Shown here: positions 1-64,000 of the stretch, piece by piece
How the letters are laid out: each line of letters opens with the position of its first letter
Numbering within the stretch: position 1 is the stretch's first letter
NCBI GenBank assembly: GCA_016187025.1
Contig: JACPKM010000001.1
Coordinates: 43,188 to 107,187, forward strand
Length of the DNA stretch: 64,000 nucleotides
DNA from: Candidatus Daviesbacteria bacterium
GTDB taxonomy: Bacteria; Patescibacteriota; Microgenomatia; Daviesbacterales; UBA10151
Direction: 5' to 3'
The notes under the pieces: generated by a model
Seen by the model: only the letters and a program-made list of their open reading frames with translations
What the model was told of the DNA's origin: nothing
Database searches by the model: none
Position numbers and translations under genes: made by a program

Positions 1-451
1 CTCTTCCATCAAACTCAAACAAAGCTACTTGCTGATATTTGCCAAGCTCTAACTTTCCATTCCTCACAGGAACAGTCACACTAGGGTGTGAATAAGTTAA
101 AGCCCTGATATGTGAACCAGCATTATAATCCTCATCAACTTCATTACATAACGGATTATCCTGGCACCTATGTAAATAATCAGCAGTTGGGTGTTCCCAT
201 CCGTTAGAAGCTCTATGGGAGCGTTTATCCTCTGGCACACATAATAAAGTATGTCTTAGGATATCCTGCAATAAATTAGGTTCAGCAATCTCATTCCAAA
301 GTACTCCTAAAGTAGTGTGTTTTGTATTAACTACCACAAATCCATCCTCTACTTTAGCTTTTTTTATAGCCTCGTTTATTTGATCTGTAATGTCTTGGAT
401 ATAGGTATGTTTTATGGAGGGGAATTTTATTTCTTTTAGATAAGCTTTCAC
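1..451 (-). CDS. YjbQ/UPF0047 family protein (partial; runs off window start)
   Basis: Minus-strand translation from a GTG at 451 that overlaps the upstream gene's stop gives ...GFVVVNTKHTTLGVLWNEIAEP...AGSHIRALTYSHPSVTVPVRNGKLELGKYQQVALFEFDG, which matches the YjbQ pattern. It has no stop in the window, which is why it is absent from the ORF track. Confidence 0.55.
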   Translation of the reverse strand, partial: MKAYLKEIKFPSIKHTYIQDITDQINEAIKKAKVEDGFVVVNTKHTTLGVLWNEIAEPNLLQDILRHTLLCVPEDKRSHRASNGWEHPTADYLHRCQDNPLCNEVDEDYNAGSHIRALTYSHPSVTVPVRNGKLELGKYQQVALFEFDGR

Positions 452-1596
452 TAGTTTTTCCTTTCAATTAAAAATTGAGACATATCTATTAGAAACCCCA
501 TTTTATCTTTCTCATTTATTATCTCAGGTATTATCTTTTTGGCAACTCCGCAATATTTTATACACTTTTTAGTGGAAAAATCCAAGCTTCCAGTGTTTAT
601 AAAAATTTGTCTAATTTCTTGTATCTGTTTATCAGTTAAACCTTTTTTCCCATAAAATTTATCTAAATATCTTTTTTGCTCTTTGTTTGCAAAATTTAGG
701 GCATAATAAATAAGCAGGGTTGCCTTACCTTCTTCTATATCTGAGCTGGCTGATTTTCCTATTTTTTCTTCATCTCCAAAGACTCCTAAAATATCATCTT
801 GGATCTGAAAAGCAGTTCCTAAATTTTTCCCAAATTCTTCAATAGCAGCAAGCTTGTCTTCATCTATCCCAGCAAGTATTGCCCCCATCGACAAAGGCCC
901 GATTATGGTGTACCAGGCAGTCTTAAATTGGGAAATTATCATCACATCATCTATCTTTATAACTTTTTTTTTATGAGGAATCTCCACATCTAAAATTTCT
1001 CCTAAACAGGTTTTGAGCATCATTGAATTAAAAACTTTCAGCGCCGAATTTTTCTTTCCTTCATCAAATTCACTCTCGGCGATTAATTTATTGGCCAGGA
1101 AAAAAGCAGCATCTGCAAGGGCTATTGTCTGTGAAATGCCGTAGTGATCCCCTCCTAATCTTTTGTATATAGTAGGCTTGCCTCGTCTTGTTAAACTTTG
1201 ATCAATGATGTCATCATGGGCCAATATTGCTGTTTGGAAAATTTCTGTGGCAACTGAAACCTTAAGAATCTCTGCTTTGTTATCACCGCCAAAAAGCTCA
1301 TATCCTAGTTTAACAAGTGATCCTCTTAATCTTTTTCCTCCTTCAGAGGCCTCTTTAAAGATTTGAATAAATTCCCCCAGATTAGGAGAGATTTTTTCTA
1401 TTTCTTGTAAAGACTGGGTTAAAAAAAGATCGATCTGGTGATCGATTTGCGGAGCAGTTTCTTTTAGATAACTTAGAAACTGGTTCATAGGATAAGTTTT
1501 TGGAGTGTAGCTTAATTTAGAGTCAAAAGCAACTTGTTGCATAAAACTTTTAGTTGATATACTGTTAGTCTTATGTATGATAAAAACCCCACACAA
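451..1596 (-). CDS. polyprenyl diphosphate synthase (trans-isoprenyl diphosphate synthase family)
   Basis: Carries the two Asp-rich motifs LAHDDIIDQS and FQIQDDILG; 381 aa. Confidence 0.8.
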   Translation of the reverse strand: MCGVFIIHKTNSISTKSFMQQVAFDSKLSYTPKTYPMNQFLSYLKETAPQIDHQIDLFLTQSLQEIEKISPNLGEFIQIFKEASEGGKRLRGSLVKLGYELFGGDNKAEILKVSVATEIFQTAILAHDDIIDQSLTRRGKPTIYKRLGGDHYGISQTIALADAAFFLANKLIAESEFDEGKKNSALKVFNSMMLKTCLGEILDVEIPHKKKVIKIDDVMIISQFKTAWYTIIGPLSMGAILAGIDEDKLAAIEEFGKNLGTAFQIQDDILGVFGDEEKIGKSASSDIEEGKATLLIYYALNFANKEQKRYLDKFYGKKGLTDKQIQEIRQIFINTGSLDFSTKKCIKYCGVAKKIIPEIINEKDKMGFLIDMSQFLIERKN

Positions 1597-2140
1597 GTCT
1601 TTTAAATACCGTAGTTTTGAGCTTGCCTATAAAGCATTTGCTAAACCTTTAATGAGATTTATTATCAGAAAAATGAATGGTGATGTTGAAGCTGCAGAGG
1701 AAGTTTTTTCTCAAACATTACTTGCAGCACTAAACGGCTATTCAGCATTTGAGCACAAAAGCAGCTATTTTACCTGGATATGTAAAATAGCCTTAAATAA
1801 AACAGCTGATTATTATAGAGAGCTGATCAATCAAAAATCCAAATTTATCGCCCCCTCACTTGAGTTAATAGCTAAAATCCCCGCTTCTCAGCTTAGTCCG
1901 GAAGAAAAACTGGCTTTGGACCAACTTAGAATATCTATCCATGAATGTTTAACTCTCCTGCCTGAGGAAAAAAGGAAACTTCTGTATTTGAGATATTGGG
2001 AAGATCTAACTTTGCAAAAGATTGCTGAAATTATGGGTACAACCGAAAGAGCAATAGAAGGAAAAATCTATAGAGCCAAAAAAGAGCTAAAAGAAATCAT
2101 TTTAGAAAAACATCCAAATCTGGCTTATTCATTTGTTTAA
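1577..2140 (+). CDS. RNA polymerase sigma-70 family (ECF-type) sigma factor
   Basis: Region-2-like LLAALNGYSAF...YFTWICKIALNK and a region-4 HTH LTLQKIAEIMGTTERAIEGKIYRAKKEL. Confidence 0.6.
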   Translation: MIKTPHKSFKYRSFELAYKAFAKPLMRFIIRKMNGDVEAAEEVFSQTLLAALNGYSAFEHKSSYFTWICKIALNKTADYYRELINQKSKFIAPSLELIAKIPASQLSPEEKLALDQLRISIHECLTLLPEEKRKLLYLRYWEDLTLQKIAEIMGTTERAIEGKIYRAKKELKEIILEKHPNLAYSFV

Positions 2141-2145
2141 CAACC

Positions 2146-2700
2146 TTAATCTGGACACAATTTCCTTGAAACAAAAGCTCTACCATAATCAAAAAATCTC
2201 CACTCTTCCATAAACCAGCTTGTAAATTTCTGATTCTTAATCATTTCATTTATTCTTTCTACGCTAAGAAATTTACTTTCTTCTACTTCCACGGGATCTA
2301 TTTCAACATCGCCACTATAATAGGCTACATAGGTGATAACCAATTCGTTATCTAATATTTTATCTTCACCACTTGCAAATCCACTGTCCTGTCTATGTAA
2401 ATTCCTCACCTTAAAAAACTCGACAGAAATCCCAAGCTCCTCTTTTATTCCCCGTAGAGCTGCTTCATTATACCCTTCACCAGGTTTAACATGCTCTCCT
2501 ACACTGAGATCCCAAAATCCCGGGTATTTCATTTTTTTAGTACTTCTTTTTTGTAAAAGAATCTCGCCTTGTGAATTAACAACAAATATATTTACAGCTT
2601 TATGAAGCGCACCTGTTTTATATAACACTCCCCTAGCTGCTTGACCAGTAATCTTACCATCAAGGCTTAAAATATCTAAAAGTTCTTCTGATTCATTCAT
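2146..2700 (-). CDS. NUDIX hydrolase
   Basis: Nudix box GEHVKPGEGYNEAALRGIKEELGI. Confidence 0.7.
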   Translation of the reverse strand: MNESEELLDILSLDGKITGQAARGVLYKTGALHKAVNIFVVNSQGEILLQKRSTKKMKYPGFWDLSVGEHVKPGEGYNEAALRGIKEELGISVEFFKVRNLHRQDSGFASGEDKILDNELVITYVAYYSGDVEIDPVEVEESKFLSVERINEMIKNQKFTSWFMEEWRFFDYGRAFVSRKLCPD

Positions 2701-3266
2701 TAAGGATTAAAAAAACCGTGTCTTTTCAGCAGGGGTGTCGCTGCAACAGCCCAGGGAGCATATTTTTTAGGATTTGCTTCTATGTCTTTTAAAAACTCAT
2801 ACTTATCCATCCACTTAATCCCATATCCTACTTCAGGATTAAGTTCAAAATCTCCCACTAGTTCGGCAGTTAGAATCTTATCGTGCTCATTTTCACAAAA
2901 CTCTCCGTATTGGGCAAAATAATTGATACCACCGAAATTTCTTAAATCCTTTATATCATCTGGGTCTATATTATACTCGCGTTTCAGCGACCTCAAAGCA
3001 GCTTCCTCATCAGTTTCATTTGAGCCATCTTCTTTATGTAACTGATGGGTAGAGGCAGTCATATCCCATATATAATCAAAAACTAAATGCTTCCTCTTTT
3101 GTAGTAGTAGCTGTCCTTTGTTGTTATATATAAATATTGAGATTGCAAAATGGTGCCTACCCTTACCAGTATGACCTTCTTCTTTAGAGAAAAACTCTCC
3201 TGTCGGAGTACCGTCTTCATTTGCTCCTTGAATTATTTGATGCGGTTGTCCCATTGATACTTTCAT
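2700..3266 (-). CDS. IDI-type-1-like NUDIX protein (isopentenyl-diphosphate isomerase-like; catalytic Cys not evident)
   Basis: HHFAISIFIYNNKGQLLLQKRK...EAALRSLKREYNI with a C-terminal ...KYAPW resembles type 1 IDI. It sits between ispH and a polyprenyl synthase. The NTCC(S)HP Cys motif is replaced by TASTHQ. Confidence 0.45.
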   Translation of the reverse strand: MKVSMGQPHQIIQGANEDGTPTGEFFSKEEGHTGKGRHHFAISIFIYNNKGQLLLQKRKHLVFDYIWDMTASTHQLHKEDGSNETDEEAALRSLKREYNIDPDDIKDLRNFGGINYFAQYGEFCENEHDKILTAELVGDFELNPEVGYGIKWMDKYEFLKDIEANPKKYAPWAVAATPLLKRHGFFNP

Positions 3267-4234
3267 GTATTCCTATAATCCTCCACTCTAGGCGGAATGT
3301 TAAAATTGACTGGCTCTGGTTTACCAAACCTTAAATCTTCTATCTTATAACCCCCTACTGAGAGTTGTCTCATGAATTTATCAGCATGCATAGGATCTGC
3401 AGAGGCACCTGCAGTAACGGCAACCCTACTTGCTCCTTCAAACATTCCTCTTTGCACCTCTTCTGCTGTCTCAACTAAATAGACCTCTGCACCAGCTGCT
3501 TTACCCATCTTAACTAACTCACTAGTATTTGAACTTATTCTAGATCCAAAAGCAATCATTACCTGAGGTTCTCTAGCCAATACTAACCCTAATGCTCCTT
3601 GTCTGTTTTGAGTAGCAAAGCAGACATCACCCAAGTCCGGTATTCTTATATCTGGTATTTTCTCTCTTAGTCTATCTATCCATGCCAATGCTTTTCCTGT
3701 ATTTAGAGTAGTTTGAGTATCTATAAAATACATTTTTCCTGGGACTGGTACAAAATCCTTAACATCCTCCTCTGTACGAATAGGAGTTATATTATCTGGA
3801 GCTTCCCCTATTACCCCTTTAGGTTCCCTATGTTCCAAATCCTTACATATATATAGAACGTCCCAATCTCTACCTTCTGCTACAGCTATCTCTTTAGCTC
3901 TTTTTACTCGTTCATGAACTTTAGCAACAAGCGGGCAAGTACTATCTATTATCTGTGTTTTTTTGTCACGAAGTAGCCGCCTTTCACTTTCTGATAAACC
4001 ATGAGCACTTATCATAACTCTTGCACCTTCTGGAATATATACCGGATCTTCTACAAAAGTCATACCTCTTGCTTCTAAACTATGCACTACTGGAAAGTTA
4101 TTTACTAAATTACCTAAACCTGTAACAGGACCATCGTTAAGTGCCCTTTTTGCATTATCTATAGACCAAGCAACACCTGCGCAGAATCCTAAAGGGTAAG
4201 CTTTATATGCTATTTTTTGCGTCTCTTCGGACAT
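3263..4234 (-). CDS. ispH: 4-hydroxy-3-methylbut-2-enyl diphosphate reductase IspH/LytB
   Basis: GFCAGV, SAHG, DSTCPLV and ATQNRQ motifs; the three conserved Cys are present. Confidence 0.85.
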   Translation of the reverse strand: MSEETQKIAYKAYPLGFCAGVAWSIDNAKRALNDGPVTGLGNLVNNFPVVHSLEARGMTFVEDPVYIPEGARVMISAHGLSESERRLLRDKKTQIIDSTCPLVAKVHERVKRAKEIAVAEGRDWDVLYICKDLEHREPKGVIGEAPDNITPIRTEEDVKDFVPVPGKMYFIDTQTTLNTGKALAWIDRLREKIPDIRIPDLGDVCFATQNRQGALGLVLAREPQVMIAFGSRISSNTSELVKMGKAAGAEVYLVETAEEVQRGMFEGASRVAVTAGASADPMHADKFMRQLSVGGYKIEDLRFGKPEPVNFNIPPRVEDYRNT

Positions 4235-4298
4235 AAGTTGTTAATATACTAAATTATTAGTCTCAAAAACAAGCATAAACCCACAATTTAAAAAGAGG

Positions 4299-5030
4299 TT
4301 ATTTAAGTAAAGAGTCAATTTGGGTTTTCATCTGTTCAAAAGGAACAGCACCGGCAACATCTACAGTTTTACCAGTTTTTGTATCAAGTAAAATATTTCC
4401 TGGCGTGCCATTTACCCCAGCTTTTGATCCAGAGGCAATATCTTTGTCTATATAGGCTTTATATTTTCCGGAATCAAGACAAGACTTAAATTTAGCTTGG
4501 TCAAGGCCAAGTTTTGTTGATGCAATAGTTGCTAAATCTGCAATTTCTGGAGTTACTTCTGGCTCATAAATTGCATCAGCCATCTTCCAGAAAGCCTCTA
4601 TACCACCTAACTCTGTTGCGCATTCTGAAGCTTCGGCATATTTTCTGGCTTTAGGGTGAATCTGTTCCAGAGGAAAATGCCTATAAACCCAGGCCACTTG
4701 GCCTTTATACTCATCAACTATTTGTTTGGCAGTTGGATGAAATCTTTTACAAAAAGGACATTCTAAATCTGAGTATTCAACAAGTAAAATTCTAGCATTT
4801 TTATTGCCTTGAATATGGTCATTATCTCTTAAAGATTCTAGCTCTGTTTTTTCGGGCTGGGCTGGAGCATTATCAGCAGCTTGGTCAGCTACTTGCTTGG
4901 TTCCACCTGCCCCAACAGGTTGTCCAACTTTAATTATCCCACCATGCAGTAAAATTGCAATTGAAATTACAAAAGAACCTAAAAGGATGGCAACAGGAAG
5001 AGTTAGGATGGAGTTTTTATCAGAATCCAT
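4299..5030 (-). CDS. DsbA-family thiol:disulfide oxidoreductase, membrane-anchored
   Basis: N-terminal TM segment; thioredoxin fold with a CPFC active site (SDLECPFCKRFHP). Confidence 0.65.
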   Translation of the reverse strand: MDSDKNSILTLPVAILLGSFVISIAILLHGGIIKVGQPVGAGGTKQVADQAADNAPAQPEKTELESLRDNDHIQGNKNARILLVEYSDLECPFCKRFHPTAKQIVDEYKGQVAWVYRHFPLEQIHPKARKYAEASECATELGGIEAFWKMADAIYEPEVTPEIADLATIASTKLGLDQAKFKSCLDSGKYKAYIDKDIASGSKAGVNGTPGNILLDTKTGKTVDVAGAVPFEQMKTQIDSLLK

Positions 5031-5070
5031 AAAATTAAGTCTAGCTTTTTGACTGTTTAGTTGTCAACCC

Positions 5071-5649
5071 CTAGTTATACTGACACTGAGCTTTTTCTGG
5101 CCCCTTTTCTAATACCAAATCAAGAGCTTCAATTCCTTTTTTAAACATTGCTTTAACTGTCTGGTGTTCTTTCTGTAAAAAGTTTTCCAGAACAAATTTT
5201 TCAGCTTCAAAAGAGATCCTTTTGTGTTCTCCGGCAAAGGCTTTTTCATTTCCTATCCCAAACCTTAAACGTATAAACTTATCAGTCCCCAGCTTTCCGA
5301 TCACTGATTCAACTCCATGATGCCCCCCTGCACCGCCACCAAAGCGCACTTTAATTTTTCCCAGTAGCAAATCCAGATCATCATGGACAACAATAACGTT
5401 TTCAGCCGGGACTTTAAAAAAGTTAGCAAGTGATGAAACAGCTATACCAGAGTTATTCATAAAAGTAAGCGGACGAGCCAAAATCAAGTCCTGATTTAAC
5501 TTGATAATTTCCGATTTAAATTTATTGTCAGTACTCCACTCCCCCAGGTCCTTTTTTTTCTTATATGCATCTAAAAAATCAAATCCTAAATTATGCCTGG
5601 TATAAATATATTTATCCTCAGGATTACCTAAACCAACAACTAGTTTCAT
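5071..5649 (-). CDS. pth: peptidyl-tRNA hydrolase
   Basis: MKLVVGLGNPEDKYIYTRHNLGF...; length and motifs are typical of Pth. Confidence 0.85.
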   Translation of the reverse strand: MKLVVGLGNPEDKYIYTRHNLGFDFLDAYKKKKDLGEWSTDNKFKSEIIKLNQDLILARPLTFMNNSGIAVSSLANFFKVPAENVIVVHDDLDLLLGKIKVRFGGGAGGHHGVESVIGKLGTDKFIRLRFGIGNEKAFAGEHKRISFEAEKFVLENFLQKEHQTVKAMFKKGIEALDLVLEKGPEKAQCQYN

Positions 5650-5653
5650 ATTT

Positions 5654-6937
5654 TTAAAATAATCCTATTTGCGTTGTTTCCTTAGCTTGCTCTTCTTTTT
5701 CTTCTGACCATATCTTTACTACCCCGTACACTCCATCATACCCTGGATCTATCACCAGATCACCTTTTCTTACCTTGTCTATCCCCTCAGCTATCTTTGA
5801 CCCGGAGATTTTTGCCACCTCTGATATATCAACCTTGGTCAAAACCTTTATCTCCCCACCTAAAGCCATTACCAATTTTTTGTATTCATTTAATACCTTT
5901 TGGCTTGTCGGCATAGATCCAAACGCTTCAGCTATAATCTGCAATAGGGGCACTAACATCTTATAACCAGGCCTTTGTAAAGCCTCACTTTTGATCATAC
6001 CCTCTTCGTTTCTTACTTTTAACTCCGAGCTCGATCGTGAAGCGAGCGTCTCCACCCTCTCCATCACCCCGACCGTTAAACCTCGCCCGCATTTTGGACA
6101 GATGGTGCTATTTTGCCTGGTCTGCTCTGGCGAGTACTTAACATTACAGTTTCTATGGCCGGTATAGTGATATTTACCCTCCTCAGGATAAAACTCAATG
6201 GTCCCTACCAGATCTTGCGATTTAACCGCTTCCAGTAATCCTTGGAAACCCTCTTGTAAAGATCTGTTTACCACTGTTGATTCCCTGCCTATGTTAGGCA
6301 AGGAGTGTGCATCTGAACAAGATATTATTGATCTAGTGTCTAACTCCCCTACTCTCCAATTCATCGCCGGGTCAGAAGATAAACCCGTCTCAATGGCATA
6401 TACCTTGTCAGTTAAATCCTCAAAGCAATCTTTCAAACTATCATAACCTGACTCAGAGCCAAACACCCCAAACCAGGGGGTCCAGATATGGGCTGGGACA
6501 AAAAGGGCTTTCGATGACACCTCAAGCGCCATATATAGCAGATCTTTAGAGGGGATCCCCACAATTGGCCTACCATCAGATGCCAAAGTTGCCCTTTTGG
6601 TAAATAGCGCTTGCTGAAAACGGGTTGCGCAGTCTAAATCCGGCATGAACACTAAATTATGCACCCTTCTACCCTTACCCTTATGAGAATAGATTGAGGC
6701 TATCTCAACAGTTAGGACAAATTTAACAGGGGAGTTTTTAAAAGTTAAAAAACCAGAACCATCCTCTGTTAGCTGGCTTTTTAGCTCTGTTAACCAAAGA
6801 GGGTGTAAAAAATCTCCTGTACCCAAAAGGTTTATCCCTTTAAGATTTGCCCATTCTACCAAGTTAGGGATATTTAATTGTTGTGAACAAGCCCGGGAAA
6901 ATCGGGAGTGGATATGCAAATCTGCAACATATGCCAT
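5654..6937 (-). CDS. PHP-domain nuclease, endonuclease Q (EndoQ)-like
   Basis: N-terminal PHP motif ADLHIHSRFSRA and ...PAHIWTPW...; a central Zn-ribbon CPKCGRG; about 427 aa with domain order as in archaeal EndoQ. Confidence 0.5.
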   Translation of the reverse strand: MAYVADLHIHSRFSRACSQQLNIPNLVEWANLKGINLLGTGDFLHPLWLTELKSQLTEDGSGFLTFKNSPVKFVLTVEIASIYSHKGKGRRVHNLVFMPDLDCATRFQQALFTKRATLASDGRPIVGIPSKDLLYMALEVSSKALFVPAHIWTPWFGVFGSESGYDSLKDCFEDLTDKVYAIETGLSSDPAMNWRVGELDTRSIISCSDAHSLPNIGRESTVVNRSLQEGFQGLLEAVKSQDLVGTIEFYPEEGKYHYTGHRNCNVKYSPEQTRQNSTICPKCGRGLTVGVMERVETLASRSSSELKVRNEEGMIKSEALQRPGYKMLVPLLQIIAEAFGSMPTSQKVLNEYKKLVMALGGEIKVLTKVDISEVAKISGSKIAEGIDKVRKGDLVIDPGYDGVYGVVKIWSEEKEEQAKETTQIGLF

Positions 6938-6983
6938 ATTGGGATTTTACCATACATTATCCTTGTTAACTGCATCAACATTT

Positions 6984-7003
6984 TATTAAACGATCGTTTA
7001 ATA
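6984..7003. promoter_or_regulatory. 20-bp perfect palindrome TATTAAACGATCGTTTAATA (putative operator)
   Basis: Perfect inverted repeat in the EndoQ-like upstream region, immediately 3' of the PaaX-like gene. A half-site copy, TTAAACGATCGTT, lies at 7513-7525 upstream of the PaaX-like gene start. Confidence 0.4.
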
Positions 7004-7009
7004 ATCTGA

Positions 7010-7528
7010 TTATTTACCAGTACTGGTTGACTCTATTACCAAAACCCAATCCTCTATTACCAACTCTTTAACCAGTTTTCTTAAAACTATGGTCAAAGGT
7101 TTTTTACTGGCCCAGACACTCTTTTGCCAAGGCTTAAAACCCCAATCTTTTAATCTCCTTCTTAAGGTATTCCTGGCCCTTTTATGAGTTTCTGGAACAT
7201 CAAATATTACCAGCCTCCAGACTCCATCCCACTCTATCTGATCATCCGGCTTATTTTTAAGCAACCAATCCCTCCCCGCCTCTGTTAACTTCAAAATAAT
7301 CTTTTCCTCATCTTTTTGTCTCTCTATAAAACCATGTTCCCGGAGTCTTTTAAGAGCTTGAGCTAAAGCAGATTTGTTAAGTTCAGGAGCACCGTAGTGA
7401 TATCTATAGTAGTGGGCCCTAAAATCATCTATTCTGACTACTCCGTCAACGCTCTTTTCTAAAACCAGTAAAATTGCATCCCTTAACTTTTTCTTAACCA
7501 TTATCAAAACATTAAACGATCGTTGCAA
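7010..7528 (-). CDS. PaaX-family-like transcriptional regulator (wHTH N-terminus plus Cas2-like C-terminal domain)
   Basis: C-terminus WRLVIFDVPE...RRRLKDWGFKPWQKSVW matches the PaaX C-domain pattern. The N-terminal part is wHTH-like. The likely true start is the internal ATG at 7501 (MVKKKL...). Confidence 0.5.
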   Translation of the reverse strand: MQRSFNVLIMVKKKLRDAILLVLEKSVDGVVRIDDFRAHYYRYHYGAPELNKSALAQALKRLREHGFIERQKDEEKIILKLTEAGRDWLLKNKPDDQIEWDGVWRLVIFDVPETHKRARNTLRRRLKDWGFKPWQKSVWASKKPLTIVLRKLVKELVIEDWVLVIESTSTGK

Positions 7529-7541
7529 GTTTTGTCAATAC

Positions 7542-8153
7542 TTAGGGATAGTAAAATCCGATATGTCCATCCTCCCCAATATGAAATCCTAGTCTAACCT
7601 TTGGTTCATACTTGGGATGTTTCTCCAAACCACATAAAGGAGAGAGTAAACCGTCATTTCCCCATAGACTTAAAACAGCCAGCCCTTCTTTAATTTCTTT
7701 GTAAACACCGGACGATGGCTTAGGAATACTACATTCATTACAAAAGCCCAGCATACGATCTACTCTCACTGCTTCTGACCTGCATGGCGTTAATCCCCCG
7801 CTGCATTCGGAATCATAAGAAATATCCCCCTGTGGGGATACTAAAGCAATCCAACCCGGCGGCGTAATATTTTGTATATTTTCAACCTGTCCTGCTCGCC
7901 AGCAATATATTCCACCACTTGTTCTATGAAAGTGTTGGGCTTGGATAAGTGCATGAACTTGGTAAACCAAAGGATTAAAACCTACCTCACAATCTCTACA
8001 CCAACCATCTGTCCTTCTTATAGGCGATATAAAAGTGGGGCTTTCTAATCTTGCTCTTATCGGGGCCCTTGAAAGACTTGAAGATTCTTTAGGATCAAGG
8101 AGGGCTAGCTGTTTAAAAAAAATTGGAGGCTTCTCTTGATCTAACAAATTCAT
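7542..8153 (-). CDS. hypothetical Cys-rich protein, co-transcribed downstream of the DNA ligase
   Basis: 203 aa with several Cys pairs (CRDCE, CNECS, CRSE, CGLE). No family recognised. Overlaps the ligase stop by 4 nt. Confidence 0.3.
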   Translation of the reverse strand: MNLLDQEKPPIFFKQLALLDPKESSSLSRAPIRARLESPTFISPIRRTDGWCRDCEVGFNPLVYQVHALIQAQHFHRTSGGIYCWRAGQVENIQNITPPGWIALVSPQGDISYDSECSGGLTPCRSEAVRVDRMLGFCNECSIPKPSSGVYKEIKEGLAVLSLWGNDGLLSPLCGLEKHPKYEPKVRLGFHIGEDGHIGFYYP

Positions 8154-9925
8154 TTTTTGTATTGCAGATGATACATCTCGACTAACTCTTTAACAGTAGT
8201 TACATCCTCAGGTTGTTTGTCAGCTTCACGGAATTTAACTAACCTGGGAAATCTTAAGGCGTATCCAGGCCCTGAGCCTATTTTGCCAGCTGTATGGACC
8301 GGAGATTTGGTAATTTCATCTGCTAACACCTCTATCACTATTTTCGGTTCCACCCAGACGCTAGGAGTAATTAATGAATTTACCCGTGCTGGTTTCCTTT
8401 GAACTTTGAACTTTGAACTTTGAACTTTGATTTCTCTCCATTCCTCATCGGTTAATCCTGTGCCAATTCTGGAAACTGTCACAAATTCATCTTTGTCTTT
8501 ATCATAAACTCCAACCAGTAATGCCCCTGCCCCAAACTCTGCCCTTTTCCCCCTGCCAAAAATATAACCTAAAATTACGCAATCAATAGTATCCTTAAGC
8601 TCACCTGCCGAGTGCCTCTTTAATTTCACCCAGTTAAAATTCCTGGCTCCTGCCTCATATTTTGAATCAGGTCTTTTGACAACCACTCCTTCCAAACCTT
8701 TGGTTAAGGCATCATTAAAAAGCTCATTTAACCTTTCTTCGTTGTCTACCACCTCTCCGGGCTGCGGAATTAATATTTCATCCCCCTGCAAAACCTTTTT
8801 TAGCTGTTCCATTCTTTCAATTAGCTCCAAGTCCATTAAGGGTTTTCCATCTAGATACATCACATCAAACACAAAAGCCTTTAAAGGCAGGCTCTTTGCC
8901 ATTTCTTCTATGCCATACTTTCTTCTTCTTTTTGTGGTTTCCTGAAAAGGTAAAAATTCTTCTGATTGGGGGTTAAAAGCTAAGGCTTCTGAGTCTAAAA
9001 TGGCTGTTTTGGCTTTAATCTGTTTAATTGTTCCTTCCACAATCTCCGGAAACATGGGAGTAGTTTCCTCTAAGTTTCTGGAAAAAAGCCTGACATTATT
9101 ACCGTCTTTGTGAATTTGCACTCGGAATCCATCATATTTATACTGAACATGAGCATTACCTTCAAACTTTTGCAGGACAGTCTTGGCATCCGGTAATCTT
9201 TCTGCCAACTGGGAGCGGATCGGCCGGCCCACTGTCACATCAAGCTTTTGCACCGCCTCCAACCCCCCACTCCATAAGGTTTCGCCGATCAATCCTAGAT
9301 CAGAAACTTTATTATATGCTCCTTCTAAAAGTTTCCTTTTGGACCTGTCTCCCAGTTTTAGTTTGGCAAAAGCATCCAGAACCGTGGGGTCCCCTATTCC
9401 AAGCCTCGAAACACCAAGTGGAATTCTTACTAAATGCTTTGCAGATATTGGATCAACTTTTTTTAATATATCTGCTAAGGTAGCGACCTTTTTTTCTACT
9501 GTTCCTTCACCGGAAGTTTTAGCAATCCCTGCCAAAGTTTCAAAAATTTCTTTTGTTTCCAATTTAAAAGTTTTAATTTTAAATTTTAAATTCAGCTGTT
9601 GGGCCACTAAACCCATATCTCCTAATTTGCCTAAAAGATTTAATACTTCCTCCTTATCAGCTTTATAAGCTCGACCAACAGCTGCTGCTACCAATTTTTC
9701 ACTCATCCCCATCTCAACAGGCTCGTAAAACGGGGCTACTCTTCCCTGAAGCAGATAACTCACCTTTGCTACCTCATGTTTTTCTACCTTAGAAAAAAGT
9801 TCTGAGAGGATGTCTATCAGGGAGAGTCTCGAGGAAGTAGTTTCTAACCTTTCAAAATAGTCCGCTAACTGCTTAAAAATCATCTCTTTTGGATTGTAGA
9901 TTAAACAAATTAATTTGACAAGCAA
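8150..9925 (-). CDS. lig: ATP-dependent DNA ligase (three-domain Lig1/archaeal type)
   Basis: Adenylation motif I KYDGFRVQIHK; 591 aa with DBD, NTase and OB domain order. Confidence 0.85.
   Translation of the reverse strand: MLVKLICLIYNPKEMIFKQLADYFERLETTSSRLSLIDILSELFSKVEKHEVAKVSYLLQGRVAPFYEPVEMGMSEKLVAAAVGRAYKADKEEVLNLLGKLGDMGLVAQQLNLKFKIKTFKLETKEIFETLAGIAKTSGEGTVEKKVATLADILKKVDPISAKHLVRIPLGVSRLGIGDPTVLDAFAKLKLGDRSKRKLLEGAYNKVSDLGLIGETLWSGGLEAVQKLDVTVGRPIRSQLAERLPDAKTVLQKFEGNAHVQYKYDGFRVQIHKDGNNVRLFSRNLEETTPMFPEIVEGTIKQIKAKTAILDSEALAFNPQSEEFLPFQETTKRRRKYGIEEMAKSLPLKAFVFDVMYLDGKPLMDLELIERMEQLKKVLQGDEILIPQPGEVVDNEERLNELFNDALTKGLEGVVVKRPDSKYEAGARNFNWVKLKRHSAGELKDTIDCVILGYIFGRGKRAEFGAGALLVGVYDKDKDEFVTVSRIGTGLTDEEWREIKVQSSKFKVQRKPARVNSLITPSVWVEPKIVIEVLADEITKSPVHTAGKIGSGPGYALRFPRLVKFREADKQPEDVTTVKELVEMYHLQYKK
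8398..8430. repeat. heptanucleotide tandem repeat (TTTGAAC) x 4.7 inside the ligase CDS
   Basis: tttgaactttgaactttgaactttgaactttga; three heptamers make 21 nt, so the protein carries SSKFKVQ repeats. Confidence 0.8.
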
Positions 9926-9951
9926 ATTACAACTTGTAAAATAGTCCCGTT

Positions 9952-10761
9952 TTGAGTAATAGTATACAAGGAATGTCAGACCAAAAAGCAGAGTTTAACC
10001 AGACAGCATTTAACCCAGCTGACTATGTCCAGCCTGAATTACCCTTGAAGGGTGTAGTTTCTAAAGATAAGCGGTGGTATGAATTGGCAAGAATAGCACA
10101 AGAGGAGCACGACGATATTCTAGCTAATCGACTGCCTAGAGAGATCTATGTAAACAACAGAGCCACTCATGATCGCCAGCAAGAAATACTGGCGGAACAG
10201 ATAGGTATCGATCCCTTGACCTTACTTCCAAACAGGGCATCTTTTGATGAAAGGTTAACTGTCCTTGTTAGTGACGCCAGAAGGACCAAAAGGGCAGTGA
10301 ATGTACTCTTTATGGATATGGATAGATTCAAAGAGATAAATGATTTAGCTGACCATGATACAGGTGATTTGATACTGCAAAAGATGGCCCAAGCCATGAA
10401 TGATGTTTTCCACCGGGGTTCAGATTTAAAATCAAGAAGAGGCGGAGATGAGTTTACTGCCGGATTAGTGGATACAGATTTAAAAAATACGGTTATGCTC
10501 TGCAGAAAACTTCAGGCTGTTTTTGATAATCTACAAGATCAGGTTTCTGCTCAAAGAGTCAAAGACAGACAATCCCCTCTTCCTAACAAAGTCACCTTAA
10601 GTATTGGGATTGCCCCTTTTAACGGTCAAGATCCGGCGGCTTTAATAACACAAGCTGATGGAGCTATGTATTCAGCCAAAAAAAGTAATACCCCGGGTAG
10701 TATTCATATTGCCCATCAAGGACAATTTATAGATGCTGAGGAACTTCTTAAAGCAGCATAA
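9952..10761 (+). CDS. GGDEF-domain diguanylate cyclase (no obvious sensor domain)
   Basis: RRGGDEFTAGL GGDEF motif; 269 aa. Confidence 0.8.
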   Translation: MSNSIQGMSDQKAEFNQTAFNPADYVQPELPLKGVVSKDKRWYELARIAQEEHDDILANRLPREIYVNNRATHDRQQEILAEQIGIDPLTLLPNRASFDERLTVLVSDARRTKRAVNVLFMDMDRFKEINDLADHDTGDLILQKMAQAMNDVFHRGSDLKSRRGGDEFTAGLVDTDLKNTVMLCRKLQAVFDNLQDQVSAQRVKDRQSPLPNKVTLSIGIAPFNGQDPAALITQADGAMYSAKKSNTPGSIHIAHQGQFIDAEELLKAA

Positions 10762-11103
10762 ATCCCCTTATAAAATGAATTAGAAGCATAAATAAGGTAT
10801 AATTCGCTCTATGAGAAATATACGTACCCCAAAACAGATTACTACTACCGATCTCCGTAACCCTAAACTGTTAAGCCGTTTCGTAAGAGCTTTGGTGAGG
10901 AAGCCTTTTCCAAACTATGGGGATATAAAAACAGGAGCGATATCACCAGACTCAGCAGCTGTTCAGTTAAGAAATACACGAAAGCAGATTCGATCTTTTG
11001 TTGAATCTTTATTTAGCCACGGGCTTACAATAGAGGAGATCAGAACCGAGGTTGAAGGCGTTGTACATCCTCACGGCGGAAACCTAGAAAAAGAGGGGTA
11101 AGC

Positions 11104-12180
11104 CTACTTTAAAACATATGTAGCTTTTTTGGTTCCACCTACTTTTTTAACCAACCCCTTTTGCTTTAAAAACTTCAGCTCCCGCAGGACTGTGTCATCT
11201 GAGTAGTCCGGAAAGATTTTCCTGAAATCTTTATTTTGCATACTCTTGTGCTTGTGTAAAAACTCAATAATGGACATCTGGCGCTCATTTAACTCAACTT
11301 GGCCTCCCAGCTGATCTTTTAGTGACACGTCAACAGATATTCGTTGCACTTTCTCCTTTACCCTATTTAGCTCAATTGCTACACCCTCAATAAAGTATTC
11401 AAGCCAAGGGGTGAGATCCCGTTCATGGGTATCTAAAACCAGCTGATTAGAAACAGCTTGTAAAGTCAGGTAATAGTTCATTGGATTTTCATCAAAATAC
11501 TCTTCAAAAGAGAAAAACTTTCTTATATCGTAGTTATCTAAAAACATCACTAAAGTAGCCACAGCCCTTGCTACCCTGCCATTACCATCGACAAACGGAT
11601 GAATCCTGGCAAGCTCGTAATGAATAATTCCTGCTTTAATAACGGGGTGAATCTCTTTTGTCTCATCTGTATTGATCCAATTAACCAAATCCTCTATCAA
11701 GTAAGGTACTTCCACTGCTGGAGGAGGTGTATAAGAAATTTGTCCGGTCTTGGTATTCCGGATTACTACTTGACGGAATCTGAATTTGCCCACCGCATCC
11801 TCGGGCAAAATCTTTTCTGTGGTAAGTTTGTGAATTTCCAGGATGGTTTCGATATTTAATATATACCTGCCACTTCTACCCAACTGCTCAGCAATTGTAT
11901 CAATAAACCTTAAAACATTCCGGTAATTGAGAATTTCCTGAATATCCCTATCTCTTGCCAGGATCTCTTGTCCATCCAACACTTCCCTCACCTCCTCTTG
12001 AGATAAGGGATTACCCTCCAAATGAGTTCCATGATGAATAAACCTTTCTGCTGCTTCTTTTCTGAATTTGGCTTCCCAAACAGGAATCAGAGGTGCGTTG
12101 ATAATTACCTCCCGAGAAGCATCAATCCTGCCGACATTTCTTAGAATATTGTTAGAAATTGTATATTTAGGTACAAACAT
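11104..12180 (-). CDS. Fic-family protein with a C-terminal wHTH
   Basis: Fic motif HPFVDGNGRVARA; C-terminal winged helix. Confidence 0.8.
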   Translation of the reverse strand: MFVPKYTISNNILRNVGRIDASREVIINAPLIPVWEAKFRKEAAERFIHHGTHLEGNPLSQEEVREVLDGQEILARDRDIQEILNYRNVLRFIDTIAEQLGRSGRYILNIETILEIHKLTTEKILPEDAVGKFRFRQVVIRNTKTGQISYTPPPAVEVPYLIEDLVNWINTDETKEIHPVIKAGIIHYELARIHPFVDGNGRVARAVATLVMFLDNYDIRKFFSFEEYFDENPMNYYLTLQAVSNQLVLDTHERDLTPWLEYFIEGVAIELNRVKEKVQRISVDVSLKDQLGGQVELNERQMSIIEFLHKHKSMQNKDFRKIFPDYSDDTVLRELKFLKQKGLVKKVGGTKKATYVLK

Positions 12181-12276
12181 AAGTCAGGTTTAGGTTGTAG
12201 CGGGTAGGTGGTAGTTTCTGTAATTGCTACAACCTAAAACCTACAACATCATTTTGTCATATTTCCCGCAAAAAAT

Positions 12277-15200
12277 CTAACATGCAACATACTCATCCCA
12301 GCATTTGATATTAAGCTCATCTGCCTTTTTGCAAGATATAGCTAAAATAAACTCTGTTGCAGATTGTAAATTAGTCAAAAGCGGCACTCCTGTATCAATA
12401 CACACCCTTCTTATCACATATCCATCCCGCTGATCAGAGGCAGACTCTCCAGGAATACTAATGTTGATAGCCAAATCTACCCGGTTGTTACTAACTAAAT
12501 CTATTGCCGAAGGCGATCTGCCCTCAGATATTTTAAACACTCTAGTATTTTTAATCCCATGATCTTTGAGAAGTTGCGAGGTATTTTTGGTAGCATAGAT
12601 TTTTAAATTTAGCTTTGAGATTTCTTGTGCTGCTTCCAAAAACTCCATCTTATTTTTATCTCCTCCTATCGAAACAAATACCCCCTTTTGAGGAATCTTT
12701 CCACCAGTTGACAATATTGCTTTAAGAAAAGCTTCATGTAGATCTTCTCCAAAACAGCCCACTTCCCCAGTAGACAACATCTCCACCCGAAGCTTTGGAT
12801 CGGCTCCTTTTATCCTATTAAAGGAAAACTGAGACGCTTTTACTCCTACATAGTCTAAATTTAAAGTATTAAAGACACAATCTAGCCTATTACCTAAAAT
12901 TGCCTCAACTGCAATCTCCACAAAGTTATTTTTGGTTACTTTTGACACAAATGGGAAAGACCTGGAAGCCCTTAAATTAAGCTCAATTACCATCACTTTA
13001 TTGTCTTTTGCCAAAAATTGAATATTAAATGGCCCGGTAATATCCAGAGCCTTTATTATGGCTCTGGCATCATTTTTAACCTGCCTTATTGTTTCTATAA
13101 AAAGCCTTTGAGGTGGTAAAACCAAGGTTGCATCTCCTGAATGAACTCCGGCATTTTCTATATGCTCAGAAATAGCATAAATCACCAGCTCCCCGTTACT
13201 GGCAACTCCATCAATTTCAATTTCTTTTGCATTTTCTATAAATTTTGATATAACAACAGGGTATTTAGGAGAAACTTGTGTAGCTTGTGTTAAATACCTT
13301 TTAAGCTCCGGTACAGAGTAAGCTACATTCATCGCGCTTCCTGATAAAACATATGAAGGCCTCACCATTACCGGAAAGCCAATTTTTTTGGAAAAAGCAT
13401 GTGCCACCTCTGAGTTTTTTAACTCCTGCCAAGCAGGTTGTGAAATATTTAAGCTATCCAGTAATTTACTAAACTTGTGTCTATTTTCTGCAATATCAAT
13501 ACTAACTGGATCTGTTCCCAGAATTGGAACTTTTTTCTCATATAAAGGAATTGCTAGATTATTAGGAATTTGTCCACCAAAGCTCAAAACTATTTTTCCT
13601 CCTTCCAAATCATAAATATCCAATACTCTTTCCAAGGTAAGCTCTTCAAAATAAAGCTTGTCTGCATTATCATAATCTGTTGAAACCGTTTCAGGATTAC
13701 AGTTTATGATTATTGTTTCCCAGCCCTTTTTCTTAAAAGAAAGTGCTGCTGTTACACAACACCAGTCAAACTCTACTGATGATCCAATCCTATACGGCCC
13801 AGAACCTAATACGATTACCTTCCTTCTTTCCCCCTTTCCACTTTCCCCTTGTTCTGACTCCTCTCCATGGTAAGTTAAATACAAATAATTAGTTTTAGCA
13901 GGATATTCAGCTGCCAGTGTATCGATGTGCTTAACCTTTGGTAAAATAGCCCACCCTTTTCTTAACTGCCTTATATCTTGTTCATCTTTCTTAAATACCT
14001 GAGCAATCAAATTATCTGAAAAACCTAATTTTTTTGCCTGAAGAAGATTATGCTTACTGAGCTTAAGTTTTTTTTCTTTTAATCTCTTTTCAAAATTAAC
14101 AATTTCCAAAAGCTGATAAAGATACCACCTATCAACACCTGTTTCATTATAAATTTCATCAACTGAGGTGCCTTTGGCCAGTTCTCCTGCTACCGAAAAA
14201 ATTCTTTGTGTATTTGGAGAAAGTAACTTCTTAGAAGAAACATTTATTTTTGATTTTCCACCAAGCAGGCCATCCTGACCATTTCCCAAAGATCTTATGG
14301 CTTTTTGTAAGCTTTCAGGAAAGCTTCTACCTATGGCCATTACCTCCCCCACGCTTTTCATCTCAGATCCAATGGTCTCTGATGCTCCAACAAATTTTTG
14401 TAAATCCCACTTTGGCACTTTTACCACAATATAGTCCAAGCTTGGCTCAAAAAAGGCTGAGGTTGATTTAGTGACACTGTTTTTCAACTCAGAGAGTGTA
14501 TACCCCAGGCCAATTTTGGCAGCAACATATGCCAAAGGATAACCAGTAGCTTTTGATGCAAGAGCTGAGGAGCGCGAAAGCCTGGCATTCACCTCAATCA
14601 CTCTGTATTCATTGCTTTGGGGATTTAGAGCAAACTGGATATTACACTCTCCCACAATCTTTAGCTGTTCAATTACTTTCAAAGATATCTGCCGTAACAG
14701 ATGATATTGGTAGTTGTTTAAAGTTTGCGAAGGTGCAACTACAATACTCTCCCCTGTATGTATTCCCAATGGATCCAAGTTTTCCATATTACAAACAGTA
14801 ATCTTGTTACCCTCGCCATCCCTGACTATTTCGTATTCAATTTCCTTCCAATGTTTTAAATATTCCTCAATTGCGACCTGAGGTGCATGTTTTAAGGCTT
14901 TAGAGACCACCTGAGTTAACTCTTTTTGGTTGTAAACAACAGCTGAGCCCAATCCTCCCAAAGAGTACCCGGATCTAACTAAAAGAGGAAATTGTAAATT
15001 CTTAATAACTTCTAAGACCTCGTTTAGACTACTGGCAAAACCGCCTTTGGGGATCAAAACACCAATTTTTTCCAACTCCATGGCAAAAAGTTTTCTATCT
15101 TCAGTAATTTCGATGGTTTTTGCTGCTGTTCCTAAAACTTTGACATGGTTTTTTTCCAAAATACCTGATTTTGCCAAACTTAAACCACAATTAAGGGCAG

Positions 15201-15471
15201 TCTGGCCACCAAATGACAAGAAGATCCCATCGGGTTTTTCTTTTTTGATTACTTTTTCCACAAAGAAAGGATTGACCGGCAAAAAATAAACCTTATCTGC
15301 CAAAGATTGAGAGGTTTGGATTGTGGCAATATTAGGATTTATCAAAACTGTTTCAACGCTTTCTTCTTTTAAGGCCTTTAGTGCCTGAGAACCAGAGTAA
15401 TCAAACTCTCCTGCCTCCCCTATTTTCAGGGCCCCCGAGCCCAATACCAGTACTTTCCTCAATTTATTCAT
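12277..15471 (-). CDS. carB: carbamoyl-phosphate synthase large subunit
   Basis: 1064 aa with duplicated ATP-grasp halves and an MGS-like C-terminus. It contains the GESGKGE motif described in the findings. Confidence 0.95.
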   Translation of the reverse strand: MNKLRKVLVLGSGALKIGEAGEFDYSGSQALKALKEESVETVLINPNIATIQTSQSLADKVYFLPVNPFFVEKVIKKEKPDGIFLSFGGQTALNCGLSLAKSGILEKNHVKVLGTAAKTIEITEDRKLFAMELEKIGVLIPKGGFASSLNEVLEVIKNLQFPLLVRSGYSLGGLGSAVVYNQKELTQVVSKALKHAPQVAIEEYLKHWKEIEYEIVRDGEGNKITVCNMENLDPLGIHTGESIVVAPSQTLNNYQYHLLRQISLKVIEQLKIVGECNIQFALNPQSNEYRVIEVNARLSRSSALASKATGYPLAYVAAKIGLGYTLSELKNSVTKSTSAFFEPSLDYIVVKVPKWDLQKFVGASETIGSEMKSVGEVMAIGRSFPESLQKAIRSLGNGQDGLLGGKSKINVSSKKLLSPNTQRIFSVAGELAKGTSVDEIYNETGVDRWYLYQLLEIVNFEKRLKEKKLKLSKHNLLQAKKLGFSDNLIAQVFKKDEQDIRQLRKGWAILPKVKHIDTLAAEYPAKTNYLYLTYHGEESEQGESGKGERRKVIVLGSGPYRIGSSVEFDWCCVTAALSFKKKGWETIIINCNPETVSTDYDNADKLYFEELTLERVLDIYDLEGGKIVLSFGGQIPNNLAIPLYEKKVPILGTDPVSIDIAENRHKFSKLLDSLNISQPAWQELKNSEVAHAFSKKIGFPVMVRPSYVLSGSAMNVAYSVPELKRYLTQATQVSPKYPVVISKFIENAKEIEIDGVASNGELVIYAISEHIENAGVHSGDATLVLPPQRLFIETIRQVKNDARAIIKALDITGPFNIQFLAKDNKVMVIELNLRASRSFPFVSKVTKNNFVEIAVEAILGNRLDCVFNTLNLDYVGVKASQFSFNRIKGADPKLRVEMLSTGEVGCFGEDLHEAFLKAILSTGGKIPQKGVFVSIGGDKNKMEFLEAAQEISKLNLKIYATKNTSQLLKDHGIKNTRVFKISEGRSPSAIDLVSNNRVDLAINISIPGESASDQRDGYVIRRVCIDTGVPLLTNLQSATEFILAISCKKADELNIKCWDEYVAC

Positions 15472-15498
15472 AATTTAATATAAAATTACTCTTAGCTG

Positions 15499-16542
15499 CT
15501 AAAGATAAGTTAAAAATTCATCAAACAAATATCCCCCATCAGTTGGACCTGGGCTTGCTTCAGGATGAAACTGAACTGATAAGAATGGTTTTTTGACATG
15601 TCTTACCCCTTCATTTGTGCCATCATTTAAGTTTATAAACCATTCTTGCCAATTATTCGAAAGAGTTTTGCTACTGATGGCAAAACCATGATTTTGAGAG
15701 GTGATAATAGCCTTTTTTGAAATCAAATCTTTAACTGGCTGATTTTGGCCTCTATGACCAAATTTCAATTTATAGGTATCAGCCCCAGCTGCTAGTCCCA
15801 AAAGCTGACTTCCTAAACATATACCAAAAGTAGGAACATTCTCATCAATTAATTGCCTGATTGTATCAATTGTCTCTTTGGCTTGCTTTGGGTCTCCCGG
15901 ACCATTAGAAATCATGACCCCATCAAAGTTTAAGTTGTTTTTTATAGGGTTAAAGTTCCAGGGAACTACTGTTATTTTAACTTTTCTTTTTAAAAAGCTT
16001 TTTATGATATTTGATTTGGCTCCACAATCTATCAAAATAATATGTTTTTTTCCTTCCCCAAATGTTTGCGGTTTATCTACACTGACAAAAGGCAATACAT
16101 TTTCTTTATTCGGATCATAACTTTCCCCCTTTCCGCTTTCCCCTGACTCAATTCTTCCCAGCATCACTCCCCTTTCCCTTAATTTTCTTACCAAAAATCT
16201 GGTGTCAATATTAAAAAGCCCAGGAATATTATCTTTTTTTAGCCAATCACTTAAAGTTTTTTGACTTTCAAAATGAGATGGGGTGTCAATATAATTTTGT
16301 ACAATTACTCCCTTAACCTGAATTTTTTTAGATTCCCAATACTTTGTATCTGGAATTCCATAATTTCCCACTAAAGGATAAGTTAAAACAAGAATCTGAC
16401 CATAATAAGAAGGGTCGGTCAGGCTTTCCACATAACCCACCATTCCTGTGTTAAAAACCACCTCTCCGGAAATGTTTGTGATAGCCCCAAAAAAATCACC
16501 TTCAAATGTGTTTTGATCTGCTAGTATTAATTTACCTTTCAT
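15499..16542 (-). CDS. carA: carbamoyl-phosphate synthase small subunit (glutamine amidotransferase)
   Basis: CarA N-domain followed by a class I GATase (GICLGSQ...HRG...NHG). Confidence 0.9.
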   Translation of the reverse strand: MKGKLILADQNTFEGDFFGAITNISGEVVFNTGMVGYVESLTDPSYYGQILVLTYPLVGNYGIPDTKYWESKKIQVKGVIVQNYIDTPSHFESQKTLSDWLKKDNIPGLFNIDTRFLVRKLRERGVMLGRIESGESGKGESYDPNKENVLPFVSVDKPQTFGEGKKHIILIDCGAKSNIIKSFLKRKVKITVVPWNFNPIKNNLNFDGVMISNGPGDPKQAKETIDTIRQLIDENVPTFGICLGSQLLGLAAGADTYKLKFGHRGQNQPVKDLISKKAIITSQNHGFAISSKTLSNNWQEWFINLNDGTNEGVRHVKKPFLSVQFHPEASPGPTDGGYLFDEFLTYL

Positions 16543-16550
16543 AATTTTCC

Positions 16551-16576
16551 AAAAAAATACCGCCCCTAAGGCGGTC
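16551..16576 (-). terminator. intrinsic-terminator-like hairpin plus U7 tract, 9 nt upstream of the carA start codon
   Basis: Minus strand GACCGCC-UUAGG-GGCGGU followed by AUUUUUUUGG, then the carA ATG. This is attenuator-like architecture. Confidence 0.45.
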
Positions 16577-16633
16577 TTGCAATTACTTTATAACAAAACC
16601 AGTAATATATTTAAACATGAAATCAAGGGTGAT

Positions 16634-16736
16634 AATGAACTACCCTGCAGCAGAGCTGCGAGGTATCGCAAGCGAAAGTTCTTGTTACCAAGTTGTAACC
16701 GCGCAGTAAACTGCTCGGTATTATGTAACAATAAAG
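16634..16736. ncRNA. conserved structured RNA-like element, copy 1 (unassigned family)
   Basis: AATGAACTACCCTGCAGC...GTAACAATAAAG. It shares its ends, order and helices with 37196-37361. Compensatory changes are seen (UCGC/GCGA versus UCGU/ACGA; GUUAC/GUAAC versus GUUAC/GUGAC). Confidence 0.35.
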
Positions 16737-16794
16737 AAGAAGTACCATTCCGTCAACCCCTTAAATTGAAGGTTGTGTTAAAATATCAGATAGA

Positions 16795-17073
16795 ATGGCT
16801 AAAAATAAAGCAAAGGGGGGAAGCCAAAGTAAACGGTTCCATGAAGAGCTGATAGATAGAATGCTAGCCCTTGCAACCTCCGGTTTCGGACTTGTTGCAG
16901 CCCTTGCCTGGAATGAAACAATCCAGGCTTTTGTCCAGGATTATATCCAAAAATATTTCCCTCAATCATATGGTTTAATCTCAAAACTTTTATATGCCGT
17001 CTTAATAACTATTTTTGCTGTTTTTATTACCTACCAACTATCAAAACTTTCCGCCAAATTCAATAAACCGTAG
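16795..17073 (+). CDS. small membrane protein (hypothetical)
   Basis: 92 aa with two predicted TM segments and an RBS-like GGGGGAAG nearby. Confidence 0.3.
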   Translation: MAKNKAKGGSQSKRFHEELIDRMLALATSGFGLVAALAWNETIQAFVQDYIQKYFPQSYGLISKLLYAVLITIFAVFITYQLSKLSAKFNKP

Positions 17074-17086
17074 GTTATAAACTTAC

Positions 17087-18181
17087 TTAAATAATCTGTC
17101 CATTATCTACTTTTAAAATCCTGGCTGAATCTAAAAACTCTTGTGGGATATTTTCTAACTCCACTGTTGAGATAATTGTCTGCTGTCTTGAAACTATGCT
17201 TACAACATATGCCCGATGAGCAGCATCCAACTCTGAAAACACATCATCTAAAAGCAGGACCGGCCTTTTACCTAGTTTACCCGCCATAAACTCCAGCTGG
17301 GCTAGTTTGAAAGCTAGGGTGGCAGTTCTTTGCTCTCCCCGAGACCCGAAGTGGGATAAATGCCTGCCATTTAACTCCATACTATAATCATCACGGTGCG
17401 GTCCGATCAAAGTTGCTGCTGCAGCAATTTCTCTGCTTTGGCTACCAGCTAGTTTTTCTGAAGATATTTCTGACTTTTGATATTTAAAACCAAAATCCCC
17501 TAAAGGATCTTCTAAAGACCTGACAAACTCAAAAAAATCTTGTCTTTTGCTTTGTATAAGATATGCATTAGTTAATAAACCTTGTGTCCAATAGGCCAAC
17601 TCATCTGCCTTTCCTTCACCTTCTCTTATTTTTTTCAACACTCTATTTCTGGCTGTTAAAAACTGCTCATATAAACTCAGAGCTCTCTTATACTCACTAT
17701 CAACTTGGGCCAAAGACACATCTAAATGCCATCTTCGCAGTGAGGGGCTACCTGTGACCATTTCAATATCTGATGGATAAAAAATCACGGCTGGTAGATT
17801 ACCCACAAAATCAACAACTCTTCTGGGTATACCATTTACCAAAACTTTCTTTTTAAACTCTTCCTGACCCTTTTGTTGGCGATTTAATACAATTACTAAC
17901 TCTGTCTTGTCATTTTCTCTATCTTCTAAGCTTGCTTCTACTCTTGAAAAGGGCTCAGCTTCCCTAATCAACTCATATTCTATTTCTACTCTTGTTGATT
18001 TGGTTGTTGATAAAAAATAGATAGCTTCTAAAACATTAGACTTTCCGGCAGCATTGTTTCCCAGCAGAACAGTTGTACGGTTATCAAAGTCTAAATTAAG
18101 CTGAGAGTAGTTTCTAAAATTGGTTAAGTGGAGGCTTTTTAAAAACATGAGAAATAATGCTATTTTTGGCACGTCGGACAA
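17087..18181 (-). CDS. recF: DNA replication and repair protein RecF
   Basis: Walker A GNNAAGKSNVLEA and the SMC-like signature LLLDDVFSELD. The real start is probably the internal MFLKSLHL. Confidence 0.8.
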   Translation of the reverse strand: MSDVPKIALFLMFLKSLHLTNFRNYSQLNLDFDNRTTVLLGNNAAGKSNVLEAIYFLSTTKSTRVEIEYELIREAEPFSRVEASLEDRENDKTELVIVLNRQQKGQEEFKKKVLVNGIPRRVVDFVGNLPAVIFYPSDIEMVTGSPSLRRWHLDVSLAQVDSEYKRALSLYEQFLTARNRVLKKIREGEGKADELAYWTQGLLTNAYLIQSKRQDFFEFVRSLEDPLGDFGFKYQKSEISSEKLAGSQSREIAAAATLIGPHRDDYSMELNGRHLSHFGSRGEQRTATLAFKLAQLEFMAGKLGKRPVLLLDDVFSELDAAHRAYVVSIVSRQQTIISTVELENIPQEFLDSARILKVDNGQII

Positions 18182-19029
18182 AAATATGTCCCCCTACCAC
18201 CTAACTGAATCTTTTCAATATTAGTTTTGCATTTTTCACAAGGATGACCATCTAGTCCGTAAACATAGGCATAATCTAAAAAATAGCCTTTCTGGCCCTC
18301 AGCATCCACAAAATGGGCTCTGGTTGACCCACCATATCTTATTCCCTCCTCCAAAGACTTTATTATCCCTTTATACAGAGCTTTGAACTGTTCATCAGAT
18401 AATTTAGAAACCTTTGTTCTGGGGTCAACTTTGGCATCAAAGCAAGCTTCATTGGCATAGATATTACCTACTCCAGCCACCACTTGAGGATCCATGATGG
18501 CTACTTTAACAGGCATGCTCTTGTGTTTTAACAGATTCTGTTTTAAAAGTTGCCAGTTAAACCCTTTTTCCAATGGTTCCGGCCCCAAGTTTTTCATAAA
18601 CTTTACACTTTGCACTTTGAACTTTTCACTTACTCTAACCCACCCAAATCTTCTTTGGTCGTTAAAATATAAGTGGGAACCATCACTAAAACTAAAGATT
18701 ACTCTGGTATGACTATTTGGCATTTGATCCCTCATATCAGGAGTTGGATGCCCGCCTATAAAACTTTCCCCTTGACCCTTTCCGCTTTCCCCTTTCCAAA
18801 TCAATTGTCCTGTCATCTTAAGATGAAATAATAAAGTGATATCACTACTTAAATCTATACCTAGAAATTTAGCTCTTCTCCAAATATTGAGCACTTTTTG
18901 ACCCTCTGCCTGATTTGGATTTCCAGTGAAAGATTTTGGGGAAAGTATTTGAATTTTTTTGATTGTTAAACCAATAATTTTCTTTTGCAACCCTAATTTT
19001 ATTGTCTCTACTTCGGGTAACTCCGGCAT
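18160..19029 (-). CDS. mutM: formamidopyrimidine-DNA glycosylase (Fpg/MutM)
   Basis: N-terminal MPELPEVE and a C-terminal zinc finger CEKC...CPTCQ. It carries about 19 extra residues including GESGKGQGES. Confidence 0.9.
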   Translation of the reverse strand: MPELPEVETIKLGLQKKIIGLTIKKIQILSPKSFTGNPNQAEGQKVLNIWRRAKFLGIDLSSDITLLFHLKMTGQLIWKGESGKGQGESFIGGHPTPDMRDQMPNSHTRVIFSFSDGSHLYFNDQRRFGWVRVSEKFKVQSVKFMKNLGPEPLEKGFNWQLLKQNLLKHKSMPVKVAIMDPQVVAGVGNIYANEACFDAKVDPRTKVSKLSDEQFKALYKGIIKSLEEGIRYGGSTRAHFVDAEGQKGYFLDYAYVYGLDGHPCEKCKTNIEKIQLGGRGTYFCPTCQK

Positions 19030-19042
19030 GAGAAGTATTTTA

Positions 19043-20026
19043 CTACAATGCTTCTGAAACTTTTTTCACTCTTTCTAAAAATACTTTTTGAGCATCTGTT
19101 ATATTTTCATCTTTTCCTGCCCAAGTTTTAATGGCATCCATCTCTATAGCTCTTTCAAAAGAAAAGGTAATGGGCCATGGTTTATTGGGAATTCGGGCAA
19201 TAGCTTTTAAATTTCCGATCGCACCTTGAGGAGTTTGTCCACCAGATAGAAAGACAATCCCCGCAACTTCATGAGGTACTACTCTTGTTAACATATCTAC
19301 AGTTTCTCTAGCTACCTCTTCACTGGTTATTTGTCCTGGAAAACCTTTTCCTGGTAAAACCATGTTCGTTTTTAGTATTAATCCTTCCAAACTAACATTA
19401 AATTCTTTTAGATATTCAAAAACTGAGGTTAACGTTTGAATTGTAACTTCTTCACACACTTTTATATCATGATCCCCTTCCATTAAAACTTCCGGCTCGA
19501 CTATTGGCACTATATCCTGCTCCTGACATACTAGAGCATACTTGGCCAGTGTCTGAGCATTAGCCTCAATACACTCTCTGGTAGGTATTCCATTTCCAAT
19601 GGTAATAACTGCTCTCCACTTAGCAAATCTTGCATCCATAGCTTTATATTCTGCTAGTCTCTCACTCAAACCATCTAACCCCTCCGTTATTTTCTCTTTA
19701 GAAAAAGGGGTAAATTCTTTTGTTCCCTGGTCTAGCTTGATACCGGGAATAATCCCTCTGTTGGTTAAAAATTCTGGAACAGATACTCCTTCTTTTGTCC
19801 GAGAGCGGATTGTTTCATCATATAAAATGATTCCACTTAAATATCTTTCAATTTCCGGAGTAGAAAATAAAACTAATCTGTAATCGAGGCTAATTCCTTC
19901 ATAATATAGAATTTGTAAATCAACTAGACGTTTTTTTAAAGAAGAAGTAGTCACATCCGCAGCATAAATTCCTTTTCCCCTAGTAAATAGAGCCCGGGTT
20001 GTAGATTGCAAAGTAGCAATATCCAT
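19043..20026 (-). CDS. fructose-bisphosphate aldolase, class I
   Basis: GKGIYAADVTTSSLKKRL and LEGLILKTNMV match class I FBA signatures. Confidence 0.75.
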   Translation of the reverse strand: MDIATLQSTTRALFTRGKGIYAADVTTSSLKKRLVDLQILYYEGISLDYRLVLFSTPEIERYLSGIILYDETIRSRTKEGVSVPEFLTNRGIIPGIKLDQGTKEFTPFSKEKITEGLDGLSERLAEYKAMDARFAKWRAVITIGNGIPTRECIEANAQTLAKYALVCQEQDIVPIVEPEVLMEGDHDIKVCEEVTIQTLTSVFEYLKEFNVSLEGLILKTNMVLPGKGFPGQITSEEVARETVDMLTRVVPHEVAGIVFLSGGQTPQGAIGNLKAIARIPNKPWPITFSFERAIEMDAIKTWAGKDENITDAQKVFLERVKKVSEAL

Positions 20027-20035
20027 TTACAAATA

Positions 20036-21169
20036 TTATCTTTTTAAGTTTTTATCTACAAGAGCTAAAATCTCTTTTACAAACCTTTGCTTGGAAAACT
20101 TCTCTGCTTGTTTTACTAAATCTTCTTTTTTAAACTTAAATTCATTAAAAAATGGCAAAACATTCATCAAGTTTTTAACAGACTTGTAAGGCGCAAAAAA
20201 CACTCCTGTTTTACCCTCAACCACAGTTTCTTTGTATCCTCCAGTGCCAATTGCAATTACAGGTGTACCAGCAGCCATAGCCTCAACAGCAGTGATACCA
20301 AAATCTTCATCTTCCGAGGCAACTATTAAAGCTTTTGCTCCTGCTAGAAGTTTTATTCTAGTGTCATCATCCACTTCTCCTAGAAACTGAACTTTTTCGC
20401 CAGCAATCTTTTTTAATCTTTTTTTCTCTGGTCCATTTCCAACCACTTTCAAAGACAAATTTAGTTTGGTACATACCTCCACTGTGACCTCTGTACCTTT
20501 TCCCCTTACCAATCTATTCAAAGATAAAAGATATTCTCTATTTTTAACTTTTAATTTTTCTGCTTTAGCTTTAATCTCCCCTACTTCAACTGGTGGGTAA
20601 ATTATTACTGCATTTCTTCTGTAAAACTTGTTGATTCTATCTGCTACATTTTTGGAATTAGCTACTAAAACATCAGGGCGCTGACTAGTTTCAAAATCAT
20701 AAATGCGCAAAAAATGGTTTGCCAGCTCCCCTAAAACTCTAGTTAAAAGGTGCTTCTTGTAATTAAAAGAGGTAGCGTAACCATAAAGGTAACGCGGAGG
20801 GGTATGAATATAGCTAATATGCAAGCTACCTGGCCTGGTTATCACTGCCTTGGCAAAATATGAGTTGCAAGAGGAGATGACAAGATCATAGCCAGATAAA
20901 TCAAAGCCTTCAAAAACCATTGGGGCAAATACCCTTAAAGGAGAAATTAGTTTTTTGGCAAATGGCAGTCTTTGCAACCAAGATGATCTTATATCCCACT
21001 TTTTGACTCTTTCTTGATGTACCCCAAAACCATTAATGTCAAAATAGGCAGTATAAATAGGCGCATCAGGAAAGATTTCATGTAAGCACTCCAAAACCCT
21101 TTCTCCTCCACCGTACTCAACCAAAAAATCATGTACCAGCGCGACCTTAAGCTGCCTAGGCTCCTGCAT
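20036..21169 (-). CDS. glycosyltransferase family 4
   Basis: GT4 C-terminal E-x7-E region (EDEDFGITAVEAMAAGTPVIA). Confidence 0.75.
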   Translation of the reverse strand: MQEPRQLKVALVHDFLVEYGGGERVLECLHEIFPDAPIYTAYFDINGFGVHQERVKKWDIRSSWLQRLPFAKKLISPLRVFAPMVFEGFDLSGYDLVISSCNSYFAKAVITRPGSLHISYIHTPPRYLYGYATSFNYKKHLLTRVLGELANHFLRIYDFETSQRPDVLVANSKNVADRINKFYRRNAVIIYPPVEVGEIKAKAEKLKVKNREYLLSLNRLVRGKGTEVTVEVCTKLNLSLKVVGNGPEKKRLKKIAGEKVQFLGEVDDDTRIKLLAGAKALIVASEDEDFGITAVEAMAAGTPVIAIGTGGYKETVVEGKTGVFFAPYKSVKNLMNVLPFFNEFKFKKEDLVKQAEKFSKQRFVKEILALVDKNLKR

Positions 21170-21209
21170 GAGTTTAATTGTATCAGATTTGTTGTGATAT
21201 TATTATCTT

Positions 21210-21602
21210 GTGAAGATTATCCGGTTTTCAGATATTGAATTTATCCCCTCAAATCATGAAGATCCAGAAAACCCAGGGGTTTGGATCAAAAGGTTATACC
21301 TTAGGGACAGTCAAAACCATTTTCTAAACGGCAAAATCCAGATGATTACTTGGGCAAAAACTCCAGCCGGAAAAAGCTTTCAAGCTCATTACCATGAAAA
21401 AATGACCGAAGTGTTTATAATTTTAAACGGTACAATTACAGTAGTTGTTGGGGGGAAACACCTTGAAGCAGAAGCAGGAGATTTAATTATTGCCGATGCA
21501 AAAGAGATACATCAATTTGTTAACAACTCTTCAGAAGATATAAATTACATAGCTATGGGAGTAGTAATTGGTGAAGGTGGAAAAACAATAATTGTCAGCT
21601 AG
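21210..21602 (+). CDS. cupin-domain protein
   Basis: Double-stranded beta-helix motifs (HYHEKMTEVFIIL...G...HQF). Confidence 0.5.
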   Translation: MKIIRFSDIEFIPSNHEDPENPGVWIKRLYLRDSQNHFLNGKIQMITWAKTPAGKSFQAHYHEKMTEVFIILNGTITVVVGGKHLEAEAGDLIIADAKEIHQFVNNSSEDINYIAMGVVIGEGGKTIIVS

Positions 21603-22413
21603 ATTTTGCAATATCTATTAACTGCTCAAAAATAAGTTTAGTCGGTTTTGAGGCCGGAGCCGAACCTGATCCACAAATGACCATTTTATGAGACTGGTGC
21701 AAAAACCAGGAGGCCTGAGGGTCCAACTCCTTTACTGTTTGATAAATTGGCTCCAAATCCACATCTTCTCTAGGAGTATAAAATTGGACGGATTTGAATT
21801 TGGGATCATACATTAAAAAGACCTCTCCATTTTTGGTGTCACAAAAGGCCCGGCTGACATTTTCTGATTCAACTGCCACCCCTTTGCCCCATTTGGTTTC
21901 AAACTCAATTTTATTTTCCCAGTCTTTTTCTGCCTTCTGCTTATTTATCAAGACTTGATAAACCCTATCCAGGATTTGAAATCCTAATGTGGTATTTTCT
22001 AAAGAATCAGCTTGCTGTTGCGGCCCATATACCCTGATAAACCCAGGAACATAAAACTGCGGATAAGGTAGGTTTTTAAGCCTGCCTAAATCATCAAGCC
22101 TCACCCATTCCACCAGCTCCTCTAATGCTTTAACGCTTGAATCCTCAGTAGGAACCAGGTTTTGCTCTTTTAAGTATTTCCACACTAATGAGGTAGCGCT
22201 ATCTTCTAAATCGCCTTTATGTTCATCAAACTTTCCTCCCCCAGTTCCCACAAAAATCCTTTCTGCACTTTCTTCTTTTAAAGCTGCCTCACGGGAAGCA
22301 GAAATAAACTCAATATCTGTATCTTGAAAATCTGGATGAAATTTTTTAAATAACCAAATAGCAGTAATATCATCCAGATGCGGATTAATATGTGTAACTA
22401 AAGTTTTTCTCAT
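21595..22413 (-). CDS. putative metal-dependent hydrolase (MYG1/UPF0160-like)
   Basis: N-terminal THINPHLDDITAIWL resembles the MYG1 family T-H-x-G-x-F-H-x-D-E motif. The assignment is weak. Confidence 0.3.
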   Translation of the reverse strand: MRKTLVTHINPHLDDITAIWLFKKFHPDFQDTDIEFISASREAALKEESAERIFVGTGGGKFDEHKGDLEDSATSLVWKYLKEQNLVPTEDSSVKALEELVEWVRLDDLGRLKNLPYPQFYVPGFIRVYGPQQQADSLENTTLGFQILDRVYQVLINKQKAEKDWENKIEFETKWGKGVAVESENVSRAFCDTKNGEVFLMYDPKFKSVQFYTPREDVDLEPIYQTVKELDPQASWFLHQSHKMVICGSGSAPASKPTKLIFEQLIDIAKSS

Positions 22414-22439
22414 TTGATATGATGGAAGTATAACACCTT

Positions 22440-23273
22440 ATGCATATTGTTAAAAAGCTTTTAATTGCTCCGGTTTTTCTAATACTGCTTGCTATAACTT
22501 TTTATCTGTTTAATCCTTATTTAAGCTCATTTGATAAGTTATTTACCTTTGGGCTGGAGTCTTTTGTTGAACTGGCAATCCTAACGTTATTTCTGACTCT
22601 CGCCTGCTTAAGTTCTATCCTGTTTGCAGCTTTATCTTTTGACTGGAGGTATGTTTTTCCAATTAGCGTAGCTGGTGGTTTAGTTCCTTTTTTGATTATT
22701 CCATCTTCTGTGGGAGTTATTCTTGGTGCTGGAATTTTTGTAGCTTTGATTATTACAAATTTAGTACTAGAAAACAGACTAAAGGCTTATATAGATTTTC
22801 ACCCTTCTGCTCTGCTAACACCATCTGTTAAACAGCTGTCCAGTTTGATTATTCTGGCTCTAGCTTTTTCTTTCTATCTATCAACAACCAGTTCTATCTC
22901 CCAAAAAGGCTTTGAGATTCCTGACTCACTGATAAATAGCTCATTGAACTTAATGCCACAAAACAGCTTTTCCAATACTGAAGATAATCTGTCCAACTCT
23001 TCAGATCTTACTCAAACTCTTCTTAAAAAAACAATCAAGGAGCAATTCAAGACTATGCTTGATCCTTACTTGGGCATTATTCCCCTGGTTCTGGCAGCAC
23101 TATTTTTTGTCAGCTTACACTCAATAGCTTCACTTTTATTTATACTTTTTCCTTCACTTATTTTTATAATTTTTTATCTTCTGGAAAAAAGTAACTTTAT
23201 CAGATTCGAAAAAGAGATGCGGGAGGTCAAAAAATTAGTGATTTCATCTCTCCCCAATTCTTCCCCACCTTAA
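22440..23273 (+). CDS. polytopic membrane protein (hypothetical)
   Basis: 277 aa with multiple hydrophobic segments. Confidence 0.3.
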   Translation: MHIVKKLLIAPVFLILLAITFYLFNPYLSSFDKLFTFGLESFVELAILTLFLTLACLSSILFAALSFDWRYVFPISVAGGLVPFLIIPSSVGVILGAGIFVALIITNLVLENRLKAYIDFHPSALLTPSVKQLSSLIILALAFSFYLSTTSSISQKGFEIPDSLINSSLNLMPQNSFSNTEDNLSNSSDLTQTLLKKTIKEQFKTMLDPYLGIIPLVLAALFFVSLHSIASLLFILFPSLIFIIFYLLEKSNFIRFEKEMREVKKLVISSLPNSSPP

Positions 23274-25380
23274 GATCAACAATCACTGGCACGGAAAGGG
23301 TTAAGGCATTTTCCATTTTGTCCTTGACCATTTTGGCAGTCTCTTTAACAAATTTTGGATTACATTCAAACAAAAGTTCATCGTGTATTTGCAGAATCAT
23401 ACAGCAATTTTGAGTTTTGAGTTTTGAATTTTGAATTTCTTCGTCTATTTCCACCATCGCCTTTTTAATCATGTCAGCGCTAGTACCCTGAATAGGATGG
23501 TTTACTGCTGCCCTTTCCCCAAAAGCTTTTAACATTCGGTTGGATGCCTGAAGCTCCGGTATATACCTTTTTCTACCCCAAATAGTCTCAACAAACCCAT
23601 TTTTATAGCCTTGCTCTAAAACCTGGCCCATCCATTCTTTTACTTTAGGAAACTTTGCAAAGTACTCATCTATGTAGGTTTTGGCTGTCTGGTAATCTAT
23701 ACCCAATTGTTGAGACAGCGCATGGGCTCCTTGCCCATAAAGGGTGGCAAAGTTCATGGTTTTACCCACATTTCTTTGCTCTCTTGTTACCTGATCAACT
23801 GGAACTTTAAAGATTTTTGAGGCTGTTAGAGTATGAATATCTATGCCTTCTTGAAATGCTATTTTAAGGTTTGGGTCATCGGATAAATGGGCTAAAATCC
23901 TAAGCTCAACTTGAGAATAATCAGCTTTTAGTAAAACTTTTCCTTTGGGAGCAATAAAAACCTTTCTAATTTCCCCGCCTAATTGTCCTCTGATAGGAAT
24001 GTTTTGTAAATTCGGGTCTTGGGAAGAAAGCCTACCTGTGGCAGCCCCTTCTACATTGAAAGTGGAATGAATTCTACCATCCTCCTTAACATATTTTGGC
24101 AAAGCATCAATATAGGTTGATATTAGCTTAAACAACTGACGATACTGCAGTAGTAACGGAATCACAGGATGGGCTGCGGAAAGCTCCCTTAAAGTCCCCT
24201 CATCTGTAGACCTACCGGTTTTGGTTTTTCTTACAACAGGCAATTTCAGCTCATCAAATAAAACCTCAGATAACTGTTTTGGGCTATTTAAGTTAAATTG
24301 GTGGCCAATTTTGGCATAAATTTCCTCTTCTATTAAACTTAGTTGTTTTTTTAGCTCGTTACCCATTTTATTTAAAAGCTTTAGATCAATTAATACTCCA
24401 TTTTCAGACATCTTTTCCAAAACTGGCTGAACAGCCAGATCAAGGTCAGTGGTAGTAGAGGAAGTATAAGTTAAGATTTCAGGATTATTGGTTTTTAACT
24501 CCGCATCCTGAGGACCTGGTAGACGGGCAATCAAACTTTTAAATTGTAGTTCTTCAAATAGTTTAACAGCTTCTTCATGATTGTAGTCATAAACCCGGCA
24601 TTTGGCTAAATCTAACTTAATAGGCGCTCCTTGCTCGATAGTTGCCAGCTCTTTGCTCATCACAGCAGATTCAGCGCCTTCTGATAAAAGTAATTGTATT
24701 CTTTGAGGTAGTGTTTTTAAATTTTCCGGGCGGTAGATTTTTTCTATAGTTTCAAATTGTAAAATAAGTTTTGTAGCAGAAACCTCTCCTATCCCTCCTA
24801 CACCGGGAATATTATCTGATGCATCACCTGCCAGAGCTTTATAGTCAACTAAATTTTTCGGCATAAAGCCAAACCTTGCCACAAATTCTTCTTCCCCATA
24901 AAGCCCTACATCTTGTAAAGTCTTTTTTGGCATTAACACTTTTACTCTCTTACCAATAAGCTGCATAATATCCCGGTCTCCTGTAACTACAATTACTTCC
25001 AGGTTTTTTTCTTTTTCTCCTGCTTGTTTTACCAAAGTCCCAATTAAATCATCTGCTTCGTACCCAGCAAGGCTAAACTCAGGAATATTTAAGGTATGCA
25101 CTACCTCATGCACTCTTTTGTATTGGGAGGATAAACCATCATCTGCCGGTCCTCTGGTAGATTTATATTGGGTATAGGACTGATGGCGAAAAGTAGGCCC
25201 TTTTTCATCCCAGGCAACTGCAATAAAATCAGGTGTCAGCTCGTTTATGGAACGCAAAAGCATTGAGCAAAACCCATAAACTGCATTAACCAGCTCCCCG
25301 TTTGAGGTAGTAAGAGGCGGGGTGGCATGGTAGGCCCGGTGAAGTAGGGCATTTCCATCTACTAAACATAACCTTTTCAT
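23227..25380 (-). CDS. polA: DNA polymerase I (5'-3' exonuclease plus polymerase; short form)
   Basis: N-terminal LVDGNALLHRAYHA; polymerase motifs DYSQVELR and QIHDELLFE. At 717 aa it appears to lack most of the 3'-5' exonuclease domain. Confidence 0.9.
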   Translation of the reverse strand: MKRLCLVDGNALLHRAYHATPPLTTSNGELVNAVYGFCSMLLRSINELTPDFIAVAWDEKGPTFRHQSYTQYKSTRGPADDGLSSQYKRVHEVVHTLNIPEFSLAGYEADDLIGTLVKQAGEKEKNLEVIVVTGDRDIMQLIGKRVKVLMPKKTLQDVGLYGEEEFVARFGFMPKNLVDYKALAGDASDNIPGVGGIGEVSATKLILQFETIEKIYRPENLKTLPQRIQLLLSEGAESAVMSKELATIEQGAPIKLDLAKCRVYDYNHEEAVKLFEELQFKSLIARLPGPQDAELKTNNPEILTYTSSTTTDLDLAVQPVLEKMSENGVLIDLKLLNKMGNELKKQLSLIEEEIYAKIGHQFNLNSPKQLSEVLFDELKLPVVRKTKTGRSTDEGTLRELSAAHPVIPLLLQYRQLFKLISTYIDALPKYVKEDGRIHSTFNVEGAATGRLSSQDPNLQNIPIRGQLGGEIRKVFIAPKGKVLLKADYSQVELRILAHLSDDPNLKIAFQEGIDIHTLTASKIFKVPVDQVTREQRNVGKTMNFATLYGQGAHALSQQLGIDYQTAKTYIDEYFAKFPKVKEWMGQVLEQGYKNGFVETIWGRKRYIPELQASNRMLKAFGERAAVNHPIQGTSADMIKKAMVEIDEEIQNSKLKTQNCCMILQIHDELLFECNPKFVKETAKMVKDKMENALTLSVPVIVDLKVGKNWGEMKSLIF
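23405..23439. repeat. heptamer tandem repeat (TTTTGAG x 2, TTTTGAA x 2) inside polA
   Basis: caattttgagttttgagttttgaattttgaatttc; encodes IQNSKLKTQN. Confidence 0.7.
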
Positions 25381-25424
25381 GGATAGATTGTAGAAGAAAT
25401 ATGACTTAAAGGCAAACTAAATTT

Positions 25425-26186
25425 TTAAGTTTTGTGGCTCTTGTTTTGAGAAGAGTCGAACTTGCCAAATTCATACTCAACTGTAATGTTTCTATAGCCA
25501 AAAAGGAGGGTCTGAAGAGACGCCTTTATCATCTTTAAGGCAAATTTGGTTCTTCCTTCTTTTTCAAATCTTCTGGGGGAAGTATGAAGTCTGGGTTGAT
25601 CCAGAAAGAAAAATTTATAACCTCTTTTGCTACATCTTTGCACTAACTCAAAATCCTCCCCTACTCTGATATTTTCATCAAACCCGCCTATCTTTTCAAA
25701 CACCTCACGCTTTATATATATATTCATAGCTGTTGTCATCGGCCAAATTGGGCGGGATAGGAAAAATAAAATATTCATAGCAGTAAAAAAGACTTTATCT
25801 TTCCAGTAATGTCCTGCCGGTACATTAAAAGCAGATGCAATCTCCGGCTTAGTTTTTAAAACTTCCTCATAATAAGTCTTTAAAGTTTCTGAATCAGAAA
25901 AAAACATGTCTGCATCTAAAAATAAAATATGTTCCTGTTTGGTCTTTGAGACCCCGAAGTTTCTTTGCCTTGAAATTGTGCTTTTGGGAATTTGATAAAC
26001 TTTAAGTTGCGGAAGCTTTATCCTTCTTTTTTTAGCCTCTTCAACTGTTTTATCCTTGGAATAAGCATCAATTACTACTATCTCTTTTGGTTGAACCGTT
26101 TGTTTGGCAATAGAATCTAGCAAACTACCTATGTAGTGCTGCTCATTCAACGTAGGAATTACTATGGCTAAATCTATATTTTGCAT
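25425..26186 (-). CDS. glycosyltransferase family 2
   Basis: IVIPTLNE...DAD motifs. Confidence 0.7.
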   Translation of the reverse strand: MQNIDLAIVIPTLNEQHYIGSLLDSIAKQTVQPKEIVVIDAYSKDKTVEEAKKRRIKLPQLKVYQIPKSTISRQRNFGVSKTKQEHILFLDADMFFSDSETLKTYYEEVLKTKPEIASAFNVPAGHYWKDKVFFTAMNILFFLSRPIWPMTTAMNIYIKREVFEKIGGFDENIRVGEDFELVQRCSKRGYKFFFLDQPRLHTSPRRFEKEGRTKFALKMIKASLQTLLFGYRNITVEYEFGKFDSSQNKSHKT

Positions 26187-26194
26187 ATTGGCAA

Positions 26195-26887
26195 TTAATT
26201 ATATTGGGAAGAAGGCGAAGATTCCAGTAATTGATTATTTAAAAATTCTTTGCACTCTTCTGCTTTAATATTTACGAGTTTCTTCTCTGCTTGAGTTAAA
26301 ACAGAATTGGTTGATTCTTTTTGTAAAAACTCACAGGCTAGCTTTTGTGTAAGAGAGGTTTTCCCCCACACCTTTGCTCGTAAATCTTTGTCTAATCTTT
26401 TAATTTCTTGTCTGTTTCTTTTTTCCAAATTTTGAACAGCAGCTCTGATTGAAAGTTGCGCACGAGTATTTTTGATGTTTGGATAAAGACTAATCAGTAG
26501 GTTGATATGTGTAGCTATTCTTTCATCTGCTAAAACCTGCAGGTCCTGGTTACCTGATGAATATCTTTCCAGCTTTTTTATATGATCTTGATATTTAATC
26601 AAATTTGGTTCAATCAAATCTTCCCGTTTTTCTGAAATTAAAGATTTGACCTCGCGCAATCTTCTGACAGCAAATTCCATCTGTCTCATAAACTTTACAT
26701 TGTCTGTTTGGGCTAGCTTCAATTCAATATCTTCTTTAACCATTTTTAAAAAGTATCCAGCAGAGGCAGGAGAAATTTGTGATTGGCCAATTTCAGGAAC
26801 AGATGCAAAAACTCCAACTGGTAGAGCAAAAAAGATTAAAAATAGCACAAACCAGGTTTTGATGCCCATACATGAGATTATATACAA
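26195..26887 (-). CDS. secreted or membrane-anchored coiled-coil protein (hypothetical)
   Basis: N-terminal signal/TM segment followed by a charged helical sequence. Confidence 0.3.
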   Translation of the reverse strand: MYIISCMGIKTWFVLFLIFFALPVGVFASVPEIGQSQISPASAGYFLKMVKEDIELKLAQTDNVKFMRQMEFAVRRLREVKSLISEKREDLIEPNLIKYQDHIKKLERYSSGNQDLQVLADERIATHINLLISLYPNIKNTRAQLSIRAAVQNLEKRNRQEIKRLDKDLRAKVWGKTSLTQKLACEFLQKESTNSVLTQAEKKLVNIKAEECKEFLNNQLLESSPSSQYN

Positions 26888-26913
26888 ATTAAGGCTTTAA
26901 TTCACTCTGGAGT

Positions 26914-28755
26914 CTAAGTAGCACTTACTTTCTTTCCAACGATTTTTTCAAACTCGTCTGATTCAAGGGTTTCTTTGACCAAAAGCTCCTTGGCAACCTT
27001 ATCTAGTTTAATTTTGTGTTTTTTAAGAAGGTTTTGAGCTTGTTTAAATGCTTCACCCATTATTTTTCTAAGCTCTTTATCAACGCTATTGTGTAGCTCA
27101 GGTGACATCTCCTCACCCTCTTCTACCCCTTTCCAAGCCCCAAACATGCTTTTGGCTTGTAGATTAATTGGCCCTATATCAGACATTCCATATTGCATGA
27201 CCATTTGCCTGGCAATATTGGTTGCAATCTGAATATCAGAAGCAGCACCTGTTGATATATCTTTAAATATTAGCTCCTCAGCTGCTTGTCCACCTAAGGC
27301 AGCAGCTATCTGCTGCACAAGACGGGATTTAGACTCATTTGATCTATCTTCAGTTGGAGGAAAAAGAGTATGTCCTCCGGACATTCCTCTGGAAACAATA
27401 GAAATTCTATGAACTGGGTCGACAGCGGGTAAGAAATGTCCCACTATCGCATGTCCTGCTTCATGATAAGCAGCCAGTTTGCGGTCATACTCAGATTGCA
27501 TCCTTTTTCTTTGTGGACCTAGTTTTTCCTTGGTGGCTGCTTCCTCTAAATCCTTTGGGTCTATAGCTGTTTTACCCTCGCGCGCTGCTAAAATAGCTGC
27601 CTCATTTAGCATGTTGGCCAAATCTGCACCAGAAAATCCAACTGTTCTTCTGGCAAGCTTTTCAATACTAACATCTTTGGTAAAAGGCTTACCTGTCATA
27701 TGAAGCTGAATTATAGACTTTCTTTCTTCCAAATCTGGCATTCCCAAGACCACCCGTCTATCGAACCGGCCAGGTCTTACCAGGGCAGCATCCAGTAAAT
27801 CAGGTCTGTTAGTTGCACCAATGACTATCACATGATCATTGGGGGTAAACCCATCCATTTCCACTAGAATCTGATTTAGGGTTTGCTCCCTTTCGTCATG
27901 TCCACCTGAAAAACCCATTCCTCTTTGTCTGCCAATAGATTCAATTTCATCTATAAAAATGATCGCTGGAGCACTCTTTTTTGCCTGTGCAAACATATCC
28001 CGGACTCTAGCAGCGCCAACACCTACCAACATTTCCATAAACTCTGATCCTGCAATAGAATAAAAGGGGACTCCTGCTTCCCCAGCCACTGCACGGGAAA
28101 TTAAGGTTTTTCCCGTTCCAGCAGGCCCAACCAAAAGTACCCCCTTGGGAATCCTGGCACCCAAGGATCTAAACTTTTCTGGAGTTTTCAAAAACTCGAC
28201 TACTTCCTGTAATTCTCTTTTGGCCTCCTCTACTCCTGCCACATCTTTGAATTTTACCTGTGGTTGGTCTTTAGAAAAGAGTCTGGCTCTGCTTTGAGCA
28301 AAAGAAAAAATACCTTGTCCAGCTTCTCTTGCTTGTCTAAAAATTAAGAAGAAAAAGCCAATCATCAATACAATTGGTAAAACTGCTCCAAGTATTCCCA
28401 ACCAAGCCTGTTGTAGAGAGATATCTTTTACATCTATGGTGACAGTTTTTGGATCTATCCCACTTACCTCCAGAATTTTATAAAATGATTCACCTGATTC
28501 CTTTCTGGAAACAAACTTCTGATCTGAATCCTTAATGTGGGCAATAATTTTATCTCCCTCAACCGATATTTTTTCTACCTTATTGTCTTTGATATCGCCA
28601 ACTATTTTAGAAATTGGCACCTCATTAGAGGAACTGGAGGGGCCGGAGATCTGATAAAAAAAGATCAGTGATGCTATAGCAATTAACAGATAGATACCCA
28701 GAGCTTTAAATACCGAGAAAAAACGTTTATTTATCTTCTTTTTTCCATTCGCCAT
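26914..28755 (-). CDS. ftsH: ATP-dependent zinc metalloprotease FtsH
   Basis: AAA Walker A GPAGTGKT, the SRH region and the HEAGHA zinc motif. Confidence 0.95.
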
Positions 28756-28828
28756 CTAGAAAGTTTACTCCTTACTAAAGTTTTGCTAATTTTAACACAC
28801 TCTGGGATTGATTGCTAGACTTTGATAC

Positions 28829-29149
28829 TTACTTAATTTTTGCTCCAGGTTCTACTTTTTTGAAAGGTTTTAGCAGAACCGGCTTTTTGCCTGATGCACA
28901 CAAAATCATCCCTTGGGAATGCAACCCCATCATCACTCTTGGTTCTAAATTAGCAACAAATATAAACTGCTTACCTACTAAATCTTGCGGCTTATACCAT
29001 TGTTTGATCCCAGATAGAATCTGACGAGGAGTATTTTCCCCTAAATCCACTTTCAATTTAATCAGCTTTTCAGATCCTTCCACCTCTTCTGCTTCTAAAA
29101 CAGTGCCTACTTTTAATTCAACTTTCAAAAAATCATCAATGCTAATCAT
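28829..29149 (-). CDS. tRNA-binding domain protein (CsaA/Myf-like)
   Basis: An OB-fold tRNA-binding domain sequence (FLKVELKVGTVLEAE...), 106 aa. Confidence 0.6.
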   Translation of the reverse strand: MISIDDFLKVELKVGTVLEAEEVEGSEKLIKLKVDLGENTPRQILSGIKQWYKPQDLVGKQFIFVANLEPRVMMGLHSQGMILCASGKKPVLLKPFKKVEPGAKIK

Positions 29150-29502
29150 ATTTCTAAAACTGCTTTTATGGCATCAGCAACCTCAGCCATTTTAATCTTA
29201 GACACCCTCCCAATCCTTTTAATTAATCTATTTTTATCCATAGCCCTCATCTGGTTTATAACCAAAGCTGAATCCCTACTTAAACCTCTCTGTCTAACAA
29301 ATTTTACAGCATCAGGGCCCAGAAATTGCGGAATAATTGAGCTAAAAGGGATTGCAATTACTGTAGGTAAAATCTGATTGAGAGTATTATTTGATATAAC
29401 CAAGGCTGGTCGTTTCTTACGCATCTCCCGTCCATAGGGCGGTTCGAGGTCGGCAATATAAATCTCTCCCCTTTTAGGGTATCCTGCTGTCAACTTCTGC
29501 AT
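29146..29502 (-). CDS. type II toxin, MazF/PemK family
   Basis: KRGEIYIADLEPPYGREMRKKRPALVIS. Confidence 0.7.
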   Translation of the reverse strand: MQKLTAGYPKRGEIYIADLEPPYGREMRKKRPALVISNNTLNQILPTVIAIPFSSIIPQFLGPDAVKFVRQRGLSRDSALVINQMRAMDKNRLIKRIGRVSKIKMAEVADAIKAVLEI

Positions 29503-29731
29503 CTGAGTATCTGAAATCTTCCTGAATCTCTTTAATAATCTCTACTTGCGCCATAGCGCTTTTACGAAGCTGGTCCTTTAAATCTGTCTTGGCCAACTTA
29601 TCTTTAACAGCTTCAGCAATAAACTTACTTCTTTTTTTAGCCGGGACTGCTCTTTTAAAATCCCTGGCCAGCTCGTATGGTAAGGTAATATTTAATCTTT
29701 GTGCTTGCATAATTATTTCTCCAATACACAC
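29474..29731 (-). CDS. putative RHH/CopG-like antitoxin
   Basis: 85 aa, immediately upstream of the MazF-like gene and overlapping it. It begins RLNITLPYELARDF. Confidence 0.5.
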   Translation of the reverse strand: MCIGEIIMQAQRLNITLPYELARDFKRAVPAKKRSKFIAEAVKDKLAKTDLKDQLRKSAMAQVEIIKEIQEDFRYSDAEVDSRIP

Positions 29732-29964
29732 TAATTATACACACATTTGATTGGAATAATCAAGTAATCCTCATTCTTGTTTCCTCCCCATCCATAACCA
29801 GATTTGATTAGAGAAAAACTCGAACAGAACTCTGACTAATGAAAGCTCTAGAAGAAGGCGAAGAATGAAACTTGTTCATTTTTGCACTGCCTACTTATGA
29901 AGGATTGTAATAGAAATTTTCGGAAAAACCAAGAAGCAAAACACCAAAATTACCAAAAACCCAA

Positions 29965-30716
29965 TTACTTAGTTTCAAATGCCGCTACCAGGCGCGGAGA
30001 ACCAACATCGTCATTACCAGAGTCACGAGGCCAGCCATGGACTCCCAGACCGCGATCAGGGTCGGCACTGCCTACAACGGCAACGAAGGAGCCAGATTCA
30101 TTGGTTGGATTTTTCGTTCTTCCATATACCCAATTTCTACCTTGAACTTCTGCATATTTTGGTCCAAATAACCATTCACCCGGATGATTAGCTAAATGTT
30201 GAAAGGTTAATTCTGTAAAAACAACTGCTTGACCTGGAACAATTTGTGTTATTCCTGTCAAGCCGTACCTTTCAGCATCAGCCGCTGCCATTGTCTCTTG
30301 TGTATCCGTATCTCTACCGAGAGTACCAGGAACAAAAAAATCTTCAGGTTTTGCAAAATAAGCTACTTCAATTCGTGGTGAAGGCACAGTAAGCAGTCTT
30401 GTACTATTTCCTGCATCAACAATGTGCCAGAAGGCGGGCAATCCTTGTGCTTCTCTGACCTTTTTCTGATGCTCAATAGTTTCTCCAGTTAATGTACAAA
30501 AGGAAGCACCAAAATTTTTTAGGGCTGCTTCTCTCTGTCAGGAATTCTTGCTTTTAAAATAAGTCGTTCTGCGCCCCTTGCTTCTGTAGAAATTCCTGCT
30601 GCTAAAACTCGTCCACCATCAAGCCATTGATCAAGCATCCCCACCTGTGGATCATTGGGATGTAACCTTGCAAATTCATTTCTATGTGCTCGTAATATCT
30701 CAATACCTTCCATCAT
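29965..30716 (-). pseudogene. frameshifted gene remnant in a locally GC-elevated segment (function unknown)
   Basis: Two collinear minus-strand ORFs (30716..30519 and 30441..29965) in different frames. GC is clearly above flanking DNA. Confidence 0.35.
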
Positions 30717-30917
30717 AATCAGTGAATAGTATCAGATTATAGGACAGTTGTCAAACAAAATCAAAACACAAAAGACCTTACTCCTTAAAAAGGTTAACAG
30801 CCAGAGTAAAACCCAGTTTTTCATACCAGTTATCAGCAGAGAAGATAATTTTAGTACCACTTTTTTGGAAGTCAGGTACCAAAATAATCGCCTTTTTTAA
30901 TTAACTCCTTCATGCAA

Positions 30918-31913
30918 TTAAAAGTAGTCTAATTTCATAGCTTTTTTAACTTCTGCCAAAGTTTTTTGGGCCTTTATCCTGGCTTTTTCAGTTCCTTCTT
31001 TTAAGATTCTATCTACCAGCTCAGGCCGATTTTCGTATTCAGCCCGTTTCTTTCGGATAGGATCCAGGAAATTATTTAAAACTTGCACCAGGTACTTTTT
31101 AACCTCGATATCACCAACTTGGCCTTTTGAGTAAAGTAGTTTGTAGTTGGTAGTTTGTAGTTTGTCGCTTTCAGAAGCAAATGCATCCAAATAGATAAAT
31201 ACAGGATTTCCTTCCACATGTCCTGGGTCAGTTGCTCTAATTCTTGTAGGATCTGTATACATACTCATGACCTTTTTTCCCACCTCATCAGCAGAATCAG
31301 TTAAAAAGATAGCATTGCCTAAGGATTTGCCCATTTTGGCCTGTCCATCAGTCCCAGGAAGAGTAGGTACCTCCCCTATTAAGGGCTCTGGTATAGGAAA
31401 GACGTCTCCATAAAGATTATTAAACTTAATAGCAATATCCCGGGCATATTCCACATGAGCCTTTTGATCTTTACCAACTGGTACTAAATTAGCTTTAGGA
31501 AGTAATATATCAGCAGCCATAAGCACAGGGTAATAAAATAAACCCACAGTATCTTCTGAGCCCTGGTCAAGTTTTTCTTTTAAAGCAGGCTGCCTGGCTA
31601 TTAGAGGCCTAGGAGTCAAAACACTTAAGAAATAGGCTAGCTCCAAAACTTCCGGCACTTTAGATTGAACAAAAAAAGTCACTTTTTCAGGGTCCAGCCC
31701 CACAGAAAGGTACCCTAACATTAAACCGCGGATATTTTTTTTCAGCTGGTCAGTACGGTCAAAGTGAGTTGTGAGTGCATGTAAATCCACCAAAGGAATA
31801 AACATCTCATACTCCAGTTGCAGCTTTACCCTATTTTTAAGCGATCCTATATAGTTTCCCAAATGGAAACTATCATAGGTGGGTCTATCTCCTGTGAGAA
31901 TTCTCTTTTTCAT
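30918..31913 (-). CDS. trpS: tryptophan--tRNA ligase
   Basis: TGDRPTYDSFHLGNYIG (HIGH region) and KMGKSLGN (KMSKS). Confidence 0.9.
   Translation of the reverse strand: MKKRILTGDRPTYDSFHLGNYIGSLKNRVKLQLEYEMFIPLVDLHALTTHFDRTDQLKKNIRGLMLGYLSVGLDPEKVTFFVQSKVPEVLELAYFLSVLTPRPLIARQPALKEKLDQGSEDTVGLFYYPVLMAADILLPKANLVPVGKDQKAHVEYARDIAIKFNNLYGDVFPIPEPLIGEVPTLPGTDGQAKMGKSLGNAIFLTDSADEVGKKVMSMYTDPTRIRATDPGHVEGNPVFIYLDAFASESDKLQTTNYKLLYSKGQVGDIEVKKYLVQVLNNFLDPIRKKRAEYENRPELVDRILKEGTEKARIKAQKTLAEVKKAMKLDYF
31136..31168. repeat. heptamer tandem repeat (TAGTTTG-like x 4) inside trpS
   Basis: gtagtttgtagttggtagtttgtagtttgtcgc. Confidence 0.7.
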
Positions 31914-32002
31914 AGTCTTTTTCCTAGTTTACCATATTACACATATTGAGCCGGTCGGCACAAAGTGCGTTAAACTAAGTTAGTAGAACACATCTGTTAT
32001 CT

Positions 32003-32386
32003 TTAATCCTCTTGAGGAAGATAGATATCTAAAACCCCAGCCCTACCTGCCATAAGCGATTTTAAAGAAACAGATATTTCGTATCCCTCATGCAGATCTA
32101 CTAAAACCACCTCTCCTTTTTTTACCGGTATCGCGCTCGCATTATCTACCTGATCACCTTCAAATGTTCTAATCTGCTTTATTCGATAAAATAGAGGCTC
32201 TGGATCAAGAAGAACTCCACTATGTTCTCTAGTTATATTAGCTTGCACCACTTCACCTGGCCTTGGACAAAATCTTTCCCGTAACCTTAGTGCACTGGGA
32301 TTTCGTACCTCAGGCAAAGACCGGTTATTTCCCTTTCTTTGTTCTGGGGAAATCCTATGTATTAGTTGTTCATAATCTGCAGTCAT
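32003..32386 (-). CDS. hypothetical protein
   Basis: 127 aa with an SD-like GGAAGGA upstream; no family recognised. Confidence 0.3.
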   Translation of the reverse strand: MTADYEQLIHRISPEQRKGNNRSLPEVRNPSALRLRERFCPRPGEVVQANITREHSGVLLDPEPLFYRIKQIRTFEGDQVDNASAIPVKKGEVVLVDLHEGYEISVSLKSLMAGRAGVLDIYLPQED

Positions 32387-32400
32387 ATTTTTCCTTCCAT

Positions 32401-32426
32401 AAAAAAACCGCCTGCTAAAGGCGGTT
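32401..32426 (-). terminator. intrinsic terminator hairpin plus U7, just before the start of the 32003..32386 gene
   Basis: Minus strand GGAACCGCC-UUUAGCA-GGCGGUUUUUUUAUGG. Confidence 0.4.
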
Positions 32427-32605
32427 CCTGGGTGTTTGAAATTCCTTTTTATAAGGAAATCTGCACACTAGGACCGCTCTCGTAAATAATGAGAGAACGG
32501 CGCCAAGTAAATTTTTTAAAGTTTTTTAACATATCTTTTATAATTAAACAGATTCAGCGTACTTGTCAATAGTGATTTTACTATGGGGCTCAACTAAAGT
32601 CAAGT

Positions 32606-33349
32606 TTACTTTAATCGACGGGGTAAAACTCCGTCATATTCTATTTCTTCATTTGGAACTCTTCTGAATGGTTTTTCGCGGACCCACTCTTCAAAGATAT
32701 GGGCAATGAGTCCCACCACCCTGCCGATTATGAAAAAACCCTTTCCCAGTCTATAATCAAAACCCATATCAGATACAACTGCTGCAATTGCCCCGTCTAC
32801 ATTGATAGGGATTTTTTTGCCTTTAAGTCTTTCCAGCTCTGCTTCAACTGCAACTGCCAATTCACAATGTTCACCAAAAAACCCAAGTGTTTTGGCTTTT
32901 TCAAAAACTTGCTTGGCTCTTGGGTCTTCTGTATATACTTTGTGTCCAAAACCGGGAATCCTATCTCCTGAGGATATCACCTTTTCCACCAATTTTGAGG
33001 CTGCAAGACCCATTTGTAAAAGATGCGCACACTCCTCAACCGCCCCGCCGTGATATTCCCCTATTCCTAAAACCCCGGCAGCCACAGCAGCCTGCATGGG
33101 ATTACCTGCTGAAGCAGAGTTTCTGGCGTTTGTCACAGAAGGCGGACCCATGCCGTTATCGATAGTGGAGATTAAAATGCTATCAAGCATTGCTCTTTCT
33201 TTTTCTGTCGGCAGCTCCCCTTTTAATTCCAGCCAGATAGCATCGGTAAAATTTACATTATCTATTAAATCAGTGATTTTGTAGCCGTGGATGTGTACTT
33301 CCCCATCCACAATCCCAGATATTGATGTCTTCCACTTTTTGTCAGACAT
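32606..33349 (-). CDS. citryl-CoA lyase-like protein (citrate synthase C-terminal-domain homolog)
   Basis: From MSDKKW: citrate-synthase catalytic region with GFGHKVY and the D...Vxxx motifs, but only about 247 aa because the CS N-terminal half is missing. The ORF-track start at 33454 is probably spurious. Confidence 0.55.
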   Translation of the reverse strand: MSDKKWKTSISGIVDGEVHIHGYKITDLIDNVNFTDAIWLELKGELPTEKERAMLDSILISTIDNGMGPPSVTNARNSASAGNPMQAAVAAGVLGIGEYHGGAVEECAHLLQMGLAASKLVEKVISSGDRIPGFGHKVYTEDPRAKQVFEKAKTLGFFGEHCELAVAVEAELERLKGKKIPINVDGAIAAVVSDMGFDYRLGKGFFIIGRVVGLIAHIFEEWVREKPFRRVPNEEIEYDGVLPRRLK

Positions 33350-33393
33350 AGTGACAGGTACAGTAAAGGTGACAAGTGACAAGAAATAAAAAT

Positions 33394-33417
33394 AACTTGT
33401 TACTTGTGCCTTGTTAC
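33394..33417. repeat. direct repeat A flanking the four-helix-bundle gene
   Basis: AACTTGTTACTTGTGCCTTGTTAC. Its partner, AACTTGTTACTTGTCACTTGTGCCTTAT, is at 33791-33818. An imperfect long hairpin, GGTGACAAGTGACAAG...CTTGTTACTTGT, lies at 33368-33408. Confidence 0.6.
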
Positions 33418-33420
33418 TAG

Positions 33421-33807
33421 TCACCCTCCTTTCTGAGAAATGTATAGCTTCCAAATTATATGACCTGTTTCAGCTCTTAGCAAGGAGATCTCTTGGAAGT
33501 CTCTATCTGCTACCAATTTTCTTTTATAAGCAAAGTCCAGTAAGTATTCTGTTTCCGCAAGAGAGCCTAACGCTATAGACAGAAACCTATGAAATTCTTT
33601 CTTACTATTCCTTGCGTGACCTTCAACTATATTCGTGGGAACCGATAAACACGCTCTTTGCAGTTGGGAGACTAAGCCAAATATCTCGTTCTTAGGAAAA
33701 GTAAGAGTTAAATCGTATACTTTGTGCACTAGTTCATCAGCTTTTTGCCATGCGATTAGCTTCTTGTAGCCGAACAACGAACTGTTTTCTAACTTGTTAC
33801 TTGTCAC
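33421..33807 (-). CDS. four-helix-bundle protein (23S rRNA intervening-sequence protein family)
   Basis: YKKLIAWQKA...SQLQRACLSVPTNIVEG...FLSIALGSLAETEYLL is typical of PF05635/TIGR02436. Confidence 0.7.
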   Translation of the reverse strand: MTSNKLENSSLFGYKKLIAWQKADELVHKVYDLTLTFPKNEIFGLVSQLQRACLSVPTNIVEGHARNSKKEFHRFLSIALGSLAETEYLLDFAYKRKLVADRDFQEISLLRAETGHIIWKLYISQKGG

Positions 33808-33818
33808 TTGTGCCTTAT
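33791..33818. repeat. direct repeat B flanking the four-helix-bundle gene
   Basis: AACTTGTTACTTGTCACTTGTGCCTTAT; partner of 33394-33417 with one extra CACTTGT heptamer. Confidence 0.6.
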
Positions 33819-34702
33819 CACCTTATCAGTACTGGTATCTCATCCGGAGTCTTGGCAATTTCCACTCCGGCCTCTTTTAAGCTATTAATTTTAGATTTAT
33901 AGCTGCCCTTTTCTCCGTAAACTATTGCCCCTGCATGCCCAAGTTTTGTGCCTTGAGGTAAGTTTTCGGCAAATAGTCCAGAAATAAACGCCACCACTTT
34001 TTTAGTAAACCCTCCACTTTTTATTAATTCTGCTGCTTCTTCCTCATAAGTCCCACCAATTTCTCCAAAGATTACAACAGCTTTTGTTTGTTCATCTTTT
34101 TCAAATTCTTTTAACAAATCTACAAAGGTTGAACCTACTAATATATCCCCGCCAATTCCCACAACGGTCGACTGGCCAATACCGTTTTTTGTTAGAATCC
34201 ATGATACTTCTGAGGCCATCCCTCCTGATTTGGAGATTACTCCAACAGATCCCTTCGAATAAACTCCCCTCGGATCATCACCCCCTATTGAGCCTACTTT
34301 ACCAATACCCGGAGAAATAATACCGATAGATGACGGACCAACCATTTTAACCCCATTTTGCTTGGCTAAAGCAATTGCTTTTGCACTATCTTGAACAGGA
34401 ATATGTTCTGTTAAAACATTTATTAAAGGAATTTTGTTTTTTATGGCTTCTTCCATGGCCCCAAATGCAGCAAAATTTGGGACAGCTATGAAAGAGGTAG
34501 TAATCCCCGGGTGATTTTCTAATGCCTCTGTAATAGAGTTATAAACAGGTACCCCATGCACTTCCTGTCCCCCTTTACCAGGAGTCACACCAGCCAACAC
34601 TTTAGTACCGTAATTTCGCATCTGCAAAGCCACCTTGGACCCTTCTTTGCCTGTTATGCCCTGTATTAAAACTTTAGTTTTATCAGTAACTAGTATTGCC
34701 AT
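33818..34702 (-). CDS. succinyl-CoA synthetase alpha-like / citryl-CoA synthetase small subunit-like (CoA-binding)
   Basis: SucD-type CoA-binding and ligase-CoA domains (VLIQGITGKEGS...; GHAGAIV). Confidence 0.8.
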   Translation of the reverse strand: MAILVTDKTKVLIQGITGKEGSKVALQMRNYGTKVLAGVTPGKGGQEVHGVPVYNSITEALENHPGITTSFIAVPNFAAFGAMEEAIKNKIPLINVLTEHIPVQDSAKAIALAKQNGVKMVGPSSIGIISPGIGKVGSIGGDDPRGVYSKGSVGVISKSGGMASEVSWILTKNGIGQSTVVGIGGDILVGSTFVDLLKEFEKDEQTKAVVIFGEIGGTYEEEAAELIKSGGFTKKVVAFISGLFAENLPQGTKLGHAGAIVYGEKGSYKSKINSLKEAGVEIAKTPDEIPVLIR

Positions 34703-35858
34703 AAGCTAGATCCACCATTGTTTTTGCTGTAGCTGTCATTGGGGTTTCCCGCCCATATATATGAAAATCAAAACCTTCTTTTTCTCCAATCTCTTTTAAA
34801 GCCTCAAAGGCTTCCTTATCCCTTGGCCCTCCCCTCCTGATTACAATTGGATAATTTGGTTTAGGACTCAGTTCCCTTAAACCTTCTACAAATCCCATCA
34901 GGGTTTCAAAAATATCCGTAAAGTTGGCTGTCCCCCCTACAAACCAGCAGCCCTTTAAGTTAGGTTTAGAAAGTACTATTTTTGTTAATCTTTCTAGTTT
35001 CTCTCTGGGAGGATTTCCTGAGTGTTCAGTATAGTTTGCGCTCTTGCCGCCATATGCTACAAGCGCATCCATATTCACAATAGATCCTCCCCCTCCTGCT
35101 GCAATCACTGCAATATCTCCCTCCAAATCCCAATAAACAGAGCCTGCAGTACCACGGTGATCCCCTTCATCTATTTTCCGGGCTTCAATTTCTGCCTCAG
35201 TTGGAGCCCTGCCAAACAAATTCCTTTCAGGAAATTTAATCTCGCGTCTAAAATCAGCATCATCATCCAAAATTATTTTGGCGTCCAACGCCATAATATA
35301 ATTTTGCCCTGAGCGAGCGGAGCGAGTCGAAGGGTTCTTAGCGACTACCAACGGATTAATTTCTGCCAGTTCACAGTCATATTTGGTAAAAACTTCCCAA
35401 AGTTTTTTTGCTGTGCCTTTCAACTCCTCAGGAACATTTTCTCCTAAATATCCCTTTAAGATATCGACCTGGAAAGTTTTCACCTCTTTACCCTCTACTC
35501 CTGTACCTCCTTCACCAAAATTCAAAACCGGTCCTCTTGATTCTGTGGAATAAGAGAATGACAAGTAGTATTCCCTATCATAATCTACCATCTCCTCTAC
35601 TAAAACCTTATCTACTTTTTCTCCATTAACAATCCTGCCAAACAGTTTTTCTACTTCCCCCTTCACGCTTTCCCCTTCACCCTTAACTGTAACTATTCCA
35701 CCTACATCTGCACGCTTACCGGACAAAACCTGGACTTTTAAAACACAGGGTCCTTTAATAGTAACTTCTTCATCCGCCAAAGTTACTAGCTGTGACTGAG
35801 GAACATTTATTCCACAATTTTTAAAAAGTTGTTTTCCTTCAAATTCGTATAAGATCAC
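34683..35858 (-). CDS. succinyl-CoA synthetase beta-like / citryl-CoA synthetase large subunit-like (ATP-grasp)
   Basis: N-terminus MILYEFEGKQLFKNCGINVP resembles SucC/AclB ATP-grasp proteins. It carries the GEGESVKGE motif. Confidence 0.75.
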   Translation of the reverse strand: MILYEFEGKQLFKNCGINVPQSQLVTLADEEVTIKGPCVLKVQVLSGKRADVGGIVTVKGEGESVKGEVEKLFGRIVNGEKVDKVLVEEMVDYDREYYLSFSYSTESRGPVLNFGEGGTGVEGKEVKTFQVDILKGYLGENVPEELKGTAKKLWEVFTKYDCELAEINPLVVAKNPSTRSARSGQNYIMALDAKIILDDDADFRREIKFPERNLFGRAPTEAEIEARKIDEGDHRGTAGSVYWDLEGDIAVIAAGGGGSIVNMDALVAYGGKSANYTEHSGNPPREKLERLTKIVLSKPNLKGCWFVGGTANFTDIFETLMGFVEGLRELSPKPNYPIVIRRGGPRDKEAFEALKEIGEKEGFDFHIYGRETPMTATAKTMVDLAYGNTSY

Positions 35859-35950
35859 TTCGTTAACCTTCCCTTTTTGCTTCGCAAAAACGTAGAAGTA
35901 TGGTATTTAGTATAACGTATGCTGGGTATGATTCCTAATCTTAGCTAAAG

Positions 35951-36022
35951 TAGCAGGGATGGGGCTCGAACCCATAACCTCTTCGTTATGAATGAAGTGC
36001 TCCACCATTGAGCTACCCTGCC
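35951..36022 (-). tRNA. tRNA-Met (anticodon CAT), elongator-like
   Basis: Cloverleaf GGCAGGG-TA-GCTC...GAGC-A-CTTCA-TTCATAA-CGAAG-AGGTT-ATGGG-TTCGAGC-CCCAT-CCCTGCT-A; G1-U72, Y11:R24. Confidence 0.8.
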
Positions 36023-36052
36023 TTATCAGTGCGGGTAAATTTTAACATAATT

Positions 36053-36553
36053 TAGGCTGCATATCTAAGGCCATCAATCCACCCTCTAATCTTAGTTAAT
36101 AATTCGCTACTTCTTCGAACCCTTATCCTCAGGACCCCATAGTATTTTTCTGGATTTTCATATTTTTTCAACCAAATAGATTTGTGATAAAAAGGTTTTT
36201 CAAACTGTTCTTTTGGAATTTTTGTGGTTTTCGACCAAAAATCTTCAATTTGTTCTTTACGATACTCATGTGATTCATTAAATTCAGCTCTTAAAATTAA
36301 TTCTTCCCGTTTTATATCAAAAGACCTTGCGAGTCACTTAATAAAAAATTTCACCATCTGGGGATCAGAGTTGCAGAAACCTACTCTACCCTCCTTCAAA
36401 CTCTTAAACCCTTCTGCCCAATAAAGAGATAAACCTGTCAAAAATAGTTCTTTCTCAGTCAGACGAGCTATTTCCAACTTTGCCTTTTTAAAGACAGTAT
36501 TGGTTCTAGTAACTTTCTCCAGATGCTTCTGCTTCGCTAATTTCCGGAGGTGT
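36053..36553 (-). pseudogene. degraded ORF (frameshifted, no start codon) between two tRNA genes
   Basis: Minus-strand conceptual translation ...LEIARLTEKELFLTGLSLYWAEGFKSLKEGRVGFCNSDPQMVKFFIK* then, after a 1-nt shift, LARSFDIKREELILRAEFNESHEYRKEQIEDFW...GWIDGLRYAA*. Possibly a mobile-element (homing-endonuclease-like) ORF remnant. Confidence 0.3.
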
Positions 36554-36748
36554 TTTATATTTACTTTCCTATCTTTTTAAGACTTCTGCCTTTTTTTTCT
36601 TTGCCTTACTGCTTCTTCGTATTCTATTTGCTTTCTCTTCATTGATTAATAGATATATTTCTATTGTTCATCTATTTAATAGAAGATGTCAATCGTGTTT
36701 GACATCTCTTGGTTAGAAGAATAAAATACAAGAGTTCTTTTACATAAC

Positions 36749-37038
36749 GCGGGGAAGTGTAACGGCTGCACGCGAGGCTCGATTTTGGGCTCTCTCATAA
36801 GCAATTATGCTAGATAACCTGGCTCATAACGGTGGAAACTTCTTCAAAAGTAATACCGTGGGAAGTTTCGATAATATCGGAACCCCGTAACGACTAATAT
36901 TCCAGCTACCGGATAACTCGGAACTAAATTGGAATTATACGCCGGGCTCCTCTGATTAGGGGATGATGGTATAGTCTATTCTTTATTTAACTAAAGAGCA
37001 TAATCTCGCAGTAGTAGGTTCGACTCCTACCCCCGCAA
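36749..37038 (+). tRNA. tRNA(CAU) split by a putative group I intron of about 218 nt in the anticodon loop (exons 36749-36780 and 36999-37038)
   Basis: Exon 1 is CGCGGGG-AA-GTGT-AACGGCT-GCAC-G-CGAGG-CT. Exon 2 is CATAA-TCTCG-CAGTA-GTAGG-TTCGACT-CCTAC-CCCCGCA-A. Joined, they form a canonical cloverleaf with C1-A72 as in initiator tRNA. The 5' exon ends in U and the intron ends in G; the intron contains ACGACUAA, which is P7-like. Confidence 0.5.
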
Positions 37039-37195
37039 CACGGTTGTATTTTGTGCATATAAAGCATGCAGTTGGGCTACTATATAGCCCTTTTCGTTAG
37101 GTTCGAACGCCTTTCCTATTATTGGCGCACCAGCCTTCATGTTTTTAACAATTTTAATGTGAGGATGAGACTGTAAACCCAATTTTTTACCCTTT

Positions 37196-37361
37196 AATGA
37201 ACTACCCCGCAGCAAGTCTTCGACTCCGAGGCTCAGACTCGAGGAGCTGACGGGGTATCGTAAACGAAAGTTCTTGTTACACTATTTTGTGACCGCGCAG
37301 TAAGTCTGCGATCCTGAGTCCTCAGACCGAAGGACTGCTCGGTATTTATGTAACAATAAAG
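37196..37361. ncRNA. conserved structured RNA-like element, copy 2 (expanded helices)
   Basis: Same termini (AATGAACTACCC ... GTAACAATAAAG) and helix order as 16634-16736, with stem-loop insertions and compensatory substitutions. Confidence 0.35.
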
Positions 37362-37543
37362 GTAAGCGACCGGATATGACTAAACTATTACCCGACCTGC
37401 TTTATTCAGATATGCGGCTAGAAGGAGAGAAGATTACCAGAAAACAAGCCAGGGATTTATTTAAATAACTACGGACTTAGGAGGTACTTGCCAAATCCGT
37501 TATAATTCGTTATAATCTGTTATAGTTAGATTATTATAAAACT

Positions 37544-38605
37544 ATGGTTAAAAATCGCAAGTTTGAAAAGAGGATAACTCAACTTCCTCCTGAAATATTT
37601 CTTAAAATAGCTCAGATCGATGAGTTAAAAGGTCAATGGACTGCAGGAGCTAATCTAAACCCCCAACTGTTAGGCAGGCTTAAAAGGTCAGTTTTAATTA
37701 CCTCTACTGGTGCTTCTACAAGAATTGAGGGCTCAAGACTTACTGACGACGACGTTGACAAATTAATGCAAGGTATTGCTATCCAAAAGTTTGCTGATAG
37801 GGATAAACAGGAAGTTCAAGGCTATTTTGAACTCCTCAAAATAATTTTTGATTCCTGGGAACATATTATATTTAGTGAAAATTCCATTAAGCACCTACAT
37901 CAGGAGCTCTTAAAGTATGTGGAAAAGGACCAGGATCACAGAGGTAAATATAAATCACAAGATAATAAGGTTGAAATGGTAGATGAGCAAGGTAGAAGAA
38001 TTGGAGTTATCTTTGACACTACTCCGGCCTACTTAACCCCTAAACAGATGCAGGAGTTAGTTGAATGGACTAAATATGCTTTGGAGGCTAAATTGTCTCA
38101 TCCCCTCATTATCGTAGGCAACTTTTTAGTAGAATACTTAAATATTCACCCATTTAAAGACGGAAATGGTAGACTTTCCAGAATTCTAACTAACCTGCTT
38201 TTACTTCAGTCGGGTTATCTATACATGCCTTATATATCTCACGAGAAGTTAGTTGAGGATCAAAAACCACAATACTATCTTGCATTAAGAAAAAGCCAAA
38301 GAACTTTCAAAAAAGGTGCTGGAGATATAGCTCCCTGGCTTGAGTTCTTTCTAGATATAATTTTAGCCCAATCGAAAGAAGCAATAAGTTTAATGGCTGG
38401 AGAGAATGTAGAGGATATTTTATCTAATAAACAAATTGCAGTCTGGCAATACCTACAAAAGAAAGCTGAATCTACACCTAAGGAAATAGCAAAGGAAACT
38501 AAAGTCGCTTATGCAACTGTGCGCCAAACACTCTCAAAACTACTGGATCTAAAGAAAATTGAGAGAGTCGGAATGGGCAGAAGTTCCCGTTATAGGAAAA
38601 TCTAA
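37544..38605 (+). CDS. Fic-family protein with a C-terminal wHTH
   Basis: Fic motif HPFKDGNGRLSR. Confidence 0.8.
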   Translation: MVKNRKFEKRITQLPPEIFLKIAQIDELKGQWTAGANLNPQLLGRLKRSVLITSTGASTRIEGSRLTDDDVDKLMQGIAIQKFADRDKQEVQGYFELLKIIFDSWEHIIFSENSIKHLHQELLKYVEKDQDHRGKYKSQDNKVEMVDEQGRRIGVIFDTTPAYLTPKQMQELVEWTKYALEAKLSHPLIIVGNFLVEYLNIHPFKDGNGRLSRILTNLLLLQSGYLYMPYISHEKLVEDQKPQYYLALRKSQRTFKKGAGDIAPWLEFFLDIILAQSKEAISLMAGENVEDILSNKQIAVWQYLQKKAESTPKEIAKETKVAYATVRQTLSKLLDLKKIERVGMGRSSRYRKI

Positions 38606-38675
38606 GGTTTTAAAACCCTTTTTTAATGTGTGTTAAGTTGTTAACTTTTTGAAGCTAAATTAGATAGGTAAAAGA

Positions 38676-39269
38676 CTAAAGAATTCTCTTGGGTAGATGG
38701 TATATGTATACAGCACTAGAAAAACAGAGTATCGCCATACTAACAAATAAGGTATTGAAGCCAAATTTTGTAACAATAAATCCACCTATCACTGCTCCAA
38801 TGGCAATTGAAAAGTAGTTCATGGCCTCCCAAGCACCCCACTCTGTAGCAGTTTTTCTTCCATCTAAATGTTCAGAGTAGAGAGCATCAAAAGGAGGATT
38901 ATAAATTGCCTCGCCAAAACCTATCAGTACCTGTACAAGCAAAAGAAACCAGATCGAGCTGACTTGAGTATAAAGTAAGAAACCTATTCCCATGATTGCG
39001 TATCCTAGAACAACAATTAGTTTTTTCTGCTCTAACCTATCAGAGTATTTTCCAGATAGCAGTACTGTTATTCCTGCCACTAATGCGAATGTAGCACCAG
39101 CAAAGCTTGCATCAAGTAAATCTCCACCCACCTTCTCAATAAAAAGAGCATAAATTGGCCCCAGCATGGCTCCAGCTATAAGAATCATAGCGTTAGTAGC
39201 TAAAAGAATTCTAAGAGCCTTATTAAAAAACATCCTCTTGATGTGAAATAGGGAAGAGACCCGTTCCAT
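38676..39269 (-). CDS. MFS-transporter-like membrane protein (half-size, possibly truncated)
   Basis: 197 aa with six predicted TM segments resembling an MFS C-terminal half. Confidence 0.4.
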   Translation of the reverse strand: MERVSSLFHIKRMFFNKALRILLATNAMILIAGAMLGPIYALFIEKVGGDLLDASFAGATFALVAGITVLLSGKYSDRLEQKKLIVVLGYAIMGIGFLLYTQVSSIWFLLLVQVLIGFGEAIYNPPFDALYSEHLDGRKTATEWGAWEAMNYFSIAIGAVIGGFIVTKFGFNTLFVSMAILCFSSAVYIYHLPKRIL

Positions 39270-39492
39270 AAAAAATTACCTATATTAACGATATTGCATA
39301 TAATCCGCATTATCAAGCTATAGATATGCTCAAATACATCATTTATGCCGTATAAAGTTGTGTCTCACCAGCCTATCCTCTGTTTAGGATGGCTGTAGAG
39401 GCAATCTTACTGGTAAGCCGATTGATGAATAAGTATATGGTTAACTCAAGGCCTAAGCACCAAAGTGAAGTCAAAGACTTCCTACTCCGTAG

Positions 39493-39558
39493 TAAAAAAT
39501 TCTGCAATTAAATCAACGATTTAATTGGGTGTATTATGTCTTGCAGTCCCCGCAACAC
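39493..39558. repeat. 66-bp direct repeat, copy 1 (att-like)
   Basis: taaaaaattctgcaattaaatcaacgatttaattgggtgtattatgtcttgcagtccccgcaacaca; identical to 42058-42123. It contains a 10-bp hairpin CAATTAAATC/GATTTAATTG and the core CCCCGCAACAC shared with the tRNA(CAU) 3' end. Confidence 0.8.
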
Positions 39559-39612
39559 AGCTAGATTAGGTTGTTATAATAGCCTAATCTCTTAATTAGT
39601 AAATAGGCTAAA

Positions 39613-40383
39613 TTATCCAAAAACAAATTCTTGCCCAAAATCTTTTACTAATTCCGATTTAGATTCTTCATAAATTGATTTTAACCCTCTTTCCAAGTAA
39701 ATTTGTCTTTGTGTGCGAGAATAATCATTCCAATTACCTTCAATTCTGGCAACCTCTGCTTCATATTTCTTAAGTACAGGTATTCCTCCAAGACCTAACC
39801 AACTAGCAATACCATGTTCAGCATATTTTCCATTTCCACCTAACCAACCATAAGGGGTTTTAGCAACGTCAAATCTCGCAGTAATTCTCGGTCTCACCTC
39901 TATATCTGTACCGCTACCAATTCTAATGGTGCGATTCGGGAATTTAGCAATTGCCCCGTCTGTTAAAGATGGATTTAATTCCTGTTCTACTATGCCTGCA
40001 ATTTGCATCAGATTGTCATGGCTTCCAATATAAACTGTTGCTCCAGATTCCCTATTGCCGTAAAAGTATGTTCCTACCATTGATTCAACTTTAAAATACA
40101 ATCCGTTTACATATAAAAACTGTGCAACATCTCTTTCTTTACCTTTCTCAAAGGCAATATGAATCTTCCAACCACGGGATGAGAACTGAGAGAAAGGACT
40201 TTCATCCTCCGTTGTTTGAAAGTGACCTCTAGGCCCCCATCGTTCTTGCCAGGCTTTTTCAAAGGCTTGCCTGCGATTATCTTTATCCTTATTAAAAATT
40301 GTTGATTGTAATAAAGTATCAGGAGGATTTAGACCTGCTTCATTTCTTTCTAAAGAATCATCCACATGTTGATTATATCTCAA
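39613..40383 (-). CDS. hypothetical protein inside the repeat-bounded segment
   Basis: 256 aa; no family recognised. Confidence 0.3.
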   Translation of the reverse strand: MRYNQHVDDSLERNEAGLNPPDTLLQSTIFNKDKDNRRQAFEKAWQERWGPRGHFQTTEDESPFSQFSSRGWKIHIAFEKGKERDVAQFLYVNGLYFKVESMVGTYFYGNRESGATVYIGSHDNLMQIAGIVEQELNPSLTDGAIAKFPNRTIRIGSGTDIEVRPRITARFDVAKTPYGWLGGNGKYAEHGIASWLGLGGIPVLKKYEAEVARIEGNWNDYSRTQRQIYLERGLKSIYEESKSELVKDFGQEFVFG

Positions 40384-40448
40384 AAATTGGAATAAAAAGT
40401 TCTAACTTCATTCCAACCACTTCCTCTAAACAATGGTATAATGGCCAC

Positions 40449-40709
40449 ATGTTAAAATCTCAAAAAGTTTCGGAATATGAATTACCAATTAAAGTAGAAC
40501 CACAAAAAGAGGGCGGTTTTGTGGTTACTTCTCCAGTTTGGGCAGATTGCTACGCTCAAGGCGACAGTGTAGATGAAGCTATATTAGAAATTACTGCCGT
40601 AGCTCAATCTCTAATTGAATTATATAAAGAAGAAGGTAAACATATCCCCCTTAAGTTACAAAAAGAGGTTGACAACCTCACCTCGGTTCCAGTTATAGTA
40701 GCTACATGA
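40449..40709 (+). CDS. hicB: HicB-family antitoxin
   Basis: UPF0150/HicB-like fold sequence, overlapping hicA by 4 nt. The ORF-track start at 40299 is probably too long. Confidence 0.6.
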   Translation: MLKSQKVSEYELPIKVEPQKEGGFVVTSPVWADCYAQGDSVDEAILEITAVAQSLIELYKEEGKHIPLKLQKEVDNLTSVPVIVAT

Positions 40710-40918
40710 AACCTCTAAGCTATCGGATAGTTATCAAAAAAGCACGCAAAGCAGGTTTTGTTTTCCGTAGAAATACTGGCGGTACCCATGAAATCTGGTG
40801 GAATGAAGATAAAAAGAGAACCTGTGTGATACCTCATCATCATGAGATTAAACCAGGTACACTGAAGAGTATTATTAGGCAGATGGATGTAAGTGAGGAT
40901 AATTTTAGAAAATTATAA
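40706..40918 (+). CDS. hicA: HicA-family mRNA interferase toxin
   Basis: 70 aa; LSYRIVIKKARKAGFVFRRNTGGTHEIW is typical of HicA/YcfA. Confidence 0.75.
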   Translation: MKPLSYRIVIKKARKAGFVFRRNTGGTHEIWWNEDKKRTCVIPHHHEIKPGTLKSIIRQMDVSEDNFRKL

Positions 40919-41106
40919 AATAGGTTCTAATAGCCTCCCGCCCCCGCAAAACGAAAGTTTCCTTAAATTTCTCCATTGGTGATGATTAGATTATAATAAG
41001 AGCTATAATCACTTTTGCTAGTATTGAAACAGCCAGACAAATTATTAAAGACCTATATCCTGAAGCCAAAAACGTCAGGTTTATTGAACATGGTTATGAT
41101 AACTTA

Positions 41107-41925
41107 GTGGGACTTGTTGACAACAAATACGCATTAAAGTTTCCTAGAAATCAATATGCCTACCTTAGAGATCAGTATGAAGAGCAAGTTTTATTAGATC
41201 TAAAATCGCTTAATCAGTTATTAATTCCCAAAATATTAGGCAAAGGTAATAACCCACCTTATTTTATTGCTAGTTTTGTTCCTGGTAAGCATTTAAGTGC
41301 AGATGAAATTAGACAATTATCGACAGAACAACAAGAAGATTTAGCTGAAAAAATCGCCAGATTTGCATACGCAATGCATTCAATACTACCAGTAGATCAG
41401 GCTATAGAGCACCGTAGTAAATTAAAACTTGATTCTCTGAAAGGACAACCTTGGGTGATATATTTTGAAGAATCTTTAAAAAAAGTGGCTTTTCCTAATC
41501 CCCGGCAAGATAGGCTAGCTAAAGAATATTATAAAAGGTGGAAATCTTTACATTACGATACCCCTGAGGTAGTTGTACACGATGATATACATAATGAGAA
41601 CTTAATGTTTGAGGGGACTAATTTAATTGGTGTAGTTGATTTTGGAGACACGGATATTGGTCATCCTGAACAGGAATTTAGACAGATGTACCGAATAAAT
41701 GAGACAATTTTAAATTTAGTGATTAAAAATTATGAGCAACTTTCGAATCTCAAACTAAATAAAGAAGCCATTATACTTTTCGCTATACTCCAAGAGCTAG
41801 CAGTATACTCTGAGATGCTAACAAGTACTAAAAAAGATCGCCCCTCATTTTATAGGGCCACAAAAAACCTTCAAAAATGGTTACCCGAGGGTAATTGGGA
41901 AAATGATACTACCCCTTTTTTATAG
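41107..41925 (+). CDS. aminoglycoside/small-molecule phosphotransferase (APH) family kinase
   Basis: Brenner motif VVHDDIHNENLMF and the D-F-G region VDFGDTDIGHPEQEF. The in-frame upstream sequence looks like a genuine APH N-terminus but lacks a canonical start. Confidence 0.7.
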   Translation: MGLVDNKYALKFPRNQYAYLRDQYEEQVLLDLKSLNQLLIPKILGKGNNPPYFIASFVPGKHLSADEIRQLSTEQQEDLAEKIARFAYAMHSILPVDQAIEHRSKLKLDSLKGQPWVIYFEESLKKVAFPNPRQDRLAKEYYKRWKSLHYDTPEVVVHDDIHNENLMFEGTNLIGVVDFGDTDIGHPEQEFRQMYRINETILNLVIKNYEQLSNLKLNKEAIILFAILQELAVYSEMLTSTKKDRPSFYRATKNLQKWLPEGNWENDTTPFL

Positions 41926-42057
41926 TGTTGAATTTGTTGACTTTTGTGCCTAAAAGTTCTTTTTTATATGTGGTGTCCGATTGTCCGAATAGCAGATTTA
42001 AAAAACAGGTTTTAAATATAGGGTAAACTGCATGATTTGTAGCTATTAGGCACTAAA

Positions 42058-42123
42058 TAAAAAATTCTGCAATTAAATCAACGATTTAATTGGGTGTATT
42101 ATGTCTTGCAGTCCCCGCAACAC
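42058..42123. repeat. 66-bp direct repeat, copy 2 (att-like)
   Basis: Identical to 39493-39558. Confidence 0.8.
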
Positions 42124-42124
42124 A

Positions 42125-42478
42125 CTAACGGAAAAAAACTTTCCACCAGCCTAACCAATTAGGCAGTTTTTCTTCTAGATTTTTTCTACTTTCCCCTAAA
42201 ACCTGCTGAATCTTTTCTTCCGGAATAATTACAACAGTCTCCCCCTTTTTCCCCAAACCTAGTTTATTTCTGGCTTGTTCTTCTATAAACTCAGAAGATC
42301 GGACCTGTTGTAACCTTTTTTTAAGTTCTTTGTTTTTAACTTCAAGTTTGTATAACTCTTCTGCTGCCTGACTTAACCGATCAGATGACTTGGTAGCATC
42401 AAAAAGCTGCGCAATAAGGTTTGCAATGATAATTCCGACAATTACTATAACCAGTACTAAACCTATTTTTTTTGTCAT
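42125..42478 (-). CDS. FtsB/DivIC-like septum formation initiator
   Basis: N-terminal TM segment followed by a coiled coil (AEELYKLEVKNKELKKRLQQV). Confidence 0.5.
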   Translation of the reverse strand: MTKKIGLVLVIVIVGIIIANLIAQLFDATKSSDRLSQAAEELYKLEVKNKELKKRLQQVRSSEFIEEQARNKLGLGKKGETVVIIPEEKIQQVLGESRKNLEEKLPNWLGWWKVFFR

Positions 42479-42496
42479 ATTTCCCGCAGGCCATAC

Positions 42497-43402
42497 TTGA
42501 CAAAGATGGCCTATAAATTTACAATATACGCTATGATCAACTTAAAAGATGCTCATCAGCAATTTATAGGCCACTTAAAAGGCAGGTCCCGTGCCACTGC
42601 TACTATCATAGCTTATAGCAAGGATATTGATCAACTGATTTCTGACCTTGAATCCTCAGGTAAGCAAAACCCACAAGATGTGAGCTTAGAAGATTTACAA
42701 ACCTTTATGGAAAAATTGTCCAAAGAAAACTACACCCCCAAATCTATTTCAAGAAAAACAAATTCTACCAAAACCTTTTTTAAGTTTTTAAAATCCTCAG
42801 CTCTCATCACAGAAGATCCGGCATCAGACTTGGAGCATCCTAAGTTTGAAAATAAACCACCAAGGATACTATCAAAGCTAGAATACCGAGCCTTAAGGGA
42901 TGCAGCCAGAGCAGATACCAGAATGTTGGCTGTTATAGAACTACTACTGCAAACCGGTATTAGAATTGGCGAGCTGGCCAAACTTCGTTTGGAGGATCTA
43001 AGCCTGGAAGATTCTTCTGCCACTTTGCATGTTCCCCCATTTGAGGGAACCAATGAAAGAACTATTCCTTTAAATAAACCTGCTGTCGAGGCTTTACAAA
43101 AATACTTGGAAGTAAGGTCTAAAACCCAATCACATTCACTCTTTGTTACCAAAACCGGCAGACCTCTACTTATAAGAAATATCAGAACTGCAATTGACAG
43201 ATATTTTAAAATTGCAGGGATCAAAGGGGCAAAGGTAAATGATTTAAGACACACTTGGGTTGCTCATCAGCTTCAATCAGGTACCTCTTTACTGGTTGTT
43301 TCCAAGCTTGCTGGACATAAAAGACTATCAACCACTGAAAGATATCTTCAATTTCTCCAAAATCATTCCGGCGAGGGAAAAGTTAAACTCGAGGAACTAT
43401 AA
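42497..43402 (+). CDS. tyrosine site-specific recombinase (XerC/XerD-like integrase)
   Basis: C-terminal catalytic region LRHTWVAHQLQSG...HKRLSTTERYL (R-H-R-Y), 301 aa. Confidence 0.8.
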   Translation: MTKMAYKFTIYAMINLKDAHQQFIGHLKGRSRATATIIAYSKDIDQLISDLESSGKQNPQDVSLEDLQTFMEKLSKENYTPKSISRKTNSTKTFFKFLKSSALITEDPASDLEHPKFENKPPRILSKLEYRALRDAARADTRMLAVIELLLQTGIRIGELAKLRLEDLSLEDSSATLHVPPFEGTNERTIPLNKPAVEALQKYLEVRSKTQSHSLFVTKTGRPLLIRNIRTAIDRYFKIAGIKGAKVNDLRHTWVAHQLQSGTSLLVVSKLAGHKRLSTTERYLQFLQNHSGEGKVKLEEL

Positions 43403-43555
43403 AAAATTAAACATCCGGTGAACCAGATGATATCTTGCACAGACTGGATGAGTTTTTCAAATTATTCCTATCTGACGGTCTAAACTCCGAATACGCCTAT
43501 TTATTTGGGCTAAAAGATGCATAATGAACAAGTTCTTGCTGTGCAATAAAGTACA

Positions 43556-44101
43556 TCAACTTCTTTTAACTTTAGCAAACTTTAGAATTTGGTCTTTCTT
43601 CAAAATCAGATAAGAGGAGCAGTTTTTCTGAAGGGCACGACTGATGAAATTTTCAAAGCCAACATAAATCACTTTCTTATTCTCATCTTTTGCTGTTTGA
43701 ATAGCTGGTAATAAATCTGTATCTGATGAGATAACAAAACATTTATCGTATTCATTTTTGATGGCTCCACGTACTTGATCTACTGCAATCTGAACGTCCA
43801 CACCTTTTTCATGAAATTTACCATCGGACATAAGAAGATAGCCAAGTTTTATTTTTATACCTTGTTTTCTTAAGTTTAAGAATAATGATTGCTGATTTGC
43901 ATAAAGAGTCTCCGACTTTTTATTTCCCGGATATTTCCTAATCTCTCCAACATAATAGATGATGTCGTTGGATGCAACTTTTGTTAGTGATTGAGCCAAC
44001 CCCACATAATCAAAGTTTGTTAAATGTACTTGAGATAAAATTTTCTTAACCTTTTTATAGAAGTTGCTACCATCAAATTGAACTAATATTTTCTTTTTCA
44101 C
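43556..44101 (-). CDS. NYN-domain (LabA-like) protein
   Basis: ILVQFDGSNFY...GVDVQIAVD...VISSDTDLLPA, the NYN/PIN-like Asp pattern. Confidence 0.7.
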   Translation of the reverse strand: MKKKILVQFDGSNFYKKVKKILSQVHLTNFDYVGLAQSLTKVASNDIIYYVGEIRKYPGNKKSETLYANQQSLFLNLRKQGIKIKLGYLLMSDGKFHEKGVDVQIAVDQVRGAIKNEYDKCFVISSDTDLLPAIQTAKDENKKVIYVGFENFISRALQKNCSSYLILKKDQILKFAKVKRS

Positions 44102-44136
44102 CTCTTTATCTTAGGTTATCTGAGAATTTTAAGCAA

Positions 44137-44172
44137 GAAAAACCCCCGGGTCGTAAAGAACCGGGGGGAGTT
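44137..44172 (-). terminator. intrinsic terminator (minus strand)
   Basis: CUCCCCCCGG-UUCUUUACGA-CCCGGGGG followed by UUUUUCUUGC. Confidence 0.5.
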
Positions 44173-44436
44173 AGCAAATCAAGGTATTTCCTTTTGGAAA
44201 TACAACATCATATTATCAAAAATAATGGCAAAATGCAATAACTAAATCGATCCTTGTGGCTCGCCTCGCTTTGCGGTCGAAGCGGGCCTAGATGAATCAT
44301 CAAATCTGATGTCAACGCGAGCTCCCTAACTGTAAGGCTTGTCCCGCCGAAGCCATCAGGCGAAGGAGGATACTTTTACCCCGTCTCGCCAAAGGCGGAC
44401 GAGGCTCGCCTCTGGCGGCACAAGGATCATTCGGTA
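44173..44436 (-). ncRNA. GC-rich structured RNA (unassigned; 6S-like or riboswitch-like leader are candidates)
   Basis: An extended -10 promoter (TGATATAAT, minus strand at 44451-44443) and a downstream terminator bound a transcript of about 290 nt. A 10-bp closing helix GAUCCUUGUG/CACAAGGAUC encloses about 175 nt of GC-rich hairpins, in an otherwise AT-rich genome. Confidence 0.45.
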
Positions 44437-44477
44437 CACTCATTATATCAAGAATTTGATATACTTTTCTTACATAA

Positions 44478-45167
44478 ATGAATAATCACCAACTGCAACA
44501 ACAAAAGGTAATAAATAAAATTGAAGAGCAAATAAAGGCTAATTCTTTGAATTTTAGTACTGTTTCGGCTGTCGAAGACTATGAAAGTGATCCTCGTATT
44601 TGTTTAACAAGCGTTCATTTACCCAATGAAGAACTTAAAGGACAAATTCGGGAATTATTAACTGAGCCACTACGTAAAATTGCACCGGATTTTTACTACT
44701 ACACCTCTGACTCCCTGCATATGACTATAAAGAATGTACGCGTCATCAATAATCCCCCTCATTTCGAGGAAGAGGATGTTAATCAAGCGAGGAAAGTATT
44801 TTCGCAGATCATTCCTCAACACAAACAATTTAATGTCTATTTTTACAGATTATTACTCTTTCCAAATAACCTTGCTTTACTTGGAACCTCTGACATGGAA
44901 CTTGATAGTATTATTCTTGATTTAGATGTAGCCCTTAATAAGGCAGGAATTCCTGATGACAAAATTTATGCAAACTCAAAATACTTTTTTAGCAACATAA
45001 CATTAGCAAGATTCAATACGCCACCTTCAAAGGAATTCAAGCAAAAAGTTAAGGAGTTATCAGACTCTATTAAGTTTAAACCTTATACGATTAATTCTGT
45101 TACTCTCTTGAGCTGTAATGCAGTTTTTAAGAATCGTAAAACAATAGAGACTTGGTACTTGAAATAG
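44478..45167 (+). CDS. 2H phosphoesterase superfamily protein (LigT-like)
   Basis: A first H-x-T-x motif (SLHMTIKN) and a degenerate second motif (NITLARF); size and spacing fit LigT-like proteins. Confidence 0.4.
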   Translation: MNNHQLQQQKVINKIEEQIKANSLNFSTVSAVEDYESDPRICLTSVHLPNEELKGQIRELLTEPLRKIAPDFYYYTSDSLHMTIKNVRVINNPPHFEEEDVNQARKVFSQIIPQHKQFNVYFYRLLLFPNNLALLGTSDMELDSIILDLDVALNKAGIPDDKIYANSKYFFSNITLARFNTPPSKEFKQKVKELSDSIKFKPYTINSVTLLSCNAVFKNRKTIETWYLK

Positions 45168-45273
45168 TACTCCTAACATATCACTTTCCCAAATCGTCGA
45201 AAACTTAAAGGATAATTGCAGCACCTGATTAGTTAAAACTTACTTATTTCTGATAGTTAGGTGGTGATTACAA

Positions 45274-45438
45274 ATGTTGCCTTTAGATGTAATTAAAAAA
45301 TATTATCCTGATTTGTCAGATGAAGATTTGAAGAAAATACAAGTGTTTGTTTATCGATTGGGTTGTGGGATAATGCAACATTTTTATGGACAGGATTGGG
45401 ATAAGGATATTGAGGACTTGGATTTGGAAAACGAATAA
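45274..45438 (+). CDS. small protein (54 aa) with a strong SD
   Basis: AGGTGGTGA lies 7 nt upstream of the ATG; MLPLDVIKKYYPDLSDEDLKKIQVFVYRLGCGIMQHFYGQDWDKDIEDLDLENE. It is below the ORF-track length cutoff. Confidence 0.3.
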   Translation: MLPLDVIKKYYPDLSDEDLKKIQVFVYRLGCGIMQHFYGQDWDKDIEDLDLENE

Positions 45439-45558
45439 TGTTGTTCTGACAATCCAAACATGAGTTCGAATCTCGCTCGGTTTCTTGGCTATAGGGTTGA
45501 TTTCGAGGAGTTTTCCACAATTCCTTGAGGCTAAAAATTGTAGTTCGATAAAAATTAT

Positions 45559-45637
45559 TTGGTGAGCGGACCAGGACTCGAACCTGGAACCGGATGGATA
45601 TAAGCCATCTGCTCTGCCATTGAGCTATCCGCCCTTG
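45559..45637 (-). tRNA. tRNA-Ile (anticodon TAT/UAU) with an encoded CCA
   Basis: GGGCGGA-TA-GCTC-AATGGCA-GAGC-A-GATGG-CTTATAT-CCATC-CGGTT-CCAGG-TTCGAGT-CCTGG-TCCGCTC-A-CCA. Confidence 0.8.
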
Positions 45638-45654
45638 GTGCGCTGCTAATTGTA

Positions 45655-48030
45655 TCAAAGGCGAGCTCTTTGAACAATCTCTGCCTCAACCTTTACAGAG
45701 TCTCTTCCAAATTTTAGCCTTGATAGCTCTTTTATAGCCTGGGCAATTTGGAGATTTTTCATTTTATTTATCTTGTCAAAATCAGGCCTGGTATTAATAG
45801 AAAAGGGTACCACTGGCTCTCCGTTGACAATAGTTTTAACATAAGTATTAAATATTTCGACATTTACCAAATCTCTTTCAGAAAAAATAGGTGAAAACTC
45901 ATGTTGCAGGTAATTGGCATCTGTTACACCCACCCTAAAAGCAATTAAAGTACCAACATTTCCAAAAACAGCATTTTTTAGCTCTTCTCCAATCTGGCCA
46001 ATAAACTGGTTTGCAACAATTAGATTAAGTCTATACTTTCTTGCCTCAGACAATATTTCTGCAAATGTTTCTGTGGCAAAGTTTTGAAACTCATCTACAT
46101 ACAGGTAAAAATCCCGTCTTTGATCCATGGGCATATTTGCCCGGGACATTGCAGCTTGTAAAATCTTTGGCACCAAAATAAGTCCTAAGAAGTTGGAGTT
46201 TTCCTCCCCCATTTTTCCTTTTGATAAATTCATAATCAAAATTTTTCCATTATCCATGACATCTCTTAAATCAAATGAGGAATAACTTTGACCAATGATA
46301 TTTCTCATCATTTTGTTGGTAACAAAGCGGCCAAATTTAGAAACTGTGTAATCCAGCACCTCTGATTTGTGAAAGTCTGAGGTTTGGGCAATTTGATCAG
46401 TCCAGTAACGCCTAACAACAGCATCCTGTACTAAAGGCAAAAGCTCGCGGACAAACTCCGGATCTGTCATGATTCTCATTACCTCAACAAATGTACTGCC
46501 AGGCTTGGACATTACTGTTAGCATGGCATTTCTTACCCCATGCTCAAACCGGGGACCAATAATTCCGGTTTTGTTAGGATCAAAAAGCTTATACATTAAC
46601 CCGATGATTGAGGCTGTGACAAAATGTTTCTCCTGTTCAGATTTTGCCTCTAACATGTTTAAGCCAAAGGGTCTTTGCAAATCTGAAGGGTCAAAATAAA
46701 TTACATCTTCTGCTCTTTCAGGCGGTATTAGCTGAAGCAGGTCCTCTGCAGCGTCACCGTGTGGGTCAATAAAACAAACTCCTTTACCGGCATATATATC
46801 TTGCAAAAGCATAGCAAGCAACAGCTGAGTTTTTCCCATACCGGTCCGTCCTACGATATACATATGCCTTCTTCTGTCTTCTTCTCCGATAAAAATTGAC
46901 CTGGTTACCCCTCTAAAGATAGATTTGCCGATAAACATACCTGAAGATGGTATTTTTTCTGGAGCCGGAGCTTTTTTTGCATCTAGCCAGCTGATGTGAG
47001 GAGTTTCTATTGACTTATTAGGCAGATGAAAAATTGTTGATAGCTCATCGGGAGTTAAAACTGAAGGTGTAGCGTATTTTGGCTGATAACGATAAATTAA
47101 ATCAGTCATAAAGCCTTTCTCAGATGAAACTTTGGCTCCGGTAAACCCGTTATATGGACCATTAAACTGCTCAAAAGCGCTTTTCATATTGTTTAAATGA
47201 GCTTTAGCACTTTCTTTGGAGGTTGATGATGTAGCCAGTCTGATGGTTGCATAAAAACCACCTCTGGAAACCTTGGTTTCCACAGCCTCAAGCTGCTTGG
47301 CATCCGGAGGAGGTTTGGGATTATCAGGCTTTCCTGGATCTTTTTCTTTCTTTAACCAGCTTTTTCCTTTATCTTTCCATTTACTATCTGCCGGAGAAAT
47401 GATTAGTTGAACTGTTGCCCCTTCACTGGGCTGCATTTTTCCCAAGGCGGAAGTTAAAGCAGAGAGCGGATCGGTTGGTAAATCACGGTAAGTTTTTATA
47501 GGAAAATAGTCAGCGTTTTTAAGCTTAAATGATGAGTAGGCTGTAAAACCGTTTTCTGTAAAAATATTATACTCTGGTACTTCTTTGATCTCTGCATCCG
47601 GATAAGCTCCATTTATTTGTTTTTCCACCAAGTCTTGTAAGGATTTATGGCAGGAAATAAAAAACCTGATAGATTCATGTAAAGCAACTATTTCAAAAGA
47701 AAGATGAGGTTGAGGTTTAAAAGCCTCAAACAAACCACCTGATTTTCTCAAAGATGCAAGTGTTGCAAACATTTGTTCAGCTGCATCGATTTTAATCTCA
47801 TTACCTCTTGGAGCTTTAATTTGTAATAAAACAAACTGAAGAGAAGCTTTTTCCCTATCTTTGTATTTTATCCAGCCAACGAAATATTTCCTCAGGTAAA
47901 GAGTAAGTCCAATCAAAGCCATTACCAAAGCAACGATCCCCAAAACCGCCATTATCAAACTTAAGAAATCAGGACCTATTGCAGCTGTAGATCCACCTAC
48001 AGGTGCAACAACTTGTGGTGCAACCTCCAT
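45655..48030 (-). CDS. VirD4/TraD/TraG-like P-loop ATPase (type IV coupling-protein-like)
   Basis: N-terminal TM segment, Walker A IVGRTGMGKTQ, then DPHGD. 791 aa. Confidence 0.5.
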   Translation of the reverse strand: MEVAPQVVAPVGGSTAAIGPDFLSLIMAVLGIVALVMALIGLTLYLRKYFVGWIKYKDREKASLQFVLLQIKAPRGNEIKIDAAEQMFATLASLRKSGGLFEAFKPQPHLSFEIVALHESIRFFISCHKSLQDLVEKQINGAYPDAEIKEVPEYNIFTENGFTAYSSFKLKNADYFPIKTYRDLPTDPLSALTSALGKMQPSEGATVQLIISPADSKWKDKGKSWLKKEKDPGKPDNPKPPPDAKQLEAVETKVSRGGFYATIRLATSSTSKESAKAHLNNMKSAFEQFNGPYNGFTGAKVSSEKGFMTDLIYRYQPKYATPSVLTPDELSTIFHLPNKSIETPHISWLDAKKAPAPEKIPSSGMFIGKSIFRGVTRSIFIGEEDRRRHMYIVGRTGMGKTQLLLAMLLQDIYAGKGVCFIDPHGDAAEDLLQLIPPERAEDVIYFDPSDLQRPFGLNMLEAKSEQEKHFVTASIIGLMYKLFDPNKTGIIGPRFEHGVRNAMLTVMSKPGSTFVEVMRIMTDPEFVRELLPLVQDAVVRRYWTDQIAQTSDFHKSEVLDYTVSKFGRFVTNKMMRNIIGQSYSSFDLRDVMDNGKILIMNLSKGKMGEENSNFLGLILVPKILQAAMSRANMPMDQRRDFYLYVDEFQNFATETFAEILSEARKYRLNLIVANQFIGQIGEELKNAVFGNVGTLIAFRVGVTDANYLQHEFSPIFSERDLVNVEIFNTYVKTIVNGEPVVPFSINTRPDFDKINKMKNLQIAQAIKELSRLKFGRDSVKVEAEIVQRARL

Positions 48031-48044
48031 CTTCTACCTTTTTT

Positions 48045-48446
48045 CTACATATCTAATTTCTTTGCTTCTTTACTGTCTATTTCTATTTGCCCTGCTTTTT
48101 GCTGCTGTCTCTTTCTTAAAGGATTAATACCGATGACAGCGTCAGCTATTCTATACCAAATACTTTTTCCTGTCACAGGCTTTAACACAGATTCTGCCTG
48201 ATGCAAAACATCACCTGCAGTAGGAAAAGCGTTTGCACCGACTTCATATTTTTGCATACCCTTTAGCTCCTCAGCAGTAAAAACTCTGCTTTCGGGTGTG
48301 ATAGGACTGGCTTGATGATTCTCAAAGGTAGGAACCATTTTTTTGGCATTAGCTACCACTGAGTTTACAAAATCCTCATCTCTTTTTTCAGGAGTTGTAA
48401 GTTTACTGGCTATAGCAACTGATTCATCAGGCGGATACTGTTCCAT
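48045..48446 (-). CDS. hypothetical protein
   Basis: 133 aa, downstream of the TraD-like gene. Confidence 0.25.
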   Translation of the reverse strand: MEQYPPDESVAIASKLTTPEKRDEDFVNSVVANAKKMVPTFENHQASPITPESRVFTAEELKGMQKYEVGANAFPTAGDVLHQAESVLKPVTGKSIWYRIADAVIGINPLRKRQQQKAGQIEIDSKEAKKLDM

Positions 48447-48473
48447 AATTGATATTATCTCACATTTTTAAAT

Positions 48474-49184
48474 TTGCAACTTGGAATATTTTGTATGATA
48501 GGATTATTCCATATGCAGTTAAAGGTGGTCTCAAAAAAGCAGATAGCAGGTACTGCTAGTTTAATATTAGAAAAACCGCTAAACTTTTCCTTTTACCCAG
48601 GACAATTTCTGGATATTTCTTTGCCAATCGAGGATAGAGACAAAAGAGGAAACACCAGAGCTTTTACCATTACCTCATCCCCTACAGAGAATTTTTTGCA
48701 AGTTACCTTCAGATCCGGAATTAGCAATTTTAAAAAACATCTGCAAAATCTAAAACCCGGAGATCAAATTTATGCCACCCATCCATCCGGAACATTTATC
48801 CTTGATGACACAGAACCAGCTGTTTTTATAGCTGGCGGGATTGGCATTACACCTTTTAGAAGCATGGTCAAATATGCTGTTGATAATAACTTAGAAACTC
48901 CCATAACTTTAATTTATTCCAATTCAAACCCGGACTTTCTGTTTAAAGAAGCGTTCAAGGAATGGCAAAAACAGCTACCCAATTTAAAAATTCACTATCA
49001 CGATTCTTCCCGGATAGGTCATCTAAATAAAGAGTCTCTTTCCCCATACTGCATAATTCATAATTCATCTCCCATCTTTTATCTCGCTGGCTCCTGGTCT
49101 TTTGTAGACGGTATGGAAAAGATTCTTTTAGATTTAGAGATTGATCCAACCAATATCCGCTACGACCGCTTTGACGGCTACTGA
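48474..49184 (+). CDS. FAD/NAD(P)-binding oxidoreductase (ferredoxin-NADP reductase-like)
   Basis: RAFTITSSP (an RxYS-like FAD-binding motif) and GGIGITPF (NAD-binding). Confidence 0.6.
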   Translation: MQLGIFCMIGLFHMQLKVVSKKQIAGTASLILEKPLNFSFYPGQFLDISLPIEDRDKRGNTRAFTITSSPTENFLQVTFRSGISNFKKHLQNLKPGDQIYATHPSGTFILDDTEPAVFIAGGIGITPFRSMVKYAVDNNLETPITLIYSNSNPDFLFKEAFKEWQKQLPNLKIHYHDSSRIGHLNKESLSPYCIIHNSSPIFYLAGSWSFVDGMEKILLDLEIDPTNIRYDRFDGY

Positions 49185-49468
49185 TACCATATGACTTTTC
49201 CTAATATATCCTCTTCCTTTATCCAACCAAACGTTCTGCTATCAGTGCTCATCTTTTCATTATCTCCCAATATAAAAAGCTGGCGGTTATCCAGCATTTT
49301 TATACGCTTGACAATCTTTTTCCCATTTTTTGTAACTACCACTAAATCCCCTATTTTTAACCCCAATAGTTTCCACCAATTAAAACTTAAGATATCCTGA
49401 CCTGGTTTTAAAGTAGGGAGCATAGAGTTGCCGTATATAGTAAAACGGGAGAAAGGAGATAACTTCAC
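49178..49468 (-). CDS. sodX: Ni-SOD maturation peptidase SodX (S26 signal-peptidase-like)
   Basis: GNSMLPTL...GD motif; 96 aa; immediately downstream of sodN. Confidence 0.6.
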   Translation of the reverse strand: MKLSPFSRFTIYGNSMLPTLKPGQDILSFNWWKLLGLKIGDLVVVTKNGKKIVKRIKMLDNRQLFILGDNEKMSTDSRTFGWIKEEDILGKVIWYQ

Positions 49469-49893
49469 TTTTTAGAATCTTCAAAGGCTTGAGCAATTTT
49501 ATCTACTGCGTCTACCAGCTCTTGAGCTTTTAGTGCATCTACTCCTCTTTTGTTCTCAGAACAGAGTTTAGTTGTTTTCCAAACTAAATCATGCAAATCA
49601 GGGAATTTTTCCAAGTGTTCTGCTTTAAAATAGTCTGTCCACAAAATCAGTACCTCCCTCTTGCAAGTTTCTGCATGTTCTTCTTTGACCTTAACCATTC
49701 TGACAAAGTTGTTTCTGTCTGAAACTTCTGGATTCTCTCTTGGTAGCTGATTAATCTTTTGCACCATAGTTAAAACAGTCTTGGCCGCTAACTGTGCAGC
49801 GTGAGGATCATAGATTCCACAAGGAATATCACAATGAGCAAAGACTGGAGTAACTGGTAAAAGTTTATAAAGAGTATTCAGGATTTTACTCAC
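49465..49893 (-). CDS. sodN: nickel superoxide dismutase precursor
   Basis: Pro-peptide followed by the Ni-hook HCDIPCGIYDP; LWTDYFKAEHLEKFPDLHDLV matches NiSOD. Confidence 0.85.
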   Translation of the reverse strand: MSKILNTLYKLLPVTPVFAHCDIPCGIYDPHAAQLAAKTVLTMVQKINQLPRENPEVSDRNNFVRMVKVKEEHAETCKREVLILWTDYFKAEHLEKFPDLHDLVWKTTKLCSENKRGVDALKAQELVDAVDKIAQAFEDSKK

Positions 49894-49957
49894 ACATTTA
49901 TATTGTCTCCTTTCTAGGAAAATATTCAGTAATTAAAATTATAATAACGCCTGGCTT

Positions 49958-50614
49958 TTACCTCTGTTCTAACTTTCTTGAAAGTAACTCTCTCATAATA
50001 AGAATGTGTTCAGATGGAAAGGGATCTTCCTCCATGGTGCTCAAGCCTATTTGCCTTGCTACTTTTCTGCTGGCTATTCTCTCAACTACCTGCCTTGGGT
50101 CTGGTTCCTTATTGCTATGGAATCTAAGGTAATCTGCCTCTTGCCTTAACATATCTTCTACCTGACTGCGCGATCCATCCTCAAATGGATCTTTTATTAC
50201 AAATAGTTCTCTTGCTTCAGGTGGACAGGTTCTGTAAGCCCTGAGGAGTTTAATCCCCCTTCTAAGCAAATCAAAAACTTGTTCTATATGTTCTTTCTTA
50301 AGCGTGCCTCTGATACCTTGAACAGTGTAATACCCCCTTTCATTATCTTGAGGAAATACTGATATCAATATAAAGTGACCCTTACGAGAATACGGGGATG
50401 TGCTATTACTTATATCCACCCCAACTTTCCCTGTTGGGGAATAATTCTCCCGCGTTAGCTGAACTCCCAATGTCCACCTAAGTTGACTGGTAGCAGGATC
50501 AACCTCCGAAACGCTTATATTCCCTAGCTCCCCTCCTACTACTAATAATAAATTTTGGGATTGGGCTAATAACTCTCTAATTTCGCTTACTCTACTCCCT
50601 TCTTCTATACCCAT
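49958..50614 (-). CDS. hypothetical protein
   Basis: 218 aa; no family recognised. Confidence 0.3.
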   Translation of the reverse strand: MGIEEGSRVSEIRELLAQSQNLLLVVGGELGNISVSEVDPATSQLRWTLGVQLTRENYSPTGKVGVDISNSTSPYSRKGHFILISVFPQDNERGYYTVQGIRGTLKKEHIEQVFDLLRRGIKLLRAYRTCPPEARELFVIKDPFEDGSRSQVEDMLRQEADYLRFHSNKEPDPRQVVERIASRKVARQIGLSTMEEDPFPSEHILIMRELLSRKLEQR

Positions 50615-50686
50615 TAATTTATTATACTCCGTCCATTTGCCAATCCTTCTGTAGGCAATTTCACTTTTTCCAAATATTCTCCTACA

Positions 50687-50965
50687 TCAAAGGCTGCTTA
50701 ATTTTTCTTTAATCCACATTCTAGCCAGGGTAGTTGGGCCTACTCCTTTATGAAATGCTTTCTCGCGTAGTTTTTGAATGTCCTTTGGAGTAAATCTGAT
50801 AGTCAGTGTATCTGTTTTATTTGCTTGATGGAACCCAACTAAAGTTCCCTCATTGATCTCATCCAGAGCAGAATGTGTATCCCAAAAGTTTGCCTCTTCT
50901 TCCAATGTCTTAAAAGGCTTCATAGGTTCCATTGTCCCAGTTTTAACTATCTTAATTTTTACCAT
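50687..50965 (-). CDS. brnA: BrnA-family antitoxin
   Basis: ...EEANFWDTHSALDE... and a C-terminal RHH-like segment; downstream of and overlapping brnT. Confidence 0.55.
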   Translation of the reverse strand: MVKIKIVKTGTMEPMKPFKTLEEEANFWDTHSALDEINEGTLVGFHQANKTDTLTIRFTPKDIQKLREKAFHKGVGPTTLARMWIKEKLSSL

Positions 50966-51287
50966 TTTGTTCTCCTACCGTTTGCAAAACAAATTCCCGA
51001 TAAAAGCTTCGTTCTTCTCTGCTAGCAGGTCTAGCTGTAACTAACCCGTAAACACCCTTTTTTCTTCTTGATCCGATTACTACAGTCAGAAATCTGCCCG
51101 CTTTAGTCTTACCAATTAAAAGTAATTTATTTTCTCTACCTTTAATATAAACATAATTTTCATCGATAACTTCTCTTGCTTCCGATACCTTTACATGATG
51201 TTTCGCGATATGCTTATATCTGCTCTTTTCAACAATTAGTTGCTCAATTACAATATTCATTGTAACACATTGTCTTACACAAATCAA
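50952..51287 (-). CDS. brnT: BrnT-family (DUF497) ribonuclease toxin
   Basis: ...KHHVKVSEAREVIDE...LIGKTKAGRFLTVV...ARPASREER...; the likely start is the internal MNIVIEQ. Confidence 0.6.
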   Translation of the reverse strand: MICVRQCVTMNIVIEQLIVEKSRYKHIAKHHVKVSEAREVIDENYVYIKGRENKLLLIGKTKAGRFLTVVIGSRRKKGVYGLVTARPASREERSFYREFVLQTVGEQNGKN

Positions 51288-52216
51288 CCTTTTAGATTTT
51301 CCAAATATTCCTCCACATCTAAGGCAGCCTTAGTACCCATTCCTGCTGCTGTGACTGCTTGTTTATATCTTTTGTCTGCCACATCTCCTGCAAAAAATAC
51401 CCCTTGTACTGAAGTTTGCGTTTCATCACGGACTATAATATAACCTTTTTCATCCAGCTCCAGCTGGCCTTTTAAAAAACCTGTATTGGGTTTGTGCCCA
51501 ATTGCAACAAATACCCCCTCGATATCCAACGTGGTCATCTCAGAAGTCTTAACATTTTTAAGTTTTACCCCTGTAACTTTTTCCTCACCTAATACCTCTT
51601 CTACTATTGAGTCCCAAATAAACTTAACATTAGGCTTTGACTTGACTAGGTCTTGCAAAGCAGGCTGAGCCCTAAGAGAGTCTCTTCTATGAACTAGAGT
51701 AACTGACTTGCAATGTTTAGATAGATGCTGGGCTTCTCTCATCGCAGCATCCCCCCCTCCAACCACAATTACATTTTTGCCTTTAAAAAATAACGCATCA
51801 CAAACTGCGCAAGCAGAAACCCCTTTCCCTCTTAATCTTTGTTCAGAAGAAAGTCCAAGCCACATAGCTGAGGCACCTGTTGCAATTATTACCGAATCTG
51901 CTTTAATCTCCTGAGTTTCAGTTTTAATAGTGAAAGGTTTTTGCCTAAAATCAACGGATAAAACGTCTTCCGCCACAAAACGGGTATCAAATCTTTCGGC
52001 TTGCTGCCTCATTCTCATCATCAACTCAGGTCCCCCAATACCCTCCGGAAAACCAGGGAAATCATCGACATCAGTTGTTAGCATCAACTGCCCTCCGGCT
52101 TCTCTACCGGCAACAACTAAAGGATTTAGGTTACCCCGGGCTGTGTAAATTGCTGCAGTAAGACCCGCAGGCCCAGATCCAATGATAACAAGCTTTTCAA
52201 CTTGGGTATCTTTCAT
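51284..52216 (-). CDS. trxB: thioredoxin-disulfide reductase
   Basis: GSGPAG, redox-active CAVCD and GGGDAAMREA. Confidence 0.9.
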   Translation of the reverse strand: MKDTQVEKLVIIGSGPAGLTAAIYTARGNLNPLVVAGREAGGQLMLTTDVDDFPGFPEGIGGPELMMRMRQQAERFDTRFVAEDVLSVDFRQKPFTIKTETQEIKADSVIIATGASAMWLGLSSEQRLRGKGVSACAVCDALFFKGKNVIVVGGGDAAMREAQHLSKHCKSVTLVHRRDSLRAQPALQDLVKSKPNVKFIWDSIVEEVLGEEKVTGVKLKNVKTSEMTTLDIEGVFVAIGHKPNTGFLKGQLELDEKGYIIVRDETQTSVQGVFFAGDVADKRYKQAVTAAGMGTKAALDVEEYLENLKG

Positions 52217-52489
52217 TACTTCTCTCTACCTTCTCCTAGAGCTTGGCGTTGATTCTCTAGCTGAGGAGGTTGCTGTAGCAGAAGGCGAAGCTTCTATCAC
52301 GCCCATAGCAGTAGGGGTTGGTGTAACCTCTACTTCCTGGTTAACCTGGGGTGAAACTGGAGGCTGAAATCGACCTCTGAGCCACACCAGATATCCGGCT
52401 ATTACAACTAAAACAAGGATAATAACGACTATTGTTACGTTTCGGGTCACCTACTTAACACCTCCTTCGGACAGAAAGCTAAGGTTATC

Positions 52490-53164
52490 TTACACAAAGG
52501 TGGCCTTTGTTTCAACACTTTTATTTTTGGGTAAGATCAAAGCTGCAGCCAAAACCCCAAAGGCCACGCCTAAAATAGCTCCCCCTACCACATCAGAAAA
52601 CCAGTGCTCTCCTAAATAAATCCGTGTTAATGCCATAAAAAAGGCTAGGCCAACAAGAGCAGATAAGATAATGAACTTAACAAAAAGATTCATTGATGAA
52701 AACATCACCAAAAGAATGAATACTGTGATTAGAAAGTAAGTTCTGGCAACATGTCCTGAAGGGTAGGAAAAATTAGTATGAATGTAAAAACTTGGCAAGT
52801 GTGTTTCTATCACAGACCTATGCATAAAAACAGGAGTTCCGGGATGGTATAAAACAAGCTTACCAAAAATTTCAGCTGTTGTTGCAGGCACTATTAACAA
52901 CCATCCTACAAATGCCCAAAATTTAAGCCTTAAGATAGCCAAAAAAGCCATTACTAAAGCTATCCCCACTGTTATCTCTGCGCTTCCCAGTAATGAAAAG
53001 GAGGAGAATTCATCATCAAACGATCTCGGTATTCTGTCTTGTAACTTTACCGTAGTATCAAAATCCAGCTGAGTCCACATCTCTTTGGCAACTGTATAGG
53101 AGGCAATGGTAAATAGGATCAGGCAACCAACAAAAATTAACCACAAAAAAAGTTTTGATTTCAT
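52490..53164 (-). CDS. PAP2-family phosphatase (membrane)
   Basis: PSGH (SYPSGHVAR) and SDVVGGAILG motifs. Confidence 0.7.
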   Translation of the reverse strand: MKSKLFLWLIFVGCLILFTIASYTVAKEMWTQLDFDTTVKLQDRIPRSFDDEFSSFSLLGSAEITVGIALVMAFLAILRLKFWAFVGWLLIVPATTAEIFGKLVLYHPGTPVFMHRSVIETHLPSFYIHTNFSYPSGHVARTYFLITVFILLVMFSSMNLFVKFIILSALVGLAFFMALTRIYLGEHWFSDVVGGAILGVAFGVLAAALILPKNKSVETKATFV

Positions 53165-53174
53165 CGAAGATAAA

Positions 53175-53627
53175 CTACTCTGCCACTACACTACCACGCA
53201 AGGAAGCATTTAAATGATCATGATACCGGAAACTTCCCTTATCAGGAAAAGCTAAAGAACGTTTTTCTCCTGGCTTTAACAAATCTATTGTATTTAAGGG
53301 AGGATAATCTGTGTGTTGTGGGTGGGGAGAAGAATCTACCTGATGAGGCGCAGAGTCGTTATTTACCCAGGTGACAGTTTGCCCTGCTTTAATGCTAACG
53401 GTTTGGGGAGAAAAACCAGCTTTTGTAATCATTACAATAGCTTCTTGTTGTTGTGCAGAAGAAGAGGATTCCCCAGTTGCAGCCGGAGATGGAGTTACAG
53501 AAACATTGGTCTTAGAAGGTGTTTGCTGGGAAAGAGTCTGACTTTTACCAGAGTTAACAACAAGAAAGTATCCTACAATCAAAACAACTAAAACTATCCC
53601 CAAACCAACCACTAAGTTTCTGTTCAT
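53175..53627 (-). CDS. cupredoxin-like domain protein lacking the Cu-ligand Cys
   Basis: TVTWVNNDSAPH...FRYHDHLNASLRG parallels the cupredoxins at 60816 and 61425, but Cys is replaced. Confidence 0.4.
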   Translation of the reverse strand: MNRNLVVGLGIVLVVLIVGYFLVVNSGKSQTLSQQTPSKTNVSVTPSPAATGESSSSAQQQEAIVMITKAGFSPQTVSIKAGQTVTWVNNDSAPHQVDSSPHPQHTDYPPLNTIDLLKPGEKRSLAFPDKGSFRYHDHLNASLRGSVVAE

Positions 53628-53911
53628 ATCTTATCTTAATAATTAACATATCTTCAACTGAAAGTCCATTGTCTATTATTTTGAGGACTTGTTCATTTTT
53701 TCTTTAGTACCGGTAAACCAGTTTTTTGCACCTCCATTGCCTCAAATCCCTGAGGTAGCTCAATTGCATTTGAACCCATTTCCCGGGAAAAATAATATAT
53801 AGTTTGTTTTTTACCACTACCCCGCAGGATAACTTCTTTGCTATGCAAATAGTACTTTTGACCTCTTGAATTAGTGAAGTCGTAGGCCATATATACTAAT
53901 TTTCACCTCCT

Positions 53912-54172
53912 TTAAGTTTTATTTAAAACTCTTCCCATAAACAAAAGCAGTAAAGACCCAGCTATTGCAACCAGAAAAGTTTGGAGGTTAAAGACAGTTA
54001 CACTAACTCCAAATAATAAATTTCCCAAAAAGCCTCCCAGCAATGCCCCGGCAATTCCTAAAATAATTACGCCAAGAATCCCTCCTTTAGCAGGAGAAGG
54101 ATCAATTAAGTTTGCCACTACACCAGCTATAAATCCCAATACAATCCAAGATAGGACATTCATATAAAGCAT
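53912..54172 (-). CDS. GlsB/YeaQ/YmgE-family small membrane protein
   Basis: WIVLGFIAGVVANLI...GGILG...; a paralog is at 58208-58486. Confidence 0.7.
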   Translation of the reverse strand: MLYMNVLSWIVLGFIAGVVANLIDPSPAKGGILGVIILGIAGALLGGFLGNLLFGVSVTVFNLQTFLVAIAGSLLLLFMGRVLNKT

Positions 54173-54318
54173 ATTAATTTATCCCAATAAGAGAACAAAT
54201 AATTTTTTGTAAGAGTTAGGCAATAAATATACTGTTTTTTTTCTAAAAAATGTAAGAAAATTGCAATAATAACCTAGAGGGCCTTGCAGATTCTTTATAG
54301 TGGACGTTATAATCTCTC

Positions 54319-54993
54319 TTGATGGCTAAATCTATATTAATAGTCGAGGATGACACCGGCTTACAAAAGTATCTCAAAGAACTACTGCTTGATAACGGCT
54401 TTGTTGCCCAAATTGCTCCTGATGGAGTGACTGCTTTAAATAGCATATCTAAACTCCCACCTGATTTAGTAATTCTTGATTTGGGACTACCTAATATGAG
54501 CGGAGAAGCAGTGTGCTTGGAATTAAAGAAAAAGTATCCTCAAATCCCTGTAATAATTTTGACTGCAAAAGATAGTGTTTCTGATATTGTGCAAGGGCTA
54601 AATATGGGTGCAGATGACTATATGACCAAACCATTTGTAGCTGATGAGCTGCTTGCCAGAATAAAAGCAAGGCTGCGGATTAGTGGTGCAAGTGATGTAA
54701 CACTAAAAATTGCAGATTTAGAGCTGGACAACAATACTCTGGAGGTAAAACGGGATGGAAAAAATATCCAGCTTACCCCCCAAGAGTTTAAATTACTTCA
54801 GTATCTGATGAACAATAAAGGGAGGATTTTAACGCGGGAGATGATTTTAAACAGAGTCTGGCTTTACTCACAAGATATTGAAACCAGAGTGGTTGATGTA
54901 TACATGGGATATTTAAGGAAAAAGGTTGATAATGGTTGGGATAAAAAGCTTCTTCACTCTGTCAGGGGCTTTGGGTATATGATTAAAGAATAA
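54319..54993 (+). CDS. OmpR-family response regulator
   Basis: Receiver domain (DLVILDLGLP) plus a winged-helix trans_reg_C. Confidence 0.85.
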   Translation: MMAKSILIVEDDTGLQKYLKELLLDNGFVAQIAPDGVTALNSISKLPPDLVILDLGLPNMSGEAVCLELKKKYPQIPVIILTAKDSVSDIVQGLNMGADDYMTKPFVADELLARIKARLRISGASDVTLKIADLELDNNTLEVKRDGKNIQLTPQEFKLLQYLMNNKGRILTREMILNRVWLYSQDIETRVVDVYMGYLRKKVDNGWDKKLLHSVRGFGYMIKE

Positions 54994-54994
54994 C

Positions 54995-56164
54995 TTAACC
55001 AGTCTTCCGGGCCAGCAATCCAATGGGTTGATAAATATTTGTATTATTAAGATACGGGATCAGAACTACTCTCCCCTGCTCTGAGTCAGGTGGGATTCCT
55101 AACGCTTCCTCCTGATACTCCTGAGAGTAAGCTAATTTCATGGCGTACAAATGCCGGTAATATACATTCACCATGGGAAATGAGCGGGGTAAAGAGGCTC
55201 TTATGGCTTTTTTTTCATTCCCTGGTAACCCTGACCAGTTCATAACCTCTGTCTCGAATTGTAATCTGACTTTTTCAAACCTTCCCGGACGCGCCCCTTC
55301 ACGGATTGCAACTAAGGAAGAAAGAGAACCTAAATCTGTAATAAGATTAAACCGTGCTAAGAAAAACTCTACCTCCTCCTCTTCTTCTGCGGTAAGTTTT
55401 ATATTGTGTACATTCTCATATGTTATTTTTGGTGGTTTTCCCCGAGCTGATAAAAATTTTAATATTAAATCTGTAGACCCATTTCTAAGATTCAGGGCGG
55501 TATCTTGAATATCCGAATTACCTGGCACTACTAAAGATAAAATATTTTCAGGAAACTGCCGGAAGACATCACCAAGGTGGGCTGCTAGTCTACCCTCTTT
55601 TCCAATCCCTGCTATATCACCTACAACTTCTCTAGCAACATTTAGTCTTAATCTCTGGGCGAAGGGATGAGGGTCTGCCGGTCTTGATGCCCTCTGAATT
55701 GCCTCTTGTAGGTGTGATGCTATGTGTTGAGCTGCCCAATTCCAGATAGGAGGAGTCCATTTACCTCTATCACACTCTTCATCTGGGCCAATAGGTGTTA
55801 TTGAGTTACCTGCAAAATCTCTTCCTTGCCTCATCTCAGCAGTCAGCGTTGCTTCTGATAGTGAGACACTAGTTCCAGAAGTAATTGCTGTTAACCAAAT
55901 ACGCCCAACACTTCTATGCAGCAATTCCTGTGCAAGCTGGCTAGTTAAAGTGGTCTTACCTGCACCTGACTCCCCTGATATTACTACACCAACAACTCTA
56001 GGATCCTGCAATCTGCTAAATAACCAGGGAGCCAGTGGTTCGCCCCGCGAAGTTATTGCACTGTATAAAACCTCAGCTTGTCCGGCTCGAGGGCCTTTTT
56101 CAAGTTTCAGTGGAATTCTACCCTCACCGGTTTGCTTAAGTACTTCAGGTCCAACTATACTCAT
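54995..56164 (-). CDS. P-loop NTPase/kinase-like protein (uncharacterised), co-transcribed with the histidine kinase
   Basis: Walker A GESGAGKTTL; it overlaps the HK stop by 4 nt; local GC is above surroundings. Confidence 0.45.
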   Translation of the reverse strand: MSIVGPEVLKQTGEGRIPLKLEKGPRAGQAEVLYSAITSRGEPLAPWLFSRLQDPRVVGVVISGESGAGKTTLTSQLAQELLHRSVGRIWLTAITSGTSVSLSEATLTAEMRQGRDFAGNSITPIGPDEECDRGKWTPPIWNWAAQHIASHLQEAIQRASRPADPHPFAQRLRLNVAREVVGDIAGIGKEGRLAAHLGDVFRQFPENILSLVVPGNSDIQDTALNLRNGSTDLILKFLSARGKPPKITYENVHNIKLTAEEEEEVEFFLARFNLITDLGSLSSLVAIREGARPGRFEKVRLQFETEVMNWSGLPGNEKKAIRASLPRSFPMVNVYYRHLYAMKLAYSQEYQEEALGIPPDSEQGRVVLIPYLNNTNIYQPIGLLARKTG

Positions 56165-57330
56165 GGTTTTAATTTGGGCAAAGAGACTTCTACTCTTGTG
56201 CCTTGGTTAGGTTTAGAATGAATTTTTAACTTTCCATGAAGTCTGGTCACAATATCTTTTACCAAAAAAAGACCCAACCCCAACCCTTCTCTATCATGTC
56301 CTTTACCATGATGGAATCCTTCAAGAATTTTGGATATATCTTGTTTATGAATACCTATTCCCTGATCTTGAACCTGAACAACAAGGTAAGAGTTTTTATG
56401 GTTTAAGGTAATAAGAACTTGTGTATTTGACTGTGAAAATTTCACTGCATTATCAACCAGATTAGTAAACACCTGAAGAATCTTATCATAGTCTCCAATT
56501 ACCTGGTCTGAACTGTTACCCAGCTCATCTTCAATTTCTAATTTCCTTTCAGGATGGGAGAATTTAAAATCTGAACAAACTCTGACTAAAATGTCTCTTA
56601 GTTTACATTCTTTCAGATAGTATTGAAACTTACCATTCTTAATATTATTAATCTCAAGTAATTCGTTTACCAAAAGAGTTAATCTGTTTGTTTCCCAATA
56701 TAGCTGCTCTACCCACCTTGATTCTGGTGTATTTGCACCACCTAACTTGCTTTTTAGAAGCTGTGCGTATCCATTTACTGAAGTTAAAGGAGTTCTTAAC
56801 TCGTGAGCAGCCATCGAGATAAACAAATCCCTTGTTTCCAGAGCCTTTCTGGTTTCATCATATAGCTGTGTTTTGCGAATAGAAAGTGTTGCCAAAGGGG
56901 TAAACAACCGTAATATCTTATATGTTTTTTCACTAAAGTATTGCTTCTTAGTTGACTGCAAAGCCAATACCCCAATTGAAATATTACGATATGAAAGTGG
57001 TGCTGCAATGATAGAATGAATATTGACTTGTTTTAAAAAAGGATGGATCCGGGACAAGTGAGAAACATTTAGAATCTTCATTTTCTGTTGTTTAAATACC
57101 TGATACATTGATCCTCTAGGGCGGTTTTTAATCTTATAAAAACCTGGGGAACTAGCATATACCCGCTCAAGTCCATTTTTTCCATCCAAAAAAAGAGAGC
57201 CATATTCAGCGTCTAATAATTTAATTGATTCATCTACAATAAGCTTATGTGTTACTTCCGGGGTAAGAGGAACTAAAAATTTTAACCCTGATTTGTAAAT
57301 TTTTTCCAGTACATCATCATTCATTGCCAT
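56161..57330 (-). CDS. sensor histidine kinase (cytoplasmic, GAF-like N-terminus)
   Basis: H-box AAHELRTPL; N/G boxes (NLVDNAVKF, GIGIH, GLGLGL). Confidence 0.8.
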   Translation of the reverse strand: MAMNDDVLEKIYKSGLKFLVPLTPEVTHKLIVDESIKLLDAEYGSLFLDGKNGLERVYASSPGFYKIKNRPRGSMYQVFKQQKMKILNVSHLSRIHPFLKQVNIHSIIAAPLSYRNISIGVLALQSTKKQYFSEKTYKILRLFTPLATLSIRKTQLYDETRKALETRDLFISMAAHELRTPLTSVNGYAQLLKSKLGGANTPESRWVEQLYWETNRLTLLVNELLEINNIKNGKFQYYLKECKLRDILVRVCSDFKFSHPERKLEIEDELGNSSDQVIGDYDKILQVFTNLVDNAVKFSQSNTQVLITLNHKNSYLVVQVQDQGIGIHKQDISKILEGFHHGKGHDREGLGLGLFLVKDIVTRLHGKLKIHSKPNQGTRVEVSLPKLKP

Positions 57331-57492
57331 ATATTCTAATCCTATAATGTTTTATTGGCAAGGTTAATATCTGTATGACTTGTGTAAGATATTGGTAAAT
57401 AAATTGTAAATCCAGTATCTTTTTCTTAATTCTTACCTGATTATTATTTACTTTTTATCCCTTATTTTTACAATGTGTGAGATAAATTACTT

Positions 57493-58158
57493 ATGCTATC
57501 AGAAAACATTTCAAAAAAAGTTTTTAATTACTTTCAATCCTCAACTATCACTAGGTTTAAGAAAAAGGATATTGTCCTGCACCCAGAACAAAACACTTCC
57601 TTGGTTTTTTCTATCAAAAGTGGCTTTGCCAGAGCGTATAGGATCTCAGAAGACGGAGACGAACTGACCTTAATGATTTTAAAGTCTGGAGATATCTTTC
57701 CTTTGGCTATTGGAATCCTCTCAGACCACAATAATTACTACATTGAAGCTATAACCTCTTTAGAGGTTTACTCTGCCAAAGAAGACCTTTTTCTAAGCTT
57801 TGTCAAAAGCAGACCAGAAATTTTTTATGAACTGATGACAGATACGCTAGCCCAATTTAATAATTTACTTGCCAGGATGGAAAACCTGGTAATCGGTAAG
57901 GCTTATTCAAAGGTTGTTTCTACCCTTTTGTCTTGTGTGCAAAGTTTTGGCCAGAAAAAAGGAGATAATGTAATTTTAAACTTACCCTTAACTCATAAAG
58001 ATATTGCAAATTTGGCAGGCATTACCAGAGAAACTACCTGTTTAGAAATGAAAAAATTGGTCAACAAGGGGTTAATTTCAAAAAGCGGAAAACTATTTAT
58101 AGTCACTAATTTGAAACAACTAGAAGAAGAGGTGTATGAGCCACCGCTTCACTACTGA
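57493..58158 (+). CDS. Crp/Fnr-family transcriptional regulator
   Basis: cNMP-binding beta-barrel region plus a C-terminal HTH (DIANLAGITRETTCLEMKKL). Confidence 0.75.
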   Translation: MLSENISKKVFNYFQSSTITRFKKKDIVLHPEQNTSLVFSIKSGFARAYRISEDGDELTLMILKSGDIFPLAIGILSDHNNYYIEAITSLEVYSAKEDLFLSFVKSRPEIFYELMTDTLAQFNNLLARMENLVIGKAYSKVVSTLLSCVQSFGQKKGDNVILNLPLTHKDIANLAGITRETTCLEMKKLVNKGLISKSGKLFIVTNLKQLEEEVYEPPLHY

Positions 58159-58207
58159 TTCCTTTTTGTGTGAATCTATATTAAATGAACGTATCGGTGG
58201 AATGTTA

Positions 58208-58486
58208 TCAAACACCCCTTAATGCCCTTCCAATGAATAAAAGCAGTAACGCTCCAAGAGAGGCAACTATAATAGAGCTTAAGTTGAATCCAGAAATACC
58301 TACTCCAAAAATCAGACTGCCTAAATACCCACCAATCAAGGCACCTAATACTCCAAGCACCATTGACCCTAAAATTCCACCTCTAGATGGTCGTGGATCA
58401 ATTAGATTTGCAACGGAGCCAGCAATAATTCCCAGTAAAATCCAAGCCAAAACACTCATAACTTTATACTTCTCACCTCCCTCCAA
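58208..58486 (-). CDS. GlsB/YeaQ/YmgE-family small membrane protein
   Basis: Paralog of 53912..54172 (GIIAGSVANLIDP...GGILG). Confidence 0.7.
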   Translation of the reverse strand: MEGGEKYKVMSVLAWILLGIIAGSVANLIDPRPSRGGILGSMVLGVLGALIGGYLGSLIFGVGISGFNLSSIIVASLGALLLLFIGRALRGV

Positions 58487-58571
58487 ACTGTAAAGATTGG
58501 GTTACATCATAAAAAAAGCTGTTAAGAAGATCTAAAAGAACGTGTAAGAAGATCGGAAGAATTAAATAATA

Positions 58572-59060
58572 TCAAGATCGTTTTTTATCTTTTAAAAACT
58601 TAATCGAACAAGTAGTGGAAAAATTCTTTAAAATGGATACTTTAAGCAGCTTGGCATTTGTTAGCTGAGCTTGTCTTTGTTTATGATCAATATTTGGGTC
58701 CCCTTTGGAGGTTACAATTATATCCGGGCAAATCTTTTTTACTATTTGGTCATATTGCTGGTCAGTTGCCATAAAAGGCAAGTTAACTACATAATCTACT
58801 ATACTAAGTGATGATAAAACCTGAGATCTTGCTTTCTGGTTAAATACCGGCCGGTGGTTTCCTTTTCTTTTAACAATGTTTAAATCATTTTCCAAAAGTA
58901 TTACTAAAAAATCAGCTTGTTGTTTTGCTTTAGTTAAAAAGTGAATATGTCCTGGATGAATAAGGTCAAAACAACCTCCACATAAAGAAATCGTCTTTTT
59001 TTGGTTTTTCAAGCTCTTTAGGACATTTAAAAAGTTTTTGACAGACACCACTTTCCCCAT
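58572..59060 (-). CDS. cytidylyl/adenylyltransferase-family nucleotidyltransferase (HxGH)
   Basis: GGCFDLIHPGHIHFL, as in TagD or RfaE domain II. Confidence 0.6.
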   Translation of the reverse strand: MGKVVSVKNFLNVLKSLKNQKKTISLCGGCFDLIHPGHIHFLTKAKQQADFLVILLENDLNIVKRKGNHRPVFNQKARSQVLSSLSIVDYVVNLPFMATDQQYDQIVKKICPDIIVTSKGDPNIDHKQRQAQLTNAKLLKVSILKNFSTTCSIKFLKDKKRS

Positions 59061-59078
59061 AAGATAAGAATATTGGGC

Positions 59079-59726
59079 TCAATCAGTTAACTTGCTGTCA
59101 ATAATTTGTTTCATCTTTTCATATCCAGGCACTCCTACAACTTTTTCTCCATCTATAAAAAAGGTTGGGGTTGCATTTACTCCCAAGCTTATTCCGTCTT
59201 CCTTATCTTTGTTAATTTTATCCTCATATACATTACTTTCTACTGCTTGTTTAAACTTATCTGTATCTAAGCTTAGGGCTTGGGCATAACTGATAAAAAC
59301 TTCTAAGGGACTCTCAGCAGTTTCCCACTCCAGCTGGTTTTGATACAGCTTATCTGCCATTTCAAAAAACTTCCCTTGATCCCCTGCTGCCTCAGCAGCT
59401 TCTGCTGCTATTGGAGCATTTTTGTGAGCAGGCAGAGGAAAATGCCGGTAAACATAGTTCATTCTACCCCGGTATTCAGCTATGAATTGTGTAACTAACG
59501 GATGTGCTGCACGGCATGCTGGACACTGAAAGTCTGCAAACTCAACAAAAGTAACTTTAGCAGAATCTGTTGCAATTTTAAAACTATCTTCCCTGACAAG
59601 TAATTCAGGCCTGGTAACTTGCTTAGATGGTTGTTCTGAATTCCTGCCTAAAAGAAAAACTGCACCAAACAGAATAATAAGGGTTGCAGCTCCTATTCCT
59701 ATCAAAATTTTTACTTCCTGAGTCAT
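59079..59726 (-). CDS. DsbA-family thiol:disulfide oxidoreductase
   Basis: CPAC active site, thioredoxin fold and an N-terminal TM anchor. Confidence 0.7.
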   Translation of the reverse strand: MTQEVKILIGIGAATLIILFGAVFLLGRNSEQPSKQVTRPELLVREDSFKIATDSAKVTFVEFADFQCPACRAAHPLVTQFIAEYRGRMNYVYRHFPLPAHKNAPIAAEAAEAAGDQGKFFEMADKLYQNQLEWETAESPLEVFISYAQALSLDTDKFKQAVESNVYEDKINKDKEDGISLGVNATPTFFIDGEKVVGVPGYEKMKQIIDSKLTD

Positions 59727-60145
59727 TTCTTACGTTCCTTTAATGAAACATACATACAAGCAGTGATAATAGCAAAGGAAAGTAAAGATAAAAATGGGAT
59801 GGTGATAAAACCAAACCATTCTATGTATACACTGGTGCAAGACACCCCCAAACTACATGGTCCGAGCTGATCAGCAATCACTCCCATTTGCAGCAAATAC
59901 TGGTAAAATGCCACTACCATACCAAGAAGAGAAAAAGGCAGTACATAAAAGGCAAGTTTTTTATCTTTTAGTAAAATCCCCACTGCAATAATTATCACCA
60001 AAGGGTAGGTTAAAATTCTTTGGTACCAACATAAAATACATGGAACAAATCCTAATATTTCGCTAAAATATAGGCTTCCCAAGGTTGCAATCAGTGCTTG
60101 AACCCATGCTAAATATACAAGGTTATCTTTGATTTTTACAAACAT
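59723..60145 (-). CDS. DsbB/BdbC-family disulfide bond formation protein
   Basis: Four TM segments with PCILCWYQR and a second Cys pair (CSLGVSC); overlaps dsbA. Confidence 0.65.
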   Translation of the reverse strand: MFVKIKDNLVYLAWVQALIATLGSLYFSEILGFVPCILCWYQRILTYPLVIIIAVGILLKDKKLAFYVLPFSLLGMVVAFYQYLLQMGVIADQLGPCSLGVSCTSVYIEWFGFITIPFLSLLSFAIITACMYVSLKERKK

Positions 60146-60208
60146 AAAAAGCTTCTCGAGTATAACATATGCTTTCTATATCTAGACAAGGAGTATAATT
60201 TAGCAGAA

Positions 60209-60799
60209 ATGCCAAAACCATATATTGTAAAAGATAAATTCACTATTAAAGCTAAAAATGAAGGGTTTAGAGCAAGATCTGTTTATAAACTATTCGAGCT
60301 TGATCAAAGGTTTAATATATTTAAAAGGGGGATGAAAGTGCTGGATTTAGGAGCTGCTCCTGGCTCCTGGCTACAGCTAATCAGCAAAAGCATAGGTCCA
60401 ACAGGTTTTGTGCTGGGGCTGGATTTGCAGGAAATAAAACCTATTGAAAAAAACGTTATGACCAAAGTTTGTGACATTACTAACCTTTCTCAAGTAGAAA
60501 AATACTTAAATGAAGTAAACATTGCAAATCCAGATGTAATAGTTTCTGACTTGGCCCCTTTTACAACAGGAGTAAAATATACTGACCAGCAAAGAAGTTT
60601 GGAATTGAACCAAGTAGTTTTTGAAATAGCAAAGAAAAGCTTAAAAAGGGGTATTTTAGTAATGAAGATGTTTGAAGGACCAGACATGCCTTGGTTTATC
60701 AAGCAGTTGAAAAACTACTTCTCTCTTGTTCAAACCACTACGGTTAAAGCAACACGGGACAGAAGCAAGGAGATGTATATAATATGCAAAAAAGTATAA
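60209..60799 (+). CDS. rlmE: 23S rRNA 2'-O-methyltransferase RlmE/FtsJ
   Basis: RSVYKLFELDQRF...VLDLGAAPGSWLQ. Confidence 0.8.
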   Translation: MPKPYIVKDKFTIKAKNEGFRARSVYKLFELDQRFNIFKRGMKVLDLGAAPGSWLQLISKSIGPTGFVLGLDLQEIKPIEKNVMTKVCDITNLSQVEKYLNEVNIANPDVIVSDLAPFTTGVKYTDQQRSLELNQVVFEIAKKSLKRGILVMKMFEGPDMPWFIKQLKNYFSLVQTTTVKATRDRSKEMYIICKKV

Positions 60800-60815
60800 G
60801 CTTTACCTAAATATC

Positions 60816-61250
60816 TTACTCCACGATAAACTGACCTACCATGCCCATCTGGCGGTGATTACCAACACTGCAAAAATACTCAAAAGTACCCTTCTTGTCT
60901 GCAATAAACTCTATTGTGTCGGTCTCCCCTGCATTAATCTGCTTTGTTTTAGTATTAAACCCGCTCAGTGTCCAGTCATGAAAGCCTTCAGTATTTCTAA
61001 AAACTATTCTAACTCTATCGCCCTCATTGACTCTGATCTCTTTAGGAGCAAACTCAAAAGGCCTGCCCTCTACCTCAAATGTTTTAACAATGGCAGGAGC
61101 AGGAGAAGTATTTAGAATTCCCCCACCTTGTACTTGTTCCTCATTTACCTGGCTTCTTTGCGACTGAGTAGCCCAAAATAACCCACCAGCTAAAATTAGC
61201 ACTAGAATACCTAGTCCTACTGCCCAGGTTATATTGTTCATGTTTATCAC
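60816..61250 (-). CDS. cupredoxin (type 1 copper protein), secreted or anchored
   Basis: FHDW...YFCSVGNHRQMGM gives the H, C, H, M ligand pattern. Confidence 0.7.
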   Translation of the reverse strand: MINMNNITWAVGLGILVLILAGGLFWATQSQRSQVNEEQVQGGGILNTSPAPAIVKTFEVEGRPFEFAPKEIRVNEGDRVRIVFRNTEGFHDWTLSGFNTKTKQINAGETDTIEFIADKKGTFEYFCSVGNHRQMGMVGQFIVE

Positions 61251-61424
61251 CCCCCCTTAACCAAAAATTTTGTTAATACTATTATGACAATATAAAAAGC
61301 AGAAAATGGATAAGAAATAGTAAGTAGTTAGTAAGAGACAGTTTCTTACTGACCTGTTTCTAAAAAATGATGCATTTCATAATCACTCAATATAATATGA
61401 AAGTTTCATATTAAGGAGGCTTGT

Positions 61425-61979
61425 TTGATCAAAATAGTAGCTTTTTTAACTTTTTCAATTATTTTGACTATAACCATATTTGGAACATTAGCTAAAACTG
61501 CCCTAGCAGGCAATCCTACTGTTTCCCCCATCTCAGCAACTGTTGTAAATATTCAAAACTCCCAATTTTTACCTCAGCAGATAAATATAGCTGCAGGAGA
61601 AACAATTACCTGGGTAAACCAAGACTCTATCGAGCATACGACAACCTCCGATGATATAAACGCAGCAGAGTCTTGGGGTTCTGGGACTTTAGTACCAGGA
61701 CAGTCTTTTTCAAAAATGTTTACCAAGCCTGGAGTTTATAACTACCATTGCAGTGTCCATCCCTCAATGCGCGGCACTGTAGTAGTTATGGAAACAACCC
61801 GACCACCAACTACAAGTCCCCCAAGCCAGTTACCCAAAACCGGGACACCTTTGGAAACTTTATTTATTTTAGCGGGACTACTACCACTGGGATTAAAACT
61901 TATGAGATTTAGCTCAGTTAAAACTATTAGAAAACAAGGGCAATACTTATGGCAAGAGCGCCAATTCAAAATAACCTAA
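61425..61979 (+). CDS. cupredoxin with a C-terminal LPXTG-type sorting signal
   Basis: YHCSVHPSMRG Cu site, then LPKTG plus a hydrophobic stretch plus a basic tail. Confidence 0.7.
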   Translation: MIKIVAFLTFSIILTITIFGTLAKTALAGNPTVSPISATVVNIQNSQFLPQQINIAAGETITWVNQDSIEHTTTSDDINAAESWGSGTLVPGQSFSKMFTKPGVYNYHCSVHPSMRGTVVVMETTRPPTTSPPSQLPKTGTPLETLFILAGLLPLGLKLMRFSSVKTIRKQGQYLWQERQFKIT

Positions 61980-62070
61980 AAAAGCAAACTTGATTAGTTG
62001 CTATAACACTAAGGCTTATTTTTACCGCTTCTTCTCTTGACAAAATAATTAGAAATGATAGACTTTATAT

Positions 62071-62442
62071 ATGAGCAATCGTGCATATATTCAAGGACAT
62101 GAAGGTCACCCTCATTACATAACCAATTCGAAAGTTATATCCTTGCAGAAGACTATCAGTTTTTCCCCGGAGGAAGAAGAGTGGGTAAGGATTATCCGTA
62201 ATCTATCAGACCCGACAAAGCTTAAGATTTATTTAATACTTACAAAGGTAAAAGAAATTCCGGTTGCTGATTTGACCCAAGTTTTGAATGTTTCCCAATC
62301 AGCTATATCACATGCATTATCAGATTTAAAAAACCTGGGACTTGTTGAATGTCACCGCTGCGGGCAATTGATCTGTTATTCCCTAAGCAACAGTAATAAG
62401 AAAAGAAGTTTTTTCAACCTTTTTGAAAGATTCAAGCCGTGA
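62071..62442 (+). CDS. ArsR/SmtB-family HTH regulator
   Basis: wHTH (LTQVLNVSQSAISHALSDLKNLGLV). Confidence 0.55.
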   Translation: MSNRAYIQGHEGHPHYITNSKVISLQKTISFSPEEEEWVRIIRNLSDPTKLKIYLILTKVKEIPVADLTQVLNVSQSAISHALSDLKNLGLVECHRCGQLICYSLSNSNKKRSFFNLFERFKP

Positions 62443-62888
62443 AACCATTTAATATTTTTATCGTTTTGTCTCTACTGATAGTTACAGTCGGATTTGTCTT
62501 TTTTAAAGATGGGTTTAGTAAACTTCAAAAAAGTGTAAGTCCTGCCAACTCTTCCAACTCTGAAATTTTAATGGATCGTTTGAATTACCGTGATTATTCC
62601 CCAAACAATTTAGAATCCGCCCTAAAAAATGGAAGACCAGTTTTATTTTTTGCTGCCACAATCTGGTGTCAAACCTGCCAGGCTTTGGAAGAAGAGATAA
62701 AAGAGAGAGCTAATTCTCTCCCTCCTGATGTAACAATCCTAAAAGTGGATTATGACAACGATAAAATAATGAACAATAAATATAGAGTAACTTCTCAGCA
62801 TACATTGATTGTTCTAGATAGAAACGGCAATGAAGTTAAAAGGTGGATTGGTGGCAACCTTGATGCCTTAATTCAAAACCTGGAGTAA
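62439..62888 (+). CDS. thioredoxin-like protein with an N-terminal TM segment
   Basis: WCQTC CxxC motif. Confidence 0.6.
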   Translation: MKPFNIFIVLSLLIVTVGFVFFKDGFSKLQKSVSPANSSNSEILMDRLNYRDYSPNNLESALKNGRPVLFFAATIWCQTCQALEEEIKERANSLPPDVTILKVDYDNDKIMNNKYRVTSQHTLIVLDRNGNEVKRWIGGNLDALIQNLE

Positions 62889-62891
62889 ACT

Positions 62892-64000
62892 TATGTTTCT
62901 GCTCATACCAATAGCCTTTATATCAGGAATCTTGACAGTGTTTTCTCCCTGTGTGTTGCCAATTTTGCCAGTTGTTTTAGCAAGCGGTATTGACGGCAAC
63001 ATTAAAAGAATTAAGGGTGTGATTTCTGGACTTGTTATAAGTTTTACTATCGCCTCTTTACTTTTGGCAACAATAGTTAGAGTTTTAGGAATCCCTGCAG
63101 ATACTGTTAGAACCTTAGCAGTAATTCTTTTAATCATATTCGGAATAAGCCTAGTTTTTCCTATTATCTGGGAGAAAGTTCAAATCTGGATTGAAAGGTA
63201 CTGGCACATTCAACCAATACAAAACCAAAACAGCGGCTTCTGGGGAGGATTTTTAACAGGTTCAAGTTTAGGGATTGTGTGGACTCCATGTATTGGCCCT
63301 ATTGTAGCGGCCATGGCAACGCTAGCTGCTGTCAGCTCATTTTCTCTGACAATGGTTATAATTGTTTTAGCTTACGCAATTGGTGCGGGAGTTCCTCTTT
63401 ACTTTATAGCAAAAGGCGGCAGTGCAGCATCCCAGAAGCTAACATTTTTTAAAACTGAAAACCAAAAGATCAGACAAATATTTGGAATAATTATTCTAGC
63501 AACTGCCCTTTTTATTTGGACAGGTTTAGATAGAGTATTACAAGGATGGACATTGGCTAATTTACCACAGTCTTGGACTCAAATTGCAACTACCTTTGAG
63601 AGTAGATTTAATGTTGACAACCAAGTTAATCAACAAACGCAAAAGGCAAGCCCTGGAGAAACTGTTGTAAGAAAAGTATCTCTACAAAATGATTTTACCG
63701 GAGCAAAGGTAAAACCAGAAGATTTGCTACAAGGTTGTTTTGGGCAAGACTGCATTCCTTCTATTGATAACCCTAAATTTGAATCTGTTCAGGATGCTAG
63801 TTGGTTAAGGGATGAAGATATAGTATTTGCTATTAATTATAAGGGGACTCAAAGAGCTTATCCACAGCGAATTCTCAACTGGCATGAGATAGTAAATGAT
63901 ACAATTGCAGGTGATCCGATTGCTGTTACCTTTTGCCCTCTTTGTGGCAGTGCTTTAGCCTTTGAAAGAAAAGTAGATGGAGTAATTACAGAATTTGGGG
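62892..64000 (+). CDS. CcdA/DsbD-family thiol-disulfide transporter fused to a DUF3179-like domain (partial; runs off window end)
   Basis: The continuous plus-strand ORF has no stop in the window. It carries SPCVLP and TPCIGP Cys motifs in TM helices, then ...AYPQRILNWHEIVND...FCPLCGSA. Confidence 0.55.

Follow-up and report, generated by a model that had tools for sequence, protein, structure and literature searches.

How a four-helix-bundle (4HB) gene of the PF05635/TIGR02436 ("S23p") family came to fill the 468-bp gap between the ccsB and ccl genes of a Candidatus Daviesbacteria (CPR) genome, and what the repeats around it represent, is the question raised by the 64-kb window, that is, the whole stretch of DNA analysed here. 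PF05635/TIGR02436 is a large family of unexplained function and a homologue of Avd, a factor of DGRs. Its genes lie scattered in operons and rRNA genes, on plasmids and in R-M and CRISPR loci; the subfamily present in the window alone has well over a thousand relatives. In the order of the operon, the features of the locus are as follows.

34683-35858, ccsA, ATP-grasp/citrate-binding, adjoining the ccsB side
33818..34702, minus strand, ccsB-like gene, succinyl/citryl-CoA synthetase (CoA-ligase) alpha-type, upstream neighbour
33790..33835, minus strand, left array (L), tandem 7/8-nt units
33421-33807, minus strand, mechanical 4HB open reading frame, 128 aa, GTG start at 33807
33421..33777, minus strand, 4HB / S23p-family coding sequence, 118 aa from TTG at 33777
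33393..33425, minus strand, R1, direct copy of L at the 4HB stop codon
33384..33392, minus strand, A/T-rich loop separating R1 from R2
33350..33383, minus strand, R2, inverted array, on the coding strand CTTGTCACTTGTCACCTTTACTGTACCTGTCACT
32606..33349, minus strand, ccl-like gene, citrate-synthase C-terminal domain, downstream neighbour

The 4HB gene, the direct repeat and the 3' hairpin that an earlier sequence-only reading had described are all present where it had placed them, and the element lies in the sense orientation relative to the ccsB-ccl operon. The first 10 codons of the 128-aa frame are the translated left array, and the 118-aa start is the one annotated for the NCBI homologue P0001, which is 99% identical. 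On the coding strand, L consists of GATAAGGT twice, followed by GCACAAGT, GACAAGT and AACAAGT, with period-7 and period-8 tandem rows at 33792-33828. It serves as the 5' leader for the 4HB gene and overlaps the final codons of ccsB, which come from the array, together with the ccsB stop (33818-33820). R1 plays two parts, closing the direct repeat on its 3' side and supplying the 5' arm of a local hairpin, while R2, the reverse complement of both L and R1, adjoins the ccl start codon (33347-33349).

The two members of the direct repeat (33393-33425 and 33790-33822) are 82% identical without gaps, and the form AACTTGTTACTTGT[CACTTGT]GCCTTRT matches at 20/21 positions when one 7-nt unit is allowed as an indel. 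With at most one mismatch, ACTTGTNACTTGT occurs five times in the 64-kb window, always at the 4HB locus, against 0.44 occurrences expected, and 0/100 shuffles reach five. L is also related to the sequence before the ccl start through the inverted repeats I1-I3 (18-26 nt, 77-89%, arms 393-423 nt apart). This inverted relation had been missed by the sequence-only reading. As RNA, the 3' hairpin (33350-33425) is predicted to fold at -24.6 kcal/mol (z = -2.3; 1/200 shuffles as good); the whole-element MFE structure pairs L with R2, and the whole-element fold is no better than its shuffles (z = 0.26). The hairpin had been called terminator-like, a description that is not supported, as it lacks a T-run and the consensus scan called no intrinsic terminator there.

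Across related elements, the constant feature is an upstream tandem heptamer array (ACAAGTR units) together with its reverse complement downstream. The core of the L array has 19 invariant columns across 7 related elements, and R2, aligned over 9 elements, is evidently the universal right end. R1 is present in L002, L012, L017 and L113, short in L115, and absent from the orthologous elements of L112 and L024 and from the paralogue of L114; because it is missing in these three, it is an optional internal part. The unit of the element is a left tandem heptamer array, the 4HB gene, an optional direct array copy with its loop, and an inverted array. The role of bracketing ends, given earlier to the direct repeat, passes to the inverted heptamer arrays.

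Whether this unit is an insertion can be read from the relatives. The ccsB-ccl junction is uninterrupted, with a gap of -1 to 53 bp vs 468 bp in the window, in 11 of the 25 Daviesbacteria loci compared (L001, L004, L007-L011, L014, L019, L021, L023), the closest relative, L001, among them; ccsB identity in the 25 loci is 73-88%. None of the 11 empty ccsB-ccl sites holds ACAAGT arrays. Empty junctions without repeats argue that the element is an insertion, as had been proposed, and that the repeats are part of the insert; comparison of the sequences thus shows an insertion polymorphism at the ccsB-ccl junction. The feature is probably a resident small selfish cassette of the S23p/four-helix-bundle type, of one kind with the ORF-bearing 23S rRNA intervening sequences (IVSs).

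Close homologues (73-87% identity) lie at the same ccsB-ccl junction, and because the same-junction orthologues (L012, L017, L112, L113, L115) have saturated synonymous sites, the window copy is old, and a recent hop is not supported. Occupied sites are scattered over the ccsB+ccl neighbour-joining tree, a patchiness that could reflect one old insertion with repeated loss, or recombination between lineages. The earlier reading had named two things that would count against its interpretation: the same gene at the same place in relatives but without repeats, and repeats that belong to a common intergenic motif. The first is partly borne out, as relatives do have the gene there. The repeat, in contrast, is no motif shared by the intergenic regions of the genome, since in the examined Daviesbacteria DNA the ACAAGT-type repeat was seen nowhere but at 4HB elements or at gene-less remnants of them.

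Given such an age, a domesticated gene of the ccs operon has to be weighed, and among the alternatives it survives best, although it is unlikely. It would be inherited vertically, for instance as an RNA-binding regulator, with the arrays as cis-regulatory or translation-control sites and the patchiness as loss only, without mobility. The same-junction orthologues with saturated synonymous sites fit it, as does the 4HB protein, which its substitution pattern shows to be under strong purifying selection (dN/dS <= 0.12; pN 0.05-0.21 vs pS 0.56-0.90). The arrays, too, are shown by their conserved sequence to be kept beyond neutral expectation, given those saturated sites; the purine-rich upstream arrays adjoin the start codon, and 4HB genes are co-oriented with their neighbours (43 cases vs 4). 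However, loss must then have restored a tight, coupled junction 11 times, and the elements are found well outside this one gap. A paralogue that is 72% identical lies in an unrelated context, ahead of a class-I aaRS (L114), with GTRACAAG / CTTGTYAC arrays as in the window. Other 4HB subtypes occupy another junction of the ccs operon, between ccsA and ccsB (L021, AAGGGGA / CTTCACC arrays), and a site after trpS (L015 and L020, CCAAGTA / TACTTGG arrays). In L017, the ccsA-ccsB gap contains a hairpin without a gene, and the right arm of this hairpin is identical at 33/33 positions to R2 of that genome's own 4HB element. Plasmids, R-M loci and CRISPR loci also have related elements, and family members sit within rRNA genes as IVSs (PMC4990558, PMC11270868). 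The suggestion made at the outset, that 4HB genes are tiny cassettes, is supported, for they do form self-contained units at many different gene junctions.

Degenerate copies are present as well, in the form of internally deleted elements of 127-149 bp (L003, L013), the one in L013 retaining the first 16 codons. Where two 4HB genes lie within one locus, divergent proteins (24-34% identity) differ in their array unit and similar ones (74-100%) share it. These pairings show the unit type tracking the type of protein and not the host; a repeat unit determined by the host is ruled out by two 4HB types in one locus with different units. A strict rule of one protein, one unit is weakened by a second 4HB subtype (L003, L013, L015, L020), which has similar CAAGT-type units.

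The packaging extends over the family. Arrays of 7/8 nt flank 72% of 76 metagenomic 4HB genes vs 7% of 60 control ORFs, and the flank autocorrelation of 4HB genes has its maximum at period 7 (mean 0.65 vs 0.38-0.55 at other periods). The best TRF period in 4HB flanks is 7 in 88 and 8 in 38, with a median copy number of 4.3-4.4, and isolate plasmids (Geminocystis, Nostoc PCC 7120, Pseudanabaena and Gemmatirosa) have the array pattern as well. In 68% of the 76 4HB genes, the inverted complementarity of the flanks lies above the 99th percentile of controls (about 1% in controls), and direct flank similarity does so in only 11%; what the family shares in general is the inverted relation rather than the direct one. 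It is shown by these surveys that the array architecture is general across the 4HB family and that gene-less hairpins occur. Such packaging around most 4HB genes suggests a type of tiny selfish element that had not been described, and turns the vague idea of a "selfish IVS protein" into a defined element with testable parts.

It could still be asked whether arrays and genes are independent phenomena, the heptamer arrays being a genome-wide slippage product near which 4HB genes merely land. TRF on 353 kb of Daviesbacteria DNA finds 94 period-7 arrays vs <=48 for any other period, many of them inside conserved genes and distant from any 4HB gene, and heptamer arrays have been reported as abundant in Xanthomonas, Nostoc and Beggiatoa without mention of 4HB genes (PMC4692102, PMC4679880). 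Even so, slippage is a very unlikely explanation when the empty ccsB-ccl sites hold no array, the arrays are inverted around the gene in 68% of cases, the unit type tracks the 4HB type within one genome, and the same units go with the same subfamily to a new site (L114). Still less likely is classical transposition, by which a small transposon or MITE-like unit would carry direct repeats as a target-site duplication, the very origin that had been considered for the repeat. Direct repeats of about 21-28 nt do bracket the gene, and terminal inverted repeats exist in I1-I3. The 11 empty junctions, however, hold no copy of the repeat, and the 3' direct copy is missing in L112, L024 and L114. The repeat copies differ in length by one complete 7-nt unit, in the manner of tandem arrays, direct flank similarity falls far behind inverted complementarity among the 76 family members, and no transposase family was matched in the element. 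An integron-like cassette, with the 3' hairpin as an attC-type site and the junction as the attachment site of a tyrosine recombinase, is the least credible alternative: a lone ORF without a promoter, an imperfect hairpin behind it, other small cassettes at the same junction in relatives and a Xer-type tyrosine recombinase 9 kb away (42497-43402) recall it, but the hairpin is made of tandem heptamers without GTTRRRY/RYYYAAC cores (the ends GTTAGAA and GTTATTT do not fit GTTRRRY), the recombinase has the usual XerC/D domain pair and lies apart from the element, the boundaries of the other cassettes differ, and the elements are single, at many unrelated junctions.

The small selfish cassette thus remains the favoured reading. 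In it, the arrays, to judge from their distribution, belong to the element and travel with the 4HB gene, and are not a duplicated target. The sole ORF of the element is that of the 4HB protein, with no recognisable gene for a transposase, recombinase or reverse transcriptase; no mobilising enzyme was identified, and a trans-acting one is possible.

The protein itself is a clear family member, matching PF05635 at 116.7 bits (cut-off 33.8, E 6.8e-34) and TIGR02436 at 109.2 bits (cut-off 24). Its AF2 model (pLDDT 92.4) has predicted helices at residues 18-34, 39-65, 69-95 and 101-124, with residues 1-6 disordered. The model has the up-down four-helix-bundle of 2GSC/2RLD, superposing on PDB 2GSC with a TM of 0.82-0.96 and an rmsd of 0.7-0.8 A, and phmmer relates the sequence to 2GSC at E 5.5e-19. 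In the fold ranking, 2GSC and 2RLD come first, followed by the DGR Avd structures 4DWL and 8UB7. Both 2GSC and 2RLD were deposited with five chains, and the Xanthomonas S23p protein is a homopentameric toroid (PMC4990558). A HEPN-like Rx4-6H motif was dropped, as its histidine is not conserved in the homologue alignment.

A working scheme can be drawn from these parts. The element would be transcribed through read-through from the host operon. The putative homopentameric 4HB protein might recognise its own 4-5-unit arrays or the hairpin, an interaction that could serve the maintenance, expression or spread of the element. RNase III might cleave the paired ends, as it does in rRNA IVSs, and so leave the insert nearly harmless. 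In a count over the inverted arms from 67 elements, G.U pairs on the sense strand, the signature of RNA pairing, number 71 vs 88 for A.C (p = 0.2); as G.U is not enriched over A.C, the symmetry may be at the DNA level, and RNase III processing is unsupported here.

Of known systems, the element is most closely related to the ORF-bearing 23S rRNA IVSs of Leptospira, Coxiella burnetii, Brucella and Xanthomonas, which carry the S23p ORF. Both have a PF05635/TIGR02436 protein in the sense orientation within the host transcript, inverted-repeat ends that enclose the ORF, and a sporadic distribution among relatives. In the Coxiella IVS, the inverted-repeat stem is cut by RNase III, and tandem GACAGAT heptamers of variable copy number lie directly 5' of the S23p ORF (PMC4990558), as the tandem heptamers do in the window. 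Its three heptamers are the sole precedent that a literature search found for a link between 4HB genes and heptamers (PMC4990558). At 428 nt the Coxiella IVS is of the same size class as the window element (~470-490 nt), and its ORF is decaying whereas that of the window is under strong purifying selection. Unlike the IVSs, the window element lies between protein genes of an operon and not in 23S helix 25 or 45, its arms have no G.U enrichment, its RNase III excision is predicted at most, and its subfamily often has the extra direct array copy that creates a local 3' hairpin. No rRNA lies in the 64-kb window, and none of the fetched loci has the clustered matches to conserved rRNA motifs of an rRNA-embedded example.

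Two other groups of repeats bear a resemblance. In foldback (FB) transposons, as in the 4HB element, the terminal inverted repeats are themselves made of short tandem repeats. As with FB transposons and MITEs, gene-less hairpin derivatives of the 4HB element occur beside gene-bearing copies; unlike them, it has no known or encoded transposase, shows no target-site duplication and resides in a bacterial host. Heptamer SSRs are known as the cyanobacterial STRR, GGGAATC of Xanthomonas, GGGGAYT of Nostoc and TAACTGA of Beggiatoaceae, with 70 convergent inverted heptamer pairs in X. campestris, and their origin and function have been called unexplained (PMC4692102, PMC4679880). They are likewise tandem 7-nt units of about four copies, intergenic between co-oriented genes and often placed before starts or after stops. 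In those reports a single unit dominates each genome and no connection to 4HB genes is drawn, whereas the elements of the window genome have differing units that bracket a 4HB gene or remnant. The 4HB elements are, in this regard, a concrete candidate source of the heptamer repeat abundance in several bacterial phyla. A broader and more tentative proposal, possible but on balance doubtful, is that PF05635 genes and inverted 7/8-nt arrays constitute widespread, self-recognising, foldback-like mini-elements, in which the homopentamer would read its own 4-5-unit array or hairpin, each protomer about one unit, as Avd its stem-loop. The 23S rRNA IVSs would then be the subset that landed in rRNA, and the bacterial heptamer excess would be at least partly their footprint, including the cyanobacterial STRR, the Xanthomonas GGGAATC pairs, the Beggiatoa TAACTGA and the in-gene arrays of the window genome.

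A few observations on the surroundings of the element may be added. Rfam finds no RNA family in or around it, only a tRNA-Met and a sub-threshold group I intron match 3 kb away. Sigma-70-like hexamers (TTGCTA-17-TATAAT, 33455..33483, minus strand) lie within the 3' end of the 4HB coding sequence and face ccl, and could possibly act as an outward promoter; they match the consensus at 10/12 positions, the region has 11 such sites vs 7.5 expected, and conservation of the hexamers is uninformative because they overlap the conserved LLRAETGHIIW codons. In relatives, the ccsB-ccl junction also gathers toxin-antitoxin-like pairs and GIY-YIG and NTase/HEPN cassettes, with boundaries that differ from those of the 4HB element, as the ccsB 3' end is duplicated there over 41 bp and arrays are lacking.

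Finally, Avd deserves mention in its own right. Avd (PDB 4DWL, 8UB7) shares a homologous 4HB fold with the window protein (Foldseek probability 1.0, TM 0.69-0.88), and all five protomers of the Avd pentamer take part in binding an RNA stem-loop (bioRxiv 10.1101/2023.10.23.563531). Its pentameric barrel is a possible precedent, by analogy, for a 4HB pentamer that would read a repeated or hairpin nucleic-acid site. The window protein differs in scoring 27.7 bits against the NCBIfam Avd model NF033474, vs a cut-off of 80, and the window has no RT-like ORF (phmmer with the RT of L013, E <= 10) and no TR/VR pair. An identity as a DGR accessory is ruled out by the sub-threshold model score and the lack of an RT in the window. 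A true DGR, with RT and Avd, is present in the relative L013, and its appearance is different from that of the 4HB element.

The ccs operon of the window lies on the minus strand, with a four-helix-bundle (4HB) family gene in its ccsB-ccl junction; 3' of ccl, a 127-aa ORF and then trpS follow on the same strand.

34683-35858, minus strand: ccsA (Pfam ATP-grasp/citrate-binding)
33818-34702, minus strand: ccsB (Pfam CoA-ligase)
33421-33807, minus strand: 4HB ORF, 128 aa (PF05635, 23S_rRNA_IVP)
33455-33483, minus strand: sigma-70-like site, TTGCTA-17-TATAAT, in the 3' end of the 4HB CDS, facing ccl
32606-33349, minus strand: ccl (Pfam citrate-synthase-C)

The 128-aa ORF matches PF05635 with 116.7 bits (Pfam, E 6.8e-34), and AF2 models it with high confidence (pLDDT 92.4) as a four-helix bundle. 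The model superposes on 2GSC, the Xanthomonas protein XCC0516 (TM up to 0.96, rmsd 0.7 A), and on 2RLD, Bacteroides BT_0352 of the 'S23 ribosomal protein family'; Avd, the accessory protein of diversity-generating retroelements (DGRs; 4DWL, 8UB7), comes next. The NCBI annotation of a 99%-identical protein corresponds to 118 aa from TTG at 33777; residues 1-6 of the longer ORF are disordered in the model.

Comparison of related genomes bears out the proposal, made by the sequence-only reading, that the gene is an insertion. The six window proteins were mapped onto 25 loci from Candidatus Daviesbacteria and Microgenomates MAGs, fetched with the ccsB protein (73-88% identity), and the junctions were compared. 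An uninterrupted ccsB-ccl junction, with a spacing of -1 to 53 bp, is seen in 11 genomes (L001, L004, L007-L011, L014, L019, L021, L023), none of which has ACAAGT-type repeats there; the window's 468 bp are therefore an insertion, and the repeats arrived with the insert. L012 and L017 have the same gene at this junction; in L002 it is truncated, and in L024 another small palindromic insert (TGTCATCCTGA...TCGGAATGACA) breaks it. Further occupied junctions were found in L112 (87% identity), L113 (73%) and L115 (79%), contigs reached through protein homologues. In a neighbour-joining tree of ccsB and ccl the occupied genomes are dispersed, and L001, to which the window is closest, has an empty junction.

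On the coding strand, the element runs from a left array (L) through the 4HB CDS to a direct array copy (R1) and an inverted array (R2). L is a tandem array of GATAAGGT twice, then GCACAAGT, GACAAGT and AACAAGT, which encodes the last codons and stop of ccsB and extends to the 4HB start. R1 repeats L in direct orientation at the 4HB stop codon and is followed by a 9-nt A/T loop; R2 ends exactly at the ccl ATG. Translated arrays also form the N-termini of many database homologues ('VTSNKL', 'VISDKQ', 'VTSDQVTSNQ'). Against 0.44 occurrences expected for the 64-kb window, ACTTGTNACTTGT has five, all of them at the 4HB locus.

The bracketing direct repeat noticed earlier was recovered by repeat search (33393-33425 and 33790-33822), its copies differing by exactly one 7-nt unit, and the 3' hairpin is present as well (-24.6 kcal/mol, z = -2.3). 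What had gone unnoticed is a second relation of the left repeat, which is likewise the reverse complement of the final 34 nt ahead of the ccl start (I1-I3). R1 is carried by the window, L002, L012, L017 and L113, and is short in L115; L112, L024 and the paralogue L114 lack it. Since L and R2 are present in every element compared, the direct repeat is an optional internal duplication; the invariant signature of the element is an inverted pair of tandem arrays. The idea of a selfish cassette stands together with the insertion, whereas direct repeats as a defining or target-derived feature do not survive the repeat-free empty sites and the copies without R1. Nor does the terminator reading of the hairpin, as no intrinsic terminator was called there.

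What is resident in the window is one copy of a cassette, co-oriented with the host genes, whose unit consists of array, 4HB gene, (array copy) and inverted array. Its presence at this site is optional; it is found at other junctions, too, accompanied by the same arrays, and leaves gene-less hairpins. In L114, a 72%-identical paralogue with the window's GTRACAAG / CTTGTYAC arrays precedes a class-I aminoacyl-tRNA synthetase gene, and a second, unrelated 4HB gene at that locus has TATCGCA / GCGATAA arrays. L021 carries a 53%-identical 4HB gene between ccsA and ccsB, with AAGGGGA units upstream and CTTCACC units downstream. A second subtype (N-terminus FDLEERTLNF) lies directly 3' of trpS in L015 and L020, its CCAAGTA-type and TACTTGG-type arrays abutting the neighbours' stop and start codons. 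The 127-149-bp inserts at the ccsB-ccl junction of L003 and L013 share the ends and 3' spacer of this subtype, that of L013 retaining its first 16 codons, and are internally deleted elements. In the ccsA-ccsB gap of L017 lies a gene-less hairpin, (ACAAGTA)n, loop and inverted array. Its right arm and R2 of that genome's own 4HB element, 2 kb downstream, agree at all of 33 nt; such a hairpin is the product expected of L x R1 recombination or of hairpin-module copying. Gene-less inverted arrays of other units occupy this gap in L002 and L022.

Seven window-type 4HB genes differ by 0.05-0.21 non-synonymous and 0.56-0.90 synonymous changes per site, with dN/dS of 0.03-0.12 where dS was computable; on these comparisons the 4HB protein is functional and the ccsB-ccl copy old. 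The L-array core has 19 invariant columns across all seven elements, and CTTGTTAC / TACTGTAC blocks are kept in R2. Given this invariance despite synonymous saturation, array sequence is constrained beyond its pairing ability. Selection on both protein and arrays keeps the cassette.

Whether the arrays act as RNA or DNA was approached through folding and pairing. The whole-element minimum-free-energy fold pairs L with R2, as in an intervening sequence (IVS) of 23S rRNA, but its energy is no better than that of shuffles, and Rfam gave no match for the element. On the sense strand, the inverted arms of 67 elements contain 71 G.U and 88 A.C pairs (p = 0.2); G.U pairs are not in excess, and hence the sense transcript bears no signature of RNA-stem selection. 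Purines make up ~60% of the upstream arm, which gives the arrays a polarity relative to the gene. The sigma-70-like site overlaps conserved 4HB codons; its promoter-like hexamers could relieve polarity of the insert.

Moreover, the arrays extend across the 4HB family. A profile of 36 homologues led to 80 metagenomic loci (40-62% identity), of which 76-78 4HB genes were analysed. Flank autocorrelation peaks at period 7 (mean maximum 0.65 versus 0.38-0.55 for other periods, 4-12), reaching at least 0.85 in 21% of the flanks upstream and 17% of those downstream as against 0-4% at other periods. A period-7 or period-8 flank array accompanies 72% of 4HB genes; among 60 control ORFs of these loci the share is 7%. 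TRF reports an array in 133 of 172 4HB flanks (best period 7 in 88, 8 in 38, 9 in 6) with a median copy number of 4.3-4.4. Similarity of the upstream flank to the reverse complement of the downstream flank exceeds the 99th percentile of cross-locus controls in 68% of 4HB genes, direct similarity in 11%. Unit sequence varies from element to element; where a locus has two 4HB genes, units differ at 24-34% protein identity and agree at 74-100%. Neighbours are co-oriented with the 4HB gene in 43 cases versus 4, where orientation was callable. The pattern recurs on complete plasmids of cultured bacteria, Geminocystis (AAAAGGG.. / ..CCCTTTT), Nostoc PCC 7120 (CCTCTGC x5) and Gemmatirosa (CTCCTGCC x4), and is thus no metagenome artefact. 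A further such plasmid is Pseudanabaena galeata pPg_01 (L118, NZ_CP112875.1 46268-46627), where a 4HB gene between cas6 and cas4 has ~15 CTAAAAG units upstream and ~10 CCAAAAG units downstream, direct rather than inverted; this placement agrees with PMC10910872, which lists 23S_rRNA_IVP as a CRISPR-associated domain.

The published record offers close parallels. The Coxiella 23S rRNA IVS is 428 nt long, with an end stem cut by RNase III and an S23p ORF inside; ahead of the ORF stand GACAGAT heptamers in tandem, two or three depending on the strain (Warrier et al. 2016, PMC4990558). The same paper cites a homopentameric toroid for the Xanthomonas protein, and earlier suggestions of IVSs as mobile-element remnants. 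23S_rRNA_IVP ORFs are also found in CPR rRNA genes (PMC11270868). Heptamer arrays are abundant in Xanthomonas (GGGAATC; 70 convergent pairs, four units preferred) and Nostoc (PMC4692102), and TAACTGA arrays in Beggiatoaceae, cyanobacteria and Bacteroidetes (PMC4679880); neither paper mentions 4HB genes, and full-text literature searches found no general link of the family to flanking arrays. The window's copy belongs to the S23p/IVS kind of element but lies outside rRNA, and regular inverted tandem-array packaging with hairpin derivatives appears undescribed as a class property.

The cassette encodes no transposase, recombinase or reverse transcriptase (RT), and only an Xer-type recombinase lies nearby, 9 kb away. 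Read-through of the ccs operon would express the cassette, and a pentameric 4HB protein would bind its own array or hairpin. Three things suggest such binding: the match of 4-5 units per array to five protomers, the tracking of protein type by unit type, and the precedent of Avd, a pentamer that binds an 11-bp RNA stem-loop in the DGR ribonucleoprotein, each of its five protomers contacting flipped-out bases with the same residues (bioRxiv 10.1101/2023.10.23.563531). This interaction could underlie maintenance or spread. The paired ends may perhaps be processed as in rRNA IVSs, an idea held weakly given the negative G.U test.

The ccsA-ccsB and ccsB-ccl junctions also collect varied small cassettes (L005, L006, L008, L012, L015-L018, L020, L022, L025), including NTase+HEPN, BrnT/BrnA-like pairs, GIY-YIG, PhoU+PiT, and a 77-82-aa protein paired with a 115-121-aa aspartyl-protease-like one. 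In L012, L016, L017, L022 and L025 they open with a TTGAC...TATAAT-like promoter, and after them comes an imperfect copy, ~41 bp long, of the ccsB 3' end (IAKTPDEIPxLLK*), an insertion signature different from that of the 4HB element. Between ccsA and ccsB of L013 (2409-4882) lies a complete-looking DGR with a 306-aa RT, a 98-aa Avd (NF033474, 70 bits), a 211-aa target gene and a repeated TR/VR-like segment. Three genomes (L003 5830-5990; L018 5835-5990; L023 3340-3500) share a conserved non-coding insert of ~150 nt (GCTCGTCATGGCAAAAAGCACC...CTAATTGCTTTTATGCTCATGAC) in the same gap, perhaps a small RNA or a further MITE.

Period 7 dominates tandem repeats in 353 kb of the lineage (94 arrays versus at most 48 for any other period). 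Arrays of ~4.3-5 units lie in frame within conserved protein-coding genes of the window and L001-L025, in the window at 35654-35684 (ccsA), 31136-31165 (trpS), 23406-23438 (polA), 8397-8430, 9561-9592, 13826-13848, 16121-16143, 18600-18631 and 18764-18797. They hold the same position across many Daviesbacteria genomes (ccsA nt ~165-181 in 17/26; trpS nt ~746-809 in nine), with a genome-specific unit (AGATTAA, ACAATTG, AATGGAC, TAATAGT, GGTGAAG, others). Each replaces ~11 surface-segment residues, length unchanged (EIKDLRLKIKE, NAQLTIDNL, KGEGESVKGEV); because three 7-nt units make seven residues, they encode heptad-periodic peptides. Recurrent short, variable in-frame inserts also mark several positions in the ccsA/ccsB loops of L013-L025 (GNPST..RSGPR, GKGKGG, HLRGELKLTSGEHLGG, TSDGGYEVDSSEV, the VILNPKGE...LRDSSLIAQNDR type), and ccsA codons NPSTRSARSGQ in the window (35304-35336). 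They look like gene-tolerated palindromic mini-elements, comparable to the Rickettsia palindromic elements; the palindrome that breaks the 4HB gene of L024 is of this kind.

A sub-threshold group I intron match (36770-36997, plus strand; 26 bits, gathering score 50, E 0.002) lies in a 1.5-kb stretch without long ORF, with tRNA-Met at 35950-36022 (minus strand). Adjoining it is a 47-aa ORF fragment (36334-36477, minus strand; LYWAEGF...) that is LAGLIDADG endonuclease-like, with no Pfam hit. Mobile or defence-type genes near the operon are as follows.

29146-29502, minus strand: PemK/MazF toxin
37544-38605, plus strand: Fic/DOC protein with TrmB-like HTH
42497-43402, plus strand: XerC/D-type tyrosine recombinase

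Follow-up and report, generated by a model that had tools for sequence, protein, structure and literature searches.

Group I introns in tRNA-fMet genes have been known since the 1990s, and an example from cyanobacteria was reportedly described by Biniszkiewicz, Cesnaviciene and Shub in 1994. Williams (2020, bioRxiv 10.1101/2020.01.27.920355) distinguishes four classical classes among bacterial tRNA introns, one being fMet.2Ug, which is inserted after U33, the second base of the anticodon loop, and reports that such introns abound in metagenomic assemblies of unnamed phyla. Williams' seed alignment includes tRNA introns of the Candidate Phyla Radiation (CPR), for example Gba28.Ile2.2Ug, Mba143.Tyr.4Ug and Pgr210.Thr.2Ug; judging by the three-letter seed names, their hosts appear to belong to the same radiation as the bacterium studied here. 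Further bacterial group I introns are the Azoarcus tRNA-Ile(CAU) intron (Ile2.5Ug, IC3) and the tmRNA introns of Clostridium and Thermoanaerobacter (Cbo40.tmRNA, Tsu4.tmRNA).

The locus described here lies in a 64-kb stretch of bacterial DNA (hereafter the window) and is best read, with a probability of roughly 0.8, as a single-copy Microgenomates tRNA(CAU) gene, most likely that of the initiator, which is split between U33 and C34 by a self-splicing group I intron of 219 nt. Its host being a tRNA(CAU) that shows initiator features, the U33/C34 insertion corresponds to the classical fMet.2Ug site, and the arrangement is therefore known rather than new. The locus extends it to one Microgenomates sub-lineage and leaves general knowledge of group I introns unchanged.

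With the cyanobacterial fMet.2Ug introns the window intron shares the type of host tRNA (CAU anticodon, initiator-type acceptor stem), the U33/C34 insertion with U-1 and a terminal G, the P1 pairing GCUCA/UGGGC, and the group I ribozyme class with a length of about 200-250 nt in ORF-less members. The core is different: J3/4-P4 and J8/7 of the window are of the type 'AUAACGGUG...AAUACCGUGGGAA...GGUAUAGUC', as in CPR tRNA and tmRNA introns, whereas the cyanobacterial introns have a type of their own ('AAAUUCGGGGAA...AAUCCCGAGCC'). The window intron is also set apart by an additional domain of two helices, placed between P7 and P3', and its host tRNA has an au/GC/gu anticodon stem and an unusual D arm in contrast to the GC/GC/GC stem of the cyanobacterial host. 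BLAST against the cyanobacterial introns (Tpc1.fMet.2Ug and those of our loci L031 and L102) found nothing past a 10-mer. The weak BLAST matches of the window intron are confined to CPR seeds (such as Gba28.Ile2.2Ug, Mba143.Tyr.4Ug and Pgr210.Thr.2Ug), Tsu4.tmRNA and loci of the CPR family, so that the site is classical, yet the intron itself appears to belong to a CPR lineage. Global pairwise alignment to the published seeds was discarded in favor of BLAST, since it returned 78-85% 'identity' for every seed and did not discriminate.

The CPR tRNA introns of the seed alignment have the core sequence type of the window, and Gba28.Ile2.2Ug agrees with it also in P1 and in insertion position 2; unlike them, the window and seven relatives carry a 42-nt insert. 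The Azoarcus intron resembles the window copy in being small (about 205 nt), ORF-less and placed in the anticodon loop of a CAU tRNA, and it has GNRA tetraloops on P2 and P9 like most members of the window's family. It differs in its position after U36, in tRNA identity and in lacking helices between P7 and P3', and BLAST revealed no similarity between the two introns. Extra hairpins between P7 and P3', ending in AACACGCC, are found in the seeds Cbo40.tmRNA and Tsu4.tmRNA, together with a similar 'AUCGGUGAAA...AAUACCGA' core and, in Tsu4, the weak BLAST match. In contrast to the window intron, these introns interrupt the T loop of tmRNA and their extra hairpins are larger; homology of those hairpins to the insert is not demonstrable.

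A tRNA(CAU) gene in two halves

The gene and its flanks are organized as follows.

36699-36727, plus strand: promoter-like site TTGACA-17 nt-TAAAAT, 11 of 12 consensus positions, a consensus match only
36748-36779, plus strand: 5' exon CGCGGGGAAGUGUAACGGCUGCACGCGAGGCU, tRNA positions 1-33, read from the sequence and checked by script
36780-36998, plus strand: ORF-less intervening sequence of 219 nt, assigned to the group I introns by Rfam RF00028, a relative-built model and covariation
36999-37038, plus strand: 3' exon CAUAAUCUCGCAGUAGUAGGUUCGACUCCUACCCCCGCAA, tRNA positions 34-73, read from the sequence and checked by script
37074-37095, plus strand: terminator-like hairpin GGGCUA-CUAUA-UAGCCC (37074-37090), then UUUUCG, a consensus match only

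The 5' exon consists of the acceptor strand CGCGGGG, A8 and A9, the D arm GUGU-AACGGCU-GCAC, G26, the anticodon-stem strand CGAGG, C32 and U33; its sequence is identical in ten other loci among the matches listed in the split-tRNA scan described below. The 3' exon continues with the anticodon CAU, A37 and A38, UCUCG, the variable loop CAGUA, the T arm GUAGG-UUCGACU-CCUAC, CCCCGCA and A73; CCA is not encoded, the following bases being CAC. The joined exons amount to 72 nt and are called tRNA-Met(CAT) by ARAGORN, and no tRNA is found at the locus in the unspliced DNA by ARAGORN (intron search included) or Rfam. A script check of the spliced tRNA counts six of seven acceptor pairs (C1xA72 being the exception), four of four in the D stem (GUGU/GCAC) and five of five in the T stem, and the anticodon stem CGAGG/UCUCG, read by eye, is likewise fully paired (5/5). 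The promoter-like site lies upstream of the tRNA, separated from its 5' end by 20 nt; judging by their sequences, it and the hairpin would act as promoter and terminator of the gene.

An earlier note on this DNA had recognized the tRNA(CAU) cloverleaf, which is borne out by the ARAGORN call on the spliced product and by the complete D, anticodon and T stems, and had described the acceptor stem CGCGGGG/CCCCGCA with its C1-A72 mismatch and A73 exactly as the script check returned it. Its position of the 3' half (36999-37038) stands; that of the 5' half (36749-36780) is one base too high. The intervening sequence does begin after U33 and end in G as it had stated, although the length is 219 nt and not 218 nt.

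The surroundings of the gene are those of a bacterial chromosome. The window encodes citryl-CoA synthetase and lyase, FtsH, CarB, a class I tRNA synthetase of the Trp/Tyr family and DNA polymerase I, and tblastx comparison with Microgenomates loci shows 65-88% amino-acid identity and a shared gene order. A phage origin was dismissed, as blastn of positions 35800-38700 against 50,697 phage records remained empty and the window represents a bacterial chromosome. A genomic island, for which a TraG/HerA-like gene, a XerC/D-like recombinase and a tRNA-Ile(UAU) could have spoken, was rejected as well, since other Microgenomates have the same three genes in conserved neighbourhood. Loci L118 and L177 have nearly identical exons, yet only L118 contains the intron, which is therefore gained or lost on short timescales.

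Given standard tools, both partners of this arrangement escape annotation. Neither ARAGORN nor Rfam, the latter run on the whole window both at its gathering threshold and at E<=1, reported the tRNA or the intron, so that the genome would seem to be without the split tRNA(CAU), which is probably its initiator.

The group I core and its covariation

We regard the assignment of the 219 nt to the group I introns as practically certain. In a search of 601 nt, the Rfam model Intron_gpI (RF00028) aligned end to end (model 1-253, window 36770-36997) with a score of 26 bits (E=1.5e-4), which does not reach the gathering threshold of 50 bits, and the whole-window Rfam scans (gathering score; E<=1) gave no Intron_gpI match at the intron. 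On account of the sub-threshold score and the missing whole-window match, the Rfam evidence alone is suggestive and insufficient. A covariance model built from seven relatives that pass the Rfam threshold (model R2), from which the window copy was left out, placed the core of the intron at 36813-36982; with 53.3 bits and an E-value of about 1.4e-12 this is the sole significant match in 64 kb. Scores of 53-90 bits, above the Rfam threshold, were obtained for ten loci, of which eight are close or family relatives and two are cyanobacterial, and these homologues carry the intron at the same tRNA site.

A scan of GTDB with one genome per species for split tRNAs (P7 strand, terminal G, CAUAA and T arm in correct spacing) returned at least 119 loci, and among the matches listed about 80 represent the same split tRNA(CAU), interrupted at an identical position by introns that measure 175-284 nt. 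Most split loci among the matches listed belong to the Microgenomates within the CPR, namely Woese-, Davies-, Roizman- and Shapirobacteria.

The intron itself accommodates all helices from P1 to P9, as follows.

36776-36791, plus strand: P1 hairpin, 6/6 pairs, 98-100% paired in 15 sequences
36793-36812, plus strand: P2 UCUCAUAA/UUAUGCUA with GCAA tetraloop (36801-36804), 6/8 pairs
36818-36823, plus strand: 5' strand of P3, CCUGGC, 6/6 pairs with 36941-36946
36829-36859, plus strand: P4 (ACGGU/ACCGU) around a short P5 (ACUU/AAGU), J4/5 GGAA, J5/4 AAU
36860-36886, plus strand: P6 (GGG/CCC) and P6a (GUUUCGAU/AUCGGAAC), from script check, fold and covariation
36890-36895, plus strand: 5' strand of P7, A111, bulged C112, G113, A114, C115, U116
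36898-36939, plus strand: extra two-helix domain with conserved internal loops, from covariation and an insert-domain model (R1)
36941-36946, plus strand: 3' strand of P3, GCCGGG
36948-36963, plus strand: P8 hairpin UCCUCU-GAUU-AGGGGA, from script check and fold
36964-36977, plus strand: J8/7 (UGAUGGUA) and 3' strand of P7 (UAGUC U), in agreement with the Rfam consensus UgAAGAUAUAGUCu
36980-36997, plus strand: P9 hairpin UCUUUA-UUUAAC-UAAAGA, without the GUAA tetraloop of most relatives
36998, plus strand: terminal G (omega-G) at the 3' splice site, invariant before CAUAA in 15/15 sequences

This structure was examined in a MAFFT alignment of 15 sequences for P1, P2, P3, P4, P6, P6a, the P7 pseudoknot and the two extra helices; P5, P8 and P9 were left out of the count because the MAFFT registers differ between sequences there, and these three helices are supported by per-sequence folding only. 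Standard pairs occupy 97.5% of the cells of the 48 proposed pairs, compared with 30-49% in a control with partners slid by 1-3 columns, and compensatory changes are seen in 23 of the 48 pairs, a result that none of 500 shuffles equalled. P3 is 100% paired throughout with compensatory changes at three pairs, the outer P4 pair switches between U-A and A-U in two subgroups of eight and seven sequences, and in P2 compensatory changes affect each of the eight pairs within the family. The window copy has a 2x2 internal loop in P2. The P7 pairing GACU/AGUC is invariant in 15/15 sequences, as is its additional A-U pair, and P7 is thus uninformative for covariation; with a bulged base beside a G-C pair it corresponds to the textbook element. 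GUAUAGUC is constant within the 15-sequence alignment, and the J8/7-P7 stretch UGAUGGUAUAGUC agrees with the RF00028 model consensus; J8/7 and the 3' strand of P7 constitute the most conserved segment of group I introns. The minimum-free-energy fold of the window intron independently recovers P1, P3, P4, P5, P6, both insert helices, P8 and P9 (z=-2.4). A script confirmed the coordinates of all helices. P5 comprises only four A-U-rich pairs. Where 13 or more of the 14 relatives agree in a column, the window departs from them at only three positions, of which two preserve a pairing or the GNRA loop and the third (column 92) lies in a P5 stretch mis-registered by MAFFT.

In P1, exon bases G30, G31, C32 and U33 and intron bases C1 and G2 pair with the guide UGGGCU (36786-36791), and the wobble of U33 (36779) with G (36788) at the 5' splice site is present in 15/15 sequences. 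Across the alignment the register reads U33.G, C32-G, G31-C, G30-U/C, C(+1)-G and A/G(+2)-U. The alternative register of the Rfam alignment was rejected, because it is 67% paired and devoid of covariation compared with 98-100% for the chosen one, which is also that of the curated fMet.2Ug seed in Williams (2020, bioRxiv 10.1101/2020.01.27.920355).

These results agree with the earlier note in its central proposal of a group I intron in the tRNA(CAU): the full-length Rfam alignment, the homologues above threshold, the covarying P3/P7 core and the detection by R2 all point the same way. The segment ACGACUAA (36890-36897), which it had likened to P7, does hold the 5' strand of this helix. Of the checks it had suggested, the Intron_gpI search gave the end-to-end alignment together with the sub-threshold score, and a structure with P1 to P9 could be assigned, with a predicted P10 of just 2 bp to the 3' exon.

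The opposite view, that there is no intron and that tRNA-like halves happen to flank an unrelated spacer, or that the spacer is an insertion devoid of catalysis (a mobile element, for instance, or an intron spliced by proteins), draws on the silence of the standard tools at this locus. It has to contend with a valid tRNA formed by the joined exons, with an exon junction shared by about 80 homologous split genes among the matches listed, with a pseudoknotted core backed by covariation, and with the detection by a relative-built model at an E-value of about 1e-12. Within the 219 nt, inspection by eye found neither a bulge-helix-bulge motif nor terminal repeats, and the ORF list contains no ORF there. 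In view of the homologues above the Rfam threshold, the covariation and the score of the relative-built model we consider this view refuted, with hardly any probability left to it.

The insert between P7 and P3' and the probable capacity to splice

The 42-nt insert forms an outer helix AUUCCAG/UUGGAAU of 7 bp (36899-36905 with 36929-36935) and an inner helix CCGG(A)/(C)UCGG of 4-5 bp (36909-36913 with 36917-36921), and A160 (36939) behind it pairs with U193 (36972), thereby closing P7. This domain, which the earlier note had not mentioned, is carried by the window and seven relatives (L043, L044, L056, L075, L094, L098, L112). Its helices are 98-100% paired with compensatory changes at 7 of 11 pairs, which argues that the insert is under selection. 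Model R1, trained on the seven relatives, scores the window at 54.9 bits and otherwise recovers only its training loci, with no match in the other 112 loci examined among the matches listed. Helices between P7 and P3' are known from other bacterial tRNA and tmRNA introns in the Williams (2020) seed alignment, and the insert accordingly represents a variant and not a new kind of element. We interpret it as a lineage-specific peripheral domain; given the short P5 and the loss of the GNRA loop from L9, it probably stabilizes the core.

The insert is probably also the reason for the low Rfam score of the window copy. All eight insert-bearing introns fall below the Rfam threshold, whereas eight of nine insert-less close relatives exceed it (53-90 bits; the exception is L049). 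This amounts to a blind spot of Rfam for insert-bearing introns (8/8 under threshold), and family-specific models recover the window copy with an E-value of about 1e-12.

Whether the ribozyme is intact bears on the function of the gene. A decaying intron that has lost splicing, leaving a tRNA pseudogene and an initiator tRNA supplied from another locus, would fit the sub-threshold Rfam score, the shortened P5, the non-GNRA L9 and the 2x2 internal loop in P2, and related organisms often have this tRNA in an intron-less form. An alternative 8-bp helix between 36804-36811 and 36997-37004, which spans the 3' splice site, could moreover sequester that site; it was treated as a chance pairing, as it is not conserved in the relatives by eye. 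Set against decay are core nucleotides that are all intact wherever the relatives conserve them, fully paired core helices, exons that are intact and agree with the family consensus, and a near-consensus promoter-like site and a terminator-like hairpin around the gene. The low Rfam score tracks the insert: 7/7 insert-bearing relatives fail and 8/9 close insert-less ones pass, and the insert itself shows the compensatory changes of a selected element. Decay is accordingly improbable in our estimation, and from its sequence the intron is likely to be still competent for splicing.

For an active group I intron in this gene, the elements observed in sequence and structure can be arranged into a course of splicing whose chemistry would follow the group I paradigm. 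Transcription would run from the promoter-like site to the hairpin at 37074-37090, and the intron would fold into P1-P9 with the P3/P7 pseudoknot. The guide UGGGCU would then bind exon bases G30-U33 and the first two intron bases, so that the 5' splice site is marked by the U33.G wobble. Cleavage after U33 would be carried out by a free guanosine docked at G113-C197, the pair beside the bulge of P7 that is expected by analogy to bind guanosine. Subsequently the terminal G (36998) would occupy the same pocket, C34 and A35 would take the place of the first two intron bases (C1, G2) in pairing with the guide and form the 2-bp P10, and attack of the U33 3'-OH after the terminal G would join the exons into the anticodon loop CUCAUAA. 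The ends of the 72-nt product would finally be trimmed, CCA added and the tRNA charged by MetRS; because of C1xA72 we propose that it would be formylated and used in initiation.

Initiator features of the host tRNA

C1xA72 is a hallmark of bacterial initiators and incompatible with normal EF-Tu use. In the window tRNA, the acceptor stem CGCGGGG/CCCCGCA lacks a Watson-Crick 1:72 pair, contains G2-C71 and C3-G70 and is followed by A73, and we take it to be identical to the acceptor stem of E. coli tRNA-fMet. Two further initiator features are absent: of the three G-C pairs 29-41, 30-40 and 31-39 only G30-C40 is present (29-31/39-41 reading A-U, G-C, G.U), and the 11:24 pair is U:A instead of A:U. 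The tRNA also has A8 in place of U8. The earlier note had listed the G-C triplet and A11:U24 as missing, which is correct; it had overlooked that an au/GC/gu anticodon stem is a known natural variant of initiators, and that the retained G30-C40 is the critical pair, alone sufficient in E. coli (PMC5389676).

The comparison with relatives is informative here. Five loci with the same insert-bearing intron type (L056, L075, L094, L098 and L112) have a standard-looking D arm GAGC/GCUC that includes A11:U24. A metagenome scan for intron-less copies gave at least 120 matches, all those listed having an uninterrupted anticodon loop, and 103 of the listed matches could be parsed as complete tRNAs of 69-72 nt. 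Their 1:72 positions are U:A (58), C:A (41), A:A (3) and U:G (1); a strong pair does not occur among them. The other tRNAs of the window according to ARAGORN and Rfam are a tRNA-Met(CAT) at 35950-36022 and a tRNA-Ile(TAT) at 45560-45634, both on the minus strand, and the trio of tRNA-Met(CAU), split tRNA(CAU) and tRNA-Ile(UAU) recurs in many relatives. With tRNA-Ile(UAU) present alongside another tRNA-Met(CAU), the decoding of AUA does not require a CAU tRNA.

A real intron could nevertheless reside in a different tRNA, either tRNA-Ile2, in which TilS converts C34 to lysidine, or an elongator tRNA-Met. The anticodon loop and stem CUCAUAAUC are closer to elongator Met and Ile2 than to the canonical initiator CUCAUAACC, the 11:24 pair is elongator-like, and the G-C triplet is reduced to G30-C40. 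More than half of the listed intron-less relatives have U1-A72, a pair shared by some elongators. Williams' seed alignment contains an apparently related CPR intron, Gba28.Ile2.2Ug, with the P1 GGCUCA/UGGGCC and a similar core, whose host was typed as Ile2 by tRNAscan-SE, and from this label it follows that isotype models may not call the window tRNA fMet either. On the other side, natural initiators with au/GC/gu stems exist (PMC5389676), and the A11:U24 D arm occurs in close relatives with the same intron. A strong 1:72 pair is found in 0 of the 103 parsed intron-less relatives among the matches listed, genes for tRNA-Ile(UAU) and a second tRNA-Met(CAU) are close by in the window and in relatives, and none of the 30 window ORFs scanned encodes a TilS-like protein. 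The C1xA72 mismatch is established as an initiator hallmark, and the match to the E. coli acceptor stem points the same way. An Ile2 or elongator identity thus appears rather unlikely, and the split tRNA(CAU) is most likely the initiator tRNA-fMet.

Should the genome contain no other initiator gene, translation initiation would depend on a guanosine-dependent ribozyme reaction, and the supply of initiator tRNA could be tied to the guanosine nucleotide pool. A more far-reaching proposal, which we advance tentatively and consider doubtful as a whole, is that the host tRNA represents an undescribed, structurally reduced initiator across the Microgenomates, that the intron was repeatedly gained and lost at U33/C34, and that the two-helix domain is private to the sub-lineage of the window. 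The unusual and widespread reduced tRNA(CAU) of these bacteria is the more interesting by-product of our analysis: it measures 69-72 nt, retains G30-C40 as the only one of the three universal G-C pairs and combines an invariant GUGU/GCAC D stem with a D loop of 5-7 nt and a variable loop of 4-5 nt.

Intron turnover in the odd-type tRNA(CAU)

Among the matches listed from metagenome contigs, the intron-less copies of the odd tRNA(CAU) exhibit perfect tertiary covariation between the D loop and the T loop. All 78 copies with GG in the D loop carry UUC or UCC in the T loop, and all 24 copies with AG carry CGC or UGC. This pattern looks like a change of the 18:55 elbow pair from G:U to A:G. The exons of one split gene (genome locus L118, 2878-3133) and of one intron-less copy (metagenome contig L177) differ by a single base, a G/A exchange in the T loop; the former harbors an intron of 184 nt at the tRNA(CAU) site, the latter has none. 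Given these near-identical exons, the comparison of the two sequences shows a recent gain or loss of the intron at the U33/C34 site.

According to an exon-pairing heuristic, another tRNA(CAU) is broken at U33/C34 in Pirellula and its relatives (genome loci L010, L042, L069, L072, L083, L099, L103, L107 and L117). Its interrupting sequences of 290-450 nt represent candidate introns. The acceptor stem exhibits the standard G1-C72 pair (GGGACC.../...GGUCCUA), and by eye this tRNA appears Ile2-like.

Pairing at the 3' splice junction

In the window intron, the 3' strand of P2 (36804-36811, AUUAUGCU) is perfectly complementary over 8 bp to the 3' splice junction (36997-37004, AGCAUAAU), and the minimum free energy fold favors this pairing over P2. 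The pairing could act as a competitor of correct intron folding. Judged by eye, it shows no conservation in the relatives and is therefore probably due to chance.

Genes around the split tRNA

The tRNA-Met(CAT) near the split tRNA has a wobble G1.U72 pair, and the lowest position of its anticodon stem is an A31xC39 mismatch, marked as such in the Rfam alignment. This tRNA lies beside three adjacent genes that look like citrate-cleavage genes; such enzymes are a surprise in a lineage reputed for its minimal metabolism. An ORF among them has precomputed Pfam matches to 23S_rRNA_IVP and, weakly, to bAvd; its counterpart in locus L001 is located at 1333-1719.

32606-35858, (-), citryl-CoA synthetase-like (ATP-grasp/citrate-binding and CoA-ligase subunits) and citryl-CoA lyase-like, three adjacent genes
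33421-33807, (-), ORF of 128 aa
35950-36022, (-), tRNA-Met(CAT)
within 37544-42000, Fic-domain protein, winged-helix domain at the C terminus
within 37544-42000, MFS transporter fragment, 197 aa
within 37544-42000, aminoglycoside-phosphotransferase-like kinase
45560-45634, (-), tRNA-Ile, anticodon UAU
45655-48030, (-), TraG/TrwB/HerA-like ATPase, 791 aa, adjoining tRNA-Ile(UAU)

The Fic, MFS-fragment and kinase genes separate the split tRNA from the conserved neighbor genes in the window. The distance to the conserved ATPase gene is 8.6 kb here versus about 2 kb in L120, the single genome locus compared, and the arrangement is compatible with 37544-42000 being a local insertion.

A tRNA-Ile with anticodon UAU is seldom met in bacteria. 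It is present in at least ten Microgenomates loci (L120, L050, L008, L098, L075, L044, L080, L049, L024 and L118), and a homologue of the ATPase (65-88% amino-acid identity) stands beside it in the loci whose coordinates were inspected (e.g., L120 and L050). This recurrence across Microgenomates loci suggests that AUA is decoded there by tRNA-Ile(UAU) and not by a lysidine tRNA.

Taxonomic labels of the relatives

The Microgenomates-type tRNA and its intron are also found in many MAGs named "uncultured Gammaproteobacteria" or "Pseudomonadales" (genome loci L005, L006, L009, L017, L041, L043, L049, L080, L112, L118 and others). These labels look erroneous. Several of the MAGs inspected share the same neighboring genes as well, and one has a chromosome of 615 kb.

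Follow-up and report, generated by a model that had tools for sequence, protein, structure and literature searches.

How did ~5.08 kb of DNA come to separate an initiator tRNA gene from a divIC/ftsB-like gene in a Daviesbacteria chromosome, and which enzyme put it there? The window, which is the whole 64-kb stretch of DNA that was analysed, can be compared with relatives in which the two genes are neighbors. In at least five Daviesbacteria (L004, L014, L016, L033, and L050), the core sequence at the tRNA terminus and the stop codon of divIC are 0-10 nt apart. One of these empty sites belongs to the closest relative, L004, whose Xer protein is 84% identical. Joining position 37041 of the window to 42124 recreates the empty-site layout, and the flank 3' of the second repeat copy is collinear with all five empty sites. 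Because the tRNA core of these relatives directly adjoins divIC, 37042-42124 is an insertion, in other words, DNA added at the tRNA 3' end. The first-pass annotation had proposed such an insertion, made of several units with att-like copies of the tRNA end between them, and the comparison of relatives for empty sites ending at the tRNA bears it out. The end of divIC lies one base past the second repeat, and the gene is syntenic in 56 of 59 relatives. The same insertion pattern with different cargo recurs in many Daviesbacteria. At the tRNA-divIC locus of the 59 relatives, no tblastn match to the island genes was found at E <= 1e-5; the sole match was a 27%-identical Fic gene elsewhere in L011. 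Nucleotide similarity between the window and its relatives is limited to the tRNA, the recombinase remnant described below, the junction motifs, and the divIC flank. A point against the island reading is base composition, because the G+C content of 0.366 between tRNA and divIC differs little from the 0.380 of the window.

The target gene is split by a ~219-nt group I intron (Rfam Intron_gpI, 26 bits, E 2.5e-4, under the gathering score of 50), and the split tRNA was called by neither ARAGORN nor the Rfam tRNA model. Despite these misses, the tRNA is genuine. Its joined exons are collinear with the intron-less and intron-containing tRNA-fMet genes of relatives (CGCGGGG...CCCCGCA-A) and carry the C1xA72 initiator signature. 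An intron-containing tRNA-fMet is present in 16 of 46 classifiable relatives.

Table 1. Features of the tRNA-divIC locus, in window coordinates. LSR, large serine recombinase.
Feature	Position	Strand	Remarks
Initiator tRNA(CAU) gene, attB	36748-37038	+	exon 1 36748-36779; group I intron 36780-36998; exon 2 36999-37038
LSR C-terminal stump (~57 codons)	37030-37200	-	ends ...NTTVLRG*; stretch doubles as P' arm
Core copy 0 (attL)	37031-37041	+	CCCCGCAACAC: acceptor 3' strand, discriminator base, and 3 further nt
Two G+C-rich REP-like hairpins	37204-37345	.	at break point of LSR gene; related hairpins at 16633-16722
Fic/DOC protein with C-terminal winged HTH (SoFic-like), unit 1	37544-38605	+	Pfam Fic 1.4e-14; PADLOC SoFic 3.8e-42
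MFS transporter, N-terminal half, unit 1	38676-39269	-	Pfam MFS_1 1.4e-26; profile positions 3-173 of 347
67-bp repeat copy 1, right end of unit 1	39493-39559	+	compared with L070
Left end of unit 2 (P' arm, H type)	39559-39590	+	palindrome AGATTAGGTTGTTATAATAGCCTAATCT at 39563-39590
256-aa protein, unit 2	39613-40383	-	no Pfam family
hicB-hicA toxin-antitoxin, unit 2	40449-40918	+	HicB 40449-40709, HicB_lk_antitox 3.1e-6; HicA 40706-40918, HicA_toxin 1.7e-16
Right end of unit 2	40923-40952	+	canonical P arm GGTTCTAATAGCCTCCCGC, then mutated core CCCCGCAAAAC
APH-family kinase frame, unit 3	40990-41925	+	Pfam APH 2.6e-22
67-bp repeat copy 2 (attR)	42058-42124	+	built as copy 1; core 42113-42123, then chromosomal flank
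divIC/ftsB-like core gene	42125-42478	-	Pfam DivIC 3.2e-12; chromosomal right flank (B' side), outside island
Xer-type tyrosine recombinase	42497/42533-43402	+	Pfam Phage_integrase and SAM_1; core gene

Which enzyme inserted the island? The first-pass annotation looked to the neighboring tyrosine recombinase and did not notice the signature at the junction itself, the C-terminal stump of a large serine recombinase (LSR). The stump matches the LSR of L035 (phmmer, E 7.6e-13), residues 511-578 of P0010 (tblastn, 79% identity, E 5e-28), and the equivalent stump of L048 (blastn, 89% identity). Read on the opposite strand, the core spells the last four codons of the stump (VLRG). Among the top 120 LSR homologues, 104 have an xLR(G/S/D/E) C-terminus, and the homologues' ends often extend into the reverse complement of the tRNA T arm. 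The L035 protein, which has Resolvase, Recombinase, and Zn-ribbon domains, has 562 homologues. No intact LSR gene is present within the 64-kb window, but intact relatives in other Microgenomates genomes occupy the same position, adjoining tRNA-fMet. Four intact elements (L035, L063, L064, and L065; 5.1-6.8 kb) run in the order tRNA-core-LSR ... P arm-core. The far ends of intact elements bear GGTTCTAAYAGCC...C-CCCCGCAA, a motif that the window has at 40923-40952. Thus, the island was most likely inserted by an LSR of which only a stump is left, and not by the tyrosine recombinase.

Copies of the tRNA terminus divide the island. The 11-mer CCCCGCAACAC occurs exactly at 37031, 39548, and 42113, and a one-mismatch copy is found at 40942-40952. 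All four lie on the plus strand; shuffled sequences are expected to hold 0.34 copies, and four or more occurred in 0 of 100 shuffles. A perfect direct repeat, present only twice in 64 kb with a spacing of 2565, terminates each time in this tRNA core. The first-pass annotation had rightly seen the repeats and the 11 tRNA-terminal nucleotides common to them, but the repeat is 67 bp long and not 66. The degenerate core that it placed at 40931-40946 exists as well, a few bases away, and proves to be part of something more: it belongs to a typical right-end arm of the element family (GGTTCTAATAGCCTCCCGC plus core), since 40923-40952 is 94% identical to the attR of the intact L035 element and 93% identical to L028. 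Repeat copy 1 consists of an outer P arm (TAAAAAATTCT), a ~31-nt palindromic insertion, an inner P arm (ATGTCTTGCAGT), and the core (39548-39558). In L070, a 36-nt perfect repeat consisting of P arm and core brackets a Fic-bearing unit adjoining divIC. The 67-bp repeat of the window is best read, from this comparison, as the 36-nt block of L070 with the ~31-nt palindrome inserted. The 10-bp hairpin described earlier (CAATTAAATC/GATTTAATTG, at 39505-39527 and 42070-42092) is therefore present but is not a conserved recombinase-binding arm, because the near-twin site of L070 does without it.

The units differ in their ends and in their cargo. Unit 1 carries the Fic gene and an MFS gene that is probably truncated. 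The palindromic H-type left end of unit 2 has blastn matches to L012, L072, and L076; ends of this type lie directly 3' of the tRNA core in L009, L010, L012, and L022 and 3' of internal cores in L069 and L072-L077. In this unit, the 256-aa protein has a predicted fold with a weak likeness to phospho-Ser/Thr lyase domains, and the P arm begins 4 nt past the hicA stop codon. The same order, hicBA followed by the P arm, is found in L025 and L037. The P arms and the H-type P' arms can be read as placing the inverted motifs AACAGCCT and AGGCTGTT on either side of the core. Unit 3 has no recognizable P' arm. Its kinase frame is open from 40990, and the first ATG, GTG, or TTG codon is the GTG at 41107, in keeping with the earlier remark that the kinase lacks an N-terminal start after the degenerate core. 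Internal P arm-core-P' junctions were found in 9 metagenome loci. Across 40 loci, 24 extra cores lie downstream of the tRNA and co-oriented with it, compared with an expectation of ~10 for the full 897 kb when both strands are counted. In total, there are 36 units, with a median length of 825 bp.

Taken together, these observations favor, with a probability of about 0.8, a degenerate tandem array of LSR-type integrative units in the 3' end of the initiator tRNA gene. According to this model, the LSR would join an attP, consisting of a P arm, CCCCGCAAC, and a P' arm that overlaps the 3' end of its own gene, with the tRNA terminus. The crossover would fall inside CCCCGCAAC and would therefore rebuild an intact tRNA. 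Later units would arrive at the regenerated sites, leaving attL (37031), two attP-like internal junctions (39548 and 40942), and attR (42113). Unit 1 (37042-39558) would have a P' end and a P end that belong to the same attP type, unit 2 (39559-40952) would be a cassette without an integrase, palindromic at its left end and canonical at its right, and unit 3 (40953-42124) would have lost its left end. Canonical phage LSRs recombine only attP with attB, so tandem accretion needs a relaxed site choice, which is described for the Ccr recombinases of SCC elements. The array now looks immobile in cis: 90% of the LSR gene is deleted, one core is mutated, and the ~31-nt palindrome splits the P arm of both repeats. 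Neither a circular or excised form of the array nor polymorphism within a population was found; two scans of viral contigs and one exact search of metagenomes for the window repeat came back empty.

Did each unit arrive by its own integration? It is possible, if rather doubtful, that there were fewer integrations than units. The island would then be a single composite LSR element whose second 67-bp copy arose locally, by unequal crossing-over, homologous recombination, or re-integration of an excised circle, and 40942 would be an older scar in the cargo. No mismatch separates the two copies over their 67 bp, and both have the derived ~31-nt P-arm insertion; local duplication accounts for the identity at least as well as separate arrivals would. 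The missing P' arm of unit 3 and the equally perfect duplication of P arm and core in L070 point the same way. However, 67 bp of identity is too short to date a duplication, and the end pair of unit 2, a palindromic P' arm and a canonical P arm, is complete, as it is on independent cassettes in L010, L012, L069, L072, and L077. This completeness argues that unit 2 once moved as a unit.

It is very unlikely that the adjacent tyrosine recombinase (42533-43402) integrated the segments, whether as an island integrase, through Xer-exploiting elements (IMEX), or by capturing integron-like cassettes. A distance of 0.4 kb separates the gene from the last repeat, arrays of short, hairpin-bearing cassettes with toxin-antitoxin genes have an integron-like look, and the protein matches the NCBIfam XerA/'integron integrase' model at 155 bits. 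Nevertheless, it stays under the cut-off for all Xer and integron models (best matches XerC, XerD, and XerA; integron integrase 71 versus 265 bits). The first-pass annotation correctly located it outside the last repeat, but core-gene synteny rules against its role as the island integrase: a syntenic orthologue occurs in 59 of 59 relatives (48-84% identical, 57 of them at 62-84%) and is kept whether the island is present or the site is empty. Furthermore, where the tRNA is inverted, arrays stay at its 3' end, away from xer, and it is the LSR whose stump marks the junction and whose attP arms match the unit ends. The neighboring Xer is a bystander.

The tandem layout is hardly a product of metagenome assembly, for example a free 2565-bp circle (unk256-hicBA-APH) stitched in at the repeat. 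The order of segments across the identical repeats comes from the assembly. The independent Logan contigs, which stem from several runs, are all interrupted at the repeats, and L078 (2557 bp) covers exactly the stretch from one repeat to the next; against this, similar arrays occur in many independent assemblies, and the 67-bp repeat can be bridged by reads because it is shorter than usual read lengths. The idea that the repeats are generic REP-like sequences, which the first-pass annotation named as its refuting case, or terminators, and are unrelated to integration, is very unlikely to hold: a T run follows the hairpin on the minus strand, two minus-strand genes (unk256 and divIC) each have a copy just beyond their 3' ends, the minus-strand fold has z = -3.6, and REP-like hairpins do occur in the genome, but both copies end in the tRNA core, their non-hairpin part matches the P arm and core of other genomes, a simple terminator scan did not call the hairpin, and the extra cores of relatives cluster 3' of tRNA-fMet.

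How does the proposed LSR array compare with known systems? SCC and SCCmec elements of staphylococci use Ccr large serine recombinases and an attB in the 3' end of rlmH. They insert at the very 3' end of a conserved gene, which stays functional, and build up as tandem units that are each flanked by short direct repeats and in some cases lack a recombinase (pseudo-SCC). The Daviesbacteria array likewise combines an LSR at the 3' end of a conserved gene with repeat-bounded tandem units, some lacking a recombinase. It differs in its tRNA target, in an LSR 3' end that overlaps the core, in its CPR host, and in being known from sequence alone; its LSR is also only distantly related (best NCBIfam matches of the L035 protein XisF, 88 bits, CcrB, 71 bits, and CcrA, all far under cut-off). 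With phage serine integrases such as phiC31, Bxb1, and A118, the family has in common the Resolvase, Recombinase, and zinc-ribbon architecture and att sites of ~40-60 bp with imperfect dyad symmetry about a short crossover. Unlike those phages, the intact elements of 5-7 kb showed no phage genes, no directionality factor was identified, and tandem and integrase-less units imply sites beyond strict attP x attB. Integron arrays resemble it in lying beside a fixed platform and in their short units (median 825 bp here) of 1-3 genes, often toxin-antitoxin pairs, each closed by a conserved recombination site. In contrast to integrons, IntI is absent, the sites look like halves of an LSR attP and not like attC, the platform is a tRNA, and gene orientation is mixed. 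The tRNA islands of tyrosine integrases (Islander/TIGER) run from the tRNA gene to a displaced copy of the tRNA 3' terminus, and their tandem arrays restore the core at each integration and carry defense and toxin-antitoxin cargo, as here; the present array differs in its serine recombinase and its short common core (9-11 nt). t(m)RNA targets account for 44.5% of Y-Int elements versus 14 of 297 S-Int elements, and their use by S-Int was stated to be previously unreported (PMC7192596). The locus is thus an island of a known kind with an uncommon pairing of integrase and target, found here in CPR bacteria.

The island is an insertion at the 3' end of the tRNA-fMet gene. Five relatives (the loci L004, which is the closest, L014, L016, L033 and L050) have just 0-10 nt between the tRNA-fMet core and the divIC stop, and joining window position 37041 to 42124 recreates this empty-site layout. 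The uninterrupted attB of these relatives bears out the proposal of the first-pass annotation that DNA had entered at the tRNA end. The core is an 11-mer, CCCCGCAACAC, whose first copy terminates the tRNA-fMet gene. It occurs four times in the window, always on the + strand, against 0.34 expected, and the four cores delimit three units, none of which contains an intact recombinase. The perfect direct repeats, described earlier as 66 bp long, are real and measure 67 bp. Nucleotide-level relatives exist only for the tRNA and the ~160 nt that follow it, and for the junction motifs and divIC flank. The Fic, MFS, 256-aa protein, hicBA and APH genes are absent from 59 related loci, save for a 27%-identical Fic elsewhere in L011. 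The G+C profile of the segment, suggested as a check, was uninformative.

Features of the island and of intact elements at the same tRNA junction (window coordinates)
Feature	Position or sequence	Strand	Remarks
tRNA-fMet exon 1	36748-36779		begins CGCGGGG
tRNA-fMet insert	36780-36998		~219 nt
tRNA-fMet exon 2	36999-37038		finishes CCCCGCA-A
LSR stump	37030-37200	-	ends ...HALYAQNTTVLRG
attL core and attR core	37031 and 42113	+	exact; island ends, core common with tRNA-fMet target
Two REP-like hairpins	37204-37345		G+C-rich; LSR break-off
Perfect direct repeat	39493-39559 and 42058-42124		67 bp
Internal core	39548	+	exact
Left end of unit 2, palindrome type	39559-39590	+	resembles left ends of integrase-less units in relatives
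Right-end P arm and core	40923-40952	+	94% identical to attR of L035; core has C-to-A change
Internal core	40942	+	one mismatch
Xer	42533-43402	+	tyrosine recombinase
attL of intact elements	tRNA + core + LSR 3' end (P' arm, CACrGTGGTATT...)		L035, L063-L065
attR of intact elements	arm (a)GGTTCTAACAGnnTCCCnC then CCCCGCAA		L035, L063-L065

Which recombinase was responsible? The minus strand beside the tRNA encodes a homologue of the last ~57 residues of a large serine recombinase (LSR; phmmer E 7.6e-13), which is 79% identical (E 5e-28) to the LSR homologue P0010; a Pfam domain search with these last ~57 codons gave no match. The gene stops at the two REP-like hairpins, and besides this stump and Xer no serine or tyrosine recombinase is detectable in the 64-kb window. 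Related copies of the hairpins lie near 16.6 kb (16633-16722). Full-length, three-domain LSRs are found at the same tRNA junction in four relatives (L035, L063, L064 and L065), in elements of 5.1-6.8 kb with the same two ends. In L035 a 6.06-kb insert separates tRNA-fMet from a distal core, and its tRNA-proximal protein (590 aa) is a large serine recombinase because it has Resolvase, Recombinase and zinc-ribbon domains. Its C-terminus, ...NTTVLRG, is encoded across the core (GTG TTG CGG GG, the reverse complement of CCCCGCAACAC). The attL and attR with a short core common to the target, together with uninterrupted attB in relatives, are as expected of an LSR element.

The LSR family counts 562 homologues, spread over Daviesbacteria, Gottesmanbacteria, Levybacteria and other Microgenomates. 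Among the best 120 of them, 104 have an xLR(G/S/D/E) C-terminus; 35 of these stop there, and 69 run on and translate the reverse complement of the tRNA T arm. In 9 of the same 120 the reading frame reaches the CGCGGGG 5' end of the tRNA. This recombinase family, hundreds strong, appears tied to a single universal and highly conserved target, the terminal 9-11 nt of the initiator tRNA gene, which the LSR's own stop region overlaps. The relative L048 holds an LSR-remnant element whose stump is 89% identical to that of the window; 58 nt of it (7830-7887) are 86% identical to the intergenic stretch after Fic (38604-38661), and the two are related elements with different cargo. Another contig, L068, has an LSR 51% identical and two P'-core-P junctions (1-170 and 6197-6370, 6196 nt apart) with arms of the same type around a different central sequence (TGTCGGCACAAAC). 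A circular element was dropped as an explanation in favour of these tandem junctions, and L068 either has another target or represents a tandem or concatemeric form.

The att sequences show how the units are built. All attL/attR pairs have the block CCCCGCAAC in common, which would place the crossover within CCCCGCAAC and leave the tRNA rebuilt. The P' (left-end) arm at the window tRNA, GGTTGTATTTTGTGCAT, matches the P-core-P' junction of the relative L070 at 15/17 positions, and the P (right-end) arm of the 67-bp repeat matches the same junction at 13/17 in the 17 nt beside the core; thus, unit 1 (37042-39558) bears both ends of one attP type. A reading of the repeat as the tRNA 3' half minus the T arm (TCTTGCAGT in the repeat, TCTCGCAGT in the tRNA) was dropped, because a P-arm variant, ..ATGTCCTGCAGT, seen in L070, L018 and L004 is a better account of the TCTTGCAGT stretch. 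What had been taken for a mere degenerate core in the middle of the island is the right-end arm of an LSR element. At the left end of unit 2, AGGCTGTT would be the inverted AACAGCCT of the right-end arm, roughly symmetric about GCA|AC, a layout that is the expected look of an LSR attP.

L070 also bears on the hairpin of the repeats. It has a 36-nt perfect repeat, TAAAAATTTCTAATGTCCTGCAGTCCCCGCAACACG (3118-3153 and 4478-4513), enclosing a 1360-nt unit next to divIC in which an LSR-type P' remnant is accompanied by a Fic gene and one small ORF. The window repeat equals this 36-nt block plus ~31 inserted nt (GCAATTAAATCAACGATTTAATTGGGTGTAT) that include the hairpin, and perfect identity starts at the same TAAAAA left boundary in both. 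With a gap, TAAAAAATTCT plus TATGTCTTGCAGT matches L070 at 21/24 positions, against 14/24 for the ungapped version, which the MAFFT alignment picked. The hairpin, earlier proposed as a recombinase-binding arm, is missing from the L070 block, and neither that role nor a conserved structure is supported; it is best taken as a derived insertion common to both 67-bp copies, which points to a recent common origin of the copies, and it may mean that the att sites of the window are crippled. A role as a minus-strand terminator is plausible, though the hairpin is A+T-rich and was not called in a terminator scan.

On the most economical view, LSR-mediated integration at the tRNA-fMet terminus was followed by the stacking of further units and then by decay. 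The decay would comprise the LSR deletion, the mutation of the core at 40942, truncation of the MFS gene and loss of the unit 3 left end along with the APH start codon. The window array is a fossil with a deleted integrase, and the biology of the window alone is modest. Canonical LSRs do not act on attL or attR, so an array implies either relaxed site choice, as in SCC, or local duplication. Local duplication fits the 67-bp copies just as well as successive arrivals do, both copies being identical, hairpin insertion included. Excised or circular forms were sought among viral contigs with an LSR scan and a P-arm pattern scan, and neither these nor a circular contig was found; metagenome contigs, scanned for exact copies of the window repeat, also gave none. 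Exact-protein matches to window genes come only from short same-strain contigs that all break at the repeats, and the segment order therefore rests on the MAG assembly.

A disfavoured explanation is that the units are Xer-exploiting elements (IMEX) moved by the host Xer at dif-like sites. The evidence against it is indirect. The arrays follow the orientation of the tRNA and not that of xer: in loci with a tRNA inverted relative to divIC, the extra cores are on its 3' side and so away from xer. In addition, the junction carries an LSR stump. The adjacent tyrosine recombinase, which the first-pass annotation had noted just outside the last repeat, was rejected as the integrase. It is a Xer orthologue, syntenic in all 59 relatives, and the sole Phage_integrase-type gene in the window; it lies outside the repeats, whereas a tyrosine-integrase tRNA island would have such a gene inside, next to one end. 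A genome-collection scan with Xer gave 59 loci, nearly all from Candidatus Daviesbacteria (CPR, Microgenomates), and orthologues occur in 59/59 (57 at 62-84% identity, 56 with divIC alongside). The backbone common to all loci is citE-sucD-sucC, elongator tRNA-Met, a variable stretch, tRNA-fMet, divIC (-), xer (+), tRNA-Ile(UAU) and a VirD4/TraD-like gene, which makes the recombinase a syntenic core gene. Its conserved single orthologue, fixed synteny and two-domain architecture (Phage_int_SAM_1 and Phage_integrase) are those of a chromosomal Xer; the nearest NCBIfam models are XerC, XerD and XerA, each scoring below its equivalog cut-off. The nearest "integrase" beside a tRNA island can therefore be a housekeeping Xer, a warning for annotation. 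A second variable gap runs from xer to the tRNA-Ile(UAU) 3' end (43403-45560). It contains a small ORF besides a LigT-like gene and an NYN-domain gene (PADLOC HEC-09, 6e-13), and a search of it for direct repeats of the tRNA-Ile 3' end found none. In L007 and similar relatives xer, tRNA-Ile and the VirD4-like gene are just 26-30 nt apart.

The target gene is split by an insert and is called by neither ARAGORN nor the Rfam tRNA model. With the exons joined, it aligns with the intron-less initiator tRNAs of 30 relatives, and among 46 classifiable Daviesbacteria loci an intron is present at the same place in 16 and absent in 30. The insert sits between anticodon-loop positions 33 and 34; the gene escapes standard tRNA finders. 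Its borders fit a group I intron (exon 1 ends ...GGCT, with U last; the intron ends ...GAG, with G last), and it scores 26 bits with Intron_gpI against a gathering score of 50 (E 2.5e-4, 1-kb search). It is a below-threshold candidate group I intron whose splicing would yield a normal tRNA. The ~0.7 kb between tRNA-Met and tRNA-fMet (36023-36747) has just short broken minus-strand ORFs and gave zero matches in a Pfam search; a LAGLIDADG pseudogene guessed at 36052-36480 was dropped for want of Pfam support.

Pfam confirms the cargo calls of the island. The Fic protein matches the SoFic defence model at 3.8e-42. A 30-codon ORF at 37376-37468 (..SDMRLEGEKIT..) resembles by eye the N-terminal S..IEG motif of the Fic downstream of L070's LSR remnant, and probably derives from an earlier Fic gene of which it is a fragment. 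The 256-aa protein has an identical counterpart in the Ca. Daviesbacteria hypothetical protein HYW42_00425; its lyase-like character is a lead rather than an assignment. A two-component Ser/Thr dehydratase with the APH kinase was rejected because homologues occur in unrelated contexts with no kinase neighbour. In another lineage (contigs L083-L087, 5804-6460) homologues adjoin a Y1_Tnp (IS200/RAYT-type) gene between two aminoacyl-tRNA synthetase genes.

Arrays also occur in the relatives. A tRNA copy is recognisable in 40 loci, and these contain 24 additional cores located downstream of the tRNA and on its strand, against a chance expectation of ~10 on both strands of all 897 kb. The 36 units between successive cores have a median length of 825 bp (most are 0.1-1.4 kb and lack an LSR) and carry, among others, VapBC/PIN, HicBA, DUF3800, GIY-YIG, GNAT, RelE/HigA-like and APH genes. 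L035 has a full Pycsar pair, PycC (1.7e-47) and PycTM (1.7e-30), within its intact 6-kb element (7622-9094). Integrase-less units have a second type of left end, CAy and a few nt followed by a palindrome such as TTAGGCTGTTGCAACAGCCTAA, seen after the tRNA in L009, L010, L012 and L022 and after internal cores in L069 and L072-L077. P-core-P' junctions are seen exclusively inside arrays.

Gene-less units of 100-210 nt lie directly 3' of tRNA-fMet in nine relatives (L020, L024, L027, L031, L037, L043, L045, L047 and L048). They consist of a terminator hairpin and a structured segment ending in ATCC, 3 nt and CCCCGCAAC. The 3 nt co-vary with the host tRNA T stem in 9 genomes, and a consensus fold of five has compensatory changes in 11/21 pairs; these units may represent a regenerated attB or a small RNA, or combine the two. 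A G+C-rich REP-like hairpin of a different type, like CACTTCGACTCGCTTCGCTCGCTCAGTG, which abuts the core in ~12 relatives, occurs in frame inside the sucC-like gene of the window (35309-35332). P arm-core copies inverted relative to the tRNA were seen in L004 (6735, -), L017 (8935, +) and L034 (3056, -), and tRNA-fMet and tRNA-Ile flip orientation between species (tRNA-fMet strand, L004-L062) in an otherwise fixed gene order, which together suggests recombinase-mediated inversions.

A broader reading, to which we give roughly a 30% chance, is that the initiator-tRNA 3' end in Microgenomates is a cassette platform run by one LSR family, with a resident or visiting LSR acting in trans to capture, stack, invert and exchange small integrase-less cassettes. 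The proposed cassettes are 0.35-1.4 kb long; their left end is a conserved palindrome, their right end is of the GGTTCTAAY..-core type, and their cargo is toxin-antitoxin, Fic, APH, PIN and similar genes. If true, the platform would amount to an integron analogue built on a serine recombinase, and defence genes would move in these reduced genomes largely by this route, with the window as a decayed example. The comparison defines candidate attB/attP pairs for an uncultivated lineage and shows where small-genome CPR bacteria keep variable defence and toxin-antitoxin genes.

The island is of the familiar island-at-tRNA design with an uncommon class of integrase. Serine integrases are generally held to use tRNA genes rarely, if ever. 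In one survey 44.5% of tyrosine-integrase elements targeted t(m)RNA genes, against 14/297 serine-integrase elements, a use called previously unreported and in need of proof, and tandem arrays were a known result of core-restoring integration (PMC7192596). A literature search of limited reach turned up no account of LSR elements that occupy tRNA-fMet in CPR bacteria. The closest functional analogue is the SCC composite island, which likewise has tandem units split by core repeats, recombinase-less units included, as in the window and its relatives. Unlike in SCC, the target is tRNA-fMet and not rlmH, and the L035 LSR scores only 71 bits against CcrB (cut-off 900) and 59 against CcrA (cut-off 700). 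The island also differs from an integron: the window Xer scores 71 bits (cut-off 265) and 33 bits (cut-off 435) with integron-integrase models, and the junctions, unlike attC, each consist of a P arm and core and are related to the tRNA 3' end.
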